NCBI GenBank assembly: GCA_048270185.1
Contig: JBLWTJ010000002.1
Location: 96,001-160,000, forward strand
Direction of reading: 5' to 3'
Length of the DNA stretch: 64,000 bases
DNA from: Bacteriovoracaceae bacterium
GTDB taxonomy: Bacteria > Bdellovibrionota > Bacteriovoracia > Bacteriovoracales > Bacteriovoracaceae
Both the position numbers and the translations under genes were made by a program. Positions 1-64,000 of this stretch are shown here, one piece after another (positions within the stretch are counted from its first letter, which is position 1; each line of letters starts with the position of its first letter). Below the pieces are notes generated by a model. The model was not told the origin of the DNA and made no database searches. It worked only from the letters and a program-made list of their open reading frames with translations.

Positions 1-2201
1 AATATGGCCAAAGCATAAAAAACTGCGCCAAGAGCAAAAATCACATCACCTATAACTCTTAACCACCTTAGATTCTGTATCAGATCTGACTGCATTACTT
101 CGCTACCTCTTGCGTACCATAGACCAACTTCAAGAGACGCATCAAACTGAATCAAGCCGATTGGAAGGAGACTTAAAATAATCATTAGTCCTAAACCAAT
201 ATTCATTCCCCAAAAACCATATCCCATTATCTTGTCATTCCACTTACGTTCTTGGAATGTTGTTTGCACAATAAATAGAACTAGTCCAAGAGAGAGAAGG
301 CCATACACTCCAAATGTCGCTCCATGCGCATGAACAGCAGTTGTATTTAAACCTTGCAAGTAATAAAGAGCAATTGGAGGATTGATTAAAAATCCAAATA
401 TTCCAGCACCTACTAAGTTCCAAAAAGCGACTCCCACAAAGAAAGTAATTGGCCATTTATAGTTTTTTGTCCAACTCGTAAGTTTTTGAACTTTAAAAGT
501 ATGAAATGCCTCAAAGCCAATCAGAACAAGAGGAACAACTTCAAGAGCAGAAAAGCATGCACCAATAGCACTAATTGAAATTGGTGTCCCACTAAAATAT
601 AAGTGATGAAATGTACCCGGAATTCCACCAACTAAAAATATCGATGTCGAAAGTAAAGAAGCTTTAGTCGCAGACCTAGGTTTTATTAAACCAAGTGTAA
701 CAAATATAAATGCTAATGCTACTGTTGCGAAAACTTCAAAGAAGCCCTCAACCCAAAGATGGACAACCCACCATCGCCAAAACTCCATAATACTTATGTG
801 AGTCCTTGCTCCATAAAAAAGACCTCCTCCATAAAAGAGTCCAATTGCAATCGTTGAAGCAGAAAATAAAAGAAGTAATTGCTTATTATCTTTAGCAATC
901 TTAAGAGCAGGAGCAATACATCTTAACATTAATGTTAGCCAAACACCTAATCCCACTAAAAGTAATATTTGCCATACTCTTCCTAAGTCAACGTACTCGT
1001 AGCCTTGATGACCAAACCAAAAACTTAGATCAAAATCTAATAACTGGTGAATGGCGAGTGCTTCTCCTGTTAGGGAACCAAAAACAACTACAAGTAATGC
1101 ACCAAAAAGAAAGTTTACACCAAATCGTTGATACTTTGGATCTTCACCACCATTAATTATGGGGGCGATAAATAAACCTGCTGCAAGAAAAGATGTAGCA
1201 ATCCAAAACAACGCAATTTGAATATGCCAAGTTCTCGCTAATGTATATGGTAAGAACTTTGATAATGGAAAACCATAAAAGTCCTGTCCCTCAACAGTGT
1301 AATGGGCAAGTATCCCTCCAAGTCCTATTTGAATAATGAAAAGAACAACCACAACACCCCAATACTTCCAAAGGGACTTCATTGAAGGTGTAAGCTTAAA
1401 ATTCTTAAGTGGATCATTACTTGGAAGTTCAGAGTTTACATCATCCTCTTCTTTTTTAAATGCATAATACCAAACAAGAAAACCTATAGAAGTTAAGAGT
1501 AGAATTACTGAAATTATTGACCAAAAAATATTTTCACTTGTCGGCACATTGTCTATTAGCGGTTCATGAGGCCAGTTATTAGTGTAAGTATGATTTTCCC
1601 CAGGTCTATTCGCTGAAGCTGCCCAAGTTGACCAATGAAAGAAGGCCATCATTTTTTCTCTTCTCTCGGCAGAAGGCAAAACTTCCTCATGAATTGCATA
1701 GGCCTTTCTTGTTTCTCTCAATTCAGGACTATTGCTAAATAAACTTAAGTAATACTCTTTTGTCTTTAAGTATGCTTGATATCTAATATCTGAGATTAAA
1801 ACTTTATCATTTTCAACTTTTGACTCTCGGTAGTCTTCTAACATCGAAGCTTTAACCAACATTTTTTCTTGTTTTGAGAGATCATTAAAGCTTTTTCCAA
1901 GCTTATTTTTACTATAAATTGTTTGGTAATTTACTAGTTCTCTATGTAACCAGTCCGCTGTCCAGTCTGGAGCTTGATAAGCTCCATGCCCCCAAATAGA
2001 GCCAATCTGTTGGCCACCAATGGATTGCCAAACTTCTTGACCATCCAAAATATCATCTTTGGTATAGATAACCCCCTGAGAGCTTGAATTTATGCTTTCG
2101 TACAAAGGAGGTGCCTTTTTATATACCTCACTTCCAAAAAAACCTAATATTGTAAATGTTCCGACAAGAACAAATACTAGTGTCCACCAATACTTTTTCA
2201 T
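1..2201 (-). CDS. norB: Quinol-dependent nitric oxide reductase (qNor), 3' end runs off the window; absent from the ORF track
   Basis: Manual translation from ATG 2201 (GAGG SD upstream): MKKYWWTLVFVLVGTF...GGQQIGSIWGHGAYQAPDWTADWLHRE, later WRWWVVHLWVEGFFEVFAT and GIPGTFHHLYFSG, all hallmark qNor motifs. Confidence 0.93.
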   Translation of the reverse strand, partial: MKKYWWTLVFVLVGTFTILGFFGSEVYKKAPPLYESINSSSQGVIYTKDDILDGQEVWQSIGGQQIGSIWGHGAYQAPDWTADWLHRELVNYQTIYSKNKLGKSFNDLSKQEKMLVKASMLEDYRESKVENDKVLISDIRYQAYLKTKEYYLSLFSNSPELRETRKAYAIHEEVLPSAERREKMMAFFHWSTWAASANRPGENHTYTNNWPHEPLIDNVPTSENIFWSIISVILLLTSIGFLVWYYAFKKEEDDVNSELPSNDPLKNFKLTPSMKSLWKYWGVVVVLFIIQIGLGGILAHYTVEGQDFYGFPLSKFLPYTLARTWHIQIALFWIATSFLAAGLFIAPIINGGEDPKYQRFGVNFLFGALLVVVFGSLTGEALAIHQLLDFDLSFWFGHQGYEYVDLGRVWQILLLVGLGVWLTLMLRCIAPALKIAKDNKQLLLLFSASTIAIGLFYGGGLFYGARTHISIMEFWRWWVVHLWVEGFFEVFATVALAFIFVTLGLIKPRSATKASLLSTSIFLVGGIPGTFHHLYFSGTPISISAIGACFSALEVVPLVLIGFEAFHTFKVQKLTSWTKNYKWPITFFVGVAFWNLVGAGIFGFLINPPIALYYLQGLNTTAVHAHGATFGVYGLLSLGLVLFIVQTTFQERKWNDKIMGYGFWGMNIGLGLMIILSLLPIGLIQFDASLEVGLWYARGSEVMQSDLIQNLRWLRVIGDVIFALGAVFYALAI

Positions 2202-2216
2202 ACAACCTCACAGATT

Positions 2217-2256
2217 TGGTATATTTTACATATATTAATATATATAAAATATATCA
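2217..2256. promoter_or_regulatory. 40-bp imperfect palindrome between divergent norB and nsrR; probable NsrR/Rrf2 operator
   Basis: tggtatattttacatatatt / aatatatataaaatatatca, 18 of 20 positions complementary. Confidence 0.55.
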
Positions 2257-2291
2257 TTGTAAATGTAAAATATGAATGGCATAAATAATTT

Positions 2292-2681
2292 ATGCGATTG
2301 AAAACAAAAACAGACTATTGCATTAGAGTATTAATTTACCTTCAAATGAATGAAGGAAAAGTAAGAATTCAAGATATTGCAGATAGTTATAATATTTCGA
2401 AAAACCATTTGAGCGTTGCAGTAAATAAACTGTCTGAGCTAGGATATGTTATCTCAACTCTTGGCCCAAAAGGTGGAATTGAATTCAATAAAGATTATGA
2501 ACACAAATCAATAGGAGAACTTGTTTCTCAAGTTGAAGATTTTGATATTGTCGAGTGCTTTAATCCCGAAAAAAATACGTGTACTTTAAATCCAAAGTGC
2601 AAACTTAAAGGTATGCTTAATAAAGCAACAAATGCCTTTCTATTAGAATTAAAAAAGCACAAAATCAAAGACCTTGTGTGA
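2292..2681 (+). CDS. nsrR: Rrf2-family NO-sensing repressor NsrR
   Basis: MRL..KTDY.IR.L start, G.KGG wing, three Cys (VECF..N.C.L...C.LK); divergent from qNor. Confidence 0.85.
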   Translation: MRLKTKTDYCIRVLIYLQMNEGKVRIQDIADSYNISKNHLSVAVNKLSELGYVISTLGPKGGIEFNKDYEHKSIGELVSQVEDFDIVECFNPEKNTCTLNPKCKLKGMLNKATNAFLLELKKHKIKDLV

Positions 2682-2944
2682 GTATTTTTAAATTTAACAA
2701 CCAAATTGTCCCATATAGAAATAGTGAACAAACAGTACTTGAAGCTTTAGAAGAAAGTGGTTTCTACATTCCATCATCTTGTCTCTCTGGAAGATGTAAT
2801 TTTTGCTTGCTCCAACTGGACAATGGAGAAGTAAATGAGTCATCTCAGTATAACTTAAGTGAAAAAATGTTAAAGAGAAGCCTATTCAAGTCTTGTGTAG
2901 CTAAAGCGAATAATAGTATTCAGTGTAACGATAAATATATCTAA
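2678..2944 (+). CDS. Small 2Fe-2S ferredoxin-domain protein
   Basis: TVLEALE..G..IPSSC.SGRC.FC ... SC plant-type 2Fe-2S motif; overlaps the nsrR stop (GTGA). Confidence 0.75.
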   Translation: MSIFKFNNQIVPYRNSEQTVLEALEESGFYIPSSCLSGRCNFCLLQLDNGEVNESSQYNLSEKMLKRSLFKSCVAKANNSIQCNDKYI

Positions 2945-3223
2945 AAATTACTATTAAAAAATTTAAGTTTAAAGCCGTCTTGATCTTCTACGGGCTGGAT
3001 ACCTGCGAGGTATCATAACGATTTGTTGCCTTTGTCTATTCCTTTCCAATTGAAGGAAAAGTGATCTGTAGTCTTGTACGCATTTATCTAGAAAGGTTAT
3101 AAAGTCCGTGTTTAATTTTCCAAGATGAAAATCTATAAAATTTTGTCTTGAAAATGGAACAACGTAAGACCACCCATCTTCCTTAAGTGGCATAAGGAAA
3201 GGGGCTTCCACCACCGGAATCCG

Positions 3224-3239
3224 ATGGTGGAGGTGGTGG
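3224..3239. repeat. att-like direct repeat, copy of the tmRNA 3' end
   Basis: atggtggaggtggtgg identical to 13314-13329. Confidence 0.85.
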
Positions 3240-3339
3240 TAACCTTCGATCACCTTAATATTATTGATATAGCAAGAAGTCATTACTACAAATCACTACA
3301 TTACATTTTTTTAATTTTAAAATCCAAAATATTATCAAT

Positions 3340-4200
3340 TTAAGACTCGTCTTCTTCTATTCTTCTAGTAACTAAATTATTTTGTACGTCTCTAATCCAG
3401 GCTGCGACTCCATTTGAATTTTCTAGACCTGAAAAAAATATAGAGAACCAATTATTGAAAGATTCAAACTCTAAATCTTTATCATCTCGTGTTGAAATAA
3501 ATGAATTTTGCACCTCTTGCTCAGTTACATATCTTCCCCTAGGAAGATGCGGAAGCATTGCCTGGGGAGACCTTACAAGGCTGGCCCACTTGTCACTTAA
3601 CCAATTTAGAATATTCGTCTTTTCTACAACATTATTGATATGAAAAGTAACTGTCTGATTTGCACCCAATTGCCTCAATCTAACAACTGGTGCAGATAAA
3701 TCACCAGAGAATTCACAAGTGATTAACCTTTGGTTTAAAAAGTTATCAAAATATGGATGAATGATTCTTTCATTGGCATTTACTCCAGTAATCACGTTAC
3801 CTCTTTTTGAATTACATAAACATGAAGGTATCAGATTTCGTGAGTGTATTGTAAATTCGGGGTGAGTTGACTGTGGTAGGTAATGATCAACAGTCCCTGT
3901 CCCAATACTCCCACACATAGGGCAACAACTTGTAGAAACTTCATACCTTACTTGAGAAATAAAGCTTAAGCATTTTAGTGGATTTTTATAATGGTATTCT
4001 AGAGCATTTCTCAGTTCTGTGCCAATTTGCACAGAAGGACAGAGATATGGGTTTCCATTATTGTTTATAAATTGCTGATACTGAGCAAGCATAATTAGAT
4101 ACTCATGAGAAAGATAAGGATGACACTTAATGTGAGTCTTGCTACATAAATCTTTTAGCAACTGAATATCATCAATATTTGGCATATTTACTGATTTCAT
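3340..4200 (-). CDS. HNH endonuclease (Septu PtuB-like partner of the upstream ATPase)
   Basis: CPMCG...TVDHYLPQS..PEF.....NLIPSC.CNSKR HNH motif; starts 3 bp after the ATPase stop. Confidence 0.8.
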   Translation of the reverse strand: MKSVNMPNIDDIQLLKDLCSKTHIKCHPYLSHEYLIMLAQYQQFINNNGNPYLCPSVQIGTELRNALEYHYKNPLKCLSFISQVRYEVSTSCCPMCGSIGTGTVDHYLPQSTHPEFTIHSRNLIPSCLCNSKRGNVITGVNANERIIHPYFDNFLNQRLITCEFSGDLSAPVVRLRQLGANQTVTFHINNVVEKTNILNWLSDKWASLVRSPQAMLPHLPRGRYVTEQEVQNSFISTRDDKDLEFESFNNWFSIFFSGLENSNGVAAWIRDVQNNLVTRRIEEDES

Positions 4201-4203
4201 ACT

Positions 4204-5868
4204 TTAACCACTAATTTCTCGTTTTAACGACATCAATACTTCTGTAGATAACTCTGACTTGAGTGTATCGAGGTCAAAATCAATGTTACCTTTTTTATCA
4301 CGAATGTTTTCTAGAATATTATTAGTTAATTTATCATCAATATTGTCATCGAATACAAAGTGAGAAATGTCTCCGATATTAGCTCCATAGGTTTTCAACC
4401 TGGGATTCACAATACTAATACCTCTATCAGGCATCTCTTTAAAAACGTGAACTTGTTCTCTTGATATTTCTCTCACAAAATAAGCAGAATGGGTTGCAAT
4501 AATAGAGTAAGAGCCTGTAGCCCTTAGTAGCGTATTTAGCAATGATATAAAGTCAGAAATTAAATTAGGATGTAAGTGAGTTTCAGGCTCATCTAGTAAC
4601 AAGAGAGAACCGTTCTCGATATGTAAACAAGCTAACAATGCAACTTTAAAAAAAGAAAGCTGACCACTGCTTAAAGGATATAATGTGCCATCTCTAAATA
4701 TTTTGGGCTCAGCCTTCTCACTTATTGCTCCTAATAATAGAAGTCTTCTTTGTTCACCTATATTTCTTTTAAGAAATCCCGACAATGGATAAAACGGAGG
4801 AAGTCCGTCATATTGTTCTATTGGAATTACAATATCCTCAACAGGTAAACAATTACTTACTGAGTTGTAAAAAATATTATATCGAAACTGATTACCAATT
4901 ACATCTTCACTTCTAAGAAGCTGTTGAAAAGATTCCCCTGTTGCCGCATTTATACTTTTACTGTTCCTTATCATATTGAGTAGTTTATATTTTATTCTAG
5001 GCCTCTTAACATTCAGACGTGGAAATGTATTATAAACTTCACCTGGCGTCCCAATGGCAATAAGTCTATTTATTAATGGTCGACCAGTTTTTCCATTTGG
5101 GTCGCGTAAAATATTCAAATGATCTGTTCTTCCTACTAAAGCACTGACAATTTTACTTAATGCCTGGCTTTTACCTAAACCATTTTTACCAATCATAATA
5201 TTAATTCTTTTTGGTAAAACTGAGTCTTGGCTAAAAGTGAATTTTATTTGATGAGGGTTAGAAAATGAATCTAATTGAAATTTTAAATCTAAGTTTTTTG
5301 ATATTATATCGAAGCTTTCAAAGTCAAGGCCTTTTAGAATTTCTCCTGCACTGTGATAAGCAAAATAACTTTCAGAATTCCTCATAAATGCTTCACGAAA
5401 GGCCAAAGATTTCTTTCCCTTTATAAGCCAATCATCTGTTTTTTGTTGTTGTCCTTCCCAGAACACTAAATCTGAAACTGACTTTAGTACAGAATTTGCA
5501 ATTTCAGGTGTTACTGTTTTCACTAATTTTCTATACTCTCCAATAGTTGGCAACATTGTAAAGAATGCTTCGAAGTTTTCAACAGGGATTAATTCTTTTA
5601 CGGAGTTAGTTTTTTGTATATACTCTTGTAGCCTTGACCGAAGTCCAATTTCTACTTCGCTAGTTGTTTCAGGGACAAAAGCGAGAAAACTTTCAAAGGA
5701 AAATAAATCATTATTAGTTTTTAAATAAATTAGTGCTTTAATCTTATGTTTGAAATCATTCCACTGGTCCTCACTTGGAATTATTAAGATTTCTCCAGCC
5801 TCTAATTTGTCAGTATTTTTTTCGAGTGAGAATAAGACCTTCCATTCAGTTATTTTTTTGCTTTCCAT
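4204..5868 (-). CDS. ABC-type (AAA_21-like) ATPase, Septu PtuA-like defence protein
   Basis: Walker A GKNGLGKS, signature LSSGQ, Walker B LLLLDEPETHLHP, H-loop ATHS; no permease nearby; coupled to HNH. Confidence 0.8.
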   Translation of the reverse strand: MESKKITEWKVLFSLEKNTDKLEAGEILIIPSEDQWNDFKHKIKALIYLKTNNDLFSFESFLAFVPETTSEVEIGLRSRLQEYIQKTNSVKELIPVENFEAFFTMLPTIGEYRKLVKTVTPEIANSVLKSVSDLVFWEGQQQKTDDWLIKGKKSLAFREAFMRNSESYFAYHSAGEILKGLDFESFDIISKNLDLKFQLDSFSNPHQIKFTFSQDSVLPKRINIMIGKNGLGKSQALSKIVSALVGRTDHLNILRDPNGKTGRPLINRLIAIGTPGEVYNTFPRLNVKRPRIKYKLLNMIRNSKSINAATGESFQQLLRSEDVIGNQFRYNIFYNSVSNCLPVEDIVIPIEQYDGLPPFYPLSGFLKRNIGEQRRLLLLGAISEKAEPKIFRDGTLYPLSSGQLSFFKVALLACLHIENGSLLLLDEPETHLHPNLISDFISLLNTLLRATGSYSIIATHSAYFVREISREQVHVFKEMPDRGISIVNPRLKTYGANIGDISHFVFDDNIDDKLTNNILENIRDKKGNIDFDLDTLKSELSTEVLMSLKREISG

Positions 5869-6175
5869 AATCTACCTATAATATATATTTACATGTAATT
5901 ATAGAGTAAAAACTAAAAACATAAAACTTACCTGTTTCTAGTTCCTACCTCTTTATAGAATCAATTACTTAAGGAAAGTAAATCTCTATCTTTTCATGTC
6001 TTGAAAAAGAGTTGTTTTATGGACATTTATATTTAGATTAATAACTCTTTAGAAAGATGTAATATTATTACCAGGCACTTTCAATCTAATACAAGCTAGT
6101 TAGTGTGATCACTTTAGTATAAAGTGAAAGTAATCTATTGCTACGCTTACCAGAATTTAAGCTAGTTATGACTTT

Positions 6176-6898
6176 CTATTCTAAAAGTAAATTAGATTTT
6201 TTAGCTAAGTAATCTACACTAGATTGATAATCTGGAAGGAAATTAGATATTAGATTCCAAAACTCTTTACCATGATTACGTTCCTTAAGGTGACACAGTT
6301 CATGTACTACAATATATCTAATTATATATTTAGGTAGAAAGGCCATTCTCCAATCTAATTTAATTACTCCATTATCTTCACATAGCGCCCAAACATCTTT
6401 TCTATCTATAAACTTTAGTTCTGGAGTTTTTATAATTAACTTTGATTCATACATTGAGGTGATTTTAATGTATTCCGTTTCAAGACTTTTCTTAAAAAAT
6501 GAAATAAATGAATCTTTAATTACTTCATTTCTAAATTTTAAAGGTATATCTATTGGAACATTAACATTAAATCCTCTAATAGAATGAGCTATTTCAACTT
6601 CATTCGTCTCGACAGCAGATATATTTATCATCTCATAGCGGTCGTGAAATAGAACCTTTGAACCACTCATAAAGTTTTCCGGCCATGGGTCACGAATCTC
6701 TCTATGACCTAACTCATACCACTGATTGAATATCCACTCTTCATTCTTTCTAAGAAATTCACTATTATCTGATAGCTGGGAACTAGGAACCTCTAACTCT
6801 ATTCCTAAAGGGGTTACATTTAGCCTTCTAGACTTCAATCTCTTATTTAGCGATACCTTACATGGTATTTTAGTTTTACCTACTTCAAAAAAATCCAT
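6176..6898 (-). CDS. M48/YgjP-like (DUF45) zinc metallopeptidase associated with type I R-M
   Basis: YIVVHELCHL...NH..EFW motif; abuts hsdR. Confidence 0.85.
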   Translation of the reverse strand: MDFFEVGKTKIPCKVSLNKRLKSRRLNVTPLGIELEVPSSQLSDNSEFLRKNEEWIFNQWYELGHREIRDPWPENFMSGSKVLFHDRYEMINISAVETNEVEIAHSIRGFNVNVPIDIPLKFRNEVIKDSFISFFKKSLETEYIKITSMYESKLIIKTPELKFIDRKDVWALCEDNGVIKLDWRMAFLPKYIIRYIVVHELCHLKERNHGKEFWNLISNFLPDYQSSVDYLAKKSNLLLE

Positions 6899-9800
6899 TT
6901 AAACCTTTATAAAATTCTTTAATGCGTACTCTTCAACTCTATTTGGAATCTCTTTTTGCCAGCCTTGTAACTTAACTGGTTGCAATATACGTCTTACTTT
7001 CTGCCTCAATTCTTTTCTAAGTTGCTCCATATGATTCCATCCTTTTGGTGCAGAATCATTAGAAGCATAGACTTCCTCTACTTCTTTAGCTATTTCTTTC
7101 AATTTGTTAATAACTTCTTTAGAGAGACCTTCACTTTTTTCATTTTTGGAATCATCATCAGACTTTTCTTCTGACTCATATCTGAAAGCTTCTAATATTT
7201 TTAAAATATCATACCCTCTTTCTGTTAAACCTGAGTCCTTATAAGCTTTATCTTCTTTGTTTAACTCTCCAGATAACTTTTCCATTTCTTTTAGAGCTTC
7301 TGATGCTTCAAGTTGTTTCTCTTCAAGTAATTTAATAATCTCAAGTAATCTTTCTGAAAACTTTTTATAGCGAAGCTCGTTATCATCAACTTTTTCACGA
7401 GTTATTTTCTTTAACTCAGTTGCTTTTCGAGTTGCTGCTTCTTTAATATCTTCAGGTGACTTCCCTTCTGTTTTAAAATCATTTTGAAACTCTGGGTCAG
7501 TTAACTTTCTAAGCTTAATAGTTGTTTTAAGACCTGTTACTTCTAAATGCTCATCAAGCATGGCCCTAATCTTTTCACTGTAATTCCCTAGAGGTTCAGC
7601 TTCTTTTTTCTCAAATGAAGGAGTTGCATATTGTAGGAATGCTACTGTCAGTTTTAAATCTTTTTGAAATTGAAGAATAAATGGTTCTGGACTAAGGATT
7701 TCATAAGCAGAAATAAATTCTTTAGCTTTCTTCTTAAATACAAGCCATCTGTCTTTAGTCTCAATAATCTCAATCAATTTTATGAATTCAGCCCTCAGGT
7801 TTGGCTGATTCCCATCAATCTCTTTTAAATATGCTGATACTTCCTCATGACTTCTAGTCAGATTCTCTTCTAATTTAGAAAAGTCTCTAGTTGCATTCTG
7901 AACATCTTCTTTTCTATAGCACTCTAGGGCCTTATCAAGTTTCTTAGTGATACCAATATAATCTACGATGAGACCACAGTCTTTACGACCTTCACTCCAA
8001 ACTCTATTTGCTCTAGCAATGGCTTGTAGTAAATTATGGTCTGTTAATGGGTTATCAACATACATGACACCTTCAATTGGAGCATCAAAACCAGTTAAAA
8101 GTTTGCTACATACAATTAAAAAAGAAGGCTCTTTGCTTTTTGTCTTAAAGTTATCTTTGATTTCAATTTCTTTATCTTTGTCAGCATAATATTTTTGGAG
8201 GTCTCCTCTTAACTCTTGGATGTACTCCTCCTCGCTTGGCTTAGCATCTTCTTGATTTCCTGAGTAAACACAAGCACTCATCTCATCAGCTTGTTTCTCA
8301 GCCTCTTCTTGTGAAAGTCCAGACTTTACTAAATCAGCAGTAATTACTTTATTTAATGCTCTTTTATATAAAATAATAGCTTCTCTATCATAAGCAACGA
8401 TTTGGGCTTTTAACCCATCTGGTTTTGCATATGCTTTATAGTGAGTCCAAATATCATAAGCTATAAGGTCAATTCTCTTTGGAAACTTAATTAACATTCC
8501 TAACGAGATACCTTTCTCTTTTAAAGCAGAGATGACTTCCTCGGGTTCATTGGCAAACCATTGGTCAAAAAGAATATCCATCTTAGCTGTTTCAACATTC
8601 CACTCAGTCATTCTCGCTGTGTGATGTATAGGAACTGTTGCACCATCTGCTACAGCATCATCAATATCATACTTATCAATGTAACCTTCACCTTCTGGAC
8701 TAAAGTTCGCATAAGTATCCATATCATTCTTTTTAACTGGTGTTCCTGTGAATCCAAAGAACTTAGCTTTTGGAAATGTTGCTCTAAGGTAAGCACCTAA
8801 ATCCTTCTCTTGAGTTCTGTGGCACTCATCTACTAAAAGAATCCAATTTTCACTATTTGGGATTGGGTCCTTTGAACCTTGAAACTTGAAAATAGTTGTA
8901 ACAACTGTAAGGCCCGTTGCCTCTGACTTAATCGTATCTCTTAACTGTGAGACACTCGTCATGTGTTTCGGATTTCTAATACCACAAGCTACAAACGTAT
9001 TCTTGATTTGTGTATCAAGGTCAACTCTATCTGTTAAAACTAGAATATTTGGATTCTCTAATGTCTTTGCATCCAATGTTAGGTGTGTTTTTAGCTTAAT
9101 TGCTGAAAAAACCATTGTTAAAGACTTTCCACTTCCTTGGGTATGCCAAACAAGACCTTTATTCTGTTCATCTTTTACAACTCTATCAACAATCTTGTTT
9201 ACTGCTCTAAACTGTTGGTAACGACATATCTTTTTGATGATATGAGTGTGACCGTCTTTATCCTTCTCTCTTTCAAAAACAATAAAGTGAGCTATTAAAT
9301 CTAAAAGGTTGTCTGGTTGGAGAAGTGCCCATAATGCTTTTTTAAGAGGGTCATTACTCAGGTCTTCATCTGTTTTTGGCCACGGATTTCTCCAATAACC
9401 ATAATATTTTGAACTCGAACCAGTTGCTCCATACAATGTGTTCTTTTCATTTGTTACAATATTGAAACAATTAGAAAAGAAAAGCCTTGGAATATCTCTT
9501 TCATATTGCTTTATCTGGTCAAAGGCTTCACCTGTTTTATCTTTATATGCAAAAGGACTCTTGGCCTCAATTACAACAACAGGAATACCGTTGATAAAAA
9601 TAACAACATCAGGCTTTCTAGAATGTTGAGACTTAACATAATACTGATTAGTAACAGTGAAAGTGTTATTTTCTGTATTCTTAAAATCAATTAGAAATAT
9701 AGTCTTTTTATCTGACTGTCCAGGAACGCTTTTACTATAGTCTCCTTTGATTATCTTTAACCATTTTTCATTATCAGAAAGGTTCAATAAATCTTGATAA

Positions 9801-10039
9801 ACAGAGTTTGCTACCTCGTCATCAACATCATTTATTCTTTTTATTGCAGCAAGAAGTTCATTTCTTAAAATGACATTTGTCTCACCATCTCTTTCTTGAG
9901 AATGTTTAGCTGGTTGGAGGTATTTATATCCTACAGTCTTATCATTACTCTTAAATAAATCGTCCTTACATAAGAAATCAAGAATTGGCACTTCAACCAT
10001 TCTCGTTTCTGGACCATATCCATCGGTCTCATAGCTCAT
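6899..10039 (-). CDS. hsdR: Type I restriction endonuclease subunit R
   Basis: KPD...FINGIP...IEAK nuclease motif, WHTQGSGKS, DECHR, GFTGTP, LTGFDAP, QAIARANR. Confidence 0.96.
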   Translation of the reverse strand: MSYETDGYGPETRMVEVPILDFLCKDDLFKSNDKTVGYKYLQPAKHSQERDGETNVILRNELLAAIKRINDVDDEVANSVYQDLLNLSDNEKWLKIIKGDYSKSVPGQSDKKTIFLIDFKNTENNTFTVTNQYYVKSQHSRKPDVVIFINGIPVVVIEAKSPFAYKDKTGEAFDQIKQYERDIPRLFFSNCFNIVTNEKNTLYGATGSSSKYYGYWRNPWPKTDEDLSNDPLKKALWALLQPDNLLDLIAHFIVFEREKDKDGHTHIIKKICRYQQFRAVNKIVDRVVKDEQNKGLVWHTQGSGKSLTMVFSAIKLKTHLTLDAKTLENPNILVLTDRVDLDTQIKNTFVACGIRNPKHMTSVSQLRDTIKSEATGLTVVTTIFKFQGSKDPIPNSENWILLVDECHRTQEKDLGAYLRATFPKAKFFGFTGTPVKKNDMDTYANFSPEGEGYIDKYDIDDAVADGATVPIHHTARMTEWNVETAKMDILFDQWFANEPEEVISALKEKGISLGMLIKFPKRIDLIAYDIWTHYKAYAKPDGLKAQIVAYDREAIILYKRALNKVITADLVKSGLSQEEAEKQADEMSACVYSGNQEDAKPSEEEYIQELRGDLQKYYADKDKEIEIKDNFKTKSKEPSFLIVCSKLLTGFDAPIEGVMYVDNPLTDHNLLQAIARANRVWSEGRKDCGLIVDYIGITKKLDKALECYRKEDVQNATRDFSKLEENLTRSHEEVSAYLKEIDGNQPNLRAEFIKLIEIIETKDRWLVFKKKAKEFISAYEILSPEPFILQFQKDLKLTVAFLQYATPSFEKKEAEPLGNYSEKIRAMLDEHLEVTGLKTTIKLRKLTDPEFQNDFKTEGKSPEDIKEAATRKATELKKITREKVDDNELRYKKFSERLLEIIKLLEEKQLEASEALKEMEKLSGELNKEDKAYKDSGLTERGYDILKILEAFRYESEEKSDDDSKNEKSEGLSKEVINKLKEIAKEVEEVYASNDSAPKGWNHMEQLRKELRQKVRRILQPVKLQGWQKEIPNRVEEYALKNFIKV

Positions 10040-10049
10040 TTTAATTTCC

Positions 10050-11210
10050 TTATATTACTTTTTTATCTCCTGTAAAAAAGTCTTTCTTTAATCCTTTTTT
10101 AATATACTCAAGTCGCTCAATTTTTTTATTCAACGTTGAAATCAAGGAGTCAATTTCTCTAATTACTTTTACAACTTCATCTTGTTGTTTCAGAGACGGT
10201 AAAGGTACGGGAATCTTTGAAAAGTCCGCATAATAAAGCCTTAACCTGTCATTGGTTAAACCGTAAGAATATTGATGAAACAATCTAATAAATTTCTCAG
10301 TTTGAAAGAGGTAATTATAAAACTGTGTATTTATATTTTTATTTTTTGGCTCCAGAACCACATATGCTGGACTTACTAGGAAATCTTGATTAGCAATGCC
10401 TTGAACGCCTTGCCACATTCTCATCATGTTATAAGCAATCCAACCTTTTTTAACCCATAGATGGTCTTCTGCTTTTAAGTTTGTCTCAACTTTTTTCTCT
10501 TCTTCACTACGAGGAACAATTCCACGTCCTTTAGTTACAGAAGCAAGAGGTATTCCATCAACTCCCTTGAGTTTGGAATCCTTAAATATATCTCCCATTT
10601 TAACAACATCAAATGTACTACTATCTTTTAATACTTTCCCCTCTTCCAAACATAATTGATAAAGGTCATTCATAACTCCTTTTTTAAGAGCCTGAGTTTT
10701 AATAATCCGTTTTTTGAATGCTTTTAATGTTGACTCTATAGAGTCTAAGATTTCCACAATTCTAGCTTGTTCTTTATTTGAAGGGATTGCAATTGGTATC
10801 TTTAAGATTTCTGGTTCAGAAATTTCTTTTTGGCCTGTTCCGCCAATTAAATTATCTACTTTTTTATAAAAACCATACCACTGAAATAACAACTCAATAA
10901 ACTTATCATTCTCATTTTCCTTGCACTTAAAACTAGATATTGCATTCGATGCAATTAAGCCATCTAAACTTTTTGGTACAATTCCAATCCCACCGTTATG
11001 GAAGTTTTGCCGACCGATTAAAATCTCACCTTCGTTTCTGATATAATACGGTCTCCCCCTCTCTGTAGGAACAGGTCTTTTACCTGAGTTTTTTATACCT
11101 TTACCGTGAAGCTGTACTGTTAAAGCATAATAATTTTGTGGAGATTCAACCTTTTCCTTTTTTACAATCTCTAGAACATCTCCAATTTTACACTTCCTCC
11201 AACTATTCAT
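10050..11210 (-). CDS. hsdS: Type I R-M specificity subunit S
   Basis: Two TRDs followed by IPIAIPS..EQ..IV and IPVPLPS...Q..VV conserved repeats. Confidence 0.92.
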   Translation of the reverse strand: MNSWRKCKIGDVLEIVKKEKVESPQNYYALTVQLHGKGIKNSGKRPVPTERGRPYYIRNEGEILIGRQNFHNGGIGIVPKSLDGLIASNAISSFKCKENENDKFIELLFQWYGFYKKVDNLIGGTGQKEISEPEILKIPIAIPSNKEQARIVEILDSIESTLKAFKKRIIKTQALKKGVMNDLYQLCLEEGKVLKDSSTFDVVKMGDIFKDSKLKGVDGIPLASVTKGRGIVPRSEEEKKVETNLKAEDHLWVKKGWIAYNMMRMWQGVQGIANQDFLVSPAYVVLEPKNKNINTQFYNYLFQTEKFIRLFHQYSYGLTNDRLRLYYADFSKIPVPLPSLKQQDEVVKVIREIDSLISTLNKKIERLEYIKKGLKKDFFTGDKKVI

Positions 11211-12906
11211 AGCCCAACTCTTTTAAAAAACTATTCAGTTTCTTTTCAGTTTGACCTAGTTGTTCATTAACTTGATTTAATGAAAAAGTGTAATTATCCC
11301 AGATATTTGACAATAAATTAAAGAGTGCGACTCTTTCGTCGCCAATTACTTTTTTCAAATCCGATTTAAGTTTAAAGACAGGCTGAAAGCGAATTGAATC
11401 GCCCTTTATTTCAAATACTGATTCAACATCTAATCCTTCCATCAACTCAATAAAATATTCATCTTCAAGTTCATATTTAGGAATGCCTCCCTTTAGAATA
11501 TGTTCGACATCATAATTCGTTAAAGGAGGTGCCGTATCTATATATCTTCTGATGTTTAAGTTGTAGTCATTTTCACCTAGTTCTTTATGTGAAACGACGA
11601 TAGAGAACCTATTTTCTTCAGTGTAGTTTGAGTAAGTTTCAACAATCTTATCAATGTCTGAAGACCTCAACCTTCTTTGGATTTTCCTATCCTCATAAAG
11701 CAACTCTGCATTTATAAACAACAATTTCTTTTTTCTATTCTCATCTCTTTTCTTTTTAAAAATTAACAGTGCTGTTGGAATCCCTGTTCCATAAAACAAT
11801 CCCTCAGGTAATCCAATAACAGCATCCAGAATATCCTCATTTTCAAATAAAGCTGTTCTTATTTTTCCTTCAGCATTTCCCCTAAACAAAATACCATGTG
11901 GAACGATAACTCCTAGCCTTCCATTTGAATTGAGGCTTTTTATCATATGCTGAACGAATGCAAAGTCTGCATAACTCTTGGGCGGACAACCAAATAAGTC
12001 TCTTCCGTAAGGGTCACCACCTTTCCATATCTCTTGTCCCCAGTTTTTTAATGAAAATGGAGGATTTGCTATAACAAAATCAAAAGTTTTAATTTTCTTT
12101 GATGCTTCATCATCAAATAAGAGAGGTTTTTTTAAAGTATCACCATGAACGACACGAGCATCATCAATATCATGAAGGAAAAGGTTCATCTGAGAAATTG
12201 CCCATGTATTTATGTTTTTCTCTTGCCCAAAAAGTCTTAACGACTTGGGATTTTTTTTATTTCTCTCCATATAATGAAAAGCCTCAAGTAACATACCTGC
12301 TGAACCACATGTAGGGTCATAAACACTTGCTCCTTCACTAGGCTTTAACAACTCTACGATTAACTGGACTACTTCTTTGGGAGTATAGAATTCACCACCT
12401 TTTGAACCTGCATCGTCTGCAAACTTTGCAATTAAGTATTCATATGCATTTCCAAGCATGTCCGATGGGACATTCTTTTTCATTAGAGAGTATTTATCAA
12501 AATGCTGGATAAGCAATTCTAATGTAGAATCAGGAAACCTTCTCTTATTATTAAAATCTACATCCTGGAATACTCCATTTAACCTCTTGTTAGAATCTTC
12601 AATTGCTCTAAATGAGGAATTTAATGCTTCTCCAATATTTGTTGTCTTCTTTTTTACATCAGACCAAAAACAACCTTCAGGGATATGAAAGCGGTGCTCT
12701 TCAGGGTCCTTAGCAAGTTCTTCGTCTTCAAACTCCTTCAACCTTTCTTCGTACTCCTCTACCCATACATCTGAAAGACGCTTATAAAATAGAAGTCCAA
12801 AAATATAATGTTTATAGTCGGCCGCATCGATGGCACCTCTTAAAATATCGGCTGCTCCCCAGAGATGCGACTCAAGTTCTTGTTGTGTCAGTTTCTTATT
12901 TTCCAT
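11203..12906 (-). CDS. hsdM: Type I R-M m6A methyltransferase subunit M
   Basis: LW.AAD.LRG, GEFYTP, YDPTCGSAGML, NPPF. Confidence 0.96.
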   Translation of the reverse strand: MENKKLTQQELESHLWGAADILRGAIDAADYKHYIFGLLFYKRLSDVWVEEYEERLKEFEDEELAKDPEEHRFHIPEGCFWSDVKKKTTNIGEALNSSFRAIEDSNKRLNGVFQDVDFNNKRRFPDSTLELLIQHFDKYSLMKKNVPSDMLGNAYEYLIAKFADDAGSKGGEFYTPKEVVQLIVELLKPSEGASVYDPTCGSAGMLLEAFHYMERNKKNPKSLRLFGQEKNINTWAISQMNLFLHDIDDARVVHGDTLKKPLLFDDEASKKIKTFDFVIANPPFSLKNWGQEIWKGGDPYGRDLFGCPPKSYADFAFVQHMIKSLNSNGRLGVIVPHGILFRGNAEGKIRTALFENEDILDAVIGLPEGLFYGTGIPTALLIFKKKRDENRKKKLLFINAELLYEDRKIQRRLRSSDIDKIVETYSNYTEENRFSIVVSHKELGENDYNLNIRRYIDTAPPLTNYDVEHILKGGIPKYELEDEYFIELMEGLDVESVFEIKGDSIRFQPVFKLKSDLKKVIGDERVALFNLLSNIWDNYTFSLNQVNEQLGQTEKKLNSFLKELGYE

Positions 12907-13314
12907 GTAAAAAATAGTATATTAAAGATAACGCTTTTTGAATTGAAACTTATCTCAATTTCAATGAGTTAAGTTCTCTTCATTTAAATTTTGTAGTTAG
13001 AATTTTTGAAGGAATGTTTTGTTGTTAATCAATACAGTTTTAAAAACTTGTTTTAACTTCAACTCATTAGTGTCCATTAAACCTCTCAACACCTTTCGGA
13101 CTGAATGTATGACTATCACTTCGTCTTGGAAGTTTTGTTTCTTAAAAGTGCTATTAAATTTGTAGTTTGTTTGGGCCTCAAACTACGGCCACCAACTACA
13201 AAGTGTTGCAACAGGGCTTATTTTAAGTGATTTCTACTGACATTGAGCTAGTTAGCAAAGCATCAAGTCGTTGAGATTACTGAAGCCAAAACTCAACAAT
13301 TTCAACGCCTTGCA

Positions 13315-13682
13315 TGGTGGAGGTGGTGGGAATCGAACCCACGTCCGAAATGATTTCTTGATAGCGGCCTACGTGCGTAGTCTTCGGTTATCGTCAGAAG
13401 ACAAGACTGTCCGTGATACGTGACCTCGGCGAACCCCGGTGAGTGATTAACGAGCAGGCCCGGCGGGCTCGAAACCTAGTTAGCCAGCAGATTCAACTGG
13501 GTCGCTACATTCTGTTTCTTGGCAGTAGCGCCTCACAAGACTAATCCTAATTAATTAGGCAGCCATTGGCATTGCATAATCGTCTGCAATTAACGGTGGA
13601 CTCCTTTTTACCAGGACCGTGGAGACCAACCTGGACACGCCCGGATACCTGTCTACCATCCCGTCGAAACCAGGGCACCCCC
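13315..13682 (-). ncRNA. ssrA: tmRNA; tag peptide (A)ADDYAMPMAA* encoded at 13587-13555
   Basis: 5' GGGGGUG...GGUUUCGAC and 3' GGUUCGAUUCCC-ACCACCUCCACCA; acceptor stem with G3-U wobble; internal tag ORF ending AA-stop; smpB present in window. Confidence 0.96.
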
Positions 13683-13726
13683 ATGAGATTTTGACACGGA
13701 TATTTGAACAAATATTCGTAAGCGGC

Positions 13727-13755
13727 AGTATAGCACAGCATTTCAAATGTGGAAA
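13727..13755 (-). promoter_or_regulatory. Probable sigma70 promoter of ssrA
   Basis: Minus strand TTTCCA-N17-TATACT with TG extension. Confidence 0.55.
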
Positions 13756-13787
13756 GAAATGGATTTTCGGTGATTTGATATAGTCTC

Positions 13788-13865
13788 AAAAAGAAGAACC
13801 CCGTAAAACGGGGTGCTTCTTTGGCAAGTCATAGAATTGTGATCTCGAAGGGCACAACCTATTTA
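13788..13865 (-). ncRNA. Candidate antitoxin sRNA 1 (ends approximate)
   Basis: Extended -10 TGGTAAAAT (13880-13872); terminator hairpin accccg-taaaa-cggggt with U-rich tail on the minus strand; complementary to peptide-1 mRNA at 13949-13966 and 14009-14025. Confidence 0.65.
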
Positions 13866-13939
13866 CAAAGAATTTTACCATACTTTGCCGATTTCCTCCA
13901 TTCTTCCTCAATGAGGAGGACTCTTTTTTGGAGATGTTC

Positions 13940-14014
13940 ATGGAAGGACTTTGGCAAGTCATAGAAATCATAGTGCTTATTATTCAGTTAATTCTGGTTC
14001 TAAGAAAGTTGTGA
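13940..14014 (+). CDS. 24-aa hydrophobic peptide MEGLWQVIEIIVLIIQLILVLRKL, candidate type I toxin 1
   Basis: GGAG SD 6 nt upstream, single TM-like helix with basic C-terminus, own terminator, paralogue 253 bp downstream. Confidence 0.75.
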   Translation: MEGLWQVIEIIVLIIQLILVLRKL

Positions 14015-14020
14015 TTTCGG

Positions 14021-14048
14021 AGGGCGTAGTGAAAGCTGCGCCCTTTTA
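14021..14048 (+). terminator. Intrinsic terminator of peptide 1
   Basis: agggcgtag-tgaaag-ctgcgccct hairpin followed by T run. Confidence 0.75.
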
Positions 14049-14049
14049 T

Positions 14050-14120
14050 AAACAACAAAACCCCGTAAGAACGGGGTTAAGTTTTTGGTTACTACTAGAA
14101 ATCCTCGGAGGGCACTAGAT
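14050..14120 (-). ncRNA. Candidate antitoxin sRNA 2 (ends approximate)
   Basis: Extended -10 TGCTATAAT (14135-14127); terminator aaccccgt-aaga-acggggtt plus U-rich tail; complementary to peptide-2 mRNA at 14204-14222 and 14269-14278. Confidence 0.65.
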
Positions 14121-14192
14121 TAATCAATTATAGCATAATTCTAACCATAGCTCCACTTTCTCCGCCCAATGAAGGGAGTCTAGGAGAAAGTC

Positions 14193-14267
14193 ATGGATGA
14201 CTATTGGTTACTACTAGAAATCATGACCTATGTAGTTCAAATTATTTTGATCTTACGGAAGTTGTGA
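14193..14267 (+). CDS. 24-aa hydrophobic peptide MDDYWLLLEIMTYVVQIILILRKL, candidate type I toxin 2
   Basis: AGGAG SD; same length and W..EI..Q..L.LRKL pattern as peptide 1; own terminator. Confidence 0.75.
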   Translation: MDDYWLLLEIMTYVVQIILILRKL

Positions 14268-14273
14268 TTTCGG

Positions 14274-14302
14274 GGGGCGCAGTGAAAGCTGCGCCCCTTT
14301 TT
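14274..14302 (+). terminator. Intrinsic terminator of peptide 2
   Basis: ggggcgcag-tgaaag-ctgcgcccc followed by ttttt. Confidence 0.75.
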
Positions 14303-14304
14303 CC

Positions 14305-14787
14305 CTACTCCCCACTCCTAGCACGAGCAATATCGTAGAATCCCTCATAGATCAGGTAAATAGGAATCATAACGATCAGCTGAACGGCCACGACTTTCAC
14401 CAAGAATAAAGCCGAGTAAACACTACTTGGAAAGAAGTACAAGAGCGTTGCGATTTGAAAGGTTCCAGCCCCAAAGACGCTGGCATTCTTAAAAGATCGA
14501 GAAATGAAGTCATAAGGAGAACGGATATCTTTAAGCGTAATCTTTGCTTTCATATCCTCACCCTTTGCAAGCTTTTTAAAATTTGCAAATCCTCCTAGGA
14601 TTGCAACGAGGAGGAAGTGCGCCAGAGTTAGCCCTATAATAACTGATAAAATCACAAGATAGAGGTCAAGTGAGCTCTCAATACTTGAGCCTCTTCTCTC
14701 ATAACCACAAACTCCTCCAAGCACAAGACCTGAAAGGTAGATCATCACAATTGAATAATTTAATTTAAACTTACTCATCACTATCAT
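14305..14787 (-). CDS. Hypothetical 4-TM membrane protein
   Basis: ORF with four hydrophobic segments; operonic with two upstream genes. Confidence 0.6.
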   Translation of the reverse strand: MIVMSKFKLNYSIVMIYLSGLVLGGVCGYERRGSSIESSLDLYLVILSVIIGLTLAHFLLVAILGGFANFKKLAKGEDMKAKITLKDIRSPYDFISRSFKNASVFGAGTFQIATLLYFFPSSVYSALFLVKVVAVQLIVMIPIYLIYEGFYDIARARSGE

Positions 14788-15184
14788 TCTCTGTCTTATT
14801 TAAAAACTTATAGACCGCCTCAATAACAATCATAAAAACTGAACAATAGAAAATCGTATACAAGAGAGTCGAACCGATTGCATGATAATAAGATCTCCCC
14901 TCAGTTAGATAATTATACATGCAAAGCATAATTATCGTTGCGGCTCCAAAACCATGAGCAAGATAACCATAAGCTTCACCACTTCTGCTTTTTTGACAGT
15001 CTTGATAAAAGCAATAAAGAGCATAAAGTCCTAGTCCAGTAACCATGGCATAGGCAAAGCCAGTACTTAGAATTACGATAAGATCATTATTGTTAATACC
15101 GTATGTTTCGGCGACTCCAAGTCCAAATGCAGATAATAAGCATAGGCTTATAAGACTTTTAATTTTTCTATCGAGTAACATCAT
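14771..15184 (-). CDS. Hypothetical 4-TM membrane protein
   Basis: Four hydrophobic segments; AGGAG SD overlaps the stop of the upstream gene. Confidence 0.6.
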   Translation of the reverse strand: MMLLDRKIKSLISLCLLSAFGLGVAETYGINNNDLIVILSTGFAYAMVTGLGLYALYCFYQDCQKSRSGEAYGYLAHGFGAATIIMLCMYNYLTEGRSYYHAIGSTLLYTIFYCSVFMIVIEAVYKFLNKTENDSDE

Positions 15185-15189
15185 TTCTC

Positions 15190-16542
15190 CTACATTCCAA
15201 ACTGCGGTCTACCGTAGTTAATCTGTAATTCTTTAAGATTTATATTTAGATCTCTATTTAAGTTTACATTATCATCGATAACATCAATATCATTTTTTAC
15301 TCTGCCTAAAAGATCGATCATTCTACCATCCGAACAGTCCTTCTTCCCCTTGCACTCACCCTCATCTTCAGGTTTCTTTGGGTTTGTAGGTTTATCGTCA
15401 CCTTTCGGGGTATCGTCGCCTTTCGGCGTATCATCACCTTTTGGCGTATCGTCGCCCTTCGGCGTATCGTCACCTTTTGGTTGATCTCCGCCACCAGTTC
15501 TTGGATTATCTACTTTAGGAGTATCTGGCTTTTCTGGTTTATCTTCAGGAATATCTGGAGCACCACCTGTTCTCGGATTATCAACCTTAGGTGTATCAGA
15601 TTTAGGCTTGTCTTGTTTTTGATTCTTTCCTTTATAATATTCTTTAAGTTCTGAATTACAGTTCATCATGCATACGCCACCGGCAATTAGAGCTGCTCCT
15701 ACGCCAACATATGGACCTAGCTTACTTCCAGCTAGCCCGCCCATAAGCGTCGTTATTCCACAATTAACTAAACAAGTTTTAACATCTCCACTGCTCGTCG
15801 AGCTAGTTGAGTACAAAAGACTATTCTTATCCCTCTCAAGTTTATTACCTAAAAGAGGACTAATCATTTCATCACCATCATTAAAGCTTGGATCACCACC
15901 CATTCTTGGACCAAGGCCAAAGTCTTGCTTACCTCTTGATGGCATTTGATCGCCACCTAAGTCTCCACCAAATTGACCATCTTCATGGCCCATTCTCGGT
16001 CCACCAAAGTCAGGTTTATTTGAGCGAGAAAGAGGTGGATCAAAAGAAGGTCTTGAAGGATCAACAGTGCGGTCGATTTCGATGCCGAAAGTTTTTTCAA
16101 CTTCATCACCAATTGCAGGGTTTAGTTTATTGATGATACTTGCAACTTGAGAAACCTTATCCATCTTTCCCATCGATGCGAACATATCCATCGTCACAAC
16201 AGATGGAAAAAGAAGACCGTCGTGAAGTCCCTTACTTTTGATATTATCTTTTATCCCTTTCATCATCATAAGCTTATCAACCATTCCAAGAGAACCATCG
16301 ACATCTGAAATTTGAACTAAGCGACTGACAAGTCGATCAAGAGTTGCACTTGGAAATTTTTTAGAAAGCTCATTAGTAAAGTCGACTTCAGCCTTTAAAA
16401 ATATTTTAAAGTTTTGTGCTCTCTCTTTAAGACACTCAACATCTCCAGCACAAGCATCTAGAGATTGTGCCACTACATTAAAAGACGATAGCAAGACGAT
16501 CATCATAAGCATTGAAAATTTGTGTAAGTAAATCACTCTCAT
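15190..16542 (-). CDS. Secreted protein with Cys-bracketed Gly-rich hydrophobic segment and Pro/Asp repeats
   Basis: Signal peptide; CLVNC...GGLAG...GAALIAGGVCMMNC; DTPKVDNPRTGG x2; PKGDD(T/K) x5. Confidence 0.7.
   Translation of the reverse strand: MRVIYLHKFSMLMMIVLLSSFNVVAQSLDACAGDVECLKERAQNFKIFLKAEVDFTNELSKKFPSATLDRLVSRLVQISDVDGSLGMVDKLMMMKGIKDNIKSKGLHDGLLFPSVVTMDMFASMGKMDKVSQVASIINKLNPAIGDEVEKTFGIEIDRTVDPSRPSFDPPLSRSNKPDFGGPRMGHEDGQFGGDLGGDQMPSRGKQDFGLGPRMGGDPSFNDGDEMISPLLGNKLERDKNSLLYSTSSTSSGDVKTCLVNCGITTLMGGLAGSKLGPYVGVGAALIAGGVCMMNCNSELKEYYKGKNQKQDKPKSDTPKVDNPRTGGAPDIPEDKPEKPDTPKVDNPRTGGGDQPKGDDTPKGDDTPKGDDTPKGDDTPKGDDKPTNPKKPEDEGECKGKKDCSDGRMIDLLGRVKNDIDVIDDNVNLNRDLNINLKELQINYGRPQFGM
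15391..15480 (-). repeat. 5 x 18-bp coding tandem repeat (PKGDDT)
   Basis: Units such as gtatcgtcgcctttcggc repeated with synonymous variation. Confidence 0.9.
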
Positions 16543-16763
16543 TCTTTCTCCTAATTTGTATTTCGCAAATATATATATTCAATCTTGTTGCCAATAACAT
16601 GGAGGTATAAACAACTGAAATCACGAATATTTACAAAGACACCTGGTCTATATCAGACTACTTAGTCCAGATAAGACTTAAACTAGAACGAAAGTAGCAG
16701 GTCCTGCCTACACAAGCTAAGTACTTTCAAAATGAAATGGAGATTTTCAATATTAGAATATTT

Positions 16764-17363
16764 TTAAGATAACGCTTTAAGCATTTCCGCAAGCCCGCGA
16801 GCTTGTTCACCCTCACTCACCTTCTCAAACTCAGGCAGGTGAATGAAGCCGGCCTTAGCGCGCATCTTCTTCTCATCAATAATGTGGCGGATGCCGTAGA
16901 AGATGTGATTGCACACATAGCGGCCACAATCTCTTGAGATGGCAACAGGAATCTGCGCTGCTAACAGGGCGTCTTCCATCTCCTTAATTGGCAGAGTCGA
17001 CGCAAGAGTAGCCGCCCCCTCTGCAAAGATCTTCTCACCTTCGGGTTTATTTCCCTCATTATCGGCAATGCGGGCCTCATCAAGATTATGAGCAAGGACT
17101 TCGAGATTGATCTCACTTGCCTTGGCATTGAGGCCAAAGCACAGAATATAATCGGGATTTAAAAGAAAGGCTTCCTTCTTTAAAATGGTCAGGGCCTTAC
17201 CAAAGACCACCGGAAGGATGAGTTTTGAGACCTCAATTTCTTCTATTTCATTTTTATAATTTTCAACGAGAATTTGGGAGGGGTTGGAATCCCCTCCATC
17301 GAATGGTTCAAAACCCGTTATGAGTATTTTTTTTGATCGATTAGCGCGATTAGTATGAAACAT
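16764..17363 (-). CDS. pcp: Pyroglutamyl-peptidase I
   Basis: ILITGFEPF.G...NPS, G.YVCN, GFIHLP. Confidence 0.92.
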   Translation of the reverse strand: MFHTNRANRSKKILITGFEPFDGGDSNPSQILVENYKNEIEEIEVSKLILPVVFGKALTILKKEAFLLNPDYILCFGLNAKASEINLEVLAHNLDEARIADNEGNKPEGEKIFAEGAATLASTLPIKEMEDALLAAQIPVAISRDCGRYVCNHIFYGIRHIIDEKKMRAKAGFIHLPEFEKVSEGEQARGLAEMLKALS

Positions 17364-18171
17364 ATTCTAACTTGAAACCAAAGGCCTTCTCATCAACGCT
17401 TACACGTGGATAAATTGTGCCAGCACTCTGGTTATATCTCGTCTCACATGATCCCTCAGTCACTTCATCCATTGTCAGGAAGTTTGTGCGAGTCACATAT
17501 CCAGTCTCAGTCGAGATGGCGATCTCAGCATCACCGTATGTGAAGCTAATTTCAGAGTCGTCGTAATTGATCTCTAATTCATTCTTTGTCTTATACTTCT
17601 TAGCAAGGACCTTAACATTCGTGTGGTAGTTCATATACTGATCCATCACGAAGAAATTATCCTTTGATAGAATCATCTTTCTAAAAGAATACTCATCACT
17701 TGAGTACTCACCGATACACTTATCTAGAGTATTAAATTCAAATTTTCCACCAAGACTCTTTAGGATTGTCTTGCCTTGTGCATTCTCAGTTGTCGTATGC
17801 CCAAGCCAAATTTGATGATTACAGCTTGAATTAACCTCAAGGCCATTCGTGTACTTTGTCACAACATCCCCTGGATGCTGCTCCTTAATCACGTCAGTAT
17901 TAAAGCGACAGTCATATTGTTTTGGGACGCCATAAGATTCGTAGCAATATTCCAGCTCGCTCTTATAGGCCTTTAAAGTATTGATTTTAGAGTTGATCAT
18001 TGCCTTAAACTCGTCGCGGTCAGACTTTGAAGTTGAGACAACAGTTGTTGTGGCCGCATTCATTAGATCCTGCTTATAGCTATCAGTGATCGTCTCGAGC
18101 ATGGCACACTCATTCATTTCAAAGGCAGAAGCCGTAAGGCATAGTAATGACGTAAAAATTATCTTTTTCAT
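17350..18171 (-). CDS. Secreted hypothetical protein, Cys-containing
   Basis: MKKIIFTSLLCLTASA signal peptide. Confidence 0.65.
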   Translation of the reverse strand: MKKIIFTSLLCLTASAFEMNECAMLETITDSYKQDLMNAATTTVVSTSKSDRDEFKAMINSKINTLKAYKSELEYCYESYGVPKQYDCRFNTDVIKEQHPGDVVTKYTNGLEVNSSCNHQIWLGHTTTENAQGKTILKSLGGKFEFNTLDKCIGEYSSDEYSFRKMILSKDNFFVMDQYMNYHTNVKVLAKKYKTKNELEINYDDSEISFTYGDAEIAISTETGYVTRTNFLTMDEVTEGSCETRYNQSAGTIYPRVSVDEKAFGFKLEYVSY

Positions 18172-18185
18172 GGTGTAATCATAGC

Positions 18186-18217
18186 AAAAAAAAGGCCCTC
18201 CGTGGACAAGGAGGGCC
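18186..18217 (-). terminator. Intrinsic terminator after the giant coiled-coil gene
   Basis: ggccctcc...ggagggcc with A8 on the plus strand. Confidence 0.8.
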
Positions 18218-18249
18218 TAATTTATATTTACTGTCTAAGTTTAGGACAA

Positions 18250-21200
18250 TTATTTTGCTTTAACGTCGATTACCTTAGTTGCAAGTAATTCACCGTTGTA
18301 AGAGACTTGAACTTTAAACTTTAGTTTGTCGTCCTTTGTCTTCTTCTTAAACTTGTAAGTTAGTGCTCCAGTAGCTGTTACACCCTTACCTGGTGAAGCG
18401 ATCTTTGTTGCGGCCTTCTTAAGGTCAACATATTTTTCACCTTCAAGAACACTGATTGCAACATCATATTCACCTGGTACGAAGTCACGTAGACCAGTTA
18501 ACTTAACCTTTACATCGTGGCTTCTGTAACGACAGTTAAATAATCCAAGAGTACACTTACGATCTTTAACTTCGTCAGAGAAATCAAGTCCTACTTGGAT
18601 CTCTGGGTTAACAAGTACGTTTGACGTAAATGTTGCCAGTTCAGTGTAGCTTGATCCTACTGCATCCCCTGGGTAAGTTAGCTCAATTTGCATTGAAACT
18701 TCTGAACCTGGACGAGCATTATTTGCAACTTTAGCTTGGATTACATCTGATAGATCAATCTGAGCTTGAGCTGGAAGAGTTCTTAAGTTAACTGTTGGAT
18801 CAACAACCACAACATTTGATGTGCTTGATACAACCTTAGCACTGATTGCTCCGCGGTTTGTTGCAAGTTTACCGAAGTTAACAAGCCCAAGACCAACTGA
18901 GAATTTACCATTTTGAGTTAACCCTTTTGGATCTTCAGTCTTAACTGTTGTCTGCCCAGCTTTTGCAAGACGAACAACACCTGTTGTTGCAAATAGTTTT
19001 TTCGCATCTGACTTACCAAGTGCTAGCATTTCAGATTTAAGTTTTGCGATATTCTCATCAAATCCTGCTTCTTCACCTGCATCAGCTCCGTTCTGGTAAG
19101 CTGCTCCCTCACCTTCTAAACGCGCTTCTGCGTAAGCAATCTTGTAGGCCTTATCAAATCCACTTTGCGTGTCTTTTGAAAAGTTACCTGCGCTAGCTTC
19201 GTCGCGAGCTTGCGAGAAGTACGCCACGTAACCGGCGAAGTAAGTGTCTTTGTGAGAAGACGTAAATTGCATTTTGTAAGCTGAATCGTAAGACTTACCA
19301 CAGGCTTGCTTAAACTCAGAAACACCTTTGTAAACATCAAAACAATTCTTGAAATCTTCATCAATGTCGATACGCGTAGGCGCAGTGTAAACGTATTGAG
19401 GAAGAGCTTTCGCTTTTTCTTTATTATTTTCATAAGCTTCAATCTCTGCTCGCACTCTTGAAACTTCTTGATCAACTCTTGAAGTGAATGACTTAAGAGC
19501 TCTTTCAGGAGCGGCATATTCAGGTGTGATGAAGTCATAAGTATCTGTTAGTGCATTCGTCATTTCACTTGCGAAAGCAAATGCTTTCTCCATGAAGATA
19601 CTTCCATTCACACTATTTGATAGAACGATTTTATTTGTTGGAAGATTAGAGAATGCTTCGTTCTTTACACTCTCGTAACCTTGTGGGTAGCTTTCAGACT
19701 TTGCTAATTTCTTAGCAGTCTCAACACCGACCTCATATCCTTTTGCATAACCTTCATCATAGCTTGACTGAGAATTTAGTCCATCAGCGTATCCCGCTTC
19801 AAGTCCATCATCCTTACCATCAAGAAGACCAGCAAGGTATCCTTTAAGTTCTCCAATTTTTAAACCATTGATTTTACCGAAGTGTTGACCATCTTCGCTT
19901 ACATCACGGCTTCCCTTGTACTCACCAGCAGTTGCTCCAGCTGTTTCACCTTGTGAAGCTCCAAGTTCTCTCGCTTCACCTTCGTATTGAGAGTAAAGAT
20001 CCTTACGTTCTTCGTAAGCAGAGAATTTACTTGCTGTGATTGACTCAAGTTCATTTGCAACTGTATCAGCTTTTGCAAACTCAGCTTCCTTAACATATTT
20101 CTTATCTTGTAGGCTTTCGTTTTGTCTTTGAAGATCTTGGATGCGTGACTCAGCACTTGCAATCATTGATCTCTTAGATGAGATTGCTTGTGAGTTCTGA
20201 TCCATTGTCGTGTTGGCCTGATTAATCGTTTGTTGATTCTGAGCAAATTGCTGAGAGAAACGATCTTGATCTTCACGACTTGCAAGAAGTCTTGCATGGA
20301 CATCATCAAGGCGATCCATGATCACTCTGATATCGGCCATCACAACTGAAAGACGACGCTCGTAAGATTCTCTTTCAGCAACGAGTGCTTTTTGAGTATT
20401 TCTTAAGCTTGCAACTGCACGACGGTTACTATCAAATTGATCCTGCTCTTTCTTAAGATCTCTCTTAAGTTTCTTGATATCAGAATTTACAAGAGCAAGT
20501 CTCTGTGTCGCTTCGCCCTTCTCTTTTTGAAGTTTAGCTATATCTTGCTGAAGACGAGTGATATCTTTTTTAACTTGTGCAAGTTTAGCACTCTTCTCAT
20601 CAAGCTTAGCTTTTGCTTGTACTTGAGTACGAGTTACATTTGTAAACTCAGACTTTAAAGTAGCAAGTCTTTGCTTTAATTTATCTAACTGAGGTGATGC
20701 GTTTGCAATCTCAGTTTCAACTGCTTTAAGTTGATTTGCCGCTTGTTGTGCCTTTTGTTTTGCACTAGCAACAGCACTTTGAAGTGCATTGATTTTACCT
20801 TGCCCTTGAGCAATGATTTGCTCAGTAGCTTTAAGATCCGCTTGCGCCTTTGTTAAGTCTGCTGAAACTTTAGTTATCTTAGTTTCAGTCTCAGCGATCT
20901 TATCACGTAGCGCTTTTCTTCTAAGTCTTAGCTCCTTGATTTGTTGACCTTTACCTGGATCACGTCCGCCACCAGTCAGATCTTTTAAGGCCGTTTCAAC
21001 AACGGCAAGATCCGCTTCCATCTTAGACTTCTTATTTTCTAACTGAGCTTTTTGAGAAGCTAGTAAATCTTTTTGTGACTTTAAAGTATCAACTTTTCCT
21101 TTGGCGTCAGCTAGTTCTTTCTTCGCTGAATTAAGCTCTGAAGTCTTTGATGAAACTTCAGACTGAGCAGCTGAAAGTTGTTGCTTTAATTTATTACGCT

Positions 21201-22008
21201 TTTGGATAAGAGGTCCGATGGCCTCTTCTTGCTTCTTTATTTTATTTTCAACTTGATCAATCTTAGTCTTGATATCGGCTACAGCTTGGTTTGCTGCTTG
21301 AAGCTCAGTCTTTGCTTGGCTTACCTGTGACTCAAAAGTTGAAACTTGAGACTGGGCCTGAGAAAGATTCTGCTTTGTTTGATTAAGATCTTTTTGAATA
21401 TTTGGTATTCTCTTTTGTAGACGATCATGCTCATCGATTGCTTTAGTGATTTTAGATTCGAGGGATTGAATCTCATCTTTGTTACGGTTAAAGATCTTCT
21501 GTGCACGCTCAAGATCATCGCCATTCTTCTGAATACTCTTTTCAACTGAATTAAGAGCACGTCTTAGGTTTTGTTCCGAATTTCTTGGCCCGGCCAAATC
21601 TCCTTCTAAACGATACTGATCATTTTCAAGAGCTTTAATATTTTGAGCTAATCTAATTAACTCATCATTAAGTCCTAAGTTCTCTTCACCTAGTTGAGCG
21701 ATTGTTGTTTCAAGATCCATATTCTCAGAACTAAGCTGAGTAATTAAAGCAACAGCTTCATCGATATCTCTTTCAGTAGCGTTGATCGTGCTTCCATTGA
21801 TTTCTAATTGTGCAACGATATCGTTGATTAGACTCTTTAGCTGATCAGCACTCATTCTCGCTGAGTCTGATTGAGACTTTGCTTGAGTGTAAGATGATAG
21901 ATAAGTTCGATAATCGATCTCATCTGGAAGTGTAGCGTTAGCATTTGCGGCCATGGCCAAAACAGACAATAGAACAACATTCTTGCTCAAAGCAATTGAT
22001 CTCATCAT
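18250..22008 (-). CDS. Large secreted coiled-coil protein with GxxxG repeats and beta-rich C-terminus
   Basis: Signal peptide; several hundred residues of heptad-like sequence; GxxxG runs; C-terminal beta-strand pattern. Confidence 0.75.
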   Translation of the reverse strand: MMRSIALSKNVVLLSVLAMAANANATLPDEIDYRTYLSSYTQAKSQSDSARMSADQLKSLINDIVAQLEINGSTINATERDIDEAVALITQLSSENMDLETTIAQLGEENLGLNDELIRLAQNIKALENDQYRLEGDLAGPRNSEQNLRRALNSVEKSIQKNGDDLERAQKIFNRNKDEIQSLESKITKAIDEHDRLQKRIPNIQKDLNQTKQNLSQAQSQVSTFESQVSQAKTELQAANQAVADIKTKIDQVENKIKKQEEAIGPLIQKRNKLKQQLSAAQSEVSSKTSELNSAKKELADAKGKVDTLKSQKDLLASQKAQLENKKSKMEADLAVVETALKDLTGGGRDPGKGQQIKELRLRRKALRDKIAETETKITKVSADLTKAQADLKATEQIIAQGQGKINALQSAVASAKQKAQQAANQLKAVETEIANASPQLDKLKQRLATLKSEFTNVTRTQVQAKAKLDEKSAKLAQVKKDITRLQQDIAKLQKEKGEATQRLALVNSDIKKLKRDLKKEQDQFDSNRRAVASLRNTQKALVAERESYERRLSVVMADIRVIMDRLDDVHARLLASREDQDRFSQQFAQNQQTINQANTTMDQNSQAISSKRSMIASAESRIQDLQRQNESLQDKKYVKEAEFAKADTVANELESITASKFSAYEERKDLYSQYEGEARELGASQGETAGATAGEYKGSRDVSEDGQHFGKINGLKIGELKGYLAGLLDGKDDGLEAGYADGLNSQSSYDEGYAKGYEVGVETAKKLAKSESYPQGYESVKNEAFSNLPTNKIVLSNSVNGSIFMEKAFAFASEMTNALTDTYDFITPEYAAPERALKSFTSRVDQEVSRVRAEIEAYENNKEKAKALPQYVYTAPTRIDIDEDFKNCFDVYKGVSEFKQACGKSYDSAYKMQFTSSHKDTYFAGYVAYFSQARDEASAGNFSKDTQSGFDKAYKIAYAEARLEGEGAAYQNGADAGEEAGFDENIAKLKSEMLALGKSDAKKLFATTGVVRLAKAGQTTVKTEDPKGLTQNGKFSVGLGLVNFGKLATNRGAISAKVVSSTSNVVVVDPTVNLRTLPAQAQIDLSDVIQAKVANNARPGSEVSMQIELTYPGDAVGSSYTELATFTSNVLVNPEIQVGLDFSDEVKDRKCTLGLFNCRYRSHDVKVKLTGLRDFVPGEYDVAISVLEGEKYVDLKKAATKIASPGKGVTATGALTYKFKKKTKDDKLKFKVQVSYNGELLATKVIDVKAK

Positions 22009-22639
22009 GATTCCCTCTCCTTTTGATCACGTTGAATAAATTAGTTGTATAAAATGCTTGGAGATTTGTGGAGATTACTTAGTGAATTTGTAGATGTTAT
22101 ATGTTTATTGTAAGAATTTTTCAGAATATTACATTCATCTCTGTAAATATTTCAAATAACTGGACCTATAAAAGTGCCAAAGTGGTCCTATGGAGGTTGC
22201 AAAATGCTAATGATATTTAAAGTTTTGGGGATTTTTTAAGAATGTGAAGATTGAAAAATGCCTGGCCGTTACTTAAGCAGAGACAGGAAAAGACGACGGC
22301 CAGGCTTTTACACACAAGATAAGGACTTTTCAATAACCTCAAATAAACATTATTGTCTGCTATTCACATTGTAAATGGCCTCTTGCAAACTTTACTTTTT
22401 CTTTAACTCACACCCTATTTTTATGGGCAATTTTTAGATGTTTTTCGGGTTTTCATCAATCCTCAATTTTTAGGCCATTTCAAATCTCAAGTTATCGTTA
22501 TTAAATAGTCCGACCATTTTTCTCGGATGAATCTTCTTTTTCTGCCTGTATCTAAACACCTAAATTTATTATATACTTTACTAGTAATTCTATTTTCATT
22601 GAACGCAAATAACTCAACTTATATGGAAAGGGGGAATGA

Positions 22640-23131
22640 ATGAAAAAATTATTTACATTACTACTATTAGGTTCTGCACTTGTTATGACTTCATGTGGTT
22701 CTTCATCAAAAACAGATGATGCAACTTCAGTTGAGTCAGTAGATTATGACAACGCTTCTTTAGAAGTTAACGGTGACTCAGACTCAGGTAAAGCTGGTGC
22801 TCTTAGAACTGTTTACTTTGCATTTAATTCTGCAGGGCTTTCTTCATCAACTAAATCAACTCTTGAAGCTAACGCTGACTTCTTAAAGTCAAACACTTCA
22901 GTTGAAGTACAAGTTGAAGGTCACGCTGATGAAAGAGGTGGACGCGAGTACAACATGGCACTTGGTGAAAACCGTGCACGTGCAATTAAGAACTACCTAG
23001 TAGCTCTTGGTATTGAAGGTTCAAGAATCTCAACTACTTCTTACGGGAAGGAAAGACCAATTTCTTTTGGTCACTCTGAAGACTCTTGGTCACAAAACAG
23101 AAGAGGAAACTTCGTAATTATTGCAAAGTAA
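22640..23131 (+). CDS. pal: Peptidoglycan-associated lipoprotein
   Basis: Lipobox MTSC; VEGHADERG.REYN.ALGE.RA; SYGKERP; NRR. Confidence 0.93.
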   Translation: MKKLFTLLLLGSALVMTSCGSSSKTDDATSVESVDYDNASLEVNGDSDSGKAGALRTVYFAFNSAGLSSSTKSTLEANADFLKSNTSVEVQVEGHADERGGREYNMALGENRARAIKNYLVALGIEGSRISTTSYGKERPISFGHSEDSWSQNRRGNFVIIAK

Positions 23132-23141
23132 TTAAAACAAA

Positions 23142-23453
23142 ATGAAAGAATTAAAAACTAAACTACTATTTTTAATTTTACTTCTATCTTTGGGTAGCTG
23201 CGGTCTTACGACCGTACGCCCTAAGTTAGAAATGACTTATGCACAAGTTGCTTTCCTTGCGGCCAAGGAAGCAGGCGGACAAACACTCGCCCCTAACTTC
23301 TACAGAAAGGCCGAATTCTATTACTTAAAAGCTAAATCGAGCTACAAGAGAAAATTCTTTAACAAAGCTAAGAAATACGCCATTTTATCTAAGCAATTTT
23401 CAGAAAAGGCCGAATTCAAGGCTTATCGTAAGAAGACTCTCGATAGCATCTAA
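23142..23453 (+). CDS. Small lipoprotein (DUF4398-like)
   Basis: Lipobox LGSC; A..AA..AG...AP...KAE helical pattern. Confidence 0.6.
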   Translation: MKELKTKLLFLILLLSLGSCGLTTVRPKLEMTYAQVAFLAAKEAGGQTLAPNFYRKAEFYYLKAKSSYKRKFFNKAKKYAILSKQFSEKAEFKAYRKKTLDSI

Positions 23454-23491
23454 TTATATTTGCATCCTCTCGGATGCTTGGAGAATTTCTC

Positions 23492-24274
23492 ATGAAGAAA
23501 ACTTCCCTACTCTCAACACTTACATTAATTACCTTAATCGGCGCAACAGTATCTTGTAAGACACAAGAGCAAATTGAGCGCGAACAAAAGATCAACACGA
23601 TGTCAGTGCAAATGCAACAAAACCAAAAGTTAAATGCAGATGCCATCGCTAAAATGCAAGAAATGCAAGATTCTGTTCTTCTTGTACAAGGTAAGTTTGA
23701 AGAGTATTCAAATACTAAGAATCAAGAGCTTGAAGCTGTTAATCAAAAAGTTTTAAAGCTTGAAGAACAGAATACGACTCTAACAGATGAAGTAACAAAA
23801 CTTACAGCTAAGATTGAGCAGCAAGAAAAATATATCCAAGAGGTTCTTGCTCTTCTAAAAAAAAAAGAAAGTAAGAAGAAAGCGGCCGCTGCTGCAAAGA
23901 AGCGCTCTCCATATGAAGAAGGCATGCATCTTTATGGAAAAGGTCGCTATAACGAATCTCGCGCAATCCTAGAAGATCTTTATAAAGCAAATAAGATTAA
24001 AGGGAAAAGACGTGAGCGAATCATTCATAATCTAGGAATGATTTCTTATATTCAAAAAAGAAATGATGATGCCGTCACTTATTTTTCAACTTTATATACA
24101 TCGGTTCCAAAATCAGTCTATAACGCAAACGGACTGGTTTATCTAGCTCGCACATTTAAACGTCAAGGACAGACTGAGCAAGCAGTAATCACACTTGAAG
24201 AAATGCTTAAGTCATTTCCTAAGAGTCGTCACGTACCTACTGCAAAGAAGCTACTAGCTAGTTACAAGAAGTAA
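23492..24274 (+). CDS. cpoB: CpoB/YbgF-like coiled-coil plus TPR lipoprotein
   Basis: Follows pal; N-terminal coiled coil, C-terminal TPRs ending ...FPKS....AKK; start moved to MKKTSLL. Confidence 0.7.
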   Translation: MKKTSLLSTLTLITLIGATVSCKTQEQIEREQKINTMSVQMQQNQKLNADAIAKMQEMQDSVLLVQGKFEEYSNTKNQELEAVNQKVLKLEEQNTTLTDEVTKLTAKIEQQEKYIQEVLALLKKKESKKKAAAAAKKRSPYEEGMHLYGKGRYNESRAILEDLYKANKIKGKRRERIIHNLGMISYIQKRNDDAVTYFSTLYTSVPKSVYNANGLVYLARTFKRQGQTEQAVITLEEMLKSFPKSRHVPTAKKLLASYKK

Positions 24275-24283
24275 GAGGAAACT

Positions 24284-25897
24284 ATGAAGAAAATATTGGG
24301 AATAATAACCTTAGCACTAACCTTCTCGTGCCAGAGTATTATTGATTTTGATAAAGACACAGAAGAAGTAAAAATTGAAGGCCCTAAGTTTTCAATACTA
24401 TTCTCCCACTCAATCTCTGGTGAAACACATCCATGTGGTTGTCGTCAATTTCCACTAGGTGGCCTACCTCAAGTGGCAGGCTTTATGAATGACTTTAAAA
24501 AAGATCATCAGTATCTCTATATTGATACTGGCGATATGCTCTTTCCATCTTCTGTTGTTCCACCTCATATTGCCAGGTCTCAAAAATTTGCGGCCATGTC
24601 CTTAGCAAAGGGACTCGATAAGCTTGGACTTAAGTACACTCTCCCAGGAGACCAAGATCTCGCTGCAGGAATTGAGTTTTATAAAGAAGTTCTCTCACAA
24701 GTTAAATTTAAGGCACTTGTTTCAAATGTTATTAATCCAAAAGAGGAAGCATTATTTCCTCATGAAGAATTTGCGACAATCAAATTTGGTAAGAAGACGA
24801 TTTACTTAACTGGTATCGTTGACCCTAATAGCCTCCACCCGAGACATCAGGAGCTATTCACACCACCAGTTGAAAGCTTCCCTACGACACTTAAGAAGTT
24901 AAAAGAAGCCGGCTATGACGAGAAGAATCCACTTAATGAATTAGTTGTTATGTCTCACTCTGGACTAGATTTTGATAAACTCTTTGCAGAGAAATTTCCT
25001 ATGATTACTTGGATTATAGGCTCACACTCACAAAGCTTTACCAATAACACTATTGATGTAGGTAAAACTCAAATTGTTCAAGTTCTCTCTAAGAACCACT
25101 ACCTTGGTGAAGTTGCCTTCTCTCCTGATACAAAGAAGCCTGAGAAAGAATTCTTTTATCATGAAATGCGTGAGCAATTAGGTGAAAAGATACCTAATAA
25201 CCCATTTACTGCTTATATTAATGATCACAAAACTGAACTTGATAAAATTCGCGATGATGAACAAAAGGTATTTTCTTTTGAAGAAACAGGGATCAAGCGT
25301 CTAGCTGATGCAAAGAGCTGTCTGGAGTGTCACACAGATCAGGCCAAGCACTGGCAACAAACACCACACTCAATTTCCTTTGCCACTCTCATCATTGCAA
25401 AAGAAGAAAATAAAACTTCATGTATGGAGTGTCACTCTCTTGGAATGAATCAAGAAGGTGGTTATATTAATCATAATGATCTGATGCACTTTAAAGATCT
25501 AAAGACAACTGACGCTAAATTCGAAGCTCACAAGGCCAAGTACTGGGCCGATGTTTCAAAGGCGTTTAAAGATGTGAAATCAATTCGTAAGCTTGCGCCA
25601 AAGAGGATAGAGGCCATTCGTGTAGCTTGGGATAAGACCAACGAAAAGCACGGTGTTGAGCACTCATTTGCCAATGTTCAGTGCTTAAATTGTCACACAA
25701 CAATGACAGATCACCCTTTTGCCATTGAAAGTGAAGATCATAAGAAATTAAATCAGAAGGCCCATATCAAGACAAAATGTCTTGGATGCCACACTTCAGA
25801 TCAATCCCCTGAATGGTACAATAAAGATGGTGATGGAATCTATACAGGTGTTAACGAAGATTACTTTGAAAAAATGTATAAGAAAATGGTGCACTAA
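24284..25897 (+). CDS. Lipoprotein: UshA/5'-nucleotidase-like N-domain fused to tetraheme cytochrome c
   Basis: HPCGC...GGL, DTGD, MSHSG, GSHS metallophosphoesterase-like motifs; four CxxCH (CLECH, CMECH, CLNCH, CLGCH). Confidence 0.8.
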   Translation: MKKILGIITLALTFSCQSIIDFDKDTEEVKIEGPKFSILFSHSISGETHPCGCRQFPLGGLPQVAGFMNDFKKDHQYLYIDTGDMLFPSSVVPPHIARSQKFAAMSLAKGLDKLGLKYTLPGDQDLAAGIEFYKEVLSQVKFKALVSNVINPKEEALFPHEEFATIKFGKKTIYLTGIVDPNSLHPRHQELFTPPVESFPTTLKKLKEAGYDEKNPLNELVVMSHSGLDFDKLFAEKFPMITWIIGSHSQSFTNNTIDVGKTQIVQVLSKNHYLGEVAFSPDTKKPEKEFFYHEMREQLGEKIPNNPFTAYINDHKTELDKIRDDEQKVFSFEETGIKRLADAKSCLECHTDQAKHWQQTPHSISFATLIIAKEENKTSCMECHSLGMNQEGGYINHNDLMHFKDLKTTDAKFEAHKAKYWADVSKAFKDVKSIRKLAPKRIEAIRVAWDKTNEKHGVEHSFANVQCLNCHTTMTDHPFAIESEDHKKLNQKAHIKTKCLGCHTSDQSPEWYNKDGDGIYTGVNEDYFEKMYKKMVH

Positions 25898-25909
25898 GAA
25901 ACTAGGTGT

Positions 25910-26359
25910 CTAGTTGTAGTCACCTTTTCTTAGTTTCTTCTCAACGTCTTTCTTCTGCTGGTCAGAGCGCTTATCGTGAAGCTTTTTCCCTTTTGCCAAG
26001 GCAATCTCAAGCTTTACACGAGATCCCTTAAAATAAATTATTGTTGGAACAATTGTTAAGCGCTCGGCCTTAGCACGGTGAGCGATCTCAGCAATTTCTT
26101 TCTCATTTAAAAGAAGCTTTCTCTTTCTCGCCTCTTCATGATTGAATTGATTTCCAAATTCGTACTCAGGAATTTTGATATTATTGGCCCAAACTTCGCC
26201 ATTCTTATCAATTGTAATATGGGCCTCAGCAATTGAAACCTTACCTGCACGCAAAGACTTCACTTCTGTCCCCACTAGCATCATGCCAGCTTCATAAAGT
26301 TCAAGTAATTGATAATCGAACTTTGCTCTCTTATTCTTAGCTATTATTTTCTTTCCCAT
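25910..26359 (-). CDS. smpB: SsrA-binding protein
   Basis: NKRAKFDY, EAG..L.GTEVKSLR, RKLLL, AKGKKLHDKR. Confidence 0.97.
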   Translation of the reverse strand: MGKKIIAKNKRAKFDYQLLELYEAGMMLVGTEVKSLRAGKVSIAEAHITIDKNGEVWANNIKIPEYEFGNQFNHEEARKRKLLLNEKEIAEIAHRAKAERLTIVPTIIYFKGSRVKLEIALAKGKKLHDKRSDQQKKDVEKKLRKGDYN

Positions 26360-26361
26360 AA

Positions 26362-27168
26362 TTACTCATTTAGAAATTTATATAAGTTTTGTAGATCTTC
26401 TAATTTTAGCGCTTCTGCCCTAACTGTCAAAGGTTGATTGATGCTTTCAAGGCCTGCAGCAATTCTCTCGGCCGGTGCATAGCTCTTTAGAACCTTTCCA
26501 ATTTGCTTGCGTTTAAATTGGAAGACTGCTCTTAAGAATTTCTCAAATTTTGGAAAGTCTTCTAATGCAATGACAGGATTTTCAATTCTCTCAAAGCTGA
26601 TAACGGCAGAGTCAACTTTTGGAGGAGGAGTAAATGCTCCTGGAGGCGCCTTAACTAATAATGATGTCTTAAAGTATGTCTGAGATAAGGCCATGAGAGA
26701 TCCCATGAAATTTTTCTTTGTCGCAAAAGCAAAAACCTTATCGGCCACTTCTCTTTGAAACATCAAAGTCATATATTTGATCTTTGGAGTTTGTAAAAAC
26801 TTTAGAAGTAGTGGCGTTGAGATATTATATGGAAGATTTGAAACGAGCCAACACTCCTCTCCAATTCCCTTATCATTAATGAATTGATCAAAGTCTAATG
26901 CAAGTGCATCGGTGAAAAGAATATTTTCTTCTTTGACGATTGGACCTAGGTACTCAATCATACGCGTATCCATTTCAACAACATTTAAGTTGCTATCATG
27001 TGCAGCAAGATGCTTTGTCAAAACACCAGGCCCTGGACCGACTTCAATAATATGTTTGGCACGATCTGCAAAATCGTCCGTAATCTTAGTAATAATATTT
27101 TGATTATTTAAAAAGTGTTGCCCGAGTTCTTTATTGGCCCAAGGGAGTTTTGACTTTGATTCTTCCAT
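26362..27168 (-). CDS. rsmA: 16S rRNA m6(2)A dimethyltransferase
   Basis: LGQHFL, EVGPGPG, SNLPYNIS, MFQREVA, F.PPPKVDSA. Confidence 0.95.
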   Translation of the reverse strand: MEESKSKLPWANKELGQHFLNNQNIITKITDDFADRAKHIIEVGPGPGVLTKHLAAHDSNLNVVEMDTRMIEYLGPIVKEENILFTDALALDFDQFINDKGIGEECWLVSNLPYNISTPLLLKFLQTPKIKYMTLMFQREVADKVFAFATKKNFMGSLMALSQTYFKTSLLVKAPPGAFTPPPKVDSAVISFERIENPVIALEDFPKFEKFLRAVFQFKRKQIGKVLKSYAPAERIAAGLESINQPLTVRAEALKLEDLQNLYKFLNE

Positions 27169-27170
27169 GA

Positions 27171-28244
27171 TTATGACTTCCTATGGTCCTTCTTATTAAT
27201 AAAACGAGAGCGAGCATCAATACTTAGAGTTTGTGGGTACTTGATACGATCATTAAAATTTCTGAAAGCATAATTAGCAATCATTGCCCCATTATCAGTA
27301 CAGTACTTCGGTTCGACAAAGAAGACATTCTTATATTTTTCTTTAAGTTGTGATCTTAAGTAACTATTGCATGCAACACCACCACCAACGACAATAGGAA
27401 GATTCTGGTGTCCCATTTCACGTGCTTTTTCGATGGCATAGCGAAGCTTAAGCTTAAGGGCCCCAACGATAGCGTGTTGATAAGAAGCACAAATATCTTT
27501 TGTATCTTGATTGATATCTTCAAGTGATTTAACTAAGTACTCTGGATTCTTATCGAGGAAAGTTCTAAGGGCCGTTTTTACTCCCGAAAAGCTTAGGTTA
27601 CAGTCCTTAGAAGATTTGAGCCCGATAGGAAATTCAAAACGCTTGATATCCCCTTCTTTTGCTAGATCATCAATAATTCTGCCAGCAGGATAACCAAGCC
27701 CCATAAGCTTTCCACCTTTATCATAGGCTTCACCGGCAGCATCATCAATTGTTGAACCAAGCACCTCTATTTCATCGCTTGCCGTGACAAGAGTATAGAG
27801 ACTGTGCCCACCACTTACAAGTAATCCAATATATGGGTAGCTTACTTCTTGGCTTAAGTGAATGGCCTCAAGGTGAGCAAAGAGATGATTAACAGCAAAG
27901 AGGTCAACCTTCTTTAAAAGAGAAATTGTTTTGGCCGCATTAAGGCCTGTTAAAAGTGGCCCTAGCAAGCCAGGGAAAGTCGTCACTCCGATAAGATCAA
28001 TTTGCGATAACTCCACATCTGCTTTCTTAAGAGTAGAGGCCAGCAGTGGTGCTAATTTATCTAAGTGATTTCGAGAAGCAATTTCAGGAACAACTCCACC
28101 CCATTGGGCCAGCATTTGCTCTTGCGTAAATAATTCAAAGGCCAAGATTTCAGGGCGCGCGTTACTATTCGGATCGCCTTTTAAAACAGCAACCGATGTA
28201 TCATCACAACTTGTTTCTATCCCTAAAATATATTTACTTGTCAC
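27171..28244 (-). CDS. tsaD: tRNA t6A threonylcarbamoyltransferase
   Basis: LGIETSCDDT, GGVVPEIASR.H, H..AH, VSGGH, DDAAGEAYDK, CTDNGAMIA. Confidence 0.96.
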   Translation of the reverse strand: MTSKYILGIETSCDDTSVAVLKGDPNSNARPEILAFELFTQEQMLAQWGGVVPEIASRNHLDKLAPLLASTLKKADVELSQIDLIGVTTFPGLLGPLLTGLNAAKTISLLKKVDLFAVNHLFAHLEAIHLSQEVSYPYIGLLVSGGHSLYTLVTASDEIEVLGSTIDDAAGEAYDKGGKLMGLGYPAGRIIDDLAKEGDIKRFEFPIGLKSSKDCNLSFSGVKTALRTFLDKNPEYLVKSLEDINQDTKDICASYQHAIVGALKLKLRYAIEKAREMGHQNLPIVVGGGVACNSYLRSQLKEKYKNVFFVEPKYCTDNGAMIANYAFRNFNDRIKYPQTLSIDARSRFINKKDHRKS

Positions 28245-28292
28245 ACTGACTTCCGCTTTTAAATGATTGATTAAATAAGGGGCAACGTATCA

Positions 28293-29627
28293 CTATTTTA
28301 AGATATTTTCGACAATTTTGACGATTTTTTCAAAGTGATCATGTGAAAAACTATCCTGAATTTCAGCTAAAATAGCATTACTTTCCTCAAGATCGTAATT
28401 CTTTAGCTCAATTAGTCTCGAAAGTTCGTGAGCAACGATAAAGACGGCCGTTAGTGGCTTGATTTGCTTTGCATAGAGCCCGCGAGGAAAGCCTGATCCA
28501 TCAGGTCTTTCGTGGTGGTTAACTAGAATGGCGTGGATATTCTGGTCACTAATTCCCTCTTTCTCAAGAAGTTCAGCAACAAGTCGTCCATGTCCTAATA
28601 CTAAATTCTTATCATAGTCAGCAAGGTCAGCTTTTAGCACCCCTTCCTGATTCCAAATACGTGCTAAAGTTTCATTTTCAAGAAGTAGATCATGATAAAC
28701 AGCAGCGTGGATAATTGATTCAATATTATCTTTCTTTCCCCAGTCTAATTGCTTTAAGATCTCAACGGCCAAAAGGCTTGTGAGATAGCAATGATCATAG
28801 AGGTAATTAGTCATATTCTCTCTTTCTCTTAGAAGGTTTTTAAGTTTCACACTTCCTTGAGTAAGCTTCTTTAGATTTGAAACATAGCTGTCAACGACTG
28901 CTGAAGTACCTTCACTAATACCGTAGCGGCTAACAAGACGCTTAAGTGTCATGATTGATTTCTGGGCAACGTCTAAGTGTTCGGCCGGAGTCGAAGGCTC
29001 ATACTTCAGGAAAGAAACTTCACCTGCAGAGATAACATATTCTTCAATATCATCTTTATTAATATAGAGATAATTGATATCGCGATCGAGATAGCTTTCT
29101 ATTTGAGAGATGGTAAATGTATCTCCCCTATGAATAACTTTAACAAATTTTGAATCACTGAGTTTGACATAGGTATCACAAATCGCAAGGGTACCTCTTA
29201 AAAAGTACTCAGTATTTATTTTCTTATAAGCACTGCGAGACTGGACAAAAGTTGAAGTCCCACTAAGTTGAGTAATTACATTTTCAAAATTAACAAATGA
29301 GAATGGCTTTGGTAAGTGCTCACGCTTTAAGTGATAAGTTACATCGTCTTTAAAGTTAATAAATTCAGCTTCTGTAAAGGATGTGATAACAAGAGTTGGA
29401 ATATTTAAACCCCTACCATCCATAAAGTTAAAAATATCTTCTTTGCCATCACGAAAGTACTCTGTGATTATGATTTGATAATTACCAGAAGAGCTTAGCT
29501 TGGCCTTAAATTCTTTATAATTTGAAACGCGCGTAATCTTCACATCTTGAAATGTATTCTCGACACCTACGACATAGATATCACTTAATTCAAAATCTGG
29601 CTCGGCGATAAGGACCTGTAAACTCAT
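28293..29627 (-). CDS. HD-GYP domain protein with receiver-like N-terminus
   Basis: YHD...HHERPDGSGFPRG; N-terminal REC-like pattern lacking canonical Asp. Confidence 0.8.
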   Translation of the reverse strand: MSLQVLIAEPDFELSDIYVVGVENTFQDVKITRVSNYKEFKAKLSSSGNYQIIITEYFRDGKEDIFNFMDGRGLNIPTLVITSFTEAEFINFKDDVTYHLKREHLPKPFSFVNFENVITQLSGTSTFVQSRSAYKKINTEYFLRGTLAICDTYVKLSDSKFVKVIHRGDTFTISQIESYLDRDINYLYINKDDIEEYVISAGEVSFLKYEPSTPAEHLDVAQKSIMTLKRLVSRYGISEGTSAVVDSYVSNLKKLTQGSVKLKNLLRERENMTNYLYDHCYLTSLLAVEILKQLDWGKKDNIESIIHAAVYHDLLLENETLARIWNQEGVLKADLADYDKNLVLGHGRLVAELLEKEGISDQNIHAILVNHHERPDGSGFPRGLYAKQIKPLTAVFIVAHELSRLIELKNYDLEESNAILAEIQDSFSHDHFEKIVKIVENILK

Positions 29628-29679
29628 AGGAGATATTTTAGCACTCTCCTAAGTTTTTCCCTAGATGGAAGTATCTTCT

Positions 29680-30618
29680 TTATCTAATCCAATAAATAAC
29701 CATTAGAATATAACCTGCTAAAAATACTGCTCCCGATAAGCGATAAAATGACCTTTTAGCGAAAGAAATCACTAATAAGAACACTGCAGCAAATGACAGA
29801 GCAGACAACTCAGGAACAAAATTCTCGACAATTGGAACTTTATAGAAAACTAAACTTCCCAGAACAAAGGCAACGTTGAAAATATTAGATCCAATAATAT
29901 TTCCCGTAATAATATCTGAGTTCTTTCCTTTACGAACAGTCATAATGGCCGTCACAAGCTCTGGAAATGAAGTACCAAAGGCCACGAAAATAGCAGAGAT
30001 AACATAACTTGAAATACCAAAATTAAGAGCAAGGGCCGTTCCACTGGTAACAAGTAACTCCCCTCCTCCATAGAGTAGAGCAAAGCCAGCAAAGAGATGA
30101 ATGATATCCTTTGTACCTATTTTTTCATCTGTATGATGAGGATGTTCTTGATCACCTAAGTGGGCCCTTTGCTTCTTCATATCTCTAAAGGTATCCCATA
30201 GATAGAAGGCCATATACCCTAGTAATAGAGCACTTCCCCACCATTGAATTTCGTCTTGTAATAACACTAGCCACATAATGGCAGTTAAGAAGAAATGCAG
30301 AATCAGTTGCTTTTTTATATCGTGACCAACAAGAAAGAGTCTTCCCATCAGTCCCGATACACCGAGAATAAGAAAGAGGTTGGCGATATTGGAGCCCACA
30401 ATATTTCCTAGAGCAATACCTGGCTCTCCACGGTAGCTTGCCAGTTGAGAAACAAAGAATTCAGGAAGTGATGTCCCAAAACCAACAATGAGCAGCCCAA
30501 TAACAAGAGGCGATAGTCCGAGAACCAGACCAATTTTTTCAGCAGACTCTAGCGCAAACTCTGCTCCGTAATAAAGCATAACAATGGCAAGAATTAATAA
30601 CACAACTTGTAATATCAT
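29680..30618 (-). CDS. Ca2+/Na+ antiporter (YrbG family)
   Basis: Duplicated GTS(L/F)PE and GNI(V/I)GSNI motifs. Confidence 0.92.
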   Translation of the reverse strand: MILQVVLLILAIVMLYYGAEFALESAEKIGLVLGLSPLVIGLLIVGFGTSLPEFFVSQLASYRGEPGIALGNIVGSNIANLFLILGVSGLMGRLFLVGHDIKKQLILHFFLTAIMWLVLLQDEIQWWGSALLLGYMAFYLWDTFRDMKKQRAHLGDQEHPHHTDEKIGTKDIIHLFAGFALLYGGGELLVTSGTALALNFGISSYVISAIFVAFGTSFPELVTAIMTVRKGKNSDIITGNIIGSNIFNVAFVLGSLVFYKVPIVENFVPELSALSFAAVFLLVISFAKRSFYRLSGAVFLAGYILMVIYWIR

Positions 30619-30641
30619 AAAATTTTTCCAATAATTAATAT

Positions 30642-31133
30642 ATGTTTAATTCAAAAGATATTTATCCCAAGTTTAGCAAAAAGAAATTCAAAATTCTAAA
30701 CATTTCGTCGTGTCTCTTTGCTGATTCGTTAATCTCTTACTATATCTACATGATGTATGCCAGGCCTGAAGAATATAAGAAATTCTTTAAGGAAGTTTTA
30801 CCTATTTTGAAACAATTAGACCCTAATAGTGCACAAATTGCGGCGGATCCTATGTTTCGAGAGCAGCTTACATCAGTAATGGTTCAAACCGCCATTTCTC
30901 TAATCTGCTTCTATCTCATTGTGCACCTACTCATTTATGTAGCTCGAGTTTATGAAAAGGCCTTTGCTAATAGTTACATTAAATTCTATGCATGGTCGGC
31001 GGGAATTCTTATGACATTAACTGCACTGCTTAATTTAGGAAATGCCAGAATTGGAATCTTTATCATTCCAGGACTTCTTTTCTTATTTAATGCGTTTGGA
31101 TTTAAATACGTTAATCAAATGCAGGAAGAATAA
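30642..31133 (+). CDS. Hypothetical membrane protein
   Basis: Four hydrophobic segments. Confidence 0.6.
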   Translation: MFNSKDIYPKFSKKKFKILNISSCLFADSLISYYIYMMYARPEEYKKFFKEVLPILKQLDPNSAQIAADPMFREQLTSVMVQTAISLICFYLIVHLLIYVARVYEKAFANSYIKFYAWSAGILMTLTALLNLGNARIGIFIIPGLLFLFNAFGFKYVNQMQEE

Positions 31134-32067
31134 AATTAGTTAAATGGGGCTGCGTCCAATCAGGCATACTACGAGCTTTACCTTTGGCCTTTTGAAGTCC
31201 AGACACAGCAAGTAAGAATGAGTCGAAGGCCCTAACATTTTTTACAATCACTTCGAGATCGTGATCGTAAATAAAGATACCTAATTTATTTTCAATCTTC
31301 TTTACGATATCAAGTCTTGCTTCAATTCCTAAATCGAGATCACTAAGATTTGAAACATTCTTCTTTAGTAGAATTTTACTCTTTAATAACTCAATAAGAA
31401 TGAGGTTTACATGACCTTCATAGAAATTACATTCATTTGGAAAGTGTCTCTTCATATATGAAAAGCGTGAAAGCATCATAAGAGATGTATTTCCAAAGGA
31501 ATCGAAAGTTGAATTAAATATTTCGAGAAGTAGGTCGTGGTATGTACACCAAATCCAGAAATCAAGAGAACGATTCCAATATGGAATGAAACCCTTTTTC
31601 AGTCTTCTCTTAAAAGAGCGAGATAACATAAAATCCTGAGACTCTTTCTTAAAAGTATCACGATCAAAATGTGTCATTTCTTCAAAATTTCTCTTTCTTT
31701 CGTACTCTTTTGGATTCTCTCTTTCCATCTTACGATCGATCTCTAAGATGGAAGCGATATCTTCACGAACCTTAACCACGTCCCCTACAGGACACTTGGC
31801 CACACCGGGACACTTTAACTCACAATTATGGCAAGCAGGGCGCGAGAGGGGAAAATCCACAATAACATGTTCTAAATTATACTTATCAATCCATTGGTTG
31901 AGAGCATCGTCTCCATCTTGAATCTCCTCTTCATCTTTAACGTGAAGAATTGATTTAAGAAACCAGCGGCCACTTTCTTGGTGATGATCAAGTAGACAAA
32001 AGAAGAAGTTATCTCTTCGCCCACCCTTCATCGAAAGTCCGGCCACGCGATTGAAGCTTAAACTCAT
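31111..32067 (-). CDS. Hypothetical protein, possible DUF429/RNase H-like fold
   Basis: VIVDFPLS.P.C..C..C and FDS.L.A motifs reminiscent of DUF429. Confidence 0.5.
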   Translation of the reverse strand: MSLSFNRVAGLSMKGGRRDNFFFCLLDHHQESGRWFLKSILHVKDEEEIQDGDDALNQWIDKYNLEHVIVDFPLSRPACHNCELKCPGVAKCPVGDVVKVREDIASILEIDRKMERENPKEYERKRNFEEMTHFDRDTFKKESQDFMLSRSFKRRLKKGFIPYWNRSLDFWIWCTYHDLLLEIFNSTFDSFGNTSLMMLSRFSYMKRHFPNECNFYEGHVNLILIELLKSKILLKKNVSNLSDLDLGIEARLDIVKKIENKLGIFIYDHDLEVIVKNVRAFDSFLLAVSGLQKAKGKARSMPDWTQPHLTNFILPAFD

Positions 32068-33083
32068 AATGGCGGCTCAACAATGAAGTCAAGAACTTGC
32101 ATTTTTGTTTTTGCTATTTCTTTTAAGACCTCTGCTCTGTGATGAGGAGGGTGAGCAATAATAAAGCATCCACCACCACCGGCACCACAAATTTTCATTC
32201 CCATCACAAGTTCTTTTTCTTGAAGTTTGTTAAAGATTGCACGCATATCATCTGTCACAATATTGGCAAAGAGATTCTCGCGAGCAATCCCCTCTTTACA
32301 AAGAAGACTTAGAAAATCATCGTACTCACCGGCCTTAATTGCACTATAAGCGGAGAAAGAAAGATCGCGAATTTTAGATAATCCTTCACGAACACCATTT
32401 GTACAATCAAAGAAGTCTTTATAAACTTGCCAATTATTTATGGCCGAAAGACGAAGCTGTCCTGAGTAAACCAGAGTGATATGGGATTCAATAAAACTTT
32501 TGAACTCAGGTGTAAATAATTGCTCAACTTCAATTCCGCTATTTACAGCTTTTAATGCAAGCACTCCCCCATAAAGAGCTGGGTGATAATCTTGATAGCC
32601 ACATGGGCCTTTATTTAAGATTTTTGCTTCAATATTTTGAACCGTCTCAATGGCCTTAGTGCGATCAAACTCACTTCCCGTGAAATCACAAAGCGCTTTG
32701 AAAACTGTAACCCCCATTGAAGATGAACCACCAAGCCCTGCCCCGGGAGGCGATCCCGATTCAGTAGTTAATCTAATTCCACTTGTTAAGTTGAAGTGGT
32801 GAAGAATTTGGGCAAGAAATGACAATGGGCCAAATGTTTCACCATCAAAATCATCATAAGTGAAATCAACACTTGAAAAACGAGTTGTCGAATCATAGTC
32901 AACAGAAACAAATTCAACACCTTCAAATTCAATCTCTTCCACCACAACTTTAGCTTTTAAAGAAGTTGCAAGATTTAGTGTAATGGTATTTCTTAGGACT
33001 TGGTTAATAGGAACAATATCAAGAGTTCCGCCGAGTAGGTCTACTCGTACCGAGCCTTCAGCTGTGCTAAACTTATTAGGCAT
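32064..33083 (-). CDS. GHMP-family sugar kinase (HddA-like)
   Basis: RVDL.GGTLD, PPGAGLGGSS, G.QD, K.CGAGGGG; start moved to MPNKF. Confidence 0.85.
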   Translation of the reverse strand: MPNKFSTAEGSVRVDLLGGTLDIVPINQVLRNTITLNLATSLKAKVVVEEIEFEGVEFVSVDYDSTTRFSSVDFTYDDFDGETFGPLSFLAQILHHFNLTSGIRLTTESGSPPGAGLGGSSSMGVTVFKALCDFTGSEFDRTKAIETVQNIEAKILNKGPCGYQDYHPALYGGVLALKAVNSGIEVEQLFTPEFKSFIESHITLVYSGQLRLSAINNWQVYKDFFDCTNGVREGLSKIRDLSFSAYSAIKAGEYDDFLSLLCKEGIARENLFANIVTDDMRAIFNKLQEKELVMGMKICGAGGGGCFIIAHPPHHRAEVLKEIAKTKMQVLDFIVEPPL

Positions 33084-33588
33084 TATAAATTCCAATATAC
33101 GGCAGTTCACGGTAGCGACCATCATAGTCAAGGCCGTAACCGATTACAAATTTATCTTCAATTTCAAAACCAAGGTAATCAATCTTTACAGGATGCTCTG
33201 TCTTAACAGACTTATGCAAAAGAGAAGCAAGCTTGATCGACTTAGGTTCTCTTTCTTGTAGAAGCTTTGTAAGCTCACTTATTGTCAGCCCTGTATCAAC
33301 GATGTCCTCAACAAGAACAACATTCTTACCTTTGATATCAACTTTAATATCTTTTGTGATCGAAACCTTTCCAGTACTTTCTGTGCCTTTATAAGAGCTC
33401 GCTCCAATAAAGTCGAAGTAGACAGGTGATTTCATCTCGCGAATAAGATCCGCAACAAAAACGAAGGCACCATTTAAAACTCCCACAACGACAACTTCCT
33501 CTCCTTTGAAATCAGAGTCAATTTGAGCTGCTAACTCTTTATTGCGTTGATTAATTTTCTCTTGTGAAATGTAAGTTTCAATGGCCAT
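33076..33588 (-). CDS. hpt: Hypoxanthine phosphoribosyltransferase
   Basis: VLVEDIVDTGLT, FVIGYGLDY...YR.LPYI. Confidence 0.95.
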   Translation of the reverse strand: MAIETYISQEKINQRNKELAAQIDSDFKGEEVVVVGVLNGAFVFVADLIREMKSPVYFDFIGASSYKGTESTGKVSITKDIKVDIKGKNVVLVEDIVDTGLTISELTKLLQEREPKSIKLASLLHKSVKTEHPVKIDYLGFEIEDKFVIGYGLDYDGRYRELPYIGIYNA

Positions 33589-33598
33589 GACTTATTTC

Positions 33599-34405
33599 CT
33601 ATACAAATGAATTATTTAAAATTTCACCGACTCCGCCGGCACTAGGTACAATATATTGCTTATCCGTTAAACCAACTTCTTCATCCCACAAAGTCCCTGG
33701 AGCTGTCTTTAAAACATGTTCAGGAGAGAGTCCACGATCAAGTCTTAGAGCGTAGATCTCAACATCAGGATGATCCGTTTGCATTCTTTTAATATACTCA
33801 GGTGTCACGATAAGATTAAGTGAAATATACTTAAGAGCTCTTCCTTCAACCTTGTCTTTGTAGTGTCCAACAGCAAATGACATTGAACCACCAGTCGCCC
33901 CCATTGGATCAGGAAAGAGAACAATGGCACTTTCTTGTCCGCCACCAATTTTCGATCCTGATACGTCAACACCAATGACATGTTCATTTTCATCAACCTT
34001 GCGCTGAACATAGAAGTGATCTTGGCGAATGAGCTCAGGATTTAGAAAGTAATTTAAGTTCTCAAAACAAACGTGACTTGGAAATGTCCCAGCACGAGCA
34101 AGATCAACACAAAGAACAGGCTGCTCATTCTTGATAACTTCTTGTTTGAAAATCGCTTTATCCGTAAGAGCGGCCATGCGTGAGCGTACTTCAATCTCTT
34201 CTTTTGGAAATGAGTTCCCTAAGACTGATTCAAGAAGAATAAAATATAATTTTTGAATTAAGTGGTTTAGCTCCGGCTGAATGACGCCTTCGCTTGAGAA
34301 GCGAGCAAGTAAACTCTGCGCTAATGGATTGGAGAGAATGTAAACATTCTCCCCATATTTATGCTCAATTTGACTAATTTTATACTGATTAGATTGTGCT
34401 TTCAT
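33599..34405 (-). CDS. upp: Uracil phosphoribosyltransferase
   Basis: LARAG, DPMGATGGS, YIVP..G..G. Confidence 0.8.
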   Translation of the reverse strand: MKAQSNQYKISQIEHKYGENVYILSNPLAQSLLARFSSEGVIQPELNHLIQKLYFILLESVLGNSFPKEEIEVRSRMAALTDKAIFKQEVIKNEQPVLCVDLARAGTFPSHVCFENLNYFLNPELIRQDHFYVQRKVDENEHVIGVDVSGSKIGGGQESAIVLFPDPMGATGGSMSFAVGHYKDKVEGRALKYISLNLIVTPEYIKRMQTDHPDVEIYALRLDRGLSPEHVLKTAPGTLWDEEVGLTDKQYIVPSAGGVGEILNNSFV

Positions 34406-35051
34406 TGTTCAATTTCACCTCGCCCTTAGAGTTTACCTCTTTTAGACCTCCAAGTGAAATTGAAAATGCCTTAACATCTTGATCTTCTTCGTAGTAGTCG
34501 TAATGTGCACGACATCTTGCTTCATAGAGATCAGACTCACCAACTAGTACTGTATTCTTATTGTCGCTTGGCAGACGATAAGTCTTTGGCGCCGGTGCTC
34601 CACAAACAGTACAAATCGCTTGAATCTTCATCACATCATCAGCAATGCAAAGAAGTTCTGGCATTGGACCAAATGGCTTTGATTTAAAGTCTTGATCAAG
34701 ACCTGCACAGATCACGCGGATTCCACGACGTGCAAGCTTTGATACAACTTTGATAATCGTCTCATCAAAGAATTGAACTTCATCGATGGCAACGATACGA
34801 GTTGAATCATAAACTTTTTGTAAAATTTCGACAGCATCCCTTACTGGCTCTGCCTCGACATGTCTTGATGAGTGGCTAACAACATTTGTCTTGTGATAGC
34901 GATCATCGATAACTGGCTTGAAAATTTGTACCTTTTGGCGTGCAATTTGAGCTCTTGTAACTCTTCTAATTAACTCTTCTGTTTTACCAGAAAACATTGG
35001 GCCGCATACGACTTCAATACCACCAGTTGCGTGTGCGTGACTTGCGTACAT
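34389..35051 (-). CDS. tdk: Thymidine kinase
   Basis: GPMFSGKTEELIRR, IDEVQFF, AGLD.DF, C..C...YEARCR. Confidence 0.96.
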   Translation of the reverse strand: MYASHAHATGGIEVVCGPMFSGKTEELIRRVTRAQIARQKVQIFKPVIDDRYHKTNVVSHSSRHVEAEPVRDAVEILQKVYDSTRIVAIDEVQFFDETIIKVVSKLARRGIRVICAGLDQDFKSKPFGPMPELLCIADDVMKIQAICTVCGAPAPKTYRLPSDNKNTVLVGESDLYEARCRAHYDYYEEDQDVKAFSISLGGLKEVNSKGEVKLNNESTI

Positions 35052-35170
35052 TGACTTAAACTCCTCTTAATGTCAGATTTTTTTGTGTTGTGTCTCTAAT
35101 ATACTATTATGACGGCCGTGAGATTTATAGGCCACTTACATCTTCTATCAAAATGAGTAATGCACAAAGA

Positions 35171-35842
35171 CTAAATGAAACTTATTAGTAAAGTGATGTA
35201 CATAATCATCACTAAGAAAAGTCCCATAATGAGTAATAGTGGTGATACGAGAATAAAGAAGCTCTGCACAAATGAAAAACGCAGATTATAACGCAGACCA
35301 AAGTACAAGTAGATCACTTGCGAGATAAATTTAAGAAACTCACCAAAAATTGGAATAATTAAGAAGAAGTTCCCAACAAGGGCCGCGGCAATGGCATCTT
35401 CAAGTTCGATTCCTTCAATATCCTTATCAAAGAGCCCCGCAAATAGATTGATAATCACGCGCCAAAATTTAACAAAGACCCACGCAGATAATGGGAAGAA
35501 GACGACCTTAAAGAGAGTCGAGAATAAGAATAGTTTTTGCTGAAATTCATTTGAAGAAAAGATTGCTGGCAGATAACCTTCTTCGGCCATCCTTCCCGCA
35601 AGAGCAATTCCAACATGAATTTGTAGAAGTGAGTAAAGGCCATAAATAAAGACAAATGGCCAAGAAGCAAGTGTAAAGTCCGTAAACTTTAAGTGTAGTC
35701 CTCTTTCTTTTTCGTCTTTTACAATTTCAAAGAGTCTGGCCTCTTTGATCTTTTCAATCTCCTCTCTGTGATCTGCAATATTTGAGTTCACAAGTTTTGG
35801 GTAGAGAAGAAATTTAATGTATTGATGGTATAAATTAATCAC
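35171..35842 (-). CDS. Hypothetical membrane protein (Yip1-like topology)
   Basis: About five TM segments. Confidence 0.55.
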   Translation of the reverse strand: MINLYHQYIKFLLYPKLVNSNIADHREEIEKIKEARLFEIVKDEKERGLHLKFTDFTLASWPFVFIYGLYSLLQIHVGIALAGRMAEEGYLPAIFSSNEFQQKLFLFSTLFKVVFFPLSAWVFVKFWRVIINLFAGLFDKDIEGIELEDAIAAALVGNFFLIIPIFGEFLKFISQVIYLYFGLRYNLRFSFVQSFFILVSPLLLIMGLFLVMIMYITLLISFI

Positions 35843-35889
35843 GCTCTTATTTTAATTGAAGTTGGCAGAAAATAAAACCAGACAATACA

Positions 35890-36438
35890 CTACTTTTTAA
35901 GTTCGGTATAAAAGAATGACTTCGGCGTTCTTAAGACTTCCCTAAATTTAAGGTAAGGTATATTTGAACGGTAGCGATCTTTATCGCCAGCATCAGCAGG
36001 AAAGGCCGTTTCAAAACGAGCAATCATCCATGTTGTCTCTTTTCCATCCACTACACTTAGGTAGAAACTTTGAGCAAGGCTTATTTTCTTACCAACCTTA
36101 AAGCTAACTTCGTGACCATCAGAAAAGATGAATGTGGCAACTTCTGCGCCTTCTTCAGACAATAGATCTTCTTTGACCTCTTCTGTTTTTAGAATTCGAT
36201 CAACCTTTAGCTTCTGTAATTCCTCATAGAAGAGATCGAGATTTTCAGTAATGGCCGTGTTGGCATCTACTTCTTCCCCTGCAATTCTAATTTTTGTAAC
36301 CTTTCCATAACGACTTAAGTTTAAAGCATCTCTTCTTTGTTGAATCTCAAAAACTTCCTTTTGCTCACCTTTTTCCACAATGAAGTAGGCCGCAGTGATT
36401 GAAAGAATAAGTGCAACAAAAAGATAACGATTCTTCAT
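35890..36438 (-). CDS. DUF4340-like membrane-anchored protein
   Basis: N-terminal TM; position after a GldG-like gene. Confidence 0.55.
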   Translation of the reverse strand: MKNRYLFVALILSITAAYFIVEKGEQKEVFEIQQRRDALNLSRYGKVTKIRIAGEEVDANTAITENLDLFYEELQKLKVDRILKTEEVKEDLLSEEGAEVATFIFSDGHEVSFKVGKKISLAQSFYLSVVDGKETTWMIARFETAFPADAGDKDRYRSNIPYLKFREVLRTPKSFFYTELKK

Positions 36439-37943
36439 TAGGCGCTAAACTTCCTTCTTTGAAATAAAACCAAAGCAATAACTAAGTAAATTAGCGGTAG
36501 GATAACAAGAGAAAAGTAGAAGATTCCTTTCTTTTCAATATCTGAAATAAGAATTGGAATTTCTTTAAAGACAACTGAATTAAGTGATGTTAACTGTCCT
36601 TGTCCTGTTACCCAGTGAAAGAGATTTGAAGTATATTTAAAATTCGATTGGTAGCTAAAGAATTTATTTGAAATAAATGATGAATTACCAATAACCACAA
36701 TAGCAGGTGCGCCATCTCTCGTTAAGGCCGCGGCCATATCAAGAGGGCCTTCAATATCATTACTATCTTTCTTAATCTCATCAGCAATAATCGAGATGAG
36801 ATTGGCCTCTCCCCAACTTTCAGGTGTTGTTGAAGCAAGAGCATGATAACTATCACTATCGGCCACAGGCGAAATAGTATTTGTCAGTGGAAAGAAAACT
36901 CTTTCTTGGAAACCTTCATTAATACCAAGCTTATCAAAGCGAGAAATAATAGGTGCCGTCCCCTTTGACGACTCGAGTCCGTTTACAGGATCAATCACAA
37001 CATTATTATGAATGACAAGGCCTTGTTCTTTAAAGAATGCTTTAAGATTATTTAGTCCTTCCCCTTTAAAATTTGGATAGAAACTTGCAAAAATTCTTCC
37101 ACCATTTGAATAGTAATTCTTAAGCTTTGATATCTGCTCTGGAGCAAAGTCATTTATTGGCTCAATAATAGCAAAGGCACTACAACTTACAGGGATCTCA
37201 CTTGCCTTTAATAGATCCACAACATTTAGCTTATAGGCCGATTGCTTTAATACATGAAGAAGGCCCGTAAAGCCATTATCACTACTATCTTGGAATTTAG
37301 CATTGTAATTAAAACAAATAACTGGATCCTCTTTGCGCTCAAGTCGAATGAGTCCATTTGTAATCCCAAGCTCTAGAATCTTTGAAACGATGACATTCTT
37401 TCTTTCATTATTCTGATCAATGCGACTAAGAACAATCGAAGGTGAAACTGTTACACCATACTGCGCGATCATATCTGGTCTTAATTCTGGATCATAGTAC
37501 GAAGTGACAATTTGCGGATTGATATTCTTATAAAGCTCTAAAAGAGAAAGAATTGCATCTTTGTTGGCCTGATTAGAAAAGACAATCATCTCGACTTTAT
37601 CATCAATATTCTTAACTGTTTTTTCAGTTAATGCCGATAACGTATTCAACTGTCTCTTACTAAGATCCCAAACTGCAGGCTTTTTAAAGAGAATGAAGTT
37701 AAGAACTCCAAGAATACAAAATAATAAAAAGAAAGAAGTGAAATTCGATAAGAGATTCTTTCCAAAAGTCGACTTCGTGAAATCCTTAATACTTTGCAAA
37801 TTAAAGTAGAAACTTAAAACCGTAAATAACAGAGCAATAATAAACATCGTACCAACAAGAAACATATGCTCTGGAATAATTAAAAATAAGAAACAAGCAA
37901 TTAAATATGAGATGGCACAAAGGCTAACTGAAATTTTTTTCAC
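36438..37943 (-). CDS. GldG-like ABC transporter auxiliary component
   Basis: WDLS.....TLS..T, LL..Y, GGRI, G.S.F.SN patterns; N- and C-terminal TMs. Confidence 0.8.
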   Translation of the reverse strand: MKKISVSLCAISYLIACFLFLIIPEHMFLVGTMFIIALLFTVLSFYFNLQSIKDFTKSTFGKNLLSNFTSFFLLFCILGVLNFILFKKPAVWDLSKRQLNTLSALTEKTVKNIDDKVEMIVFSNQANKDAILSLLELYKNINPQIVTSYYDPELRPDMIAQYGVTVSPSIVLSRIDQNNERKNVIVSKILELGITNGLIRLERKEDPVICFNYNAKFQDSSDNGFTGLLHVLKQSAYKLNVVDLLKASEIPVSCSAFAIIEPINDFAPEQISKLKNYYSNGGRIFASFYPNFKGEGLNNLKAFFKEQGLVIHNNVVIDPVNGLESSKGTAPIISRFDKLGINEGFQERVFFPLTNTISPVADSDSYHALASTTPESWGEANLISIIADEIKKDSNDIEGPLDMAAALTRDGAPAIVVIGNSSFISNKFFSYQSNFKYTSNLFHWVTGQGQLTSLNSVVFKEIPILISDIEKKGIFYFSLVILPLIYLVIALVLFQRRKFSA

Positions 37944-38692
37944 TTTCTCACCCCCATATTTCTTATGCCAATAAAACTAAAGAATGTAATAAACGAGATA
38001 AGATAGGCCATATCAAAACTTGTCACGGCCCCTCGAGAAAAATAAAAAATATGAGAGCTAAAACTAAAGTACCTCATCATGGCCCCAACAAGTGGGTTCT
38101 CAATCATATTTGAACTTGCGTATACAATGAGAAATGAGAAAAGTGCACCAAAGGCCAAGATAATTGATGCAATATATGAACGACTAAGCAGAGAAGCATT
38201 AATTCCAATTAAGATGTAGCACATCCCTAGTCCGTAAATACCTAGCATATTGGTAAATAAGATAGCAAAGTCATTAAATCCTTTTGGAGCTAAGAAAAGA
38301 GGAATAATAAAAACAGGAAGCGTAATAAAGATAAGCTTCGTTGTTGCTCCTAAGTACTTTGCAAAGAAAATTGATTCATTACTCAAATTAGAAAGCTTAA
38401 GTAGTGAGAAAGTATTCTCTCTCTTTTCTTTCACGAAGACGCTCATCGTGAGCATTGGAGCAAAGAAGAGAAGAATAAAATTCAGAGCTGAAAATGTTGG
38501 TGAAATTACATGATCCACAATTGTCTTATTTGTTAACTGTGGAGCCATTTGTAAATTATTATAGAAAATAGCCGACATAATGAAATTTGAAATAGCAGCA
38601 AAGATATAGATAATTGGAGAAGAGAAACTCTCTCTAATCTCTTTCTTATACACGATACTTATTCCGTTTAGTAATGGTATTTTCTTTTTCAT
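37940..38692 (-). CDS. GldF-like ABC-2 permease
   Basis: KKE....F.SP..Y, P.LTM....EKR..T..LL. Confidence 0.85.
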   Translation of the reverse strand: MKKKIPLLNGISIVYKKEIRESFSSPIIYIFAAISNFIMSAIFYNNLQMAPQLTNKTIVDHVISPTFSALNFILLFFAPMLTMSVFVKEKRENTFSLLKLSNLSNESIFFAKYLGATTKLIFITLPVFIIPLFLAPKGFNDFAILFTNMLGIYGLGMCYILIGINASLLSRSYIASIILAFGALFSFLIVYASSNMIENPLVGAMMRYFSFSSHIFYFSRGAVTSFDMAYLISFITFFSFIGIRNMGVRK

Positions 38693-38694
38693 AT

Positions 38695-39579
38695 TTACTT
38701 GGCCGTTAATTTCTTAAATATATCTTCTAATCCAACCTTGATATTTTGTTGAGAAAGAATTGATATTTGATTTTGTGCAAAGAATTTCGAAAGTTCTGAG
38801 CGAAGATCACCTTGGGCATCAATCTTTGTGAATTGATAAGACTCTCCATGCTTTTCAAATTCAAAACCTAGCTCTTTTAATGAATTCAGTTGTTCTTGAG
38901 TAATTGATTCAAACTCAACTTCAACTCGCTGAGAAATCTCAAGCTTCTTTTCAATTTCAGCAATTGTTCCGTGAGCAACAATCACACCCTCATTTAAAAC
39001 TGCAATATCATCACAAATAACAGCAAGATCACTTAATTGATGAGAAGAGATAAAAATTGTGTGATTCTTTGCTAGATCGCGAATCACTTCTTTAATTTGC
39101 ATTATGGCGTGAGGATCAAGTCCAACTAAAGGCTCATCGAGTATTAGAAGCTTAGGATTGTGACAGATCGCTGCCGCAATACCAACTTTTTGTTTATAAC
39201 CTTTTGAAAGATTCTCAATGCGTGTCTGTGCAAATTCTTCTAACCCACACTTATTAATAACTTCATCAATCGAATATGTTGAATGACCGACTTGATAAAT
39301 CTCTTGGACGAATTTTAAAAAGTCATAAACTTTCATATGGCGATAAAGCGCTGGTTCTTCAGCAAGATAGCCAATTGTTAGATCATCATGTTTTGAAAGC
39401 TGACCTGAAGTTAATTCCTGTTCCTCAAGAATAATCTTCATCAGTGTCGACTTCCCTGCACCGTTAGGCCCTAAGAAACCAAGAACGCCATGATCTCCAA
39501 TCGTAAGGTTTACGCCTTTTAAAACATCCTTACCTGGAAACGTTTTTCTAATGTCTGATAAAACTACAAGGTTATTAAT
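38695..39579 (-). CDS. GldA-like ABC ATP-binding protein; apparent ATT start codon
   Basis: Walker A GPNGAGKST lies upstream of the track ATG (39441); LSKGYKQ and LDEP downstream; AAGGA SD 6 nt before ATT 39579. Confidence 0.8.
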   Translation of the reverse strand: MNNLVVLSDIRKTFPGKDVLKGVNLTIGDHGVLGFLGPNGAGKSTLMKIILEEQELTSGQLSKHDDLTIGYLAEEPALYRHMKVYDFLKFVQEIYQVGHSTYSIDEVINKCGLEEFAQTRIENLSKGYKQKVGIAAAICHNPKLLILDEPLVGLDPHAIMQIKEVIRDLAKNHTIFISSHQLSDLAVICDDIAVLNEGVIVAHGTIAEIEKKLEISQRVEVEFESITQEQLNSLKELGFEFEKHGESYQFTKIDAQGDLRSELSKFFAQNQISILSQQNIKVGLEDIFKKLTAK

Positions 39580-39687
39580 ATTAAATCCTTCTTTATAAAA
39601 GCTTCTTTAAAATCCTAACAAAAAATGAAACAATAAGGGAAGTCTTTAAATTTAATCAAATAAGTAATTCTTCCGATTAGGGATCGT

Positions 39688-40677
39688 ATGACCAAGAATG
39701 TAGAACGTTTTAAAAAATTAGTAGCTAATGCAAAAAATATTGTTATCACAACACATATTTTTCCAGATGCCGATGGTATCGGAAGTGAAATAGCACTGTG
39801 CATGGCCCTAAGAAAATTAGGAAAGAACGCAATCTGCATTAACGAAGAAAAACTCTTTGATCGTTACCGTTATTTAGACCCAGATGGTGTCATTACAAAT
39901 TACAATGATTCAAAAGATCACTTCGACAAAATTGATCTCTTTATTGTCACTGATACAAATGCTCTTCCAAGAATTGGTAAGAACGTCCAAGAGTTAGTTC
40001 AACAATCGAGTGAGCTCCTCTTTATCGATCACCATCCTTGTCCAAAAGAGCTTGCGGCCATTCACTGTGTTGACTCAACAAAGGCTGCAACGGGTGAATT
40101 AGTTGGTGAACTAATTGAAGCCCTTGGTGTTGAATTCGACCAAAAGATGGCCCTGGCCCTCTATACTTCAATCATTATTGATACAAGCTCTTTCCGTTAC
40201 CCTACGGTAACAGGCAATACTCACCGTATTGTCGCCAAGCTAATGGACACAGGAGTTTCTCCTCCTCAAGCCTTCAATCAAATCAATGGTGTCAAACAAG
40301 TTGAATATATGAAACTTCTCGGTCAAGTCTTGGCCTCTTGTCAGATGAGTGGCAGTGGTAAAGTTGCTTGGATCTCCATGACTGAAGATGAAATCACAGG
40401 CTTTAATTGTGAAACAGAAGATACTCATGGCTTCATCAATCACCTACTGGTTCTCGATGGAATTGAAGTAGCTTGTATGTTTAGACAGTCTGAAAATAAT
40501 AAAGTCAAAGTTTCATTTAGAAGTGTAAATCAAACTATTGATGTAGGTGTTATTGCTCAGGCCCTTGGTGGCGGTGGCCACAATCACTCGGCCGCAACAA
40601 TTATTGATGGAAATCTAGATAAAGTTATTCCGGAGACGATTGATAAAATTGAATTGATGATTGTAGAAGAAAATTAA
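39688..40677 (+). CDS. nrnA: DHH/DHHA1 oligoribonuclease-PAP phosphatase
   Basis: H..PDADG.GS, IDHH, DT..F, KVSFRS, GGGGH..AA-like motif. Confidence 0.9.
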   Translation: MTKNVERFKKLVANAKNIVITTHIFPDADGIGSEIALCMALRKLGKNAICINEEKLFDRYRYLDPDGVITNYNDSKDHFDKIDLFIVTDTNALPRIGKNVQELVQQSSELLFIDHHPCPKELAAIHCVDSTKAATGELVGELIEALGVEFDQKMALALYTSIIIDTSSFRYPTVTGNTHRIVAKLMDTGVSPPQAFNQINGVKQVEYMKLLGQVLASCQMSGSGKVAWISMTEDEITGFNCETEDTHGFINHLLVLDGIEVACMFRQSENNKVKVSFRSVNQTIDVGVIAQALGGGGHNHSAATIIDGNLDKVIPETIDKIELMIVEEN

Positions 40678-41114
40678 TTATTTAAAATTTTTCCTAAGAC
40701 TTCTCTTTCTTTTTCAGAAAAATTAAAACCACCTGCAGTGAGAACACCTTTGAGTTTTTCTTTTGTATTTGGATCTTCTGGATCATTCTTTTTGATATCA
40801 CCAAAGGCTTCACCCTCTGGCGTGATCTCCACTTCACTCTTTGTTTCGACTTTCTTTACTTCAGCTTTAGCTACTTCAGTTTTGGCCACAGCTTTTGATT
40901 GCTTCGACTGAAGAGTCACTTTATAAGCTTCTTCTTTCTCTCGCTTATTAGCTTCCACCATATTGCGAATCTCACTTCGGCTTAACTCACTTGGACGCTC
41001 TTTCTTTACGATCTTAACTTCATTTGGATCGCTATTATCTCTAGCAATAGGACTCTTTGTCTGTGCTTGTGACTTTTTAGGCGCTGAATAGGACGTGTTA
41101 TTTAATAATCTCAC
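40674..41114 (-). CDS. Hypothetical Lys/Glu-rich protein
   Basis: Open ORF with C-terminal F.FS..ER..L..IL motif; GTG start. Confidence 0.55.
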   Translation of the reverse strand: MRLLNNTSYSAPKKSQAQTKSPIARDNSDPNEVKIVKKERPSELSRSEIRNMVEANKREKEEAYKVTLQSKQSKAVAKTEVAKAEVKKVETKSEVEITPEGEAFGDIKKNDPEDPNTKEKLKGVLTAGGFNFSEKEREVLGKILNN

Positions 41115-41541
41115 CCCTATATTGTACCTTTGCTAAGTTTTGAATGTTAGGTGGAAAATTCCAACTTCTGCTCCAAATTTTAAACACTTAGAAATAAGGG
41201 GGCCAAAATGTGTGGCGATTTTCACACTTTTTTTTTGCCTCGGCCAAATACGATGACACCCCCAAAAAAAATCATGGAGAGGCTATCTAACCGACTAAAA
41301 TTACAGAGATGATTTTCAAAAAATTTACATTTTTTTTATTTTTAGTAAAAGGCCGCCAAGATCATCTTGTTTAAATTCCTGATTTCTTCATAATGGCTCT
41401 TATCCAAATGAAGAGAGAACGATTTGTGGTCTTTGTCGTACGTAAGTGGAGCTCAATTAGTTGTAAAAGAACACAAGCCTTCAGAAAGAGACTTCTATTA
41501 AGGAAAAGAAATTTAAATAGAAAGTCATTTTTGAGGTAATT

Positions 41542-42195
41542 ATGAAAAATTCACTAGTATTCAAGCAGTCAAAAGTTTTACTAACATCAGCACTAGTTGC
41601 TCTATCACTACTGACAACGTCATGTGGTTCAGGGACAAGTGGGAAGAACTTAAGTATTCCAGGTGTTGATGGACCAACAGTTGTTCTTTTAGGCGATGAT
41701 ATCCTTGTCGATATCGTTCTTGAAAATGTCCAAGTTGAGGGTGGTGCACGTTTCAACATCCCTAACTACACAAACTCATATGTGGAAATTTCTCCAGATT
41801 TAGAGTCAGAAGGTACACTACTTGCCTTCTCTGTATCACTTGATGATATCTTTGGTGACAAAGTTGATCGTCTTGATCCACTAACACTTCCAGGTGGCCG
41901 TGCCATTCCAGGTGTTTCAGGTGGTTCACTACCAGCAGTTGCTTTCTCGGTACCAAGTATCAAGAATATCGCCTTCTACGTAGGTCCAAAAGTATTTGGT
42001 ATTTGGGTACCAGTTAAGAACCTAAATATGGCAGGTACAATGCTTACAACACGTTTCTACACGGATAGTAAGAGAGTTGGTAACCTTTCACTTGTTGGTG
42101 AAGATGCAAATGGAGAAAACGGTGGTTTCTTCCTAGCTCTATCAGTTTCAAGCTCACAAGCTAGAACTCTTGAGAGAATTGCTGATCGTTACTAA
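41542..42195 (+). CDS. Lipoprotein of unknown function (paralogue A)
   Basis: Lipobox TTSC; GAGG SD; strong similarity to next gene. Confidence 0.8.
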   Translation: MKNSLVFKQSKVLLTSALVALSLLTTSCGSGTSGKNLSIPGVDGPTVVLLGDDILVDIVLENVQVEGGARFNIPNYTNSYVEISPDLESEGTLLAFSVSLDDIFGDKVDRLDPLTLPGGRAIPGVSGGSLPAVAFSVPSIKNIAFYVGPKVFGIWVPVKNLNMAGTMLTTRFYTDSKRVGNLSLVGEDANGENGGFFLALSVSSSQARTLERIADRY

Positions 42196-42250
42196 TCTAG
42201 CAAATCACTTCAGAATAAAACCGACCAAAATAATTCAAATCGGAAAAAAT

Positions 42251-42279
42251 GCCCCTAGGAATCTAGGGGTTATTTTTTT
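42251..42279 (+). terminator. Intrinsic terminator
   Basis: cccctag-gaat-ctagggg followed by T run. Confidence 0.7.
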
Positions 42280-42364
42280 CTAACAAAAAAGTTAAGAACC
42301 GCTTCACTATTGACGATAGATTGGAAAACGAGAGAATTTTTTTTCCAACGAGTGAGGTAAGGAT

Positions 42365-42997
42365 ATGGAAATCACATTAAGAAAAAGACTACTGACAGTC
42401 ATCGCTCTTCTGAGCTTCTCATTCTTCTCAGTATCATGTGGAGAAGGTAACGTAACAATTCCAGGTGTTGACGGACCAAACGTTAACCTACTTGAAGATA
42501 ACGTTATCGTATCAATGGTACTTGAAGATGTAACAATTGTTGCTGGTGCGACTTACAAAGTACCAAAGTACAAGAAGTCATTTATCGGACTTAACCCTAA
42601 CCTAGAAGGTCCAGGTGCAGTTCTAACTTTCACAGTTTCACTAGATGATATCTTTTCATCTGACGTAAACAGACTAGATCCAAAGACTCTTCCTGGTGGA
42701 CGTATGATTCCAGGTGTAGCTGCCGGAGCACTTCCAGCTGTTGCATTTACAATCGACAAGATCAAGAACATGGCATTCTATGTTGGTCCAAAAGTATTTG
42801 GTATTTGGGTACCACTACACAAGTTTGAACTTTACGGATTTGCATGGACTAAATCTTTCAAAGCAGGAGATAAGCACGTAGGTAATATCTCTCTATTTGG
42901 TCAAGATGAAAACGGTGAAAACGCTGGTTTCTTCCTAGCTCTATCTGTTAGATCAGCATATGAGAAAAGACTTAAGAAACTTTCTAGAAAGTACTAG
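42365..42997 (+). CDS. Lipoprotein of unknown function (paralogue B)
   Basis: Lipobox SVSC; shares IPGVDGP, RLDP.TLPGGR.IPGV, FYVGPKVFGIWVP with paralogue A. Confidence 0.8.
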   Translation: MEITLRKRLLTVIALLSFSFFSVSCGEGNVTIPGVDGPNVNLLEDNVIVSMVLEDVTIVAGATYKVPKYKKSFIGLNPNLEGPGAVLTFTVSLDDIFSSDVNRLDPKTLPGGRMIPGVAAGALPAVAFTIDKIKNMAFYVGPKVFGIWVPLHKFELYGFAWTKSFKAGDKHVGNISLFGQDENGENAGFFLALSVRSAYEKRLKKLSRKY

Positions 42998-43023
42998 TAC
43001 TTAAAAAGAAATAAAAGTTTTAT

Positions 43024-43047
43024 AAGCCGGGTTCACGCCCGGCTTTT
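43024..43047 (+). terminator. Intrinsic terminator
   Basis: aagccggg-ttcacg-cccggctttt. Confidence 0.75.
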
Positions 43048-43053
43048 CATTTT

Positions 43054-43264
43054 GGTGCACGCAACCTTTTCGAGATTCAAACCATTTACTACTCTACACT
43101 TAAAAAATTTGCCGTAATCTTAAACACTTATTAGCTAAGACTAAAATTTAAATACAAAAATGAATAAGATAACTCATAATGAACTTAGTTTTCTAATTAA
43201 CACCTGATATTTAAAGAAAAGCCTTCATGTAGCCCACTGAAATCACGAAAAGGTTGCGTGCACC
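43054..43264. repeat. 211-bp non-coding element with 24-bp terminal inverted repeats (MITE-like)
   Basis: ggtgcacgcaaccttttcgagatt vs aatcacgaaaaggttgcgtgcacc, 23/24 complementary. Confidence 0.7.
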
Positions 43265-44742
43265 TAAAGCCCAGTAACCCAAATTTGCCACTTAAACTTC
43301 GTCTCTTCGTTATTATTTAAGATAATCTTGACCGGCGTACTCTTGCCTTCTAGATCGTTAATAACATAGAACTCATTACCTAAAATCCCCGTCATATTGT
43401 AGAGACCTTGGTGGAGGTTGTAATCGATAAGATATTTTATAAAAGTCAAACTCATTGGAGCTTCAGAGCTTCCCACATCATCAACCCTCTTCATTTTCGC
43501 TAGCTGCTTTCTTGTTTGATAGCTACGAAGATTACCATTGAAGCGCTCAAGTGTTTTCTTTGAAAATTTATAGTCGGTCTTAAATCCGGCCATATCAAGA
43601 TCTGTTTGCTTCTTTGTTTTAAAGAAGTCATAGACTGCTTTTTCAAATGTTGAAACCTTAACCTCTGTCTTAACAGGTTGAGGTTTAACTGGTTCAGGCT
43701 TTGGCTTTCTGATAATTTTAATTGATTTGATATCAACTGTTTTAACTGGTTCAACTTTTTTAGGCTCCGCTTTTTTCTCAACAGGAGCTTCTGCAACCTT
43801 CTCTTCCACAAGAGTAATTCCCTTGTCATCAAATTCACGAAGAGAGCCAAACCAGAAAACCTTAAGTTCTTCCTCACCTTTTAAAGCTGACTTAATGATG
43901 GACTGACTCTTATGATCAATCTTCTCAAGTGACTTAGTCATGTCCGCATAGCGGTCAAAACATGCTTCACCCTTACCTGTTTCATTGATGATCTTGAAAG
44001 CCGATGCGCTTAAGATCTCTTGCTTAATTTCAGCAATTGAAGAGGCGGCCATATAGCTATCTTCTTCACTGCAGAGATTTTGAATTTCATTTCGAGCATA
44101 ATTACAAGCTGATACTAATGATTTCTTTGATGTCCCTAAAAAGTACTTACTTAATAATTTCGCAAGTGCTGGGTGATAATTTTCAAGCCTAAAGTTACGA
44201 TCTGTCTCAAGCTTGATTGGATACTTTCCCCAATCCACAATATCTGGAAAGTGGTCTGAAACACGCTTTATAAAGAGCTTCATATCTTGTGATTTAGGAG
44301 AACACTTTTTAAAAAGAACATCGTAGTCCAGCTTACAACTTGTCTCATCTCCGTATTGGTATAATCCAATACTTGATTGGCGGTAGAACTCGTAAAGACT
44401 AGCAATACTTGTTAAACGAATTAAGTATTTCATATAGTCTAAGTTGTCACTAAGCTCGTGCTTTGAACAAGTAAAGTTTGGGTAGATGAAATTTGTAAAA
44501 TCTTGTGAAAGCGTTGTTATTTGTGGAGCAAGCATTTCATCAAAGTACTCACGGCCAGCAACCTCATCGAGGAACTCTTGCGATTGAACCTGGTAATTAA
44601 TCTTTAAACGAGGGTCAAGAGGGCCATCGTAGACGCCAAAATCCCACTCCCCTTTATCAACTGCACTCTCTATTTTTGCAAAAGAGCTTGCGCAAATAAG
44701 TGCGATAGAAATAACTTGTAAGTATTTAAAAATATTCATCAT
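43264..44742 (-). CDS. Secreted hypothetical protein
   Basis: Signal peptide from MMNIFK; Cys pairs; Lys/Pro/Glu linker. Confidence 0.65.
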   Translation of the reverse strand: MMNIFKYLQVISIALICASSFAKIESAVDKGEWDFGVYDGPLDPRLKINYQVQSQEFLDEVAGREYFDEMLAPQITTLSQDFTNFIYPNFTCSKHELSDNLDYMKYLIRLTSIASLYEFYRQSSIGLYQYGDETSCKLDYDVLFKKCSPKSQDMKLFIKRVSDHFPDIVDWGKYPIKLETDRNFRLENYHPALAKLLSKYFLGTSKKSLVSACNYARNEIQNLCSEEDSYMAASSIAEIKQEILSASAFKIINETGKGEACFDRYADMTKSLEKIDHKSQSIIKSALKGEEELKVFWFGSLREFDDKGITLVEEKVAEAPVEKKAEPKKVEPVKTVDIKSIKIIRKPKPEPVKPQPVKTEVKVSTFEKAVYDFFKTKKQTDLDMAGFKTDYKFSKKTLERFNGNLRSYQTRKQLAKMKRVDDVGSSEAPMSLTFIKYLIDYNLHQGLYNMTGILGNEFYVINDLEGKSTPVKIILNNNEETKFKWQIWVTGL

Positions 44743-44744
44743 CT

Positions 44745-46007
44745 CTATTTTACCCAGAGAAGACTCAAGGCAGGAACATAGGTAATAATGGCCAAACAAA
44801 TTAGTAGAATAAGTAGAAATGGCAAGGCCGAACGATAAAGTTCAGTTACAGGTCTCTTAAATCTTATGGAACTAATGAATAAGTTGATTCCCACAGGAGG
44901 CGTAATATAGCCAATTTCAAGGTTTGTAAGAAAAACAATGGCCAAGTGAATTGGATGGATATCAAATTGTTGGGCCATTGGAAGAATAAGAGGAACCACG
45001 ACGATTATCGCACTAAAAATGTCCATTAAGCTTCCTACAATTAACAAGAAAATATTGAGAAAGAGTAGAAAGGCATATTTATTTGTTAGGACATGACTAA
45101 ACGCTTGAAAGAGTTGATTTGGAATTTCTTCATCAACGAGAAAATTTGTTAACCCAAGGGCGCAACAAAGAATAATGAGAATGGCACCTACCATCGTCAT
45201 GGAGTCACGAATAATTGCAGGCACATCTTTGAACAAATTCAGATCTTTATAAACAAAGCATTCAATGATTAAAATATAAAAGGCCGTAAATGCAGCCGCT
45301 TCAGTAACGGTAACAATCCCGCCATAAATTCCAACAAGGACAGCAGCAGGAAGGAATAATTCAAATACTGCTCCCTTAAAACTTTCCCAAACCTCTGTAG
45401 GGTCAAACTTCCCTCTTTCTTGACCTTTTCCTGCTCGAACTATCGAGTAAATAGCAAGTCCAATAATAAGTAAAACCCCAGGAACGATACCGGCCTTAAA
45501 AAGCTGATCGATATCCACACCTGCAACAATACCATAGAGAATTATTGGTAAGCTTGGAGGAAAGAGAAGTCCAAGTGAACCTGAAGTTGTAATGAAGCCC
45601 ATTGTAAACTTATCACTGTGTCCACGATTCATTAAGATTGGATAAATGATTCCACCAAGAGCGACAATCGTTACCCCACTGGCACCAGTGAAGGCCGTAA
45701 AGAAGGCACAAAGGCACAGGCCTACGATGGCCACTCCACCAGGCATCCACGAAAGGAGTGCATTGGTAAAACGAAAAAGTCTTTGTGGTGCTTTTGATTC
45801 TGCAAGTAAATATCCTGCAAATGTAAAAAGAGGAATTGTTAATAATGTTGGAGCTGAAGCAAGCCTATAGATTTCAACAGAAACTGCAGAAGGCTCAATA
45901 CCATTTTGAAAAAATGCAGCAAGTGCAATCGTTCCTAGAACAACAAAGAGTGGCACACCAATTAGTGCCATTGCAAATGCAATAAGACTAATCGTTAACA
46001 GGCCCAT
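44745..46007 (-). CDS. dctM: TRAP transporter large permease
   Basis: IPLF..AG, G.LG.L.PPS, T.TEA, G..TPPVG.NLF. Confidence 0.93.
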   Translation of the reverse strand: MGLLTISLIAFAMALIGVPLFVVLGTIALAAFFQNGIEPSAVSVEIYRLASAPTLLTIPLFTFAGYLLAESKAPQRLFRFTNALLSWMPGGVAIVGLCLCAFFTAFTGASGVTIVALGGIIYPILMNRGHSDKFTMGFITTSGSLGLLFPPSLPIILYGIVAGVDIDQLFKAGIVPGVLLIIGLAIYSIVRAGKGQERGKFDPTEVWESFKGAVFELFLPAAVLVGIYGGIVTVTEAAAFTAFYILIIECFVYKDLNLFKDVPAIIRDSMTMVGAILIILCCALGLTNFLVDEEIPNQLFQAFSHVLTNKYAFLLFLNIFLLIVGSLMDIFSAIIVVVPLILPMAQQFDIHPIHLAIVFLTNLEIGYITPPVGINLFISSIRFKRPVTELYRSALPFLLILLICLAIITYVPALSLLWVK

Positions 46008-46482
46008 AATCTTCCTTAAAGTCTAAGAATGCTAGTATCGTCCTAAAGAATATCAGTGCAAAGCCAACTGGAATAATGGCCACCATCGTTGAGGAGTGAA
46101 GGCCAAGAGAGAGCATTTGCCCGTATTCTTTTTCGACATGATAGAATTGATAACCTGAAGCGAATAACCAGATAGTACCGATGATTGTGGCAAGGTTAAT
46201 AAATTTATTTAAAATAAAGAGTGCACGATGTTTTCCTTGGTTCTCTAAGAACTTTGGAAGAATTTCAATTGCGATATGACGAGACTTCCCACTTGCAAGA
46301 GTTGCTCCTAAGAAGGCAGTCACAAAAACTAAGTGACGAACGAGAGGATCAATCCAACCAAGAGATTGATCAAACCAACGAAGAACAATAGCAAAAATAC
46401 TTAATGAAAGCATTAGTGCAACAACGACAACTAAAAGATAGCCGACGATTTGATCTGTCAGTTTTTGTATATCTCTTATCAC
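45988..46482 (-). CDS. dctQ: TRAP transporter small permease
   Basis: Four TMs, FLGA..A.....HI.I motif. Confidence 0.85.
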   Translation of the reverse strand: MIRDIQKLTDQIVGYLLVVVVALMLSLSIFAIVLRWFDQSLGWIDPLVRHLVFVTAFLGATLASGKSRHIAIEILPKFLENQGKHRALFILNKFINLATIIGTIWLFASGYQFYHVEKEYGQMLSLGLHSSTMVAIIPVGFALIFFRTILAFLDFKEDYGPVND

Positions 46483-46484
46483 TT

Positions 46485-47459
46485 CTATTTACTTTTTAAG
46501 CTCTTTTCAAGCCTTTCATAAGCTTCATTTGAAAAGAGTTTTCCCTTTAATTTCTTTACAACAGCAGCGCGAACTTTAACTGCATTATCGATATCAGCTT
46601 GGCTGAATTTCACAAACTCAACACCTGATTGCTTCATCAGATCAAGAGCATCTTTGTTGTCTTTATCATTTGTCGACTTAACAATATCAATATACTTCTT
46701 ACTAATCTCTAAAACTTTCTTTTGATTTGCTGGTGAAATCTTTTTAAAGATTTTATCAGTAACGAGGAAGGCCCCCATCGAAGTTGTTAGTGGAAAGTCG
46801 ATTAGATATTTTACTTTTGTATTCCACTGCATAGAAAGAATTGCCAAAGGTGGTGCATAGGCTGCTTCAATAATGCCCGTTGATAGAGAAGATAATACAT
46901 CAGGAAGAGGTAGTTGAACTGAAACAAGCTTCATTTCATCCATAATAGCTTCAACTAGTGGATCTCCTTCCCAAGACCAAATCTTTACGCCTTTAAGATT
47001 ATCAAGTGATGCAATTTTATTTTTAGAAACAAAGTAAACCATTCCGATATCAAAGAATCCAAGGTTTACAAATTTACTCTCATTAATTCTCTTGTTTAAA
47101 AACGGAGTTAAGTCATCCATTGCTTTTAAAACTTTTTGGCGATCGTGGTAGAAAGTAAATGGAATCTCTAAGACACGAACATCTCCATTGATATCACCGA
47201 GTGTTTTTGCTGTAAAAACTCCACCGTGAAGTTGCCCTACTCTAATCTTTCTTAAAACATCTGGCTCATCACCTTGCGATCCACCAAAGTAGAATTTAAC
47301 TTTAACTTCGCCATTAGTTTCTTTCTTAATGGCCTTTGCCATTTTCTTTAAGTTATTTGCCCAATTTGTTCCCTCTGGAGTAAGGACACCAACTTTAAGT
47401 GTTAGTGCAAAAATATTTGATGTAATAAAAAGGGCAATTAGTAATCTAAAAAAGTTCAT
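46485..47459 (-). CDS. dctP: TRAP substrate-binding protein (TatP-type)
   Basis: L.PEGT.W, GG.QGDE..V.RK.R.GQL. Confidence 0.88.
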   Translation of the reverse strand: MNFFRLLIALFITSNIFALTLKVGVLTPEGTNWANNLKKMAKAIKKETNGEVKVKFYFGGSQGDEPDVLRKIRVGQLHGGVFTAKTLGDINGDVRVLEIPFTFYHDRQKVLKAMDDLTPFLNKRINESKFVNLGFFDIGMVYFVSKNKIASLDNLKGVKIWSWEGDPLVEAIMDEMKLVSVQLPLPDVLSSLSTGIIEAAYAPPLAILSMQWNTKVKYLIDFPLTTSMGAFLVTDKIFKKISPANQKKVLEISKKYIDIVKSTNDKDNKDALDLMKQSGVEFVKFSQADIDNAVKVRAAVVKKLKGKLFSNEAYERLEKSLKSK

Positions 47460-47474
47460 CGTTTTCCTATTCTA

Positions 47475-48443
47475 TTAGAAGATTTGGTTTTCTAATTTTT
47501 CAATTATCTCTAAACGCTTACGAGCAATAAGATTAAAGAGGCTATTGTAATTAACATCAGGAGTTTCAATCTTCCCTCCCGACCAATAACTCTTATCCAT
47601 ATGCTCACGTGCGTATTTATCAATTTCTAATTTTTGATTTAAGTAAATACCTTTTTCCATCATAGGCACAGCGTAGAACTGAATATATGAAAGTCTTACC
47701 ATCATATTCTCAGGCCACTTCTTAGTTGCTTCTTCAAATAACAACTTACCTTTAGCTGGATTCCCACCTAGACCACGAGGTCTTGAGGCCGCATAACTAG
47801 CTGCAAAGATATCACAAGCACCACCAGCAAGATCAGGTTTCTTCTCACATGACCAATCATACATAACTTTCGCAAGAGGTAGATAGGCAACTGCTCTCAT
47901 ATTAGAGCGCTGAAGATTAATGATCGAAGCAAGAGCTTGTCCTGTATAGAAAATTCCCTCAATATCTGTTTCATCTTCATCAAAATTCTCATCAAGTAAT
48001 TTCTTAAAACTTTCAGGTGATGAAATATACTTTGTGAAATCGAAAGCATCCATTCCTTTGGTATTAAAATAAAGAGTCGCATAGCTTAGTGCACGAGTGT
48101 AATTAGCAAGTGCTCTTTTACGATAAATAGAATCTGATTTTTCTTGTAATTGATCTTTTAAATAATAAGTCTCATCAATAGCAAAAGCTTTTCCACTATA
48201 GGCCTTGATAAGAGTCACGATGAATTCAGGATTAGTGCGATCTGCTGAATAGAGATTTTCCACTAACTTTATATTGCTATCGATTGTTGATTCAAAGAGA
48301 CTCCAATCTTCTTCCGTAAAAACAGTACTTGAAGATTCAAAGATCATATCCCCCATCTGATTTGTGGCGATTTTCTTAAAACTTGAGCAAGATACTACGG
48401 TTAAAAGTAAAAGCAGGAATGCCAGAAATTCTTTGCGGTTCAC
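47475..48443 (-). CDS. TRAP-associated TatT lipoprotein
   Basis: GTG start with AAGGA SD, lipobox VVSC, RP..LGG.P..G...FE motif; directly upstream of dctP. Confidence 0.75.
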   Translation of the reverse strand: MNRKEFLAFLLLLLTVVSCSSFKKIATNQMGDMIFESSSTVFTEEDWSLFESTIDSNIKLVENLYSADRTNPEFIVTLIKAYSGKAFAIDETYYLKDQLQEKSDSIYRKRALANYTRALSYATLYFNTKGMDAFDFTKYISSPESFKKLLDENFDEDETDIEGIFYTGQALASIINLQRSNMRAVAYLPLAKVMYDWSCEKKPDLAGGACDIFAASYAASRPRGLGGNPAKGKLLFEEATKKWPENMMVRLSYIQFYAVPMMEKGIYLNQKLEIDKYAREHMDKSYWSGGKIETPDVNYNSLFNLIARKRLEIIEKLENQIF

Positions 48444-48795
48444 ATCGTTATCCTTATAAAAACTATAGTAGTAATTTGCCTTATCTTTTGAGTAATTACA
48501 AGAGGTTATTGAGTTATTCATTGACATGGAAGGCCCTGTATTTTAGCCGTGTTGCACCATTTATAACCTCGTGATATGATTAGAGAAATATTTGCGAAAG
48601 GCTAAATTTTTCGATGAAATTTGCCGAGTAGTTATTTTGTAAGTTTAACTTTGTCACGGAGTGACCATTGAGAGTAGTTTTTCTACGAGTAGATGAGCTA
48701 CTTACCTAATCGGATTTAAGTTCTGGATCTCTTGAATCTTATTATCGATTAAGGTAAGTGTTATTAACCTTAATCATTTTAATAAGGAGATGGAG

Positions 48796-48990
48796 ATGTC
48801 ATCACAAGAAACATCTAACGAAAAATTATCTACTACTAACCTTAACAACGTTGTTGAGCCGGTAAGACTTAAGACAATTCGTAAGTCTGCTAGCCTAAAG
48901 CCAAGAAAATCTCTATTAAGAGTAAGTAGCTTAAGACCAACTCGTGCAGTTATGGGTAAGACAAGAGTTCAAGAAACAGAGCAAGAGTAG
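48796..48990 (+). CDS. Small basic hypothetical protein
   Basis: TAAGGAG SD 6 nt upstream; Arg/Lys/Ser-rich. Confidence 0.6.
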   Translation: MSSQETSNEKLSTTNLNNVVEPVRLKTIRKSASLKPRKSLLRVSSLRPTRAVMGKTRVQETEQE

Positions 48991-48995
48991 GATTA

Positions 48996-49484
48996 CTATC
49001 TCTTCTTGCCACGTTTTGGTGAAATCAATTGCTTATCGTAAGTCGCTTTTAGACTGCGCAGGGTTTCATTGCGTATTTCTTCAAGCTTCTTTAAGCGCTC
49101 TTCATGGAGAAAATTTAAATAGTTCTTCTTTGCAATAAAGAGATTATTTAAGTAAGTAACCTGAAAGGCCCTTAACTCTCTGTAACACAAATCCTTTTCT
49201 GCTTTCGTTAATTTATGCTGACTCGACTCAAGATCTTTGTGATCGAGAACGAAAGTTGAATAATCCCCAGAACAAACACCTTTCTTTAAATCGATATAAT
49301 TATCGATCTCACGCCTTAGAGACTGGGTCTTTGTAACATAGATATCAGGAGTAAGAGTTTTCACCTCTTCAATTTTGGCATACATTTCTTTACTAATTTC
49401 TTTATTTGAAAGCTCTTTTGTATCAACTCCAAACGACAGCTGTGTACAAAGAATGAATGTCATAAATAGAAATGCTTTTTTCAT
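48996..49484 (-). CDS. Secreted helical hypothetical protein
   Basis: Signal peptide; two Cys. Confidence 0.6.
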   Translation of the reverse strand: MKKAFLFMTFILCTQLSFGVDTKELSNKEISKEMYAKIEEVKTLTPDIYVTKTQSLRREIDNYIDLKKGVCSGDYSTFVLDHKDLESSQHKLTKAEKDLCYRELRAFQVTYLNNLFIAKKNYLNFLHEERLKKLEEIRNETLRSLKATYDKQLISPKRGKKR

Positions 49485-49843
49485 ATTGCCTTAATCTTTG
49501 AAATAAAAAAATCTTCATCTTTATTATGCGAAAAGACGAATGTTATGGCCATAATTTTAAACTTGGATTGATGGCCACTTACTAATTCAATTTGAGTTTT
49601 GGACACACCGAGCTTTTTGGCCATAAGTTTCATAATTCCTTCATTGGCCTTACCATCTTCAGGAGGTGCTTGGGTGCTAACAATAAGGTGGCCCCCATCA
49701 CTAACACTTACTTTTTCACGCTTGGCCCCGGGTTTTGCCCAAATTTCAATTTGAATCAATAAAACATCTTCTTCGCGATTTGAATTAAGAATTTTTAGGC
49801 CTATATTTGTGAGAGCATCTTCTATTGAAATATCTCTCTCCAA
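49481..49843 (-). CDS. DUF167/YggU family protein
   Basis: KPGAK, APPEDGKAN, L.SG..S..K. Confidence 0.85.
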   Translation of the reverse strand: MERDISIEDALTNIGLKILNSNREEDVLLIQIEIWAKPGAKREKVSVSDGGHLIVSTQAPPEDGKANEGIMKLMAKKLGVSKTQIELVSGHQSKFKIMAITFVFSHNKDEDFFISKIKAI

Positions 49844-50442
49844 TTATTTGCGTCATATCCAAGTTCGACTAAGAAGGCCTTAAGCTCTTCTAAAAAGCAT
49901 GATAAAGGAAAGCCCACAACATTCGAATAAGAGCCACTTAAGCTCTCAACAAAGAGAAGTCCTTGCCCTTGAATACCGTAAGCTCCGGCCTTATCAAGAG
50001 ATTCATCACTTTCTAAATAGAGATCTAAAACCTCTTCTGAGATATCTGTAAACTTAACTTTTGAACAACGAGAGAATGTGTATTCACTTTCACCACAGGC
50101 CATGTACACGGCCGTATAAACTTCATGCTCCTTACCAGAGAGTTCAAGTAACATTTCACGAGCATGCTCTCGATCATTTGGTTTTCCTAAGACTTTATCC
50201 CCTATTGCAACAAGAGTATCTGAAGCAACGACAAAAGCATTCTTATGTTTCTTACTTTCTATTGAAAAAATATCGCGACCTTTTAGTTCGGCCAATTCTT
50301 CAACAATTTCTTGAGGGTGTTCTTGTGTTGCAATCTCTTCAACTTGTGAAGGGATAACTTCAATTGGAATTTTCATCCAAGATAAAAGTTCCTTGCGGCG
50401 CGGGCTTCCTGAGGCCAGGATAAACTTTAGTGTTGATTCCAT
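49822..50442 (-). CDS. maf: Maf family nucleotide pyrophosphatase
   Basis: ILASGSPRRKELL, DT.V, LGKP, DKAGAYGIQG, NVVGFP. Confidence 0.94.
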   Translation of the reverse strand: MESTLKFILASGSPRRKELLSWMKIPIEVIPSQVEEIATQEHPQEIVEELAELKGRDIFSIESKKHKNAFVVASDTLVAIGDKVLGKPNDREHAREMLLELSGKEHEVYTAVYMACGESEYTFSRCSKVKFTDISEEVLDLYLESDESLDKAGAYGIQGQGLLFVESLSGSYSNVVGFPLSCFLEELKAFLVELGYDANNWREIFQ

Positions 50443-51784
50443 ATAATTTCTTCCATAATTCCTTTTTCTCTGAATTAAGCTTAGGAAAATAGGTTTGAGA
50501 ATTTTCCGTTGCTCCTACTCTATAGTAGCTCTCAAGTGCTAAGCTGTAAAAATCTTTTCGTAGAACATCTTTATCACGACGATCGGCACGACCAAGTATA
50601 TCTTTTCGATAGCGATCTGCGATGGCAAGATTTGTCGTCTCTACTTCCCTCGTATTTGTCCACAAGAAAGCGATTCTCTTCTTCAATTCCTCTTTACTCC
50701 AAAGCTTCATTCCAAACTCTTTTGCAAAGCCTGCTTCGTTAAATTTAGCAAATGTCGGTGTCCCATACTTACTAAAGAATAATTCACGAATATAGTAAAT
50801 ACCTTGGATACGCTTTGTGATAAATTCATTCTGACTTAAAAATTTATTATCTGATACGTAAATGATATTGCGATTTATTTGAGAAAGACGATACCAGCTT
50901 CCATAATCTAACTCTTTCATCTCTTCGTTAGCATAGCCACGTAAATTAATAACAGGCTTACTTGCTTCTTCATTTTTTATACCAAGTTGTTCCTCATCAC
51001 GAAACTTCAAGTAGCTATCATCCCCTATGGAAACATAAGTTTCAAATGATGGTGAATATGCTTCAAATGAATACAGTGGTGAATGAATAAAGAAGCGGCT
51101 CTTTCGAAAAACTTTCTTATTATTTTTTTCAATTTCATCATTGATGAATTTGGCCATGGAACGATATTTAAGTCCACTATCGTAAAGGTACTCCATCAGA
51201 GGAGTTTGATCATCCATGACAATCGGATTGGCCTCTAGAATAGGTAGAGGTAGAAAGATTGAGTCAGTATCACGAACAGTGTTTACTTGTACCTTTTCTT
51301 TACTTCTTGAGAGAAAGAGTAGATTTCCAACATTGGCCCTAATATTAAAGAAGACTTCATCTTTTAGAATATTAATTTCTTTAAATGAAATAGAACTCTC
51401 AGGAGACATACGTATTAGAGTTCCGTCAAAGAGCATGAGCCATAAGTAACTATCGACTCCTGTTTCAATATCATCAGCTTCTTTGATCAAACTACGATGA
51501 TTCAATTGATTGCTACCAAGTCCACGAAAGAGAGTACACTCACCAACGCACTTAATAACCCTGCCCATTTCTTCACGAAGCCCTTTCATTTTTTGAAGAT
51601 CTCGCCACAGAGGATAATTCTCTTTAAATTTTTTTGAGTCTTTCCAATTATCAAAACTTAGCCAATCTTTTGCCTTGAGATTATCCCAGTCAACAAGTGA
51701 CTTCCTATCTTCTTTGAAACGAAGTTCGCTGGCCCAAATATTGGATACGAGAATGGTGAGAAGTAATAAAACACGTAGCATCAT
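50360..51784 (-). CDS. Secreted FecR-like domain hypothetical protein
   Basis: Signal peptide from MMLRVL; D.IETG.DS...L...DGT.IR....S FecR-like motif. Confidence 0.6.
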   Translation of the reverse strand: MMLRVLLLLTILVSNIWASELRFKEDRKSLVDWDNLKAKDWLSFDNWKDSKKFKENYPLWRDLQKMKGLREEMGRVIKCVGECTLFRGLGSNQLNHRSLIKEADDIETGVDSYLWLMLFDGTLIRMSPESSISFKEINILKDEVFFNIRANVGNLLFLSRSKEKVQVNTVRDTDSIFLPLPILEANPIVMDDQTPLMEYLYDSGLKYRSMAKFINDEIEKNNKKVFRKSRFFIHSPLYSFEAYSPSFETYVSIGDDSYLKFRDEEQLGIKNEEASKPVINLRGYANEEMKELDYGSWYRLSQINRNIIYVSDNKFLSQNEFITKRIQGIYYIRELFFSKYGTPTFAKFNEAGFAKEFGMKLWSKEELKKRIAFLWTNTREVETTNLAIADRYRKDILGRADRRDKDVLRKDFYSLALESYYRVGATENSQTYFPKLNSEKKELWKKLYGINTKVYPGLRKPAPQGTFILDENSN

Positions 51785-51945
51785 GAACTTCTTCGACAAA
51801 TCTGGCCATCTTCCAAAATGGCAGCACCATATTGGAACTTTTTCGGTAAGAATTGCCACTTTCAGGCCTCTCTAAACTGTCAAAATCATGGGTTTCGTGT
51901 TAAATTTTGGGCCAAATATTAATTTGTATGAATAAGGTTGATACG

Positions 51946-54900
51946 ATGAGTCAGGATAATGGACAATTTTCTTTTGTTAACACAGAACACGAAGTCTTAA
52001 AATTTTGGGAAGACAACGATATTTTCCAAAAATCACTAGAACAAACAAAGGAAAAAGAGCCATATATTTTCTATGATGGCCCTCCATTTGCCACTGGTCT
52101 TCCTCACCACGGTCACCTACTTGCTGGAACACTAAAAGATATCGTTCCAAGATATTGGACAATGAAAGGACGCTACGTTCAAAGAAGATTTGGATGGGAT
52201 ACCCATGGACTTCCAATTGAGCAAGAGATCAATAAGAAATTAAAAATGACTGCTCACGAAGCTTTAGAAAAGCTTGGTGTTGCAGGCTACAACCAAGAGT
52301 GTCGCTCAATTGTTGATCGCTACACAACTGAATGGCGTAAAACAGTAACTCGCCTTGGACGTTGGGTAGACTTTGACAATGACTACAAGACAATGGATCC
52401 AACTTTCATGGAGTCATGTTGGTGGGTATTCAAATCTCTTTGGGATAAGAATATGGTCTACAAGGGAACAAAGGTTGTTCCTTACTCAACAGGCCTAGGA
52501 ACAGGACTTTCAAACTTTGAAGCCGGTCTTGATTATCGTGATGTTCAAGACCCAGCTGTAACTGTTCTTTTCAAATTAGATGATCCTTCAAGCGCAGGTG
52601 CTGACTACGTTGCAGCATGGACGACTACTCCATGGACACTTCCGTCTAACCTTGCACTTTGTGTTGGGCCAGATGTTGATTACGTTCGCGTAAAAGATAA
52701 TGACCGTGGTGTTACAATTATTTTTGCTGAAGCGAGAGTTGAAACTTTTGCAAAGAAGCGCAACCTTGAAGTTGTTGGTGAATCTTTCAAAGGGAGCGAG
52801 CTTCTAGGTCTTACTTATGAGCCACTTTTTGATTTCTTCGCAAATCTTAAAGAAGAAGGTGCTTTTAAAATCTTAAACGATGAATACGTTACAACTGATA
52901 GTGGTACAGGTATTGTTCACCAAGCACCGGCCTTCGGGGAAGACGATAATCGAATCTGTAAAGAAGCCGGTATGATGGCAGAAGTTTGCCCAATCGATGA
53001 TGCCGGACAATTCACAAAAGAAGTATCGAAGTATGCAGGTCTGTATGTAAAAGATGCAGACAAAGAAATCATTAAAGATCTAAAAGATAATACAAAATTA
53101 TACGATCACGGAAACCTCGTGCACAGCTACCCTTTTTGCTACCGCTCAGGAACTCCACTAATCTATCGTACAATTCCACAGTGGTATGTAAAAGTAGAAG
53201 AAATCGTTGATAAATTAGTTGCTAATAATAAGCAAATCCACTGGGTACCAGGTCACATCAAAGCTGGTCGTTTTGGTAAGTGGCTAGAGAACGCTCGCGA
53301 CTGGGCCGTATCTCGTACACGTGTCTGGGGAACTCCTCTTCCAGTTTGGATCAACGATGAAACAGGAAATATGAAATGTATTGGTTCAATTGAAGAACTA
53401 AAAGAGCTTTCAGGTGTCGAGCTGACAGACCTTCACCGTGAGTATACCGATGAAGTGACTTTTACTATTGCAGGAGAGGAAGGAACGTATAAGCGTATTC
53501 CAGATGTATTCGACTGTTGGTTTGAGTCAGGTTCTATGCCATATGCCCAACTTCACTACCCGTTTGAAAACAAAGAAATTTTTGAAAATGGATTCCCTGC
53601 TGAATTCATCGCAGAAGGACTCGACCAAACACGTGGTTGGTTCTATACACTAACAATTCTTTCTACCGCCCTATTTGATAAGCCCGCTTTCAAGAACGTA
53701 ATCGTTAACGGTTTAGTTCTTGCTGAAGATGGTAAGAAGATGAGTAAGTCTTTAAGAAACTTCACTGCTCCAGATGAGCTTATGGAAGAATTTGGATCAG
53801 ACGCTCTAAGGCTATACTTAATCAACTCTGGTCTTGTTAAAGGAGAAGAGCAGCGCTTTACTGATGCTGGTGTTAAGGACATGGTTCGCCGCGCTCTACT
53901 TCCATGGCAAAACTCTTTTAAATTCTTCCAAACATACGCTTCAATTGATGGATGGAATTTCAATGAGCACGCAGAAAGTGGTGATAATATCACTGACAAC
54001 TGGGTTATCTCAAAACTACAAACTCTTAAAGAAAATATTGAAGCAGAAATGGCACAGTACCAACTCTACAATGTTGTTCCGGCCCTATTTAACTTCATTG
54101 AAGATTTAACAAATTGGTATATCCGCCTCAACCGTTCTCGTTTTTGGGGAGAAGGCCTAACTTCAGATAAGAAGCAAGCCTACACGACTCTTTATACAAC
54201 TCTTAAAGAAGTAACGATTGCCATGGCACCATTTGCACCATTCCTATCTGAACATATTTTTTCAGAGCTTAAGAAATTTGATTCAAGTGAGAAGACTCTT
54301 TCTGTTCACCTTTGTGATTACCCTGTTGCAAATAAAGAGCTTAAGAATTCAATTCTTGAAGATGCCGTTGATAGAATGCAACAGATTATCCTACTTGGTC
54401 GTCAAAAACGTAACCAAGTACAGATCAAGGTTAAGACTCCACTTGCTCGTCTAAGTGTTATTCACAAAGACCAAGCTCTTTTAGATGAAATCAAAAAGCT
54501 TGAAGGATATATTCAGTCAGAACTTAACGTTAAGAGCGTTGAGTACACAACTGACGAAGACCACTACATCAAGCTATATGCAAAACCAAACTCACCAGTT
54601 CTAGGAAAACGCCTAGGAAAAGAATTTGGTAAGTTTATGGGTATTATCTCAAAACTTGGTGCAGCAGAGCTTAATGAACTAGAAGAGAAAGGAAGCTTAG
54701 AGCTTGCCGGTCAAACTTTTGCTCCAGAAGATATCCTAATTTTCCGTGAAGCGAAGGAAGGTACTCAGGCACTATCAAATCGTTATATCTCAATCGATAT
54801 CGACACGAATCTTTCAGAAGATCTGATCCTTGAAGGTCTTGCTCGTGAGGTTGTTAATAGAATCCAAAGAACAAGAAAAGATTCGGGATTTAATGTTGAA

Positions 54901-55077
54901 GACAGAATTGAAGTTAGCTTTAATGCAACGGAGCTTCTTGCTAAGGCCATTGTGACTCACACTGACTACATCACAAAAGAGACTCTTTCTAACTCTCTAA
55001 CAGTAAGCAGTGAAGCTCTTGAGCATGAGTTTAAGGTTGATGAAGAAAATCTAAAAATGACAATTACAAAAGCATAA
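51946..55077 (+). CDS. ileS: Isoleucyl-tRNA synthetase, type 2
   Basis: DGPPFATGLPHHGH, GWDTHGLP, WTTTPWTLPSN, EGLDQTRGWFY, KMSKS; no C-terminal Zn finger. Confidence 0.97.
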   Translation: MSQDNGQFSFVNTEHEVLKFWEDNDIFQKSLEQTKEKEPYIFYDGPPFATGLPHHGHLLAGTLKDIVPRYWTMKGRYVQRRFGWDTHGLPIEQEINKKLKMTAHEALEKLGVAGYNQECRSIVDRYTTEWRKTVTRLGRWVDFDNDYKTMDPTFMESCWWVFKSLWDKNMVYKGTKVVPYSTGLGTGLSNFEAGLDYRDVQDPAVTVLFKLDDPSSAGADYVAAWTTTPWTLPSNLALCVGPDVDYVRVKDNDRGVTIIFAEARVETFAKKRNLEVVGESFKGSELLGLTYEPLFDFFANLKEEGAFKILNDEYVTTDSGTGIVHQAPAFGEDDNRICKEAGMMAEVCPIDDAGQFTKEVSKYAGLYVKDADKEIIKDLKDNTKLYDHGNLVHSYPFCYRSGTPLIYRTIPQWYVKVEEIVDKLVANNKQIHWVPGHIKAGRFGKWLENARDWAVSRTRVWGTPLPVWINDETGNMKCIGSIEELKELSGVELTDLHREYTDEVTFTIAGEEGTYKRIPDVFDCWFESGSMPYAQLHYPFENKEIFENGFPAEFIAEGLDQTRGWFYTLTILSTALFDKPAFKNVIVNGLVLAEDGKKMSKSLRNFTAPDELMEEFGSDALRLYLINSGLVKGEEQRFTDAGVKDMVRRALLPWQNSFKFFQTYASIDGWNFNEHAESGDNITDNWVISKLQTLKENIEAEMAQYQLYNVVPALFNFIEDLTNWYIRLNRSRFWGEGLTSDKKQAYTTLYTTLKEVTIAMAPFAPFLSEHIFSELKKFDSSEKTLSVHLCDYPVANKELKNSILEDAVDRMQQIILLGRQKRNQVQIKVKTPLARLSVIHKDQALLDEIKKLEGYIQSELNVKSVEYTTDEDHYIKLYAKPNSPVLGKRLGKEFGKFMGIISKLGAAELNELEEKGSLELAGQTFAPEDILIFREAKEGTQALSNRYISIDIDTNLSEDLILEGLAREVVNRIQRTRKDSGFNVEDRIEVSFNATELLAKAIVTHTDYITKETLSNSLTVSSEALEHEFKVDEENLKMTITKA

Positions 55078-55081
55078 AAAG

Positions 55082-55108
55082 AAAGCCTCCACTACGGAGG
55101 CTTTTTTT
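55082..55108. terminator. Bidirectional intrinsic terminator
   Basis: aaagcctcc-actac-ggaggcttttttt. Confidence 0.8.
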
Positions 55109-56129
55109 ATTCTTTAATTAAAGCATAGCCTATAGGCTTAGGATTGAGGTCATAACATTCATACTTCTTATAATCTTTAAGAGCATCTAGTTTTTCTCCT
55201 TGAACTACAACTTCGCCTCTTGCAACAAGTTTAACTTCTTCATCTGTTACTTTGAACCATGTTCCATTATGAATATTACGATCAGTGTAACTTAAAATAC
55301 CTACTTCCATACAGATATTACGACTGCTTTCAATTACTTTATTCGTTTCTATATCAAAGAACTTTTCATAATCAGTGGCCTCTTCAAAAGTTCCAGTTTT
55401 AATTTTGACCTGATATTCAGATGCTACTGTTTCAATTGAAAAGAGCTTTCCATCAGCTGGCATCGAAATGACTCGACGACGAATATATCGTTGTACTGGG
55501 CCACTTTCTTTATTCTCGTAGAAAGTTGGTACTTGGATAGTCGCACCAGTATAAATTTTTTCAACACGTAAACCTTCACAGCCTTCAGGCTGAACGAGAT
55601 CTTCCAAATCAACTAGGTCCACTCGTCCAGTAACACAGCCCCTACCTTCAGCATTCTTTAGTGTTACCTTATTTCCGCCTTCAAAAAATAATTCTTTTGT
55701 TACCATAAAAATATCGTGAGCTTTGAAATCATCTTTCTCTAGTTCATAGAACCTTAGATCTCCATTACCTCTTGAATAGACTGCACGGTTTGAAATCACT
55801 TTTCCAAATTTTGATACAAGTTGAAAGTGTCCTTCGAGAATACTCTCATCAAGCTTGATATTTAGATTAAGGTAAGTTTCATTATCTTCTGATTTAAATA
55901 AATCTTTGTTTTCAGCTTTATCATAGTCAAAAATAAACATACGAGTATTTGTTAAGCCAACTTGACCACACTCATCTTCTGCTATGACAAGATTAGTATC
56001 AATACTCTGACACTCAATAAGATGTGCTACTGAGTTCATAGCCTCAATATTTGCCAATAAAGACTGTTGATCTTTTTTTCCACACGAAATAATCGTTAAT
56101 AGTAAAATTACTAATGATATTTTTTTCAT
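55107..56129 (-). CDS. Hypothetical lipoprotein (paralogue of next gene)
   Basis: Lipobox IISCGK; F..VSK(F/Y)GKV shared motif. Confidence 0.7.
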   Translation of the reverse strand: MKKISLVILLLTIISCGKKDQQSLLANIEAMNSVAHLIECQSIDTNLVIAEDECGQVGLTNTRMFIFDYDKAENKDLFKSEDNETYLNLNIKLDESILEGHFQLVSKFGKVISNRAVYSRGNGDLRFYELEKDDFKAHDIFMVTKELFFEGGNKVTLKNAEGRGCVTGRVDLVDLEDLVQPEGCEGLRVEKIYTGATIQVPTFYENKESGPVQRYIRRRVISMPADGKLFSIETVASEYQVKIKTGTFEEATDYEKFFDIETNKVIESSRNICMEVGILSYTDRNIHNGTWFKVTDEEVKLVARGEVVVQGEKLDALKDYKKYECYDLNPKPIGYALIKE

Positions 56130-56149
56130 ACTCTCTCTCCTTTAAGTAA

Positions 56150-57151
56150 TTATTCTTTAATGATGATTGTTCCTGAAAGTTTTGGTTCAACGGGATAACA
56201 TTTTTCAACTCGGTAATTGCCATGAAATGGATGATGCTTTCCTCTAATTACAATATTTCCAAAAGGTTGTTTTTTAATTAATTCATAATTCTGATCGGCC
56301 CATCCTCCGTTGATACCAGGTCCTTGAATAGCTAAAATTCCTTCGATCTCACAAACTTCACGACTAATCAGCGATGATCTCAAACCAAACTCCGTTGCCT
56401 CGACATTAAAGAATCGCGAATAATCCATGTCTCTTTCTTGCATATATTTTAAAACTCGGTAATTGATACGGTACTGAGCACTTCCGTAGCCCCCAAAGTT
56501 TAAAATGATAGGGTTTACATCTGTCATATCAAAATCTTTATTCTCAAAATAAACAGGTGCTAGAACTTTAGCACTCAAATTAGGGATAACTTTTAGACTC
56601 GGGCAAGTACCTTGAAGATCTTCTAAGTTAATTTCCTCAACATTGAAGACTCCCGTATCACAACTTTGATCTCTTTCAAGAGCAACGGCCGTCGAAGTTG
56701 TACCACCAGTATAATAATCCTTGAGTTTGAGATGAAGATCGTGACTGATAAAATCACCTGAACGCAATTCCTTAAAGATCATTTCACTCTTACCATCATA
56801 GAAGACTTCTTCACTGAGTACTTTTCCGTATTTTGAAACGATGTAGAAGTAGCCTTGAAAGTTGCCCTTTGATGAAATTCGTAGAGTCAGACGACTTGGT
56901 TTTAAAAGTGATTCTGTCATAACCTCTTCTTGAGGGACAGATAGAAGAAAGAGTTTTTCTTCACTAACAAAGCTTGTTGGACATGTGATATCGGCTTTTA
57001 AAAAATTTGTTTTAATGGATTCGCATTGAACTTCTTGATCAGTAAGTGTTGTCACTGAAAACGGAGCATGTGATTGAAGTTGCTGTATGGCTTCATTGGA
57101 CTTGCCACATGAGATGAATAAGATAAATGGAATTAATAAAATTGAACGCAT
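56150..57151 (-). CDS. Hypothetical lipoprotein
   Basis: Lipobox FISCGK; conserved Cys pattern with neighbour; both end IKE. Confidence 0.7.
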   Translation of the reverse strand: MRSILLIPFILFISCGKSNEAIQQLQSHAPFSVTTLTDQEVQCESIKTNFLKADITCPTSFVSEEKLFLLSVPQEEVMTESLLKPSRLTLRISSKGNFQGYFYIVSKYGKVLSEEVFYDGKSEMIFKELRSGDFISHDLHLKLKDYYTGGTTSTAVALERDQSCDTGVFNVEEINLEDLQGTCPSLKVIPNLSAKVLAPVYFENKDFDMTDVNPIILNFGGYGSAQYRINYRVLKYMQERDMDYSRFFNVEATEFGLRSSLISREVCEIEGILAIQGPGINGGWADQNYELIKKQPFGNIVIRGKHHPFHGNYRVEKCYPVEPKLSGTIIIKE

Positions 57152-57246
57152 AAACTCTCCCTTTTGAAATTAAGGCTTTATAGCCAAGCTTTTCAAAAAG
57201 GAGATTTTTTTTCTAAATTGAAATGATTAAATTCTATATTGGGAAA

Positions 57247-57582
57247 TTAAGATCCAAAGCCCTTAAGTTGTTCCCCTCCAAGTACGTGAAAGTGCGTGTG
57301 AAAAACACTCTGGCAACCATGATCGTTGATATTTGAGACCACACGGAAACCTTCTTCTTCAAGCTTATTTGATTGAGTAAACTCTTTAATGGCCGCAAAA
57401 ATATCAGTAATATCCTTAGGCTCCATCTCATTAACGTTCTTTGAGTGGTTACGATGAATGAATAAGTAATGCTCTTTTGCAAGAGGTTGGATATCTGCAA
57501 ATGCGTAAACATTTTCGTTTTCAAAAACTTTCTTTGAAGGGATATCACCATTTAAAATCTTACAAAATAAACAATCACTCAT
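57247..57582 (-). CDS. hinT: HIT family nucleotide hydrolase
   Basis: DCLFCKI..G.IP, Q.VFH.HFH.LGG. Confidence 0.9.
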   Translation of the reverse strand: MSDCLFCKILNGDIPSKKVFENENVYAFADIQPLAKEHYLFIHRNHSKNVNEMEPKDITDIFAAIKEFTQSNKLEEEGFRVVSNINDHGCQSVFHTHFHVLGGEQLKGFGS

Positions 57583-57591
57583 AGTCAGTCC

Positions 57592-58842
57592 TTATTCGTT
57601 TACAAGCTCAACACTTGCACCAAGTTTCTTAAGTTTCTCAGGAAGATCTTCATAACCACGCTGAAGATGGTAAACACGATCAATTTTTGTATCACCCTGT
57701 GCACATAAGGCCGCAAGAACCAGGGCCGCCGAAGCACGAAGGTCAGTACACATAACAGGAGCTGCCGTTAGAGGCTTTCCACCTTCAATAAAGACAGAGC
57801 TTCCAAGTTGTTCAATGCTTGCACCAAGACGAGTTAGTTCTGGTACGTGCATAAAGCGATTTTCAAAAATATTTTCAGTTACAAGTGAGTTTCCTTCAAC
57901 AACAGTTAAAAGAGCAACCATTTGTGCTTGAACATCAGTTGGGAATCCTGGAAATGGTTCTGTCACAACTTTAGAACCTTTAAGTGTTGAAGGGAAAGTC
58001 TTAACGAAATTATCCCCTACTTCAAGCTTAGCTCCCATTCCTTGTAAGTTTTCTAAAACATTGAAGAGATGCTTTGGATTAAAATCCTTTACCGTAACCT
58101 CAGACTTCGTCATAAGGCCTCCGATAATATATGTTGCGGCTTCAATACGATCACCAATGGCTTGATAAGTTCCACCACTTAATTCTTTTACTCCATTGAT
58201 CACAACGCGTGATGTTCCGATCCCCGTTATATTAGCACCAAGAGAGTTTAGAAAATTTGATAGGTCATCAATTTCTGGCTCCATGGCAGCATTTTCAATA
58301 ATAGTTTCACCGTCAGCGAATACTCCGGCCATAATAAGGTTTTCAGTGGCACCAACCGATGGAAATTTTAACTTAACATGAGCACCTTTTAGGTGATCTG
58401 TTTGGGCCCATACATAGCCGCTCTTCATTTCAATCTTAACATTCATCTTTTCAAGATTTTCTAGGTGAATATCAATAGGACGAGTACCAATAGCACAACC
58501 ACCAGGAAGTGAAACCTTGGCCTTACCAAGACGCGATAGAAGTGGACCTAGAACAAAGATTGAAGCACGCATTGTTTTAACAAGCTCATAAGTTGCTTCG
58601 TGAGAACTTAGTGTTGAAGCATCAAAAGTAATATCTTTTCCATTGCGATCACATGTCACCCCCATAATCTCAAGCAGTTTAAGCATTGTGTTGATATCAC
58701 GAAGACCAGGAAGGTTTGTAAGAGTCACTTTCTTATCTGTTAATAAGATTGCGGCCAGAATTGGCAGGTATGCATTCTTTGCAGGAGAAATTGAAACTTC
58801 ACCTGATAATTTTGCCGGACCTTTAACAATAATTTTATCCAT
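57592..58842 (-). CDS. murA: UDP-GlcNAc enolpyruvyl transferase
   Basis: KNA.LP, LPGGCAIG.RP, SVGATEN, PGFPTD.Q, TDLRA. Confidence 0.97.
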   Translation of the reverse strand: MDKIIVKGPAKLSGEVSISPAKNAYLPILAAILLTDKKVTLTNLPGLRDINTMLKLLEIMGVTCDRNGKDITFDASTLSSHEATYELVKTMRASIFVLGPLLSRLGKAKVSLPGGCAIGTRPIDIHLENLEKMNVKIEMKSGYVWAQTDHLKGAHVKLKFPSVGATENLIMAGVFADGETIIENAAMEPEIDDLSNFLNSLGANITGIGTSRVVINGVKELSGGTYQAIGDRIEAATYIIGGLMTKSEVTVKDFNPKHLFNVLENLQGMGAKLEVGDNFVKTFPSTLKGSKVVTEPFPGFPTDVQAQMVALLTVVEGNSLVTENIFENRFMHVPELTRLGASIEQLGSSVFIEGGKPLTAAPVMCTDLRASAALVLAALCAQGDTKIDRVYHLQRGYEDLPEKLKKLGASVELVNE

Positions 58843-59719
58843 TCTTTATTCCCTTTAGAAAGCGATAGCGATCTGTGTAGTCTTTGATTAATTCAATACT
58901 CCCAAAATCGTATTCGCTTAAAATATCCCTTAAACGTTCCAGATGCAATTCACTGCCTTCCATTATGAACAGGCCACCTTCTTTGATCTTAGCGGCCACT
59001 TGTTTAAAGAAATTATTAAACCAATTATCATAATCTTGATCTTTTAAGTAAAGGGCCAGGTGCGGTTCAAATTGATGAACCTGTCCATGTACCTCACTTA
59101 GGTCGGCCTTCTCCATAATATAGGGAGGATTACTGATAATGATGTCGAATTCTTCGTTAATGTCATTTAAAAGATCTGATTCAGCGAACTCAATCTTTAC
59201 AGTTTTTGGGTAACGGTAGCGGTGAAAGAATTTATTGGCGCGGGCAACATCTAAGGCCTTTGGGCTAATATCACTCGCAATAATACGCGCGTTGATTTCA
59301 CCAATTTCCCCAGCAAGGCTAAGGGCAATGGCACCGCTTCCCGTTCCCACATCGGCAATCGTAAGGTCATTTAATTTGTTCTTCTTTATATACTCAGCTG
59401 TCCACTCCACCATGATTTCAGTTTCACTGCGCGGAATGAGGACATTTGAATTGACGTAGAAAGATGAACGATAAAAGAAAGATCGATTGCTGATATATTC
59501 CAGAGGAATACCTTGTTTAACTTTTTTTAGAAATTGTTCGATGACACCTTTATTTTCAGAAATATAGATGTCATCAAATTGTGAGTCGAGAATGCGACAG
59601 TAATTCTTAAGCTCTAGTCTCAATCTCACAAGATTAATTCCAGGGTAGTTTGCCTCTAAGAAAGACTGATTCTCATCGTAGAAATTACTAATATAGTCGC
59701 CAAGAGTAGTGAAGCTCAC
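58835..59719 (-). CDS. prmC: Release factor glutamine methyltransferase
   Basis: VLIPR.ETE, DVGTGSGAI, SNPPYI; follows prfA. Confidence 0.93.
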   Translation of the reverse strand: MSFTTLGDYISNFYDENQSFLEANYPGINLVRLRLELKNYCRILDSQFDDIYISENKGVIEQFLKKVKQGIPLEYISNRSFFYRSSFYVNSNVLIPRSETEIMVEWTAEYIKKNKLNDLTIADVGTGSGAIALSLAGEIGEINARIIASDISPKALDVARANKFFHRYRYPKTVKIEFAESDLLNDINEEFDIIISNPPYIMEKADLSEVHGQVHQFEPHLALYLKDQDYDNWFNNFFKQVAAKIKEGGLFIMEGSELHLERLRDILSEYDFGSIELIKDYTDRYRFLKGIKNG

Positions 59720-59723
59720 TTTA

Positions 59724-60794
59724 CTACTCTTCTTGACCTTTCATTAGTTCTGCTTGGTTGTGTGCAACAAGAGCGTCAACAACTGGCTCCATATCACCTT
59801 CAATAATTTTATCCAGTGAGTAAAGAGTAAGACCAATACGGTGGTCTGTTAGACGTCCCTGAGGAAAGTTATACGTTCTAATACGCTCAGAACGATCACC
59901 TGTTCCAATAAGTCCCTTTCTCTCAGCTGCTTCTTCAGCATTCTTTTCTTGAAGCATCTTATCGAAGATACGAGCAGCAAGAATCTTCTTTGCTTTTTCT
60001 TTATTCTTCAGCTGTGATTTCTGGTCTTGGTTATAAACGGCAATTCCTGTTGGGATGTGAGTCATACGAACGGCCGAGTCAGTCGTGTTAACGTGCTGTC
60101 CACCGGAACCAGAGGCACGCATTACTTCAACACGTACATCATTCATATCAAGCTCCCACTCTAAATCTTCAGTTTCCGGCATTACCGCAACAGTGATTGT
60201 TGAAGTGTGAACACGTCCTTGAGACTCAGTCTTAGGAACACGTTGAACTCTATGGACACCTGATTCGTACTTCATTTTTGAATAAACTTTCTCTCCAGAG
60301 ATTGAGAAGATAACCTCTTTAATCCCTTCATCATTTTCAGAAAGTGAATCGATCTCAACTTTCCATCCAAGTGAGCGAGCGTAGTTTTGATACATTCTAA
60401 GAACATCTCCAGAGAAGATAGAGGCCTCGTCCCCGCCGGCTCCGGCACGGATTTCAACCATAACGTTCTTATCATCAAGAGGATCTTTTGGAAGGAGAAG
60501 AATCTTAAGTTCATCTTCCATCTGTGGAAGTAATGGCTCGTTCTCTTCAAGAACTTCTTTTGCCATCTCTTTCATATCAGGATCATTTTCCTTAAGCATT
60601 TCTTTTGCTTCAGCAATGTCTTCTTTAATTTGCTTATATTTCTTATAAGCGACAACAACGTCTTCAAGACTTGATCTCTCTGAAGAGATGGCCTTAAATT
60701 CATCTTGTCTGTCATATAATGTTGGGTCTGCCATTTTTTCTGTTAGCACTTCAAAGCGCTGTACAACAGAATCAAGCTTATCAAACATACTCAT
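59724..60794 (-). CDS. prfA: Peptide chain release factor 1
   Basis: GGQ motif, PKT recognition loop, RTYNFPQ.R.TDHR. Confidence 0.97.
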   Translation of the reverse strand: MSMFDKLDSVVQRFEVLTEKMADPTLYDRQDEFKAISSERSSLEDVVVAYKKYKQIKEDIAEAKEMLKENDPDMKEMAKEVLEENEPLLPQMEDELKILLLPKDPLDDKNVMVEIRAGAGGDEASIFSGDVLRMYQNYARSLGWKVEIDSLSENDEGIKEVIFSISGEKVYSKMKYESGVHRVQRVPKTESQGRVHTSTITVAVMPETEDLEWELDMNDVRVEVMRASGSGGQHVNTTDSAVRMTHIPTGIAVYNQDQKSQLKNKEKAKKILAARIFDKMLQEKNAEEAAERKGLIGTGDRSERIRTYNFPQGRLTDHRIGLTLYSLDKIIEGDMEPVVDALVAHNQAELMKGQEE

Positions 60795-60823
60795 TTAAAA
60801 TCCTTTTGGTCATCGACAGCCTA

Positions 60824-62071
60824 TTAGCTATTCATTGACTCCATGAATTCTGCATTTGTTTTTGTCTTCGTAATTCTTTGAAGCATGAATTCCATTGCAT
60901 CAATAGTACTCATTGGGTGAAGAACTTTTCTAAGAACATAAGTTCTTTGAAGATCTAATGGATCCATTAGAAGATCTTCTTTACGAGTTGAAGACTTATT
61001 AATATCTAGAGCTGGGAAGATTCTCTTCTCTAGAAGTTTTCTATCAAGTTGAATCTCTGAGTTACCAGTTCCTTTGAATTCTTCAAAGATAACTTCATCC
61101 ATTCTTGAACCTGTATCAACAAGTGCAGTCGCGATGATTGTAAGAGATCCACCATTTTCAATATTTCTAGCAGCACCGAAGAATCTCTTTGGTCTGTGTA
61201 GAGCATTTGAGTCAACCCCACCTGAGAGGATTTTTCCCGATGGTGGAACAACAGTGTTGTATGCACGAGCAAGACGCGTGATTGAGTCAAGAAGGATGAT
61301 AACATCTTTTCCTGCTTCAGTTAGACGCTTAGATTTTTCAAGAACCATCTCAGCAACTTGTACGTGACGGTTAGCTGGCTCATCAAATGTTGAAGATACA
61401 ACTTCTGCATCAACGTTTCTCTTCATATCTGTTACTTCTTCTGGACGCTCGTCAATTAGAAGAACAATTAGTTTTGCATCTGGGTGATTTTGAGTAATCG
61501 CATTGGCAACTTCTTGTAGAAGATGTGTCTTACCAGCTTTTGGTGGAGCTACGATTAGACAACGTTGTCCAAAACCTTGTGGTACAAACATATCGATCAT
61601 ACGAGTTGAGTAATTACTTGGATTAAACTCAAGGTTGATTTTCTTTTCAGGGTAAAGTGGAGTTAAGTTATCAAAGAGAACCATCTTCTTGTGTTTCTCA
61701 GAAGTGTGGTCATTGATTGTTCCAACTTTTAAAAGAGCGAAGTATCTTTCGTTATCTTTTGGCGGTCTGATTTGACCTTCAACAGAGTCACCTTTTTTAA
61801 GTGCGAACTTTCTGATTTGGCTTGGTGATACGTAAATATCATCGGCACCTGGTAGGTAGTTGTATCCAGGAGATCTTAAGAACCCAAATCCATCAGGAAG
61901 GATTTCTAGAACACCTGCACCGAAAATATCCTGCTTTTCTTTGGCGTGGGCCTTAAGAATTGCGAAGATTAGTTCGTGTTTTTTCATACCAGCAGAGTTT
62001 TCGATTTTTGCCTTTTCAGCTAGATCGTTTAACTCTTGAATTTTCATTTCTCTTAAATCACTTAAATGCAT
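60824..62071 (-). CDS. rho: Transcription termination factor Rho
   Basis: [35 protein letters not shown]. Confidence 0.98.
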
Positions 62072-62283
62072 AGAAAGTCTTACTCCTGAAATTGTATCCG
62101 AATATATAGAATTGAATTTGGTTAGAATTGCCTCTAGTTGTGGCCCATTTAAGACATGGGTTGATTAGATTAAATTTGATATTTGATTTAATTAGGTGTT
62201 TTCATCATAAACCCTCACCTCTTGCTAGTCAAGCTGACTTTAGCCGTTGACTTGGGGCGCAAAACATAGCATAACTACTTAAT

Positions 62284-62742
62284 ATGAATGAGTTTTCAAA
62301 CTATCCCAAATTTAATGAACTTAAAGGACTAAATATCCTCTCTCTCGATTATGGCGAAAAAGTCATTGGTATGGGATTCTTTTGTCCTGGGCGTGAACCT
62401 TTTCCAATCGGTGCCGGGCGAATCATTAATAAGGGATTGGCCAATTTCTATAAAGAGCTTTCGGCCAAGATTGAAGACGAAGTCATTGAAGTTATCGTAA
62501 TGGGTATTCCTTACTATGTTGATGGGAATGAGAGTGATAAAACAAAAGAGCACAAGGCCCTCTTTAATGCATTAGTTGAGAGATTTCCTAGTGTAAAATT
62601 CTATCAACAAGATGAGACCTTAACGACTAAGTCTGCAAAAGAGAGAATGCTTAATTCTCCAGAATATAATTTCACTTATGATCCAACAAAAATTGACGAG
62701 CTTAGTGCTGTAATTATCCTCGAAGATTTTATAAGAAGTTAA
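62284..62742 (+). CDS. ruvX: YqgF/RuvX nuclease
   Basis: LDYG.K.IG, G.P, DE..TT, D..SA..IL. Confidence 0.88.
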   Translation: MNEFSNYPKFNELKGLNILSLDYGEKVIGMGFFCPGREPFPIGAGRIINKGLANFYKELSAKIEDEVIEVIVMGIPYYVDGNESDKTKEHKALFNALVERFPSVKFYQQDETLTTKSAKERMLNSPEYNFTYDPTKIDELSAVIILEDFIRS

Positions 62743-62777
62743 TTTCACAAAATATAAAAATACGATATTCTATTGTC

Positions 62778-63815
62778 ATGACAAAGAAACATTTATTTAT
62801 ATTTTTGGTGCTTGCACCTGCACTTTCAATTTGCCTTCTAGTGGCACACACTTATTACAATATTTATCACTGGCAATACTCTGGCCCTGAAACCGAATTC
62901 CAAATCAATTCAGGTGATACTTTCGGTACAATTAACTACCGTCTTGCTCAAGATAAAATTATCTACTCTCCTCGACTATTTCACCGTTATGTGAAGTTTG
63001 AAGGGAAACTAACAAGCTTTAAGGCCGGACGCTATATTATCCCAACAGGGATTACAATGAGTGATCTTCTCCAACTCCTTATTAGTGGAAAGAGTTTAAC
63101 TGTTCGAGTGACGATACCTGAGGGCTATAACCTCTTTCAGATAGCAAAGGTCTTGGCCGATGAGAAGATTGTTTCAGAAGAAGAATTTATAAAAGCTGCT
63201 AAAAATAAGAAGTTTGTACACTCGCTTGGAATTCCAGCTGCTCGTATTGAGGGATATCTTTATCCTGATACATATCAATTCCATGAGAAGATGAAAGCGC
63301 GTGCCATCATTAGACGTATGGTTCAAACTTTTAATGATAAGACAAAGGATCTTGATTTCTCAAAAATTAAGTTAACTAAGCATCAGCTAGTAACGCTAGC
63401 TTCGATGGTAGAAAAAGAAACTGGTGCAAAGTTTGAAAGACCGACAATTTCTGGAGTTTTTCACAACCGCCTAAAAAAGAGAATGAGACTTCAATCAGAT
63501 CCAACCACAATTTATGGGATCTGGGAAAATTACAAAGGTAATATTAGTAAGAAGCACTTAAGACAGAAAACGCCTTATAATACTTATAAGATTTCTGGCC
63601 TTCCTGTTGGACCTATTGCAAATCCAGGCTTAGCGGCACTAAAAGCGGCCCTTAATCCAAAGAAGCACGAGTATATTTACTTTGTTTCAAAAAATGATGG
63701 AACTCACGTTTTCTCTAAGACTTACAAAGAACACCAAAAGGCCGTGGATTTTTGGCAAAAGAACCGAGCTAATCGAGCAGGACGTTCTTGGCGTGACCTT
63801 AATAAGAATCAATAG
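62778..63815 (+). CDS. mltG: Endolytic transglycosylase
   Basis: VTIPEG, EGYL.PDTY, LAS.VEKE, LQSDPT, YNTY...GLP.GPI.NPG. Confidence 0.95.
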   Translation: MTKKHLFIFLVLAPALSICLLVAHTYYNIYHWQYSGPETEFQINSGDTFGTINYRLAQDKIIYSPRLFHRYVKFEGKLTSFKAGRYIIPTGITMSDLLQLLISGKSLTVRVTIPEGYNLFQIAKVLADEKIVSEEEFIKAAKNKKFVHSLGIPAARIEGYLYPDTYQFHEKMKARAIIRRMVQTFNDKTKDLDFSKIKLTKHQLVTLASMVEKETGAKFERPTISGVFHNRLKKRMRLQSDPTTIYGIWENYKGNISKKHLRQKTPYNTYKISGLPVGPIANPGLAALKAALNPKKHEYIYFVSKNDGTHVFSKTYKEHQKAVDFWQKNRANRAGRSWRDLNKNQ

Positions 63816-63826
63816 AGGTTTGAGTA

Positions 63827-64000
63827 ATGAAGTTATGGTCCTCTTTTGAGCAAGATTATATTTTAAAGAAATTAACCGACCTTTATGAGGAAGGTGCTGT
63901 TTTTAAATTCTGGCAAAATAACGAAGATATGCGAGAAGAATATACAGCGACTTTTAGTTCTGTAACGAGTGAGAAGTGCTCAATCAAGCTAACAAGAGAA
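63827..64000 (+). CDS. Partial hypothetical ORF running off the window
   Basis: ATG 63827 after GAGG; open to the end of the window. Confidence 0.45.
   Translation, partial: MKLWSSFEQDYILKKLTDLYEEGAVFKFWQNNEDMREEYTATFSSVTSEKCSIKLTRE

What the first reader, a model, noticed from the sequence alone, without database searches (positions are those of the whole stretch)
13788..14302. Tandem pair of unannotated peptide/sRNA modules: candidate new type I toxin-antitoxin family beside tmRNA
Seen: the apparent intergenic gap holds two ~255-bp units with the same layout. Each has a terminator hairpin for a minus-strand RNA, a guide block, divergent promoters, an SD, a 24-codon ORF and a terminator. 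The peptides are MEGLWQVIEIIVLIIQLILVLRKL and MDDYWLLLEIMTYVVQIILILRKL (acidic N-terminus, one hydrophobic helix, RKL end). Each upstream block exactly copies part of its own ORF: ctttggcaagtcatagaa at 13819-13836 = 13949-13966, and ttggttactactagaaatc at 14085-14103 = 14204-14222. These blocks differ between units, so guide and target co-diverged. Known: small membrane toxins with divergent, non-overlapping antitoxin sRNAs exist (TisB/IstR-1, ShoB/OhsC, ZorO/OrzO). Inference: two orthogonal type I TA pairs. I do not recognise the peptide family and know of no such locus in predatory bacteria.
Basis: partly seen in the sequence, partly recalled or inferred. Interest (0 to 1): 0.9.

Follow-up and report, generated by a model that had tools for sequence, protein, structure and literature searches.

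The report
New small-RNA-controlled membrane peptide gene family
Next to the tmRNA gene of a marine predatory bacterium lie two copies of a tiny gene for a 24-residue membrane peptide, each paired with its own small antisense RNA gene whose guide sequence has changed in step with its target in eight lineages, which makes this a very likely new family of RNA-controlled toxin-antitoxin modules.

Summary
Window 13788-14302 holds two homologous units of about 255 bp. Each has a minus-strand terminator hairpin, a guide block that exactly copies 18 or 19 nt of its own ORF, a Shine-Dalgarno site, a 24-codon hydrophobic ORF and a terminator.

New here:
- The guide block has two parts. The second part matches the stop-codon and terminator-arm region of the same mRNA.
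- All 11 intact units carry an extended -10 promoter (TGnTA...T) on the minus strand.
- A covariance model found nine more intact units of the same layout in five further genomes, one of another genus.
- Across these 11 units there are 8 different guide sequences. Each fits its own ORF at 15-17 of 17 positions; the mean for foreign ORFs is 11.
- Guide/target differences are mostly in the G·U-compatible direction, which fits a minus-strand RNA pairing with the plus-strand mRNA.

No Pfam, NCBIfam or Rfam family matches. The peptide superfamily was found only in this bacterial family: 39 of 237 genomes, and 0 of 300 genomes elsewhere in the phylum.

Transcription and toxicity are untested. Best reading: a new type I toxin-antitoxin family of the zor-orz layout (confidence about 0.7).

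The parts
13315..13682 (-). tmRNA gene (context; its promoter region 13683-13760 is conserved in relatives that lack the units)
   Evidence: ARAGORN; Rfam RF00023, 121.8 bits; synteny
13788..13865 (-). Predicted antitoxin sRNA-1 (about 78 nt). It has a 5' hairpin with a UCGA-type loop, a guide and an intrinsic terminator.
   Evidence: Terminator-like site 13814-13798; fold with z = -4.0; the ends are inferred from the -10 element and the U run. No RNA data.
13872..13880 (-). Extended -10 promoter of sRNA-1 (TGgTAAAAT on the minus strand)
   Evidence: The same element type is present in 11 of 11 units.
13819..13836 (-). Guide segment A of unit 1; its plus-strand letters equal ORF-1 nt +10 to +27
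   Evidence: D6, 100%
13837..13856 (-). Guide segment B of unit 1; it is like the end of ORF-1, the stop codon and the 5' arm of the terminator (14009-14028)
   Evidence: D3, 80%. With one penalty for every mismatch, the first 17 nt of the block (13837-13853) align, and both differences there are G·U-compatible.
13889..13939 (+). 5' UTR of peptide mRNA-1 (start inferred). It has a hairpin 13902-13920 with a CAAUGA-type loop. A pyrimidine stretch pairs with the start-codon region. SD GGAGA is at 13930-13934.
   Evidence: Folds; consensus fold
13940..14014 (+). ORF-1, 24 codons plus stop: MEGLWQVIEIIVLIIQLILVLRKL
   Evidence: pN 0.30 against pS 0.70 versus ORF-2
14019..14047 (+). Intrinsic terminator of mRNA-1
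   Evidence: Folds; consensus pairs
14050..14121 (-). Predicted antitoxin sRNA-2 (about 71 nt)
   Evidence: Terminator-like site 14078-14059; fold with z = -2.6
14127..14135 (-). Extended -10 promoter of sRNA-2 (TGcTATAAT on the minus strand)
14085..14103 (-). Guide segment A of unit 2; it equals ORF-2 nt +12 to +30
   Evidence: D2, 100%
14104..14115 (-). Guide segment B of unit 2; it is like the stretch just behind the ORF-2 stop codon and the terminator arm (about 14268-14280)
   Evidence: D7
14148..14192 (+). 5' UTR of mRNA-2 (start inferred). The anti-SD CTTTCTCC at 14156-14163 pairs with the SD region GGAGAAAG at 14183-14190.
   Evidence: Folds
14193..14267 (+). ORF-2, 24 codons plus stop: MDDYWLLLEIMTYVVQIILILRKL
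14273..14302 (+). Intrinsic terminator of mRNA-2
   Evidence: Folds

Best explanation
Each unit is a type I toxin-antitoxin-like module.

The plus strand gives a heavily folded mRNA of about 155-160 nt for a 24-residue single-helix membrane peptide. The peptide has an acidic N-terminus, a polar residue in the helix and a basic C-terminus. Its ribosome-binding region is shut in by the 5' UTR.

The minus strand gives a divergent, non-overlapping sRNA of about 65-80 nt from a strong extended -10 promoter. This sRNA has three parts:
- a 5' hairpin that shows a conserved (C/U)CGA motif in its loop;
- a unit-specific guide of 17-19 nt;
- an intrinsic terminator.

Inferred mechanism: the hairpin region (segment B) pairs with the conserved UCGG stretch at the stop codon and with the 5' arm of the mRNA terminator. 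The guide (segment A) pairs with codons 4-10, which lie inside the ribosome's footprint. The sRNA thus clamps both feet of the ORF hairpin. This blocks translation initiation and probably offers a long duplex to a double-strand RNase or opens the protective 3' hairpin.

The two units in the window have different guides and targets, so each sRNA should mainly control its own mRNA.

Shown: the sequence layout, its recurrence, guide-target covariation, the direction of wobble-compatible differences and the mRNA folding signals. Inferred: transcription of both RNAs, pairing in the cell, toxicity of the peptide and the mode of repression.
For: 1. Layout at the stated coordinates.

2. Recurrence. 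Model R1 (ORF plus terminator) was searched in 151 genomes of the family and matched 14 at E <= 0.1. After inspection, real units are in G000, G002, G004, G009 and G034 (type A), and in G006, G011 and a weak second G002 place on contig C1 (type B relatives). G245, G108, G109, G113, G121 and G170 are mere terminators. G154 was not inspected. The peptide profile A6 then added type A units in G008 and G011.

3. There are 11 intact type A units in 6 genomes of 2 genera. In each, the guide block starts 108-122 nt upstream of the ATG and matches ORF nt from +4 to +13 onward.

4. Covariation. The best match of each guide to its own ORF is 15-17 of 17 (mean 16.1). Foreign ORFs give a mean of 11.1, and the high foreign values occur only between orthologues. 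There are 8 distinct specificities.

5. Strand information. With one penalty for every mismatch, the transitions between guide block and mRNA are 6 G·U-compatible against 1 incompatible in segment A, and 11 against 1 in segment B. These counts include orthologous, non-independent units; my estimate is about 12 against 2 independent events. This direction fits only a minus-strand RNA of the block pairing with the plus-strand mRNA.

6. Extended -10 TGnTA...T on the minus strand in 11 of 11 units. The 5' hairpin has the CG of the motif in its loop in 10 of 11 units, with different stem sequences.

7. Coding signals. Start, stop, length and SD are kept. pN/pS is 0.30/0.70 (U1 against U2) and 0.036/0.184 (U1 against G002 U1). 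A competing 61-aa minus-strand frame is not kept in frame in G002.

8. mRNA folds. z = -4.6 and -6.0 for the whole mRNAs and -2.8 and -4.7 for the ORF hairpins. The SD is mostly paired, with an unpaired probability of 0.00-0.32 in the 7 units computed.

9. Decay patterns typical of toxin genes:
- G002 U2 lost its promoter, SD and start by a deletion between the 19-nt repeats.
- The G011 ORF has TAA at codon 10 while the sRNA part is intact.
- A near-identical metagenome contig carries I20N in ORF-2.

10. Published parallels:
- zor-orz has tandem pairs, 18-19 nt of complementarity and specificity set by a few guide bases (PMC3919570, abstract and passages read).
- orz-only strains exist (PMC11264685, abstract).
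- Fst/RNA II has two-site pairing through DNA direct repeats plus the terminator (PMC7472228, passages read).
Against: - No RNA evidence: no RNA run holding this DNA was offered.
- No recognisable sigma-70 promoter for the peptide mRNA (and by eye), so the mRNA 5' end and part of the predicted 5' fold are uncertain.
- Toxicity is untested. Harmless small membrane proteins with sRNA regulators exist.
- The dN/dS estimate rests on 24 codons, and one control frame gave a similar ratio.
- Two units have a non-wobble mismatch inside the guide: G009/G002-c1 (U·C) and G034-c53 (A·C).
- The wobble-direction count uses related units, and its statistics are rough.
- Segment B is conserved between units, so strict orthogonality is doubtful. 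Duplex energies for foreign pairs stay strongly negative.
- The UCGG target is predicted to be mostly paired in the mRNA (unpaired probability 0.08-0.12), which does not favour an easy first contact there.
Confidence: 0.7

Rival explanations
1. The same sRNA-plus-mRNA pair exists, but the peptide is a harmless small membrane protein, for example a modulator of a membrane complex. Its synthesis is tuned by a dedicated antisense RNA, and this is not a toxin-antitoxin module.
For: All the RNA-level evidence fits this reading equally well. Nothing here measures toxicity. No known toxin family matches.
Against: - Tandem duplication with diverged specificities.
- Patchy presence: 39 of 237 genomes.
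- Copy-number change between sister species.
- Repeated inactivation of the ORF with the sRNA kept.
- Several layers of translational shut-off.

These are the marks listed for type I toxins in PMC2887945 (passages read) and are unusual for housekeeping small proteins.
Confidence: 0.17
2. The repeats are neutral scars of local duplication and deletion in a recombination hot spot beside tmRNA. The ORFs and hairpins have no function, and no antisense RNA is made.
For: The tmRNA-pcp interval is variable between species. G002 shows a deletion between the 19-nt repeats. The guide block looks like an internally deleted copy of the ORF.
Against: Neutral scars would drift apart. Instead guide and target stay 15-17 of 17 alike while they differ between units as much as the ORFs do. 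The layout, the minus-strand extended -10 and the hairpin recur at unrelated sites in two genera. ORF length, start and stop are kept.
Confidence: 0.04
3. The direct repeats are twin binding sites for a DNA-binding regulator, one in the promoter region and one in the ORF. They are not RNA pairing partners.
For: Repeated operators around promoters are common. The block lies near the divergent promoter region.
Against: Eight different repeat sequences would need eight co-evolving proteins, and no adjacent regulator gene is shared between loci. The one-sided excess of G·U-compatible differences has no meaning for DNA binding.
Confidence: 0.03

Closest known systems
zorO-orzO / zorP-orzP of E. coli O157:H7 (type I TA; PMC3919570, PMC5397157, PMC11264685)
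   Same: - Tandem duplicated pairs.
- The sRNA gene is divergent from the toxin gene and does not overlap it.
- 18-19 nt of perfect complementarity.
- A few differing guide bases set which mRNA is repressed.
- The toxin mRNA is self-inhibited by its 5' UTR.
- Antitoxin-only loci occur.
   Different: - No sequence relation was found. There is no Rfam hit on the sRNA genes and no Pfam or NCBIfam hit on the peptides.
- The peptide here has 24 residues, against 29 for ZorO.
- OrzO pairs with the long 5' UTR through its 5' end. Here the guide pairs inside the ORF (codons 4-10) and lies in the middle of the sRNA.
- A second pairing block for the stop-codon and terminator region is present here.
- The host phylum differs.
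tisB/istR-1, shoB/ohsC, dinQ/agrB (Gram-negative type I TA with the asRNA 5' of the mRNA and not overlapping it; grouping as in T1TAdb, PMC8594479)
   Same: The genetic organisation class is the same: the asRNA lies upstream and divergent, within 300 nt, and has short complementarity.
   Different: There is no match to the Rfam models of these sRNAs at E <= 10. The targets of those sRNAs lie in the 5' UTR (as I recall; PMC5397157 abstract for the general statement). No SOS box was looked for here.
par (Fst / RNA II) of pAD1 and relatives (PMC7472228)
   Same: Complementarity comes from DNA direct repeats read in opposite directions. Pairing is at two sites, a terminator-region contact plus the translation start region. 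An intramolecular stem-loop hides the SD. The poorly conserved repeat sequences give specificity between paralogous systems.
   Different: par RNAs are convergent and share one bidirectional terminator. Here the genes are divergent, each with its own terminator. The Fst motif (PXXXG) is not in these peptides (alignment). par systems are from Gram-positive hosts.

Membership tests
Type I toxin-antitoxin systems (class) | Small (under 60 aa) hydrophobic peptide with a predicted membrane helix | tested here: met
   24 aa; best 12-residue hydropathy window 2.5-3.6 in all units
Type I toxin-antitoxin systems (class) | Antisense RNA gene with its own promoter and terminator, complementary to the toxin mRNA | tested here: inconclusive
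   Complementarity, the extended -10, the terminator and covariation are met in 11 of 11 units. The transcript itself has not been seen: no RNA run was offered.
Type I toxin-antitoxin systems (class) | Overproduction of the peptide is toxic and the sRNA relieves it | not testable with these tools
   Needs expression experiments
Type I toxin-antitoxin systems (class) | Toxin mRNA folded so that its ribosome-binding site is hidden | tested here: met
   z = -4.6 and -6.0. SD unpaired probability is 0.00-0.32 in the 7 units computed. The predicted pairing depends on the unknown 5' end.
Zor/Orz family | Homology of the peptide to ZorO/ZorP and of the sRNA to OrzO/OrzP | tested here: not met
   No Pfam or NCBIfam hit at E <= 10 (13 peptides at E <= 1). 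No sRNA family hit in Rfam at E <= 10 over 12900-14900. I did not check that each library holds a Zor or Orz model.
Zor/Orz family | The sRNA 5' end pairs with the long 5' UTR of the toxin mRNA | tested here: not met
   The target is inside the ORF, from nt +10 to +30
Fst/RNA II (par) family | Convergent transcription across direct repeats with a shared bidirectional terminator | tested here: not met
   The genes are divergent and each has its own terminator
Known sRNA families (Rfam 15) | Score at or above a family's gathering threshold | tested here: not met
   Only tmRNA passes. The best other matches in 13788-14307 score 18.8-23.8 bits against thresholds of 39-72.

The most novel reading that the evidence does not exclude
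The antitoxin gene is a recycled toxin gene. A tandem copy of the peptide gene lost its middle, so that codons 2-9 were joined to the stop-codon and terminator-arm region, and it gained an antisense promoter. The resulting sRNA is a 'deletion mirror' of its target. It clamps both feet of the ORF hairpin, and it reaches into the terminator's 5' arm, so it controls translation and the mRNA 3' end together. This would be a general and simple route by which trans-acting type I antitoxins are born and re-specified. Type B relatives, which have no such block, would show the state before or after it.
Probability: 0.3. Interest if true: 0.72.

Novelty: new member of a known kind. Interest (0 to 1): 0.6.

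Why it matters
I found no type I toxin-antitoxin system described for Bdellovibrionota in the searchable literature:
- ('type I toxin-antitoxin' + Bdellovibrio): 3 papers, seen as a listing only; none is on this by title or abstract.
- (Halobacteriovorax + toxin-antitoxin): 3 papers, listing only.
- Passage searches of the T1TAdb paper and of Fozo et al. 2010: the main texts hold no 'Bdellovibrio'. Their supplements were not opened.

This locus gives a compact, natural set of eight guide/target specificities on one scaffold. That is a ready-made system for studying three things:
- how antisense RNAs discriminate between near-identical targets;
- how such pairs duplicate and re-specify;
- how antitoxin genes arise.

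For predatory bacteria it adds a candidate dormancy, stabilisation or phage-defence element at tRNA/tmRNA-linked variable spots.

It also shows that a covariance model of the mRNA found relatives that a peptide profile and BLAST had missed. This is useful when hunting such loci elsewhere.

Tried and rejected
**Searches that found no relatives or no match**
- blastn of the 528-bp locus. In the own genome only the locus itself matched; the other 15 of 16 matches were 15-26 nt at E >= 0.4. In 61 relatives only G002 matched.
- The first peptide profile (3 sequences, A2). In 237 family genomes and in 401 phylum genomes only G000 and G002 matched. The weak hits G176 and G103 were inspected and are spurious.
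- Exact-pattern scans:
  - Genome contigs gave 1 hit, a Treponema chance match.
  - Metagenome contigs gave 7 hits, none a unit. They fall in three groups of near-identical contigs, all inside longer frames or other sequence.
  - Viral contigs gave 16 hits, none a unit.
- blastn against plasmids and phages: no match.
- Pfam and NCBIfam on the peptides: no family.
- Earlier notes of this scan, searched by place and by sequence: nothing on this locus. A search by words gave only unrelated E. coli cases.

**Steps that could not be done or were uninformative**
- No RNA holder was listed among the sequencing runs.
- The laid metagenome contigs show a diverged, full-length U2 with 5 changes in its guide (run X8). 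The table was cut before the ORF positions, so covariation in that contig could not be read.
- RNAduplex on whole RNAs gives long artificial duplexes and was not used for argument beyond cognate against foreign ranking. The same test on type B arrays was uninformative.
- RNAalifold on the MAFFT alignment of 11 sRNAs recovered only the terminator, because the 5' hairpins were misaligned. They were then examined one by one.
- The search for homologous proteins does not take queries under 40 aa. By their stated length limits, the structure, atlas, representative-search and complex tools do not take a 24-aa peptide either, so no fold or oligomer prediction was made.

**Readings considered and dropped**
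- The 61-aa minus-strand ORF 13786-13971 as the real gene. Its frame is not kept in G002.
- The TTG start at 13928 (28 aa). All family members start M-E/D with an SD in front of that ATG.
- The hairpin 13902-13920 plus T run as an attenuator. The T run is not kept in U2 or in G002.
- A sigma-28-type promoter at GCCGAT 13887. This was noted by eye from a recalled consensus; the spacing is off and the motif is not kept in U2.
Full report
**What is there**

Window 13683-14304 lies between the 5' end of the tmRNA gene (13315-13682, minus strand) and a convergent membrane-protein gene (14305-14787, minus strand). It holds two homologous units, U1 (13788-14047) and U2 (14048-14302). They align end to end; the tool gives a mean column identity of 79%.

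Read on the plus strand, each unit has these parts in order:
- a G+C-rich hairpin that is followed by a T run on the minus strand (13814-13798 and 14078-14059);
- a block that copies part of the unit's own ORF exactly (13819-13836 = 13949-13966, 18 nt; 14085-14103 = 14204-14222, 19 nt);
- an A+T-rich promoter region;
- a folded leader with an SD;
- a 24-codon ORF (13940-14014 and 14193-14267);
- a strong terminator hairpin.

First, the block has two parts. Directly behind the ORF-start copy (segment A) comes a second stretch, segment B (13837-13856; 14104-14115). It resembles the last codons, the stop codon and the 5' arm of the terminator of the same mRNA (family D3, 80%). On the plus strand the block therefore looks like the peptide gene with its middle removed.

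Second, the minus strand carries an extended -10 promoter at the right place: TGgTAAAAT at 13872-13880 and TGcTATAAT at 14127-14135. By contrast I could not find a convincing sigma-70 promoter for the peptide mRNA (and by eye). A weak toxin promoter would be usual for such systems, but here it is simply not identified.

Third, the mRNAs are predicted to be very structured, with z = -4.6 and -6.0 against dinucleotide shuffles. They have three domains:
- a leader that pairs with the SD/AUG region;
- a hairpin that closes the ORF from codon 9 to the stop codon (z = -2.8 and -4.7);
- the terminator.

**Relatives**

Sequence searches first suggested an orphan.
- blastn found only the sister species G002 among 61 relatives.
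- A three-sequence peptide profile found only G000 and G002 among 237 genomes of the family and 401 of the phylum.
- Exact-pattern scans of genome, metagenome and viral contig collections gave only chance hits.

G002 is informative in itself.
- Its U1 is intact beside tmRNA, with one guide difference (A for G) that still allows a G·U pair.
- Its U2 lies on the other side of a two-gene cassette. It has lost everything between the two 19-nt repeats (promoters, leader, SD and start codon), as expected from recombination between them.
- The tmRNA-pcp interval has no insert in G008 and G009, a membrane-protein cassette in G004 and G011, and a cassette plus units in G000 and G002.

A covariance model of ORF plus terminator (R1) then found more.
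- Among 151 family genomes, 14 matched at E <= 0.1.
- On inspection, G245, G108, G109, G113, G121 and G170 are ordinary terminators, and G154 was not inspected.
- The others are real small-ORF units.

A 13-sequence peptide profile (A6) matched 39 of 237 family genomes in 12 of 69 genera at E <= 0.01. In the phylum sample it matched 12 of 401 genomes at E <= 0.001. All 12 are in this family, and 0 of 300 genomes of the 37 other families matched.

In the loci fetched I found 43 matching ORFs.
- Eleven intact ones, in G000, G002, G004, G008, G009 and G034 (two genera), have the full 'type A' layout of the window.
- A twelfth type A unit, in G011, has a TAA at codon 10 while its sRNA part is intact.
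- The other 32 are 'type B'. These are peptides of 24-27 residues, often in tandem arrays spaced 325-365 nt, without an upstream guide block.

**The test of the interpretation**

In all 11 type A units the guide block starts 108-122 nt upstream of the ATG and matches the ORF from nt +4 to +13 onward.

The units carry 8 different guide sequences. Each guide fits its own ORF at 15-17 of 17 positions (mean 16.1). Foreign ORFs give a mean of 11.1. The only high foreign values are between orthologues, and guide-to-foreign-target similarity tracks target-to-target similarity. Within one orthologous locus, G008 differs from G009 at four adjacent target positions, and the guide has the same four changes.

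Neutral scars of a duplication would not stay matched in this way. A protein operator would not come in eight versions.

Direct repeats on one DNA strand can only 'interact' if one copy is read from the other strand. Which copy that is follows from the differences. With one penalty for every mismatch, transitions between block and mRNA are 6 to 1 (segment A) and 11 to 1 (segment B) in the direction where the block has C or A and the mRNA has T or G. This gives G·U pairs only if the block is transcribed from the minus strand and the ORF from the plus strand. The units are related, so these are not independent counts; I estimate about 12 to 2 independent events.

Further support:
- 11 of 11 units have the extended -10 on the minus strand.
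- 10 of 11 predicted sRNAs fold their 5' part into a hairpin with the CG of a conserved (C/U)CGA motif in the loop. The stem sequences differ between units.
- The complement of the motif, UCGG, sits just behind the stop codon of every mRNA.

**Is the ORF a gene?**

- Start codon, SD, length (24 codons in all 11 type A units) and stop are kept.
- Substitutions keep an acidic N-terminus, a hydrophobic core with one polar residue, and a basic or bulky C-terminus.
- pN/pS is 0.30/0.70 between U1 and U2, and 0.036/0.184 between U1 and its G002 orthologue. This rests on only 24 codons, and one control frame gave a similar ratio.
- The overlapping 61-aa minus-strand frame is not kept in frame in G002.

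**Mechanism**

The most likely mechanism is that of a type I toxin-antitoxin pair of the class in which the antisense RNA gene lies upstream, divergent and non-overlapping (tisB/istR-1, shoB/ohsC, zor/orz, dinQ/agrB; grouping in PMC8594479, passages read).

The guide covers codons 4-10, that is from +10 or +12 of the ORF. This lies within the region a starting ribosome occupies (my recollection of the 'five-codon window' work, not checked here). Direct block of initiation is therefore the simplest effect.

Segment B adds a second contact that reaches into the 5' arm of the terminator. Two-site pairing with a terminator-region contact is known for Fst/RNA II (PMC7472228, passages read). Whether segment B makes the first contact is open, because the UCGG target is predicted to be mostly paired.

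Specificity should come from segment A. In zor-orz, three differing bases stop OrzP from repressing zorO, and 15 continuous or 17 discontinuous pairs are needed (PMC3919570, abstract and passages read). Here foreign guide/target pairs share 11-12 of 17 positions between U1 and U2. Segment B is conserved, so some cross-binding cannot be excluded.

**What argues for 'toxin' rather than a harmless small protein**

- Tandem duplication with new specificities.
- Patchy, copy-number-variable distribution.
- Several layers of shut-off.
- Three cases in which the ORF is damaged or altered: the G002 U2 deletion (sRNA promoter lost as well), the G011 nonsense codon (sRNA gene kept), and an I20N change in a near-identical metagenome contig.

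This mirrors the orz-only E. coli strains (PMC11264685, abstract). It is indirect evidence. Toxicity has to be measured.

**Known or new**

- Rfam gives only tmRNA in 12900-14900; all other matches are far below threshold.
- Pfam and NCBIfam give nothing for the peptides.
- The literature library gave no paper on type I systems in Bdellovibrio-like bacteria (listings only; main-text passage searches; supplements not opened).
- Earlier notes of this scan name the genome a marine Halobacteriovorax. I did not verify this.

I therefore file the locus as a new family within a known kind of system. It has one unusual trait, the two-part guide that mirrors the toxin gene with its middle deleted. The position beside tmRNA seems incidental: the second type A locus of the genus lies about 1 kb from a tRNA-Met gene in 4 of the 8 loci checked, and other loci checked show no tRNA gene nearby.

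Noticed in passing
L146 (G251), L159 (G249), L148 (G229), L147 and L133 (G006), L131 (G011), L138 (G002): 'Type B' relatives of the peptide have 24-27 aa and begin M-E/D-E/D-x-I/M-R. They occur in tandem arrays spaced 325-365 nt and have no upstream guide block. Instead, the start of the leader and a short tail just behind the terminator are complementary to codons 1-7. This looks like an mRNA locked by its own two ends. Their antitoxin, if any, was not found.
   Followed up: partly
window 13902-13920 and 14160-14178; the same element in L124, L126, L134, L137, L146, L148: A leader hairpin with a conserved loop (C/U)AAUGA and a stem that differs between units is shared by type A and type B units. 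Its function is unknown. In U1 it is followed by a T run and was flagged as terminator-like.
   Followed up: partly
L144 1490-1565 (G011): An orthologous type A unit has TAA at codon 10 of the ORF, while its guide block, extended -10 and sRNA terminator are intact. It is an antitoxin-only locus in the making.
   Followed up: yes
window 13683-16763; L046, L093-L096: The interval between tmRNA and the pyroglutamyl-peptidase gene (16764-17363) is a variable spot. G008 and G009 have no insert, G004 and G011 have a membrane-protein cassette, and G000 and G002 have the cassette plus the units. The cassette lies right of both units in G000 but between them in G002. The cassette's 450-aa protein (15190-16542) has a Lys/Asp/Pro-rich tandem repeat and no Pfam family.
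   Followed up: partly
window 1-12906: A type I restriction-modification methylase gene lies behind the 3' end of tmRNA (11203-12906; N6_Mtase, E = 5.8e-104). Long ORFs of 386 and 1046 aa follow it and may be its S and R subunits; they were not scanned. G002 has other genes there. This may be an island inserted at tmRNA.
   Followed up: no
L142, L143, L145, L144: The second type A locus of the genus lies about 1 kb from a tRNA-Met (CAT) gene in G009, G004, G008 and G011.
   Followed up: partly
window 14251 and 14175 (run X3): A near-identical seawater metagenome contig differs at only two of 780 positions. One turns Ile20 of ORF-2 into Asn in the middle of the helix, and the other lies in the leader of unit 2.
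   Followed up: no

Follow-up and report, generated by a model that had tools for sequence, protein, structure and literature searches.

Predicted two-site clamp pairing between divergent sRNAs and their mRNAs in tandem type I toxin-antitoxin-like units

The stretch of DNA that we analysed (64,000 nt in full length, hereafter the window) contains, at positions 13788-14305 and adjoining ssrA, two tandem units that look like toxin-antitoxin (TA) systems of type I. Each unit combines a plus-strand ORF of 24 codons for a hydrophobic peptide with a divergent predicted sRNA gene (~75 nt; ~65-80 nt across all units) on the minus strand, which is delimited by an extended -10 box and an intrinsic terminator; the toxin-candidate mRNA predicted from the plus strand is ~150 nt long, with a 5' end that is a guess (Table 1). 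In the first unit GGAG is found 6 nt 5' of the ATG. The -10 motifs were located by a regular expression, as the general promoter scan did not report the candidate sRNA promoters because of their weak -35 boxes. The -10 boxes stand back to back between the two genes, and the predicted transcripts do not overlap. Within 13500-14500 we counted six terminator-like sites, compared to 0.8 expected from shuffles. A plus-strand promoter inside the sRNA locus, which would have made a cis-antisense pair, was considered and dropped, since the unit 1 candidate, judged by eye, lacks conservation, and no LexA-type operator was seen by eye.

Table 1. Features of the two units and of the neighbouring gene, in window positions
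Feature	Position	Strand	Remark
Predicted sRNA-1 (antitoxin candidate), ~79 nt	13788..13866	-	5' end guessed, +/- 3 nt
Extended -10 TGGTAAAAT of sRNA-1	13880-13872	-	
Intrinsic terminator of sRNA-1	arms 13790-13804 / 13808-13822	-	followed by T-run
sRNA-1 segment matching mRNA block 1	13819..13836	-	18/18 identity to plus strand 13949-13966
sRNA-1 segment matching mRNA block 2	13835..13858	-	identity core 13837-13853; 24-nt pairable run, 7 G-U
5' UTR hairpin, mRNA of toxin candidate 1	13902..13920	+	loop CAATGA, 13909-13914
ORF of toxin candidate 1, 24 aa (MEGLWQVIEIIVLIIQLILVLRKL)	13940..14014	+	stop TGA 14012-14014
mRNA block 1, unit 1	13949..13966	+	codons 4-9, +10 to +27; 15-bp intermolecular helix in cofold
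5' strand (GAAATCA) of helix closing TM-coding hairpin, unit 1	13964..13970	+	covariation
mRNA block 2, unit 1	14007..14030	+	last codons, stop codon, TGATTTC (14012-14018), entire terminator 5' arm
Intrinsic terminator, mRNA of toxin candidate 1	14019..14047	+	12-bp stem, -19.8 kcal/mol, then T-run
Predicted sRNA-2, ~70-75 nt	14050..14124	-	
Extended -10 TGCTATAAT of sRNA-2	14135-14127	-	
Terminator of sRNA-2	14059-14078	-	T-run after
sRNA-2 segment matching mRNA block 1	14085..14103	-	19/19 identity to 14204-14222
sRNA-2 segment matching mRNA block 2	14103..14115	-	13-nt pairable run, 4 G-U
ORF of toxin candidate 2, 24 aa (MDDYWLLLEIMTYVVQIILILRKL)	14193..14267	+	stop TGA 14265-14267
mRNA block 1, unit 2	14204..14222	+	+12 to +30; 16-bp helix in cofold
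mRNA block 2, unit 2	14268..14280	+	begins right after stop codon; 9/12 nt of terminator 5' arm
Intrinsic terminator, mRNA of toxin candidate 2	14272..14302	+	12-bp stem, -23.8 kcal/mol, then T-run
tmRNA gene (ssrA), immediate neighbour	13315..13682	-	121.8 bits; context only

Two mRNA segments 41-47 nt apart are copied without interruption in the body of the predicted sRNA: codons 4-9 make up block 1, and block 2 consists of the stop codon and the terminator 5' arm. In unit 1, positions 13837-13853 directly abut the block-1 match and agree with 14009-14025 at 15 of 17 positions. Searched in the 64-kb window with up to three mismatches, this 17-mer gave three matches (itself and the 3' ends of both toxin candidates), as against a mean of 0.07 in 100 shuffles, none of which reached three. 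For unit 2, 14104-14113 again abut the block-1 match and agree with 14269-14278 at 8 of 10 positions. The gap between the two sites on the mRNA is 42 nt in unit 1 and 46 nt in unit 2. All of this bears out the original prediction, which had described, in both sRNAs, a coding guide abutting a stop/terminator match more than 40 nt further along the mRNA; its strings are found at the positions it gave. It had further read the four differences within block 2 (13844 C/14016 T, 13848 A/14020 G, 14104 C/14269 T and 14109 A/14274 G) as C-for-T or A-for-G exchanges, and indeed these give G-U pairs only for a minus-strand RNA on a plus-strand mRNA. With G-U pairs counted, block 2 extends beyond the limits initially set, to an unbroken run of 24 nt in the first unit and of 13 nt in the second. 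The run of unit 1, which begins at -5 and ends at +18 with respect to the stop codon, includes all 12 nt of the terminator arm; that of unit 2 is short (9 identical and 13 pairable nt), with the stop codon outside it. Across all units the first site spans +7/+13 to +24/+30, and the second -5/+3 to +11/+18 around the stop codon. The block-2 complement of sRNA-1 is separated by 7 nt from the 5' end predicted for this sRNA, and in all six intact units described below a minus-strand extended -10 motif is located 2-10 nt 5' of this complement, allowing for a 7-nt discriminator.

A conserved, covarying hairpin covers the TM-coding part of the mRNA, and the two target sites also supply the two basal strands of its stem. 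In unit 1, TGATTTC (14012-14018) provides the 3' strand of this internal helix, and in the alignment of the basal helix (columns 93-99 vs 141-147) three pairs have changed on both sides. The stem of the 5' UTR hairpin covaries as well, and its CAATGA loop is invariant in all six units. A leader ORF starting from the AUG of this loop was rejected, since its frame differs between units and enters the toxin candidate in only two of the six.

The same layout is present in six intact units, namely the two of the window, one in each of the genomes G138, G178 and G164, and one on the metagenome contig L081; the carriers amount to 4 of the 12 genomes of the genus plus this contig. DNA BLAST against 201 genomes of the family returned G138 as its sole match, and HMM searches of 237 genomes of the family and 238 of the order gave clear matches only in G000, G138, G178 and G164, the remainder having E values of at least 0.012 in one search and at least 0.029 in the other. 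Fifteen weak matches were read, two of which proved real; G164:C71 and G152:C10 were rejected on reading, and G164:C280 (L130) was screened for repeats only. Among 57 weak-match loci screened for the block-type repeat, the pattern was seen only in two known positives. Seven other weak-match loci hold repeats of other kinds, of which that of L040 alone was compared with its match. Scanning genome contigs with a DNA pattern yielded 13 stretches, one of them real (L068, identical to G164); L065, L070, L071 and L076 were rejected on reading and the other eight by translated frame alone. With the same pattern, metagenome contigs yielded 22 stretches, two of them real (L081, and L098, which is identical to G178). 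A pattern search for related loci gave 17 matches in genome contigs, none of which was confirmed by tblastn. A contig of run X3 is near-identical to the locus (two differences, neither within a block), and a contig of run X8 carries an intact copy resembling unit 2, which, read over the sRNA side of the locus, has five changes in block 1 of the sRNA. No RNA run was found to contain this part of the window.

Between subgroups the candidate toxins share only 29-46% identity. Block 2 also varies among units (TTGTGATTTCGGAGGGC, CTAAGAGGGAG, TCTAAGGGGGAG, TCTAGAGGGAGGGG), and each sRNA locus tracks its own mRNA. Counting blind to the class of change and in segments defined by identity only, we obtained 174 identities and 13 differences. 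Eleven of the 13 internal differences are wobble-class, none is an opposite transition, and two are transversions near segment ends (sign test, 11 vs 0: p = 0.0005), in a sample that is small and related, since the genomes are all of one genus and G138 is orthologous to unit 1. Inside block 2 we find 8 wobble-class changes, no opposite transition and 1 transversion; the six positions past block 2 toward the terminator arm show 15 wobble-class changes and 3 opposite transitions out of 36 (p = 2e-5 for the wobble class against its baseline share of 13%). With the offset set wrong, the wobble class (13.2%) and the opposite class (10.1%) are of nearly equal size. The wobble-only divergence thus supports selection on RNA-RNA pairing and not a simple duplication, in line with what had been proposed from the window; both blocks are kept in six diverged units.

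Deamination bias of the exposed non-template strand exists, and such mutational biases are few-fold in size. Part of the wobble asymmetry could be mutational, because deamination of the non-template strands of both genes makes exactly wobble-class changes: by geometry, C-to-T and A-to-G on either non-template strand give the two classes observed. One could therefore ascribe the whole pattern to this bias together with occasional gene conversion, with no selection on pairing, and two deletion remnants do attest to recombination between the repeats. Nevertheless, a few-fold bias would not yield internal counts of 11 to 0 and flank counts of 15 to 3, nor would it suppress transversions, which make up just 2 of the 13 differences; within the same transcribed regions the classes come out near equal once the offset is wrong, and gene conversion would be needed anew in each lineage over tracts of 13-20 nt. 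We consider this explanation very improbable. Even less credible is that the repeats act as DNA, as regulator-binding or recombination sites with no antisense RNA involved. They are direct repeats on either side of the promoter region and do undergo deletions between copies, but they match within a unit and differ completely between units, which does not suit one conserved DNA-binding protein; a strand-specific wobble pattern is meaningless in DNA, and the upstream copies each lie between a -10 box on the minus strand and a terminator.

Since the target sites form the basal strands of the hairpin, the predicted complex is a three-way junction. In the MFE cofolds both intermolecular helices appear in five of the six units, with ddG values from -11 to -21 kcal/mol and z scores of -2.5 to -6.6 compared to 100 shuffled sRNA bodies; the cofold of unit 2 uses just 5 bp of block 2. 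The bipartite pairing originally predicted is thereby recovered in five units, but the cofold of G164 shows block 1 only. The looping out of the TM-coding middle is supported: the helices flank the conserved hairpin in these five cofolds, and its basal helix covaries. The two units of the window are predicted to be orthogonal, with cognate values of -21.1 and -16.3 against cross values of -7.3 and -7.2, and cognate pairing scores best in five of six rows; the mRNA of G164 gives -17.2 with the M081 sRNA vs -11.0 with its own.

These cofolds bear on the rather improbable reading in which only block 1 is functional, block 2 being the leftover of a partial duplication of the toxin gene minus the hairpin top, with no regulatory role. 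Indeed, the sRNA locus resembles a toxin gene lacking the hairpin, with short shared letters at the junction, G164 and unit 2 make little or no use of block 2 in the cofold, and block 2 of unit 2 is short. However, a leftover should decay by all types of change, which is at odds with the counts inside block 2 and at the six adjacent positions, and block 2 is kept in all six units despite the sequence turnover between subgroups. In G164 block 1 is just 13 nt long; for OrzO/zorO, 15 continuous pairs are sufficient and 12 are not, according to PMC3919570.

Taken together, each unit is probably a type I TA-like module with a two-site clamp sRNA. Anatomy, conservation, the direction of divergence, helix covariation and complex were all worked out in silico; we infer that both RNAs are transcribed, that the peptide is toxic, and that the sRNA represses it by the following route. 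The divergent, non-overlapping promoter would drive the minus-strand sRNA, and the plus strand would give the mRNA for a hydrophobic peptide of 24-25 residues. The sRNA body, from the 5' end to the terminator hairpin, would act as one continuous antisense of both mRNA segments. Within the unbound mRNA, block 1 is predicted to pair through its 3' end with the 5' end of block 2, and as this helix closes the TM-coding hairpin, the two sites come to lie side by side. Nucleation would most likely take place at block 1, on its accessible 5' part, from where the sRNA could zip to the base of the hairpin and then capture the opposite strand, ending in the three-way junction with ~30-40 intermolecular pairs. 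Initiating ribosomes would be blocked because pairing starts at +7 to +13; the long sRNA-mRNA duplex may be presented to RNase III, and with the stop codon and the terminator arm sequestered the 3' end may become exposed to exonucleases. Block 2 would add affinity that the 13-19 bp of block 1 alone may lack, with no detectable Hfq. A gene with an RNase III domain was found in the genome; Hfq was not found in this 95.9%-complete assembly.

It had originally been suggested that the sRNA acts on the 3' end instead of blocking the RBS. This opposition is not supported: the region around +7 to +13 from the AUG, where block 1 begins, is the edge of the zone covered by the initiating ribosome, so a direct translation block is at least as likely. 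The suggested invasion of the terminator stem fares half-way. In each of the six units the sRNA is able to pair with 8-12 nt of a terminator 5' arm 10-16 nt long, but the terminator hairpin is closed in all six MFE cofolds; as equilibrium folding keeps it closed, invasion is a conserved potential only. The clamp might also act on the nascent transcript and the 3' end, disabling the terminator or the stop codon, which we regard as unlikely. The sRNA docked on codons 4-9 would then grab the emerging stop codon and terminator 5' arm before the 3' arm exists, and the toxin mRNA would read through the terminator or end without a protective hairpin; alternatively, RNase III might cut the block-2 helix and remove the stop codon, and the peptide from the resulting non-stop message might be tagged by tmRNA, whose gene adjoins the units in two of the four carrier genomes. 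If true, this would be silencing by a trans-acting sRNA through disabling an intrinsic terminator or a stop codon.

The candidate toxin peptides of all six units are 24-25 aa long; they start acidic, continue with a hydrophobic core and end basic. They match no family in Pfam (none at E <= 10 for the six peptides) or in NCBIfam (one match at E = 0.09, by one member only), and in Rfam only the tmRNA passes, the best matches of the units being far under the gathering scores. These databases include models for TisB-, ShoB- and ZorO-type toxins and sRNAs. The absence of a toxin family match in Pfam and NCBIfam and the narrow, patchy distribution would suit a peptide that is not a toxin but a small membrane protein serving in housekeeping or under stress and regulated by an sRNA through real pairing. 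We think this doubtful, as hallmarks of type I systems are present: the peptide profile, the tandem duplication and the dedicated complementary sRNA, along with a structured 5' UTR and a mostly paired start region, and two loci have been inactivated by deletion, as expected of dispensable selfish modules. In the manner of type I systems generally, the ORF is small (<60 aa), hydrophobic and membrane-helix-like, a dedicated sRNA gene with promoter and terminator is recognisable at the sequence level, and base-pairing of the sRNA with the toxin-candidate mRNA is indicated by the predicted duplexes and the wobble-only divergence. We class the units as a putative new family, a variant layout, of divergent type I TA systems.

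Type I TA systems are known mainly from enterobacteria and Firmicutes, and their known sRNAs either target the 5' UTR or the start region, or overlap the mRNA 3' end in cis over a long stretch. A full-text literature search combining type I toxin-antitoxin with the names of the present group gave no paper on such a system among the 12 listed of its 330 matches. The clamp family has so far been seen only in a few marine predatory Bdellovibrio-like bacteria, and it is distinctive in that its host apparently lacks Hfq. What would be new is that a short trans-encoded sRNA can read both basal strands of a coding-region hairpin as one guide, in a layout that joins start-proximal codons to the stop codon and terminator. 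It would also be a rare case in which natural variation alone, through wobble-only divergence, argues for RNA-RNA contact at an intrinsic terminator. The units of the window may offer a compact natural pair of orthogonal RNA switches with little predicted cross-talk in one cell, and the clamp units in general a clean test of what a second, distant site contributes to the speed of sRNA binding and to silencing.

Among known systems, ZorO-OrzO and ZorP-OrzP of E. coli O157:H7, TisB-IstR-1 and ShoB-OhsC likewise combine a small hydrophobic ORF with a divergent, non-overlapping sRNA (PMC3919570). In the ZorO-OrzO group complementarity also comes from a short repeated sequence, the tandem homologous units ZorO-OrzO and ZorP-OrzP discriminate each other's sRNAs, as is predicted here, and RNase III is discussed as a partner for ZorO-OrzO, as in our proposal (PMC3919570). 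That group, as far as PMC3919570 describes it, uses a single site of 18-21 nt in the 5' UTR, whereas here two sites are served by one contiguous stretch of sRNA. In the Pfam, NCBIfam and Rfam searches, neither the peptides nor the RNAs of the present units show sequence kinship to TisB-IstR-1, ShoB-OhsC or ZorO-OrzO.

The par system of pAD1, consisting of RNA I (the Fst mRNA) and RNA II, also features pairing at several sites, complementarity through the oppositely transcribed direct repeats DRa and DRb, involvement of the terminator region and a 5' intramolecular stem-loop, which in par sequesters the SD sequence (PMC7472228). In par, however, the RNAs are convergent from their promoters, share one bidirectional terminator and touch first by their loops (PMC7472228), whereas the present genes are divergent and have separate terminators (in unit 1 at 13790-13822 and 14019-14047). 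The par repeats DRa and DRb span the SD sequence together with the start codon, and par uses terminator loops (PMC7472228); here one site lies inside the ORF, and the 5' part of the present sRNA matches the 5' arm of the mRNA terminator and not its loop. The PXXXG(C) motif marked in the conserved hydrophobic domain of Fst-type toxins (PMC7472228) is impossible here because none of the six peptides contains proline. The contrast originally drawn with Fst/par stands as to convergence and the shared terminator, but as par too relies on direct repeats read oppositely, its logic is closer to that of the present units than had been implied.

SR4 of Bacillus subtilis is a convergent cis-antisense RNA overlapping the 3' end of bsrG, and the sRNA described here differs from it in being trans-encoded with two short blocks. 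SR4 both promotes decay of the toxin mRNA and inhibits its translation; it makes first contact via the terminator loop and blocks translation indirectly by extending an SD-sequestering helix (PMC3834814). Of the systems described, bsrG/SR4 thus comes nearest to the dual route that we propose. The type I pair TimP/TimR of Salmonella, for its part, is divergently encoded. There the sRNA remodels a defined mRNA fold and does not merely cover the SD sequence (PMC11228461), which may be likened to the present case. TimR acts in the 5' UTR, where it destabilises a pseudoknot needed for translation (PMC11228461), whereas the clamp sRNA would engage a coding-region hairpin and the 3' end of its mRNA.

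Two tandem units lie immediately upstream of the tmRNA gene ssrA (minus strand, 13315-13682), and we read each of them as a predicted minus-strand sRNA of ~75 nt divergent from a likewise predicted peptide mRNA of ~150 nt, with RNA 5' ends that are guesses placed from the -10 boxes. On the plus strand, each unit comprises a 5' UTR hairpin (loop CAATGA), a GGAG-type ribosome site, a 24-codon ORF and a strong intrinsic terminator; terminator-like sites number six between 13500 and 14500 (0.8 expected).

Predicted features of the two units (window coordinates)
Feature	Coordinates	Strand	Kind
Unit 1, intrinsic terminator of predicted sRNA	13790-13822	minus	terminator-like site
Unit 2, intrinsic terminator of predicted sRNA	14059-14078	minus	terminator-like site
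Unit 1, extended -10 box TGGTAAAAT	13880-13872	minus	motif
Unit 2, extended -10 box TGCTATAAT	14135-14127	minus	motif
Unit 1, toxin-like ORF, 24 codons, peptide MEGLWQVIEIIVLIIQLILVLRKL	13940-14014	+	
Unit 2, toxin-like ORF, 24 codons, peptide MDDYWLLLEIMTYVVQIILILRKL	14193-14267	+	

The sRNA locus of each unit repeats two segments of its mRNA: block 1 (codons 4-9 of the ORF) and, directly abutting it in the sRNA locus, block 2 (stop codon region and terminator 5' arm). In unit 1, 18 nt of block 1 are identical (13819-13836 and 13949-13966) and block 2 matches at 15 of 17 positions (13837-13853 vs 14009-14025); in unit 2 the corresponding values are 19 identical nt (14085-14103 and 14204-14222) and 8 of 10 positions (14104-14113 vs 14269-14278). 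When the whole window was searched with the 17-mer of unit 1, allowing up to 3 mismatches, the matches were the 17-mer itself and the 3' ends of both toxins and nothing else, compared to a mean of 0.07 matches in 100 shuffles. All strings quoted in the original prediction were located at the coordinates claimed, and the four block-2 differences are indeed C-for-T or A-for-G; the observation itself is confirmed.

This genome (95.9% complete at 3.35 Mb) has no copies other than the two in the window. At the DNA level, G138 was the single match among 201 family genomes, and peptide-HMM searches that covered all 237 genomes of the family and all 238 of the order found clear matches in our genome and in G138, G178 and G164 (four of 12 in the genus), with no clear match outside the genus; reading 15 weak HMM matches and screening 57 weak-match loci for the repeat signature yielded no further members. 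With a degenerate DNA pattern, one of 13 loci in genome contigs was real (L068, identical to G164), as were two of 22 in metagenome contigs (the new locus L081, and L098, whose sequence equals that of G178). Six intact units are hence available: units 1 and 2, G138 (orthologue of unit 1), G178, G164 and L081. The module is known from one genus only, from sequence and predicted structure. Furthermore, there are two dead copies, in G138 (L032, ~1455-1590) and on contig C127 of G164 (L127, reverse strand, ~85-215). In both, the sRNA terminator and block 1 continue straight into the toxin ORF at about codon 10, leaving the copy without its two promoters, 5' UTR and start codon. The best reading is that recombination between the identical copies of block 1 deleted the intervening DNA; the repeats on which RNA pairing depends would thus also expose the locus to loss. 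A marine metagenome run (X8) holds an intact unit-2-like copy (window 14050-14276), whose block 1, compared on the sRNA side, differs at 14085, 14090, 14092, 14094 and 14095 and equals the version in the dead copy of G138.

All six units keep the order sRNA terminator, block 1, block 2, -10 box, and their two mRNA sites are spaced by 41-47 nt. Peptide identity between the two subgroups is only 29-46%, the stop codon is TGA, TAA or TAG, and block 2 is fully turned over; despite this turnover of block sequence, each sRNA locus follows its own mRNA. To avoid circularity, the 12 blocks were bounded by identity alone (+1 match, -1.5 mismatch). They contain 174 identities and 13 differences: 11 of the wobble class (giving G-U pairs), no opposite transitions and two transversions, both two positions from a segment end (sign test 11 vs 0: p = 0.0005; 10 vs 0 without G138). 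Counting G-U pairs, unbroken runs reach 13-24 nt for block 2 and 13-21 nt for block 1, where the G164 block-2 and G178 block-1 lengths include one transversion (a separate count gives 19 unbroken for G164). Unlikely alternatives are that the repeats act at the DNA level or that block 2 is a relic without function. In the six positions past the block-2 identity core (toward the sRNA 5' end and terminator arm), we found 15 wobble-class differences and 3 opposite transitions over the six units; this is 15 of 36 positions vs a 13% baseline (p = 2e-5). On the outer side of block 1, wobble changes are not in excess (3 vs 4), and when the offset is wrong the classes have similar shares (13.2% vs 10.1%). 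Mutation bias is a further, unlikely alternative, as deamination of the non-template strand in either gene yields exactly the observed classes; however, this bias is few-fold and leaves the missing opposite class and the scarcity of transversions unexplained. Taken together, the conserved layout and the 11:0:2 distribution argue that pairing is under selection, as had been proposed.

RNAalifold on the six mRNAs finds a helix joining the end of block 1 to the stop region, formed by GAA-AUCA with UGAU-UUC in units 1, 2 and G138 and by GAAGUG with CACUUC in G178 and L081. In three of its pairs both partners have changed, and the 5' UTR hairpin covaries too. Thus, the two target sites are the two basal strands of a conserved hairpin that spans the TM-coding middle, and this predicted fold would let one contiguous guide reach both of these distant sites at the hairpin base. 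Minimum-free-energy structures from RNAcofold contain both intermolecular helices in 5 of 6 units (G164: block 1 only) and keep the inner hairpin, resulting in a three-way junction (ddG -11 to -21 kcal/mol); in these five, the middle is looped out around the retained hairpin as anticipated. Cofold energies correspond to z-scores of -2.5 to -6.6 against 100 shuffled sRNA bodies, and the cognate sRNA scores best for all mRNAs except that of G164 (-17.2 with the L081 sRNA vs -11.0 with its own). Units 1 and 2 are predicted to be orthogonal (cognate -21.1 and -16.3, cross -7.3 and -7.2). In the mRNA ensembles, the opening 8 nt of block 1 are largely unpaired (0.25-0.94, with four of the six units at 0.67 or above), and pairing is more frequent in the SD and start region; these accessibilities vary with the 5' ends, which are guesses.

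In every unit the block-2 run comes within 2-10 nt of the predicted sRNA 5' end and takes in 8-12 nt of the terminator 5' arm, which is 10-16 nt long; it includes the stop codon in all units but unit 2. The original interpretation, which is supported in part, also had the sRNA invading the terminator stem. Pairing with the arm is possible in all units, but the G-C-rich terminator is closed in all six equilibrium cofolds. Terminator capture thus amounts to a conserved potential that could be realised only kinetically, e.g. by an sRNA that has docked on block 1 before synthesis of the 3' end is complete.

A type I toxin-antitoxin (TA)-like module in which the sRNA clamps its mRNA at both sites is the reading that we favour and regard as fairly likely, with in silico support from the unit anatomy, its conservation, the wobble-only differences, the covarying helix and the predicted complex. 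A peptide that is non-toxic and sRNA-regulated is a less likely alternative. Pairing inside the first five codons blocks initiation, and in the clamp, pairing from +7/+13 onward would hinder initiating ribosomes. The complex of ~30-40 pairs would be a substrate for RNase III, whose domain gene (rnc) is present in this genome (contig C1, 124641-125015). Block 2 may give affinity without Hfq; an Hfq domain was not found in the 95.9%-complete assembly by a search positive in 5 of 14 control genomes. The antitoxin OrzO requires at least 15 continuous pairs, vs the 13 nt of block 1 in G164 (excerpt of PMC3919570).

Several observations concern the leaders and the neighbouring DNA. The CAATGA loop (13909-13914, 14167-14172; also L022, L037, L039, L081) is invariant in all six units and its stem covaries; the frame of its AUG varies and enters the toxin ORF in only 2 of 6, and the loop probably serves as a motif for RNA recognition or structure. 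The unit 1 hairpin followed by CTCTTTTTTG (13902-13929) scores as a plus-strand terminator-like site right before the ribosome site and could be a transcription attenuator inside the toxin leader. In the G164 leader (L039, ~1480-1500), the SD-like purine run is set apart from the ATG by ~18 extra nt, which form their own GC-rich hairpin, start codon included. Bases 13315-13334, the first 20 at the 3' end of ssrA, occur again at 3225 (18/20 matches); the intervening ~10 kb (3225-13315) have a G+C content of 0.32-0.34 vs 0.36-0.41 elsewhere and six long minus-strand ORFs, one HsdM-like methylase (11203-12906) among them, and look like an island integrated into ssrA with a type I restriction-modification system.

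Among the matches listed, no literature linking type I TA with the Bdellovibrio group was found, and those listed for type I TA with three-way junction, bipartite or terminator stem contained no two-site clamp. T1TAdb describes known families by SD/anti-SD elements, terminator and 5'-3' features (excerpt of PMC8594479). ZorO-OrzO, TisB-IstR-1 and ShoB-OhsC share the layout of divergent, non-overlapping, tandem pairs, but use one 18-21-nt site in the 5' UTR (excerpt of PMC3919570). Par/Fst resembles the units in its direct repeats read in opposite directions and in the involvement of a terminator, whereas its genes are convergent, the terminator is shared and the repeats lie over the SD sequence and start codon (excerpt of PMC7472228). 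BsrG/SR4 offers a precedent for an antitoxin acting on both decay and translation (PMC3834814), and TimR for an sRNA that works by remodelling the mRNA fold (PMC11228461). Judged by their predicted features, the units are a new family with a new pairing geometry inside a known kind of system.
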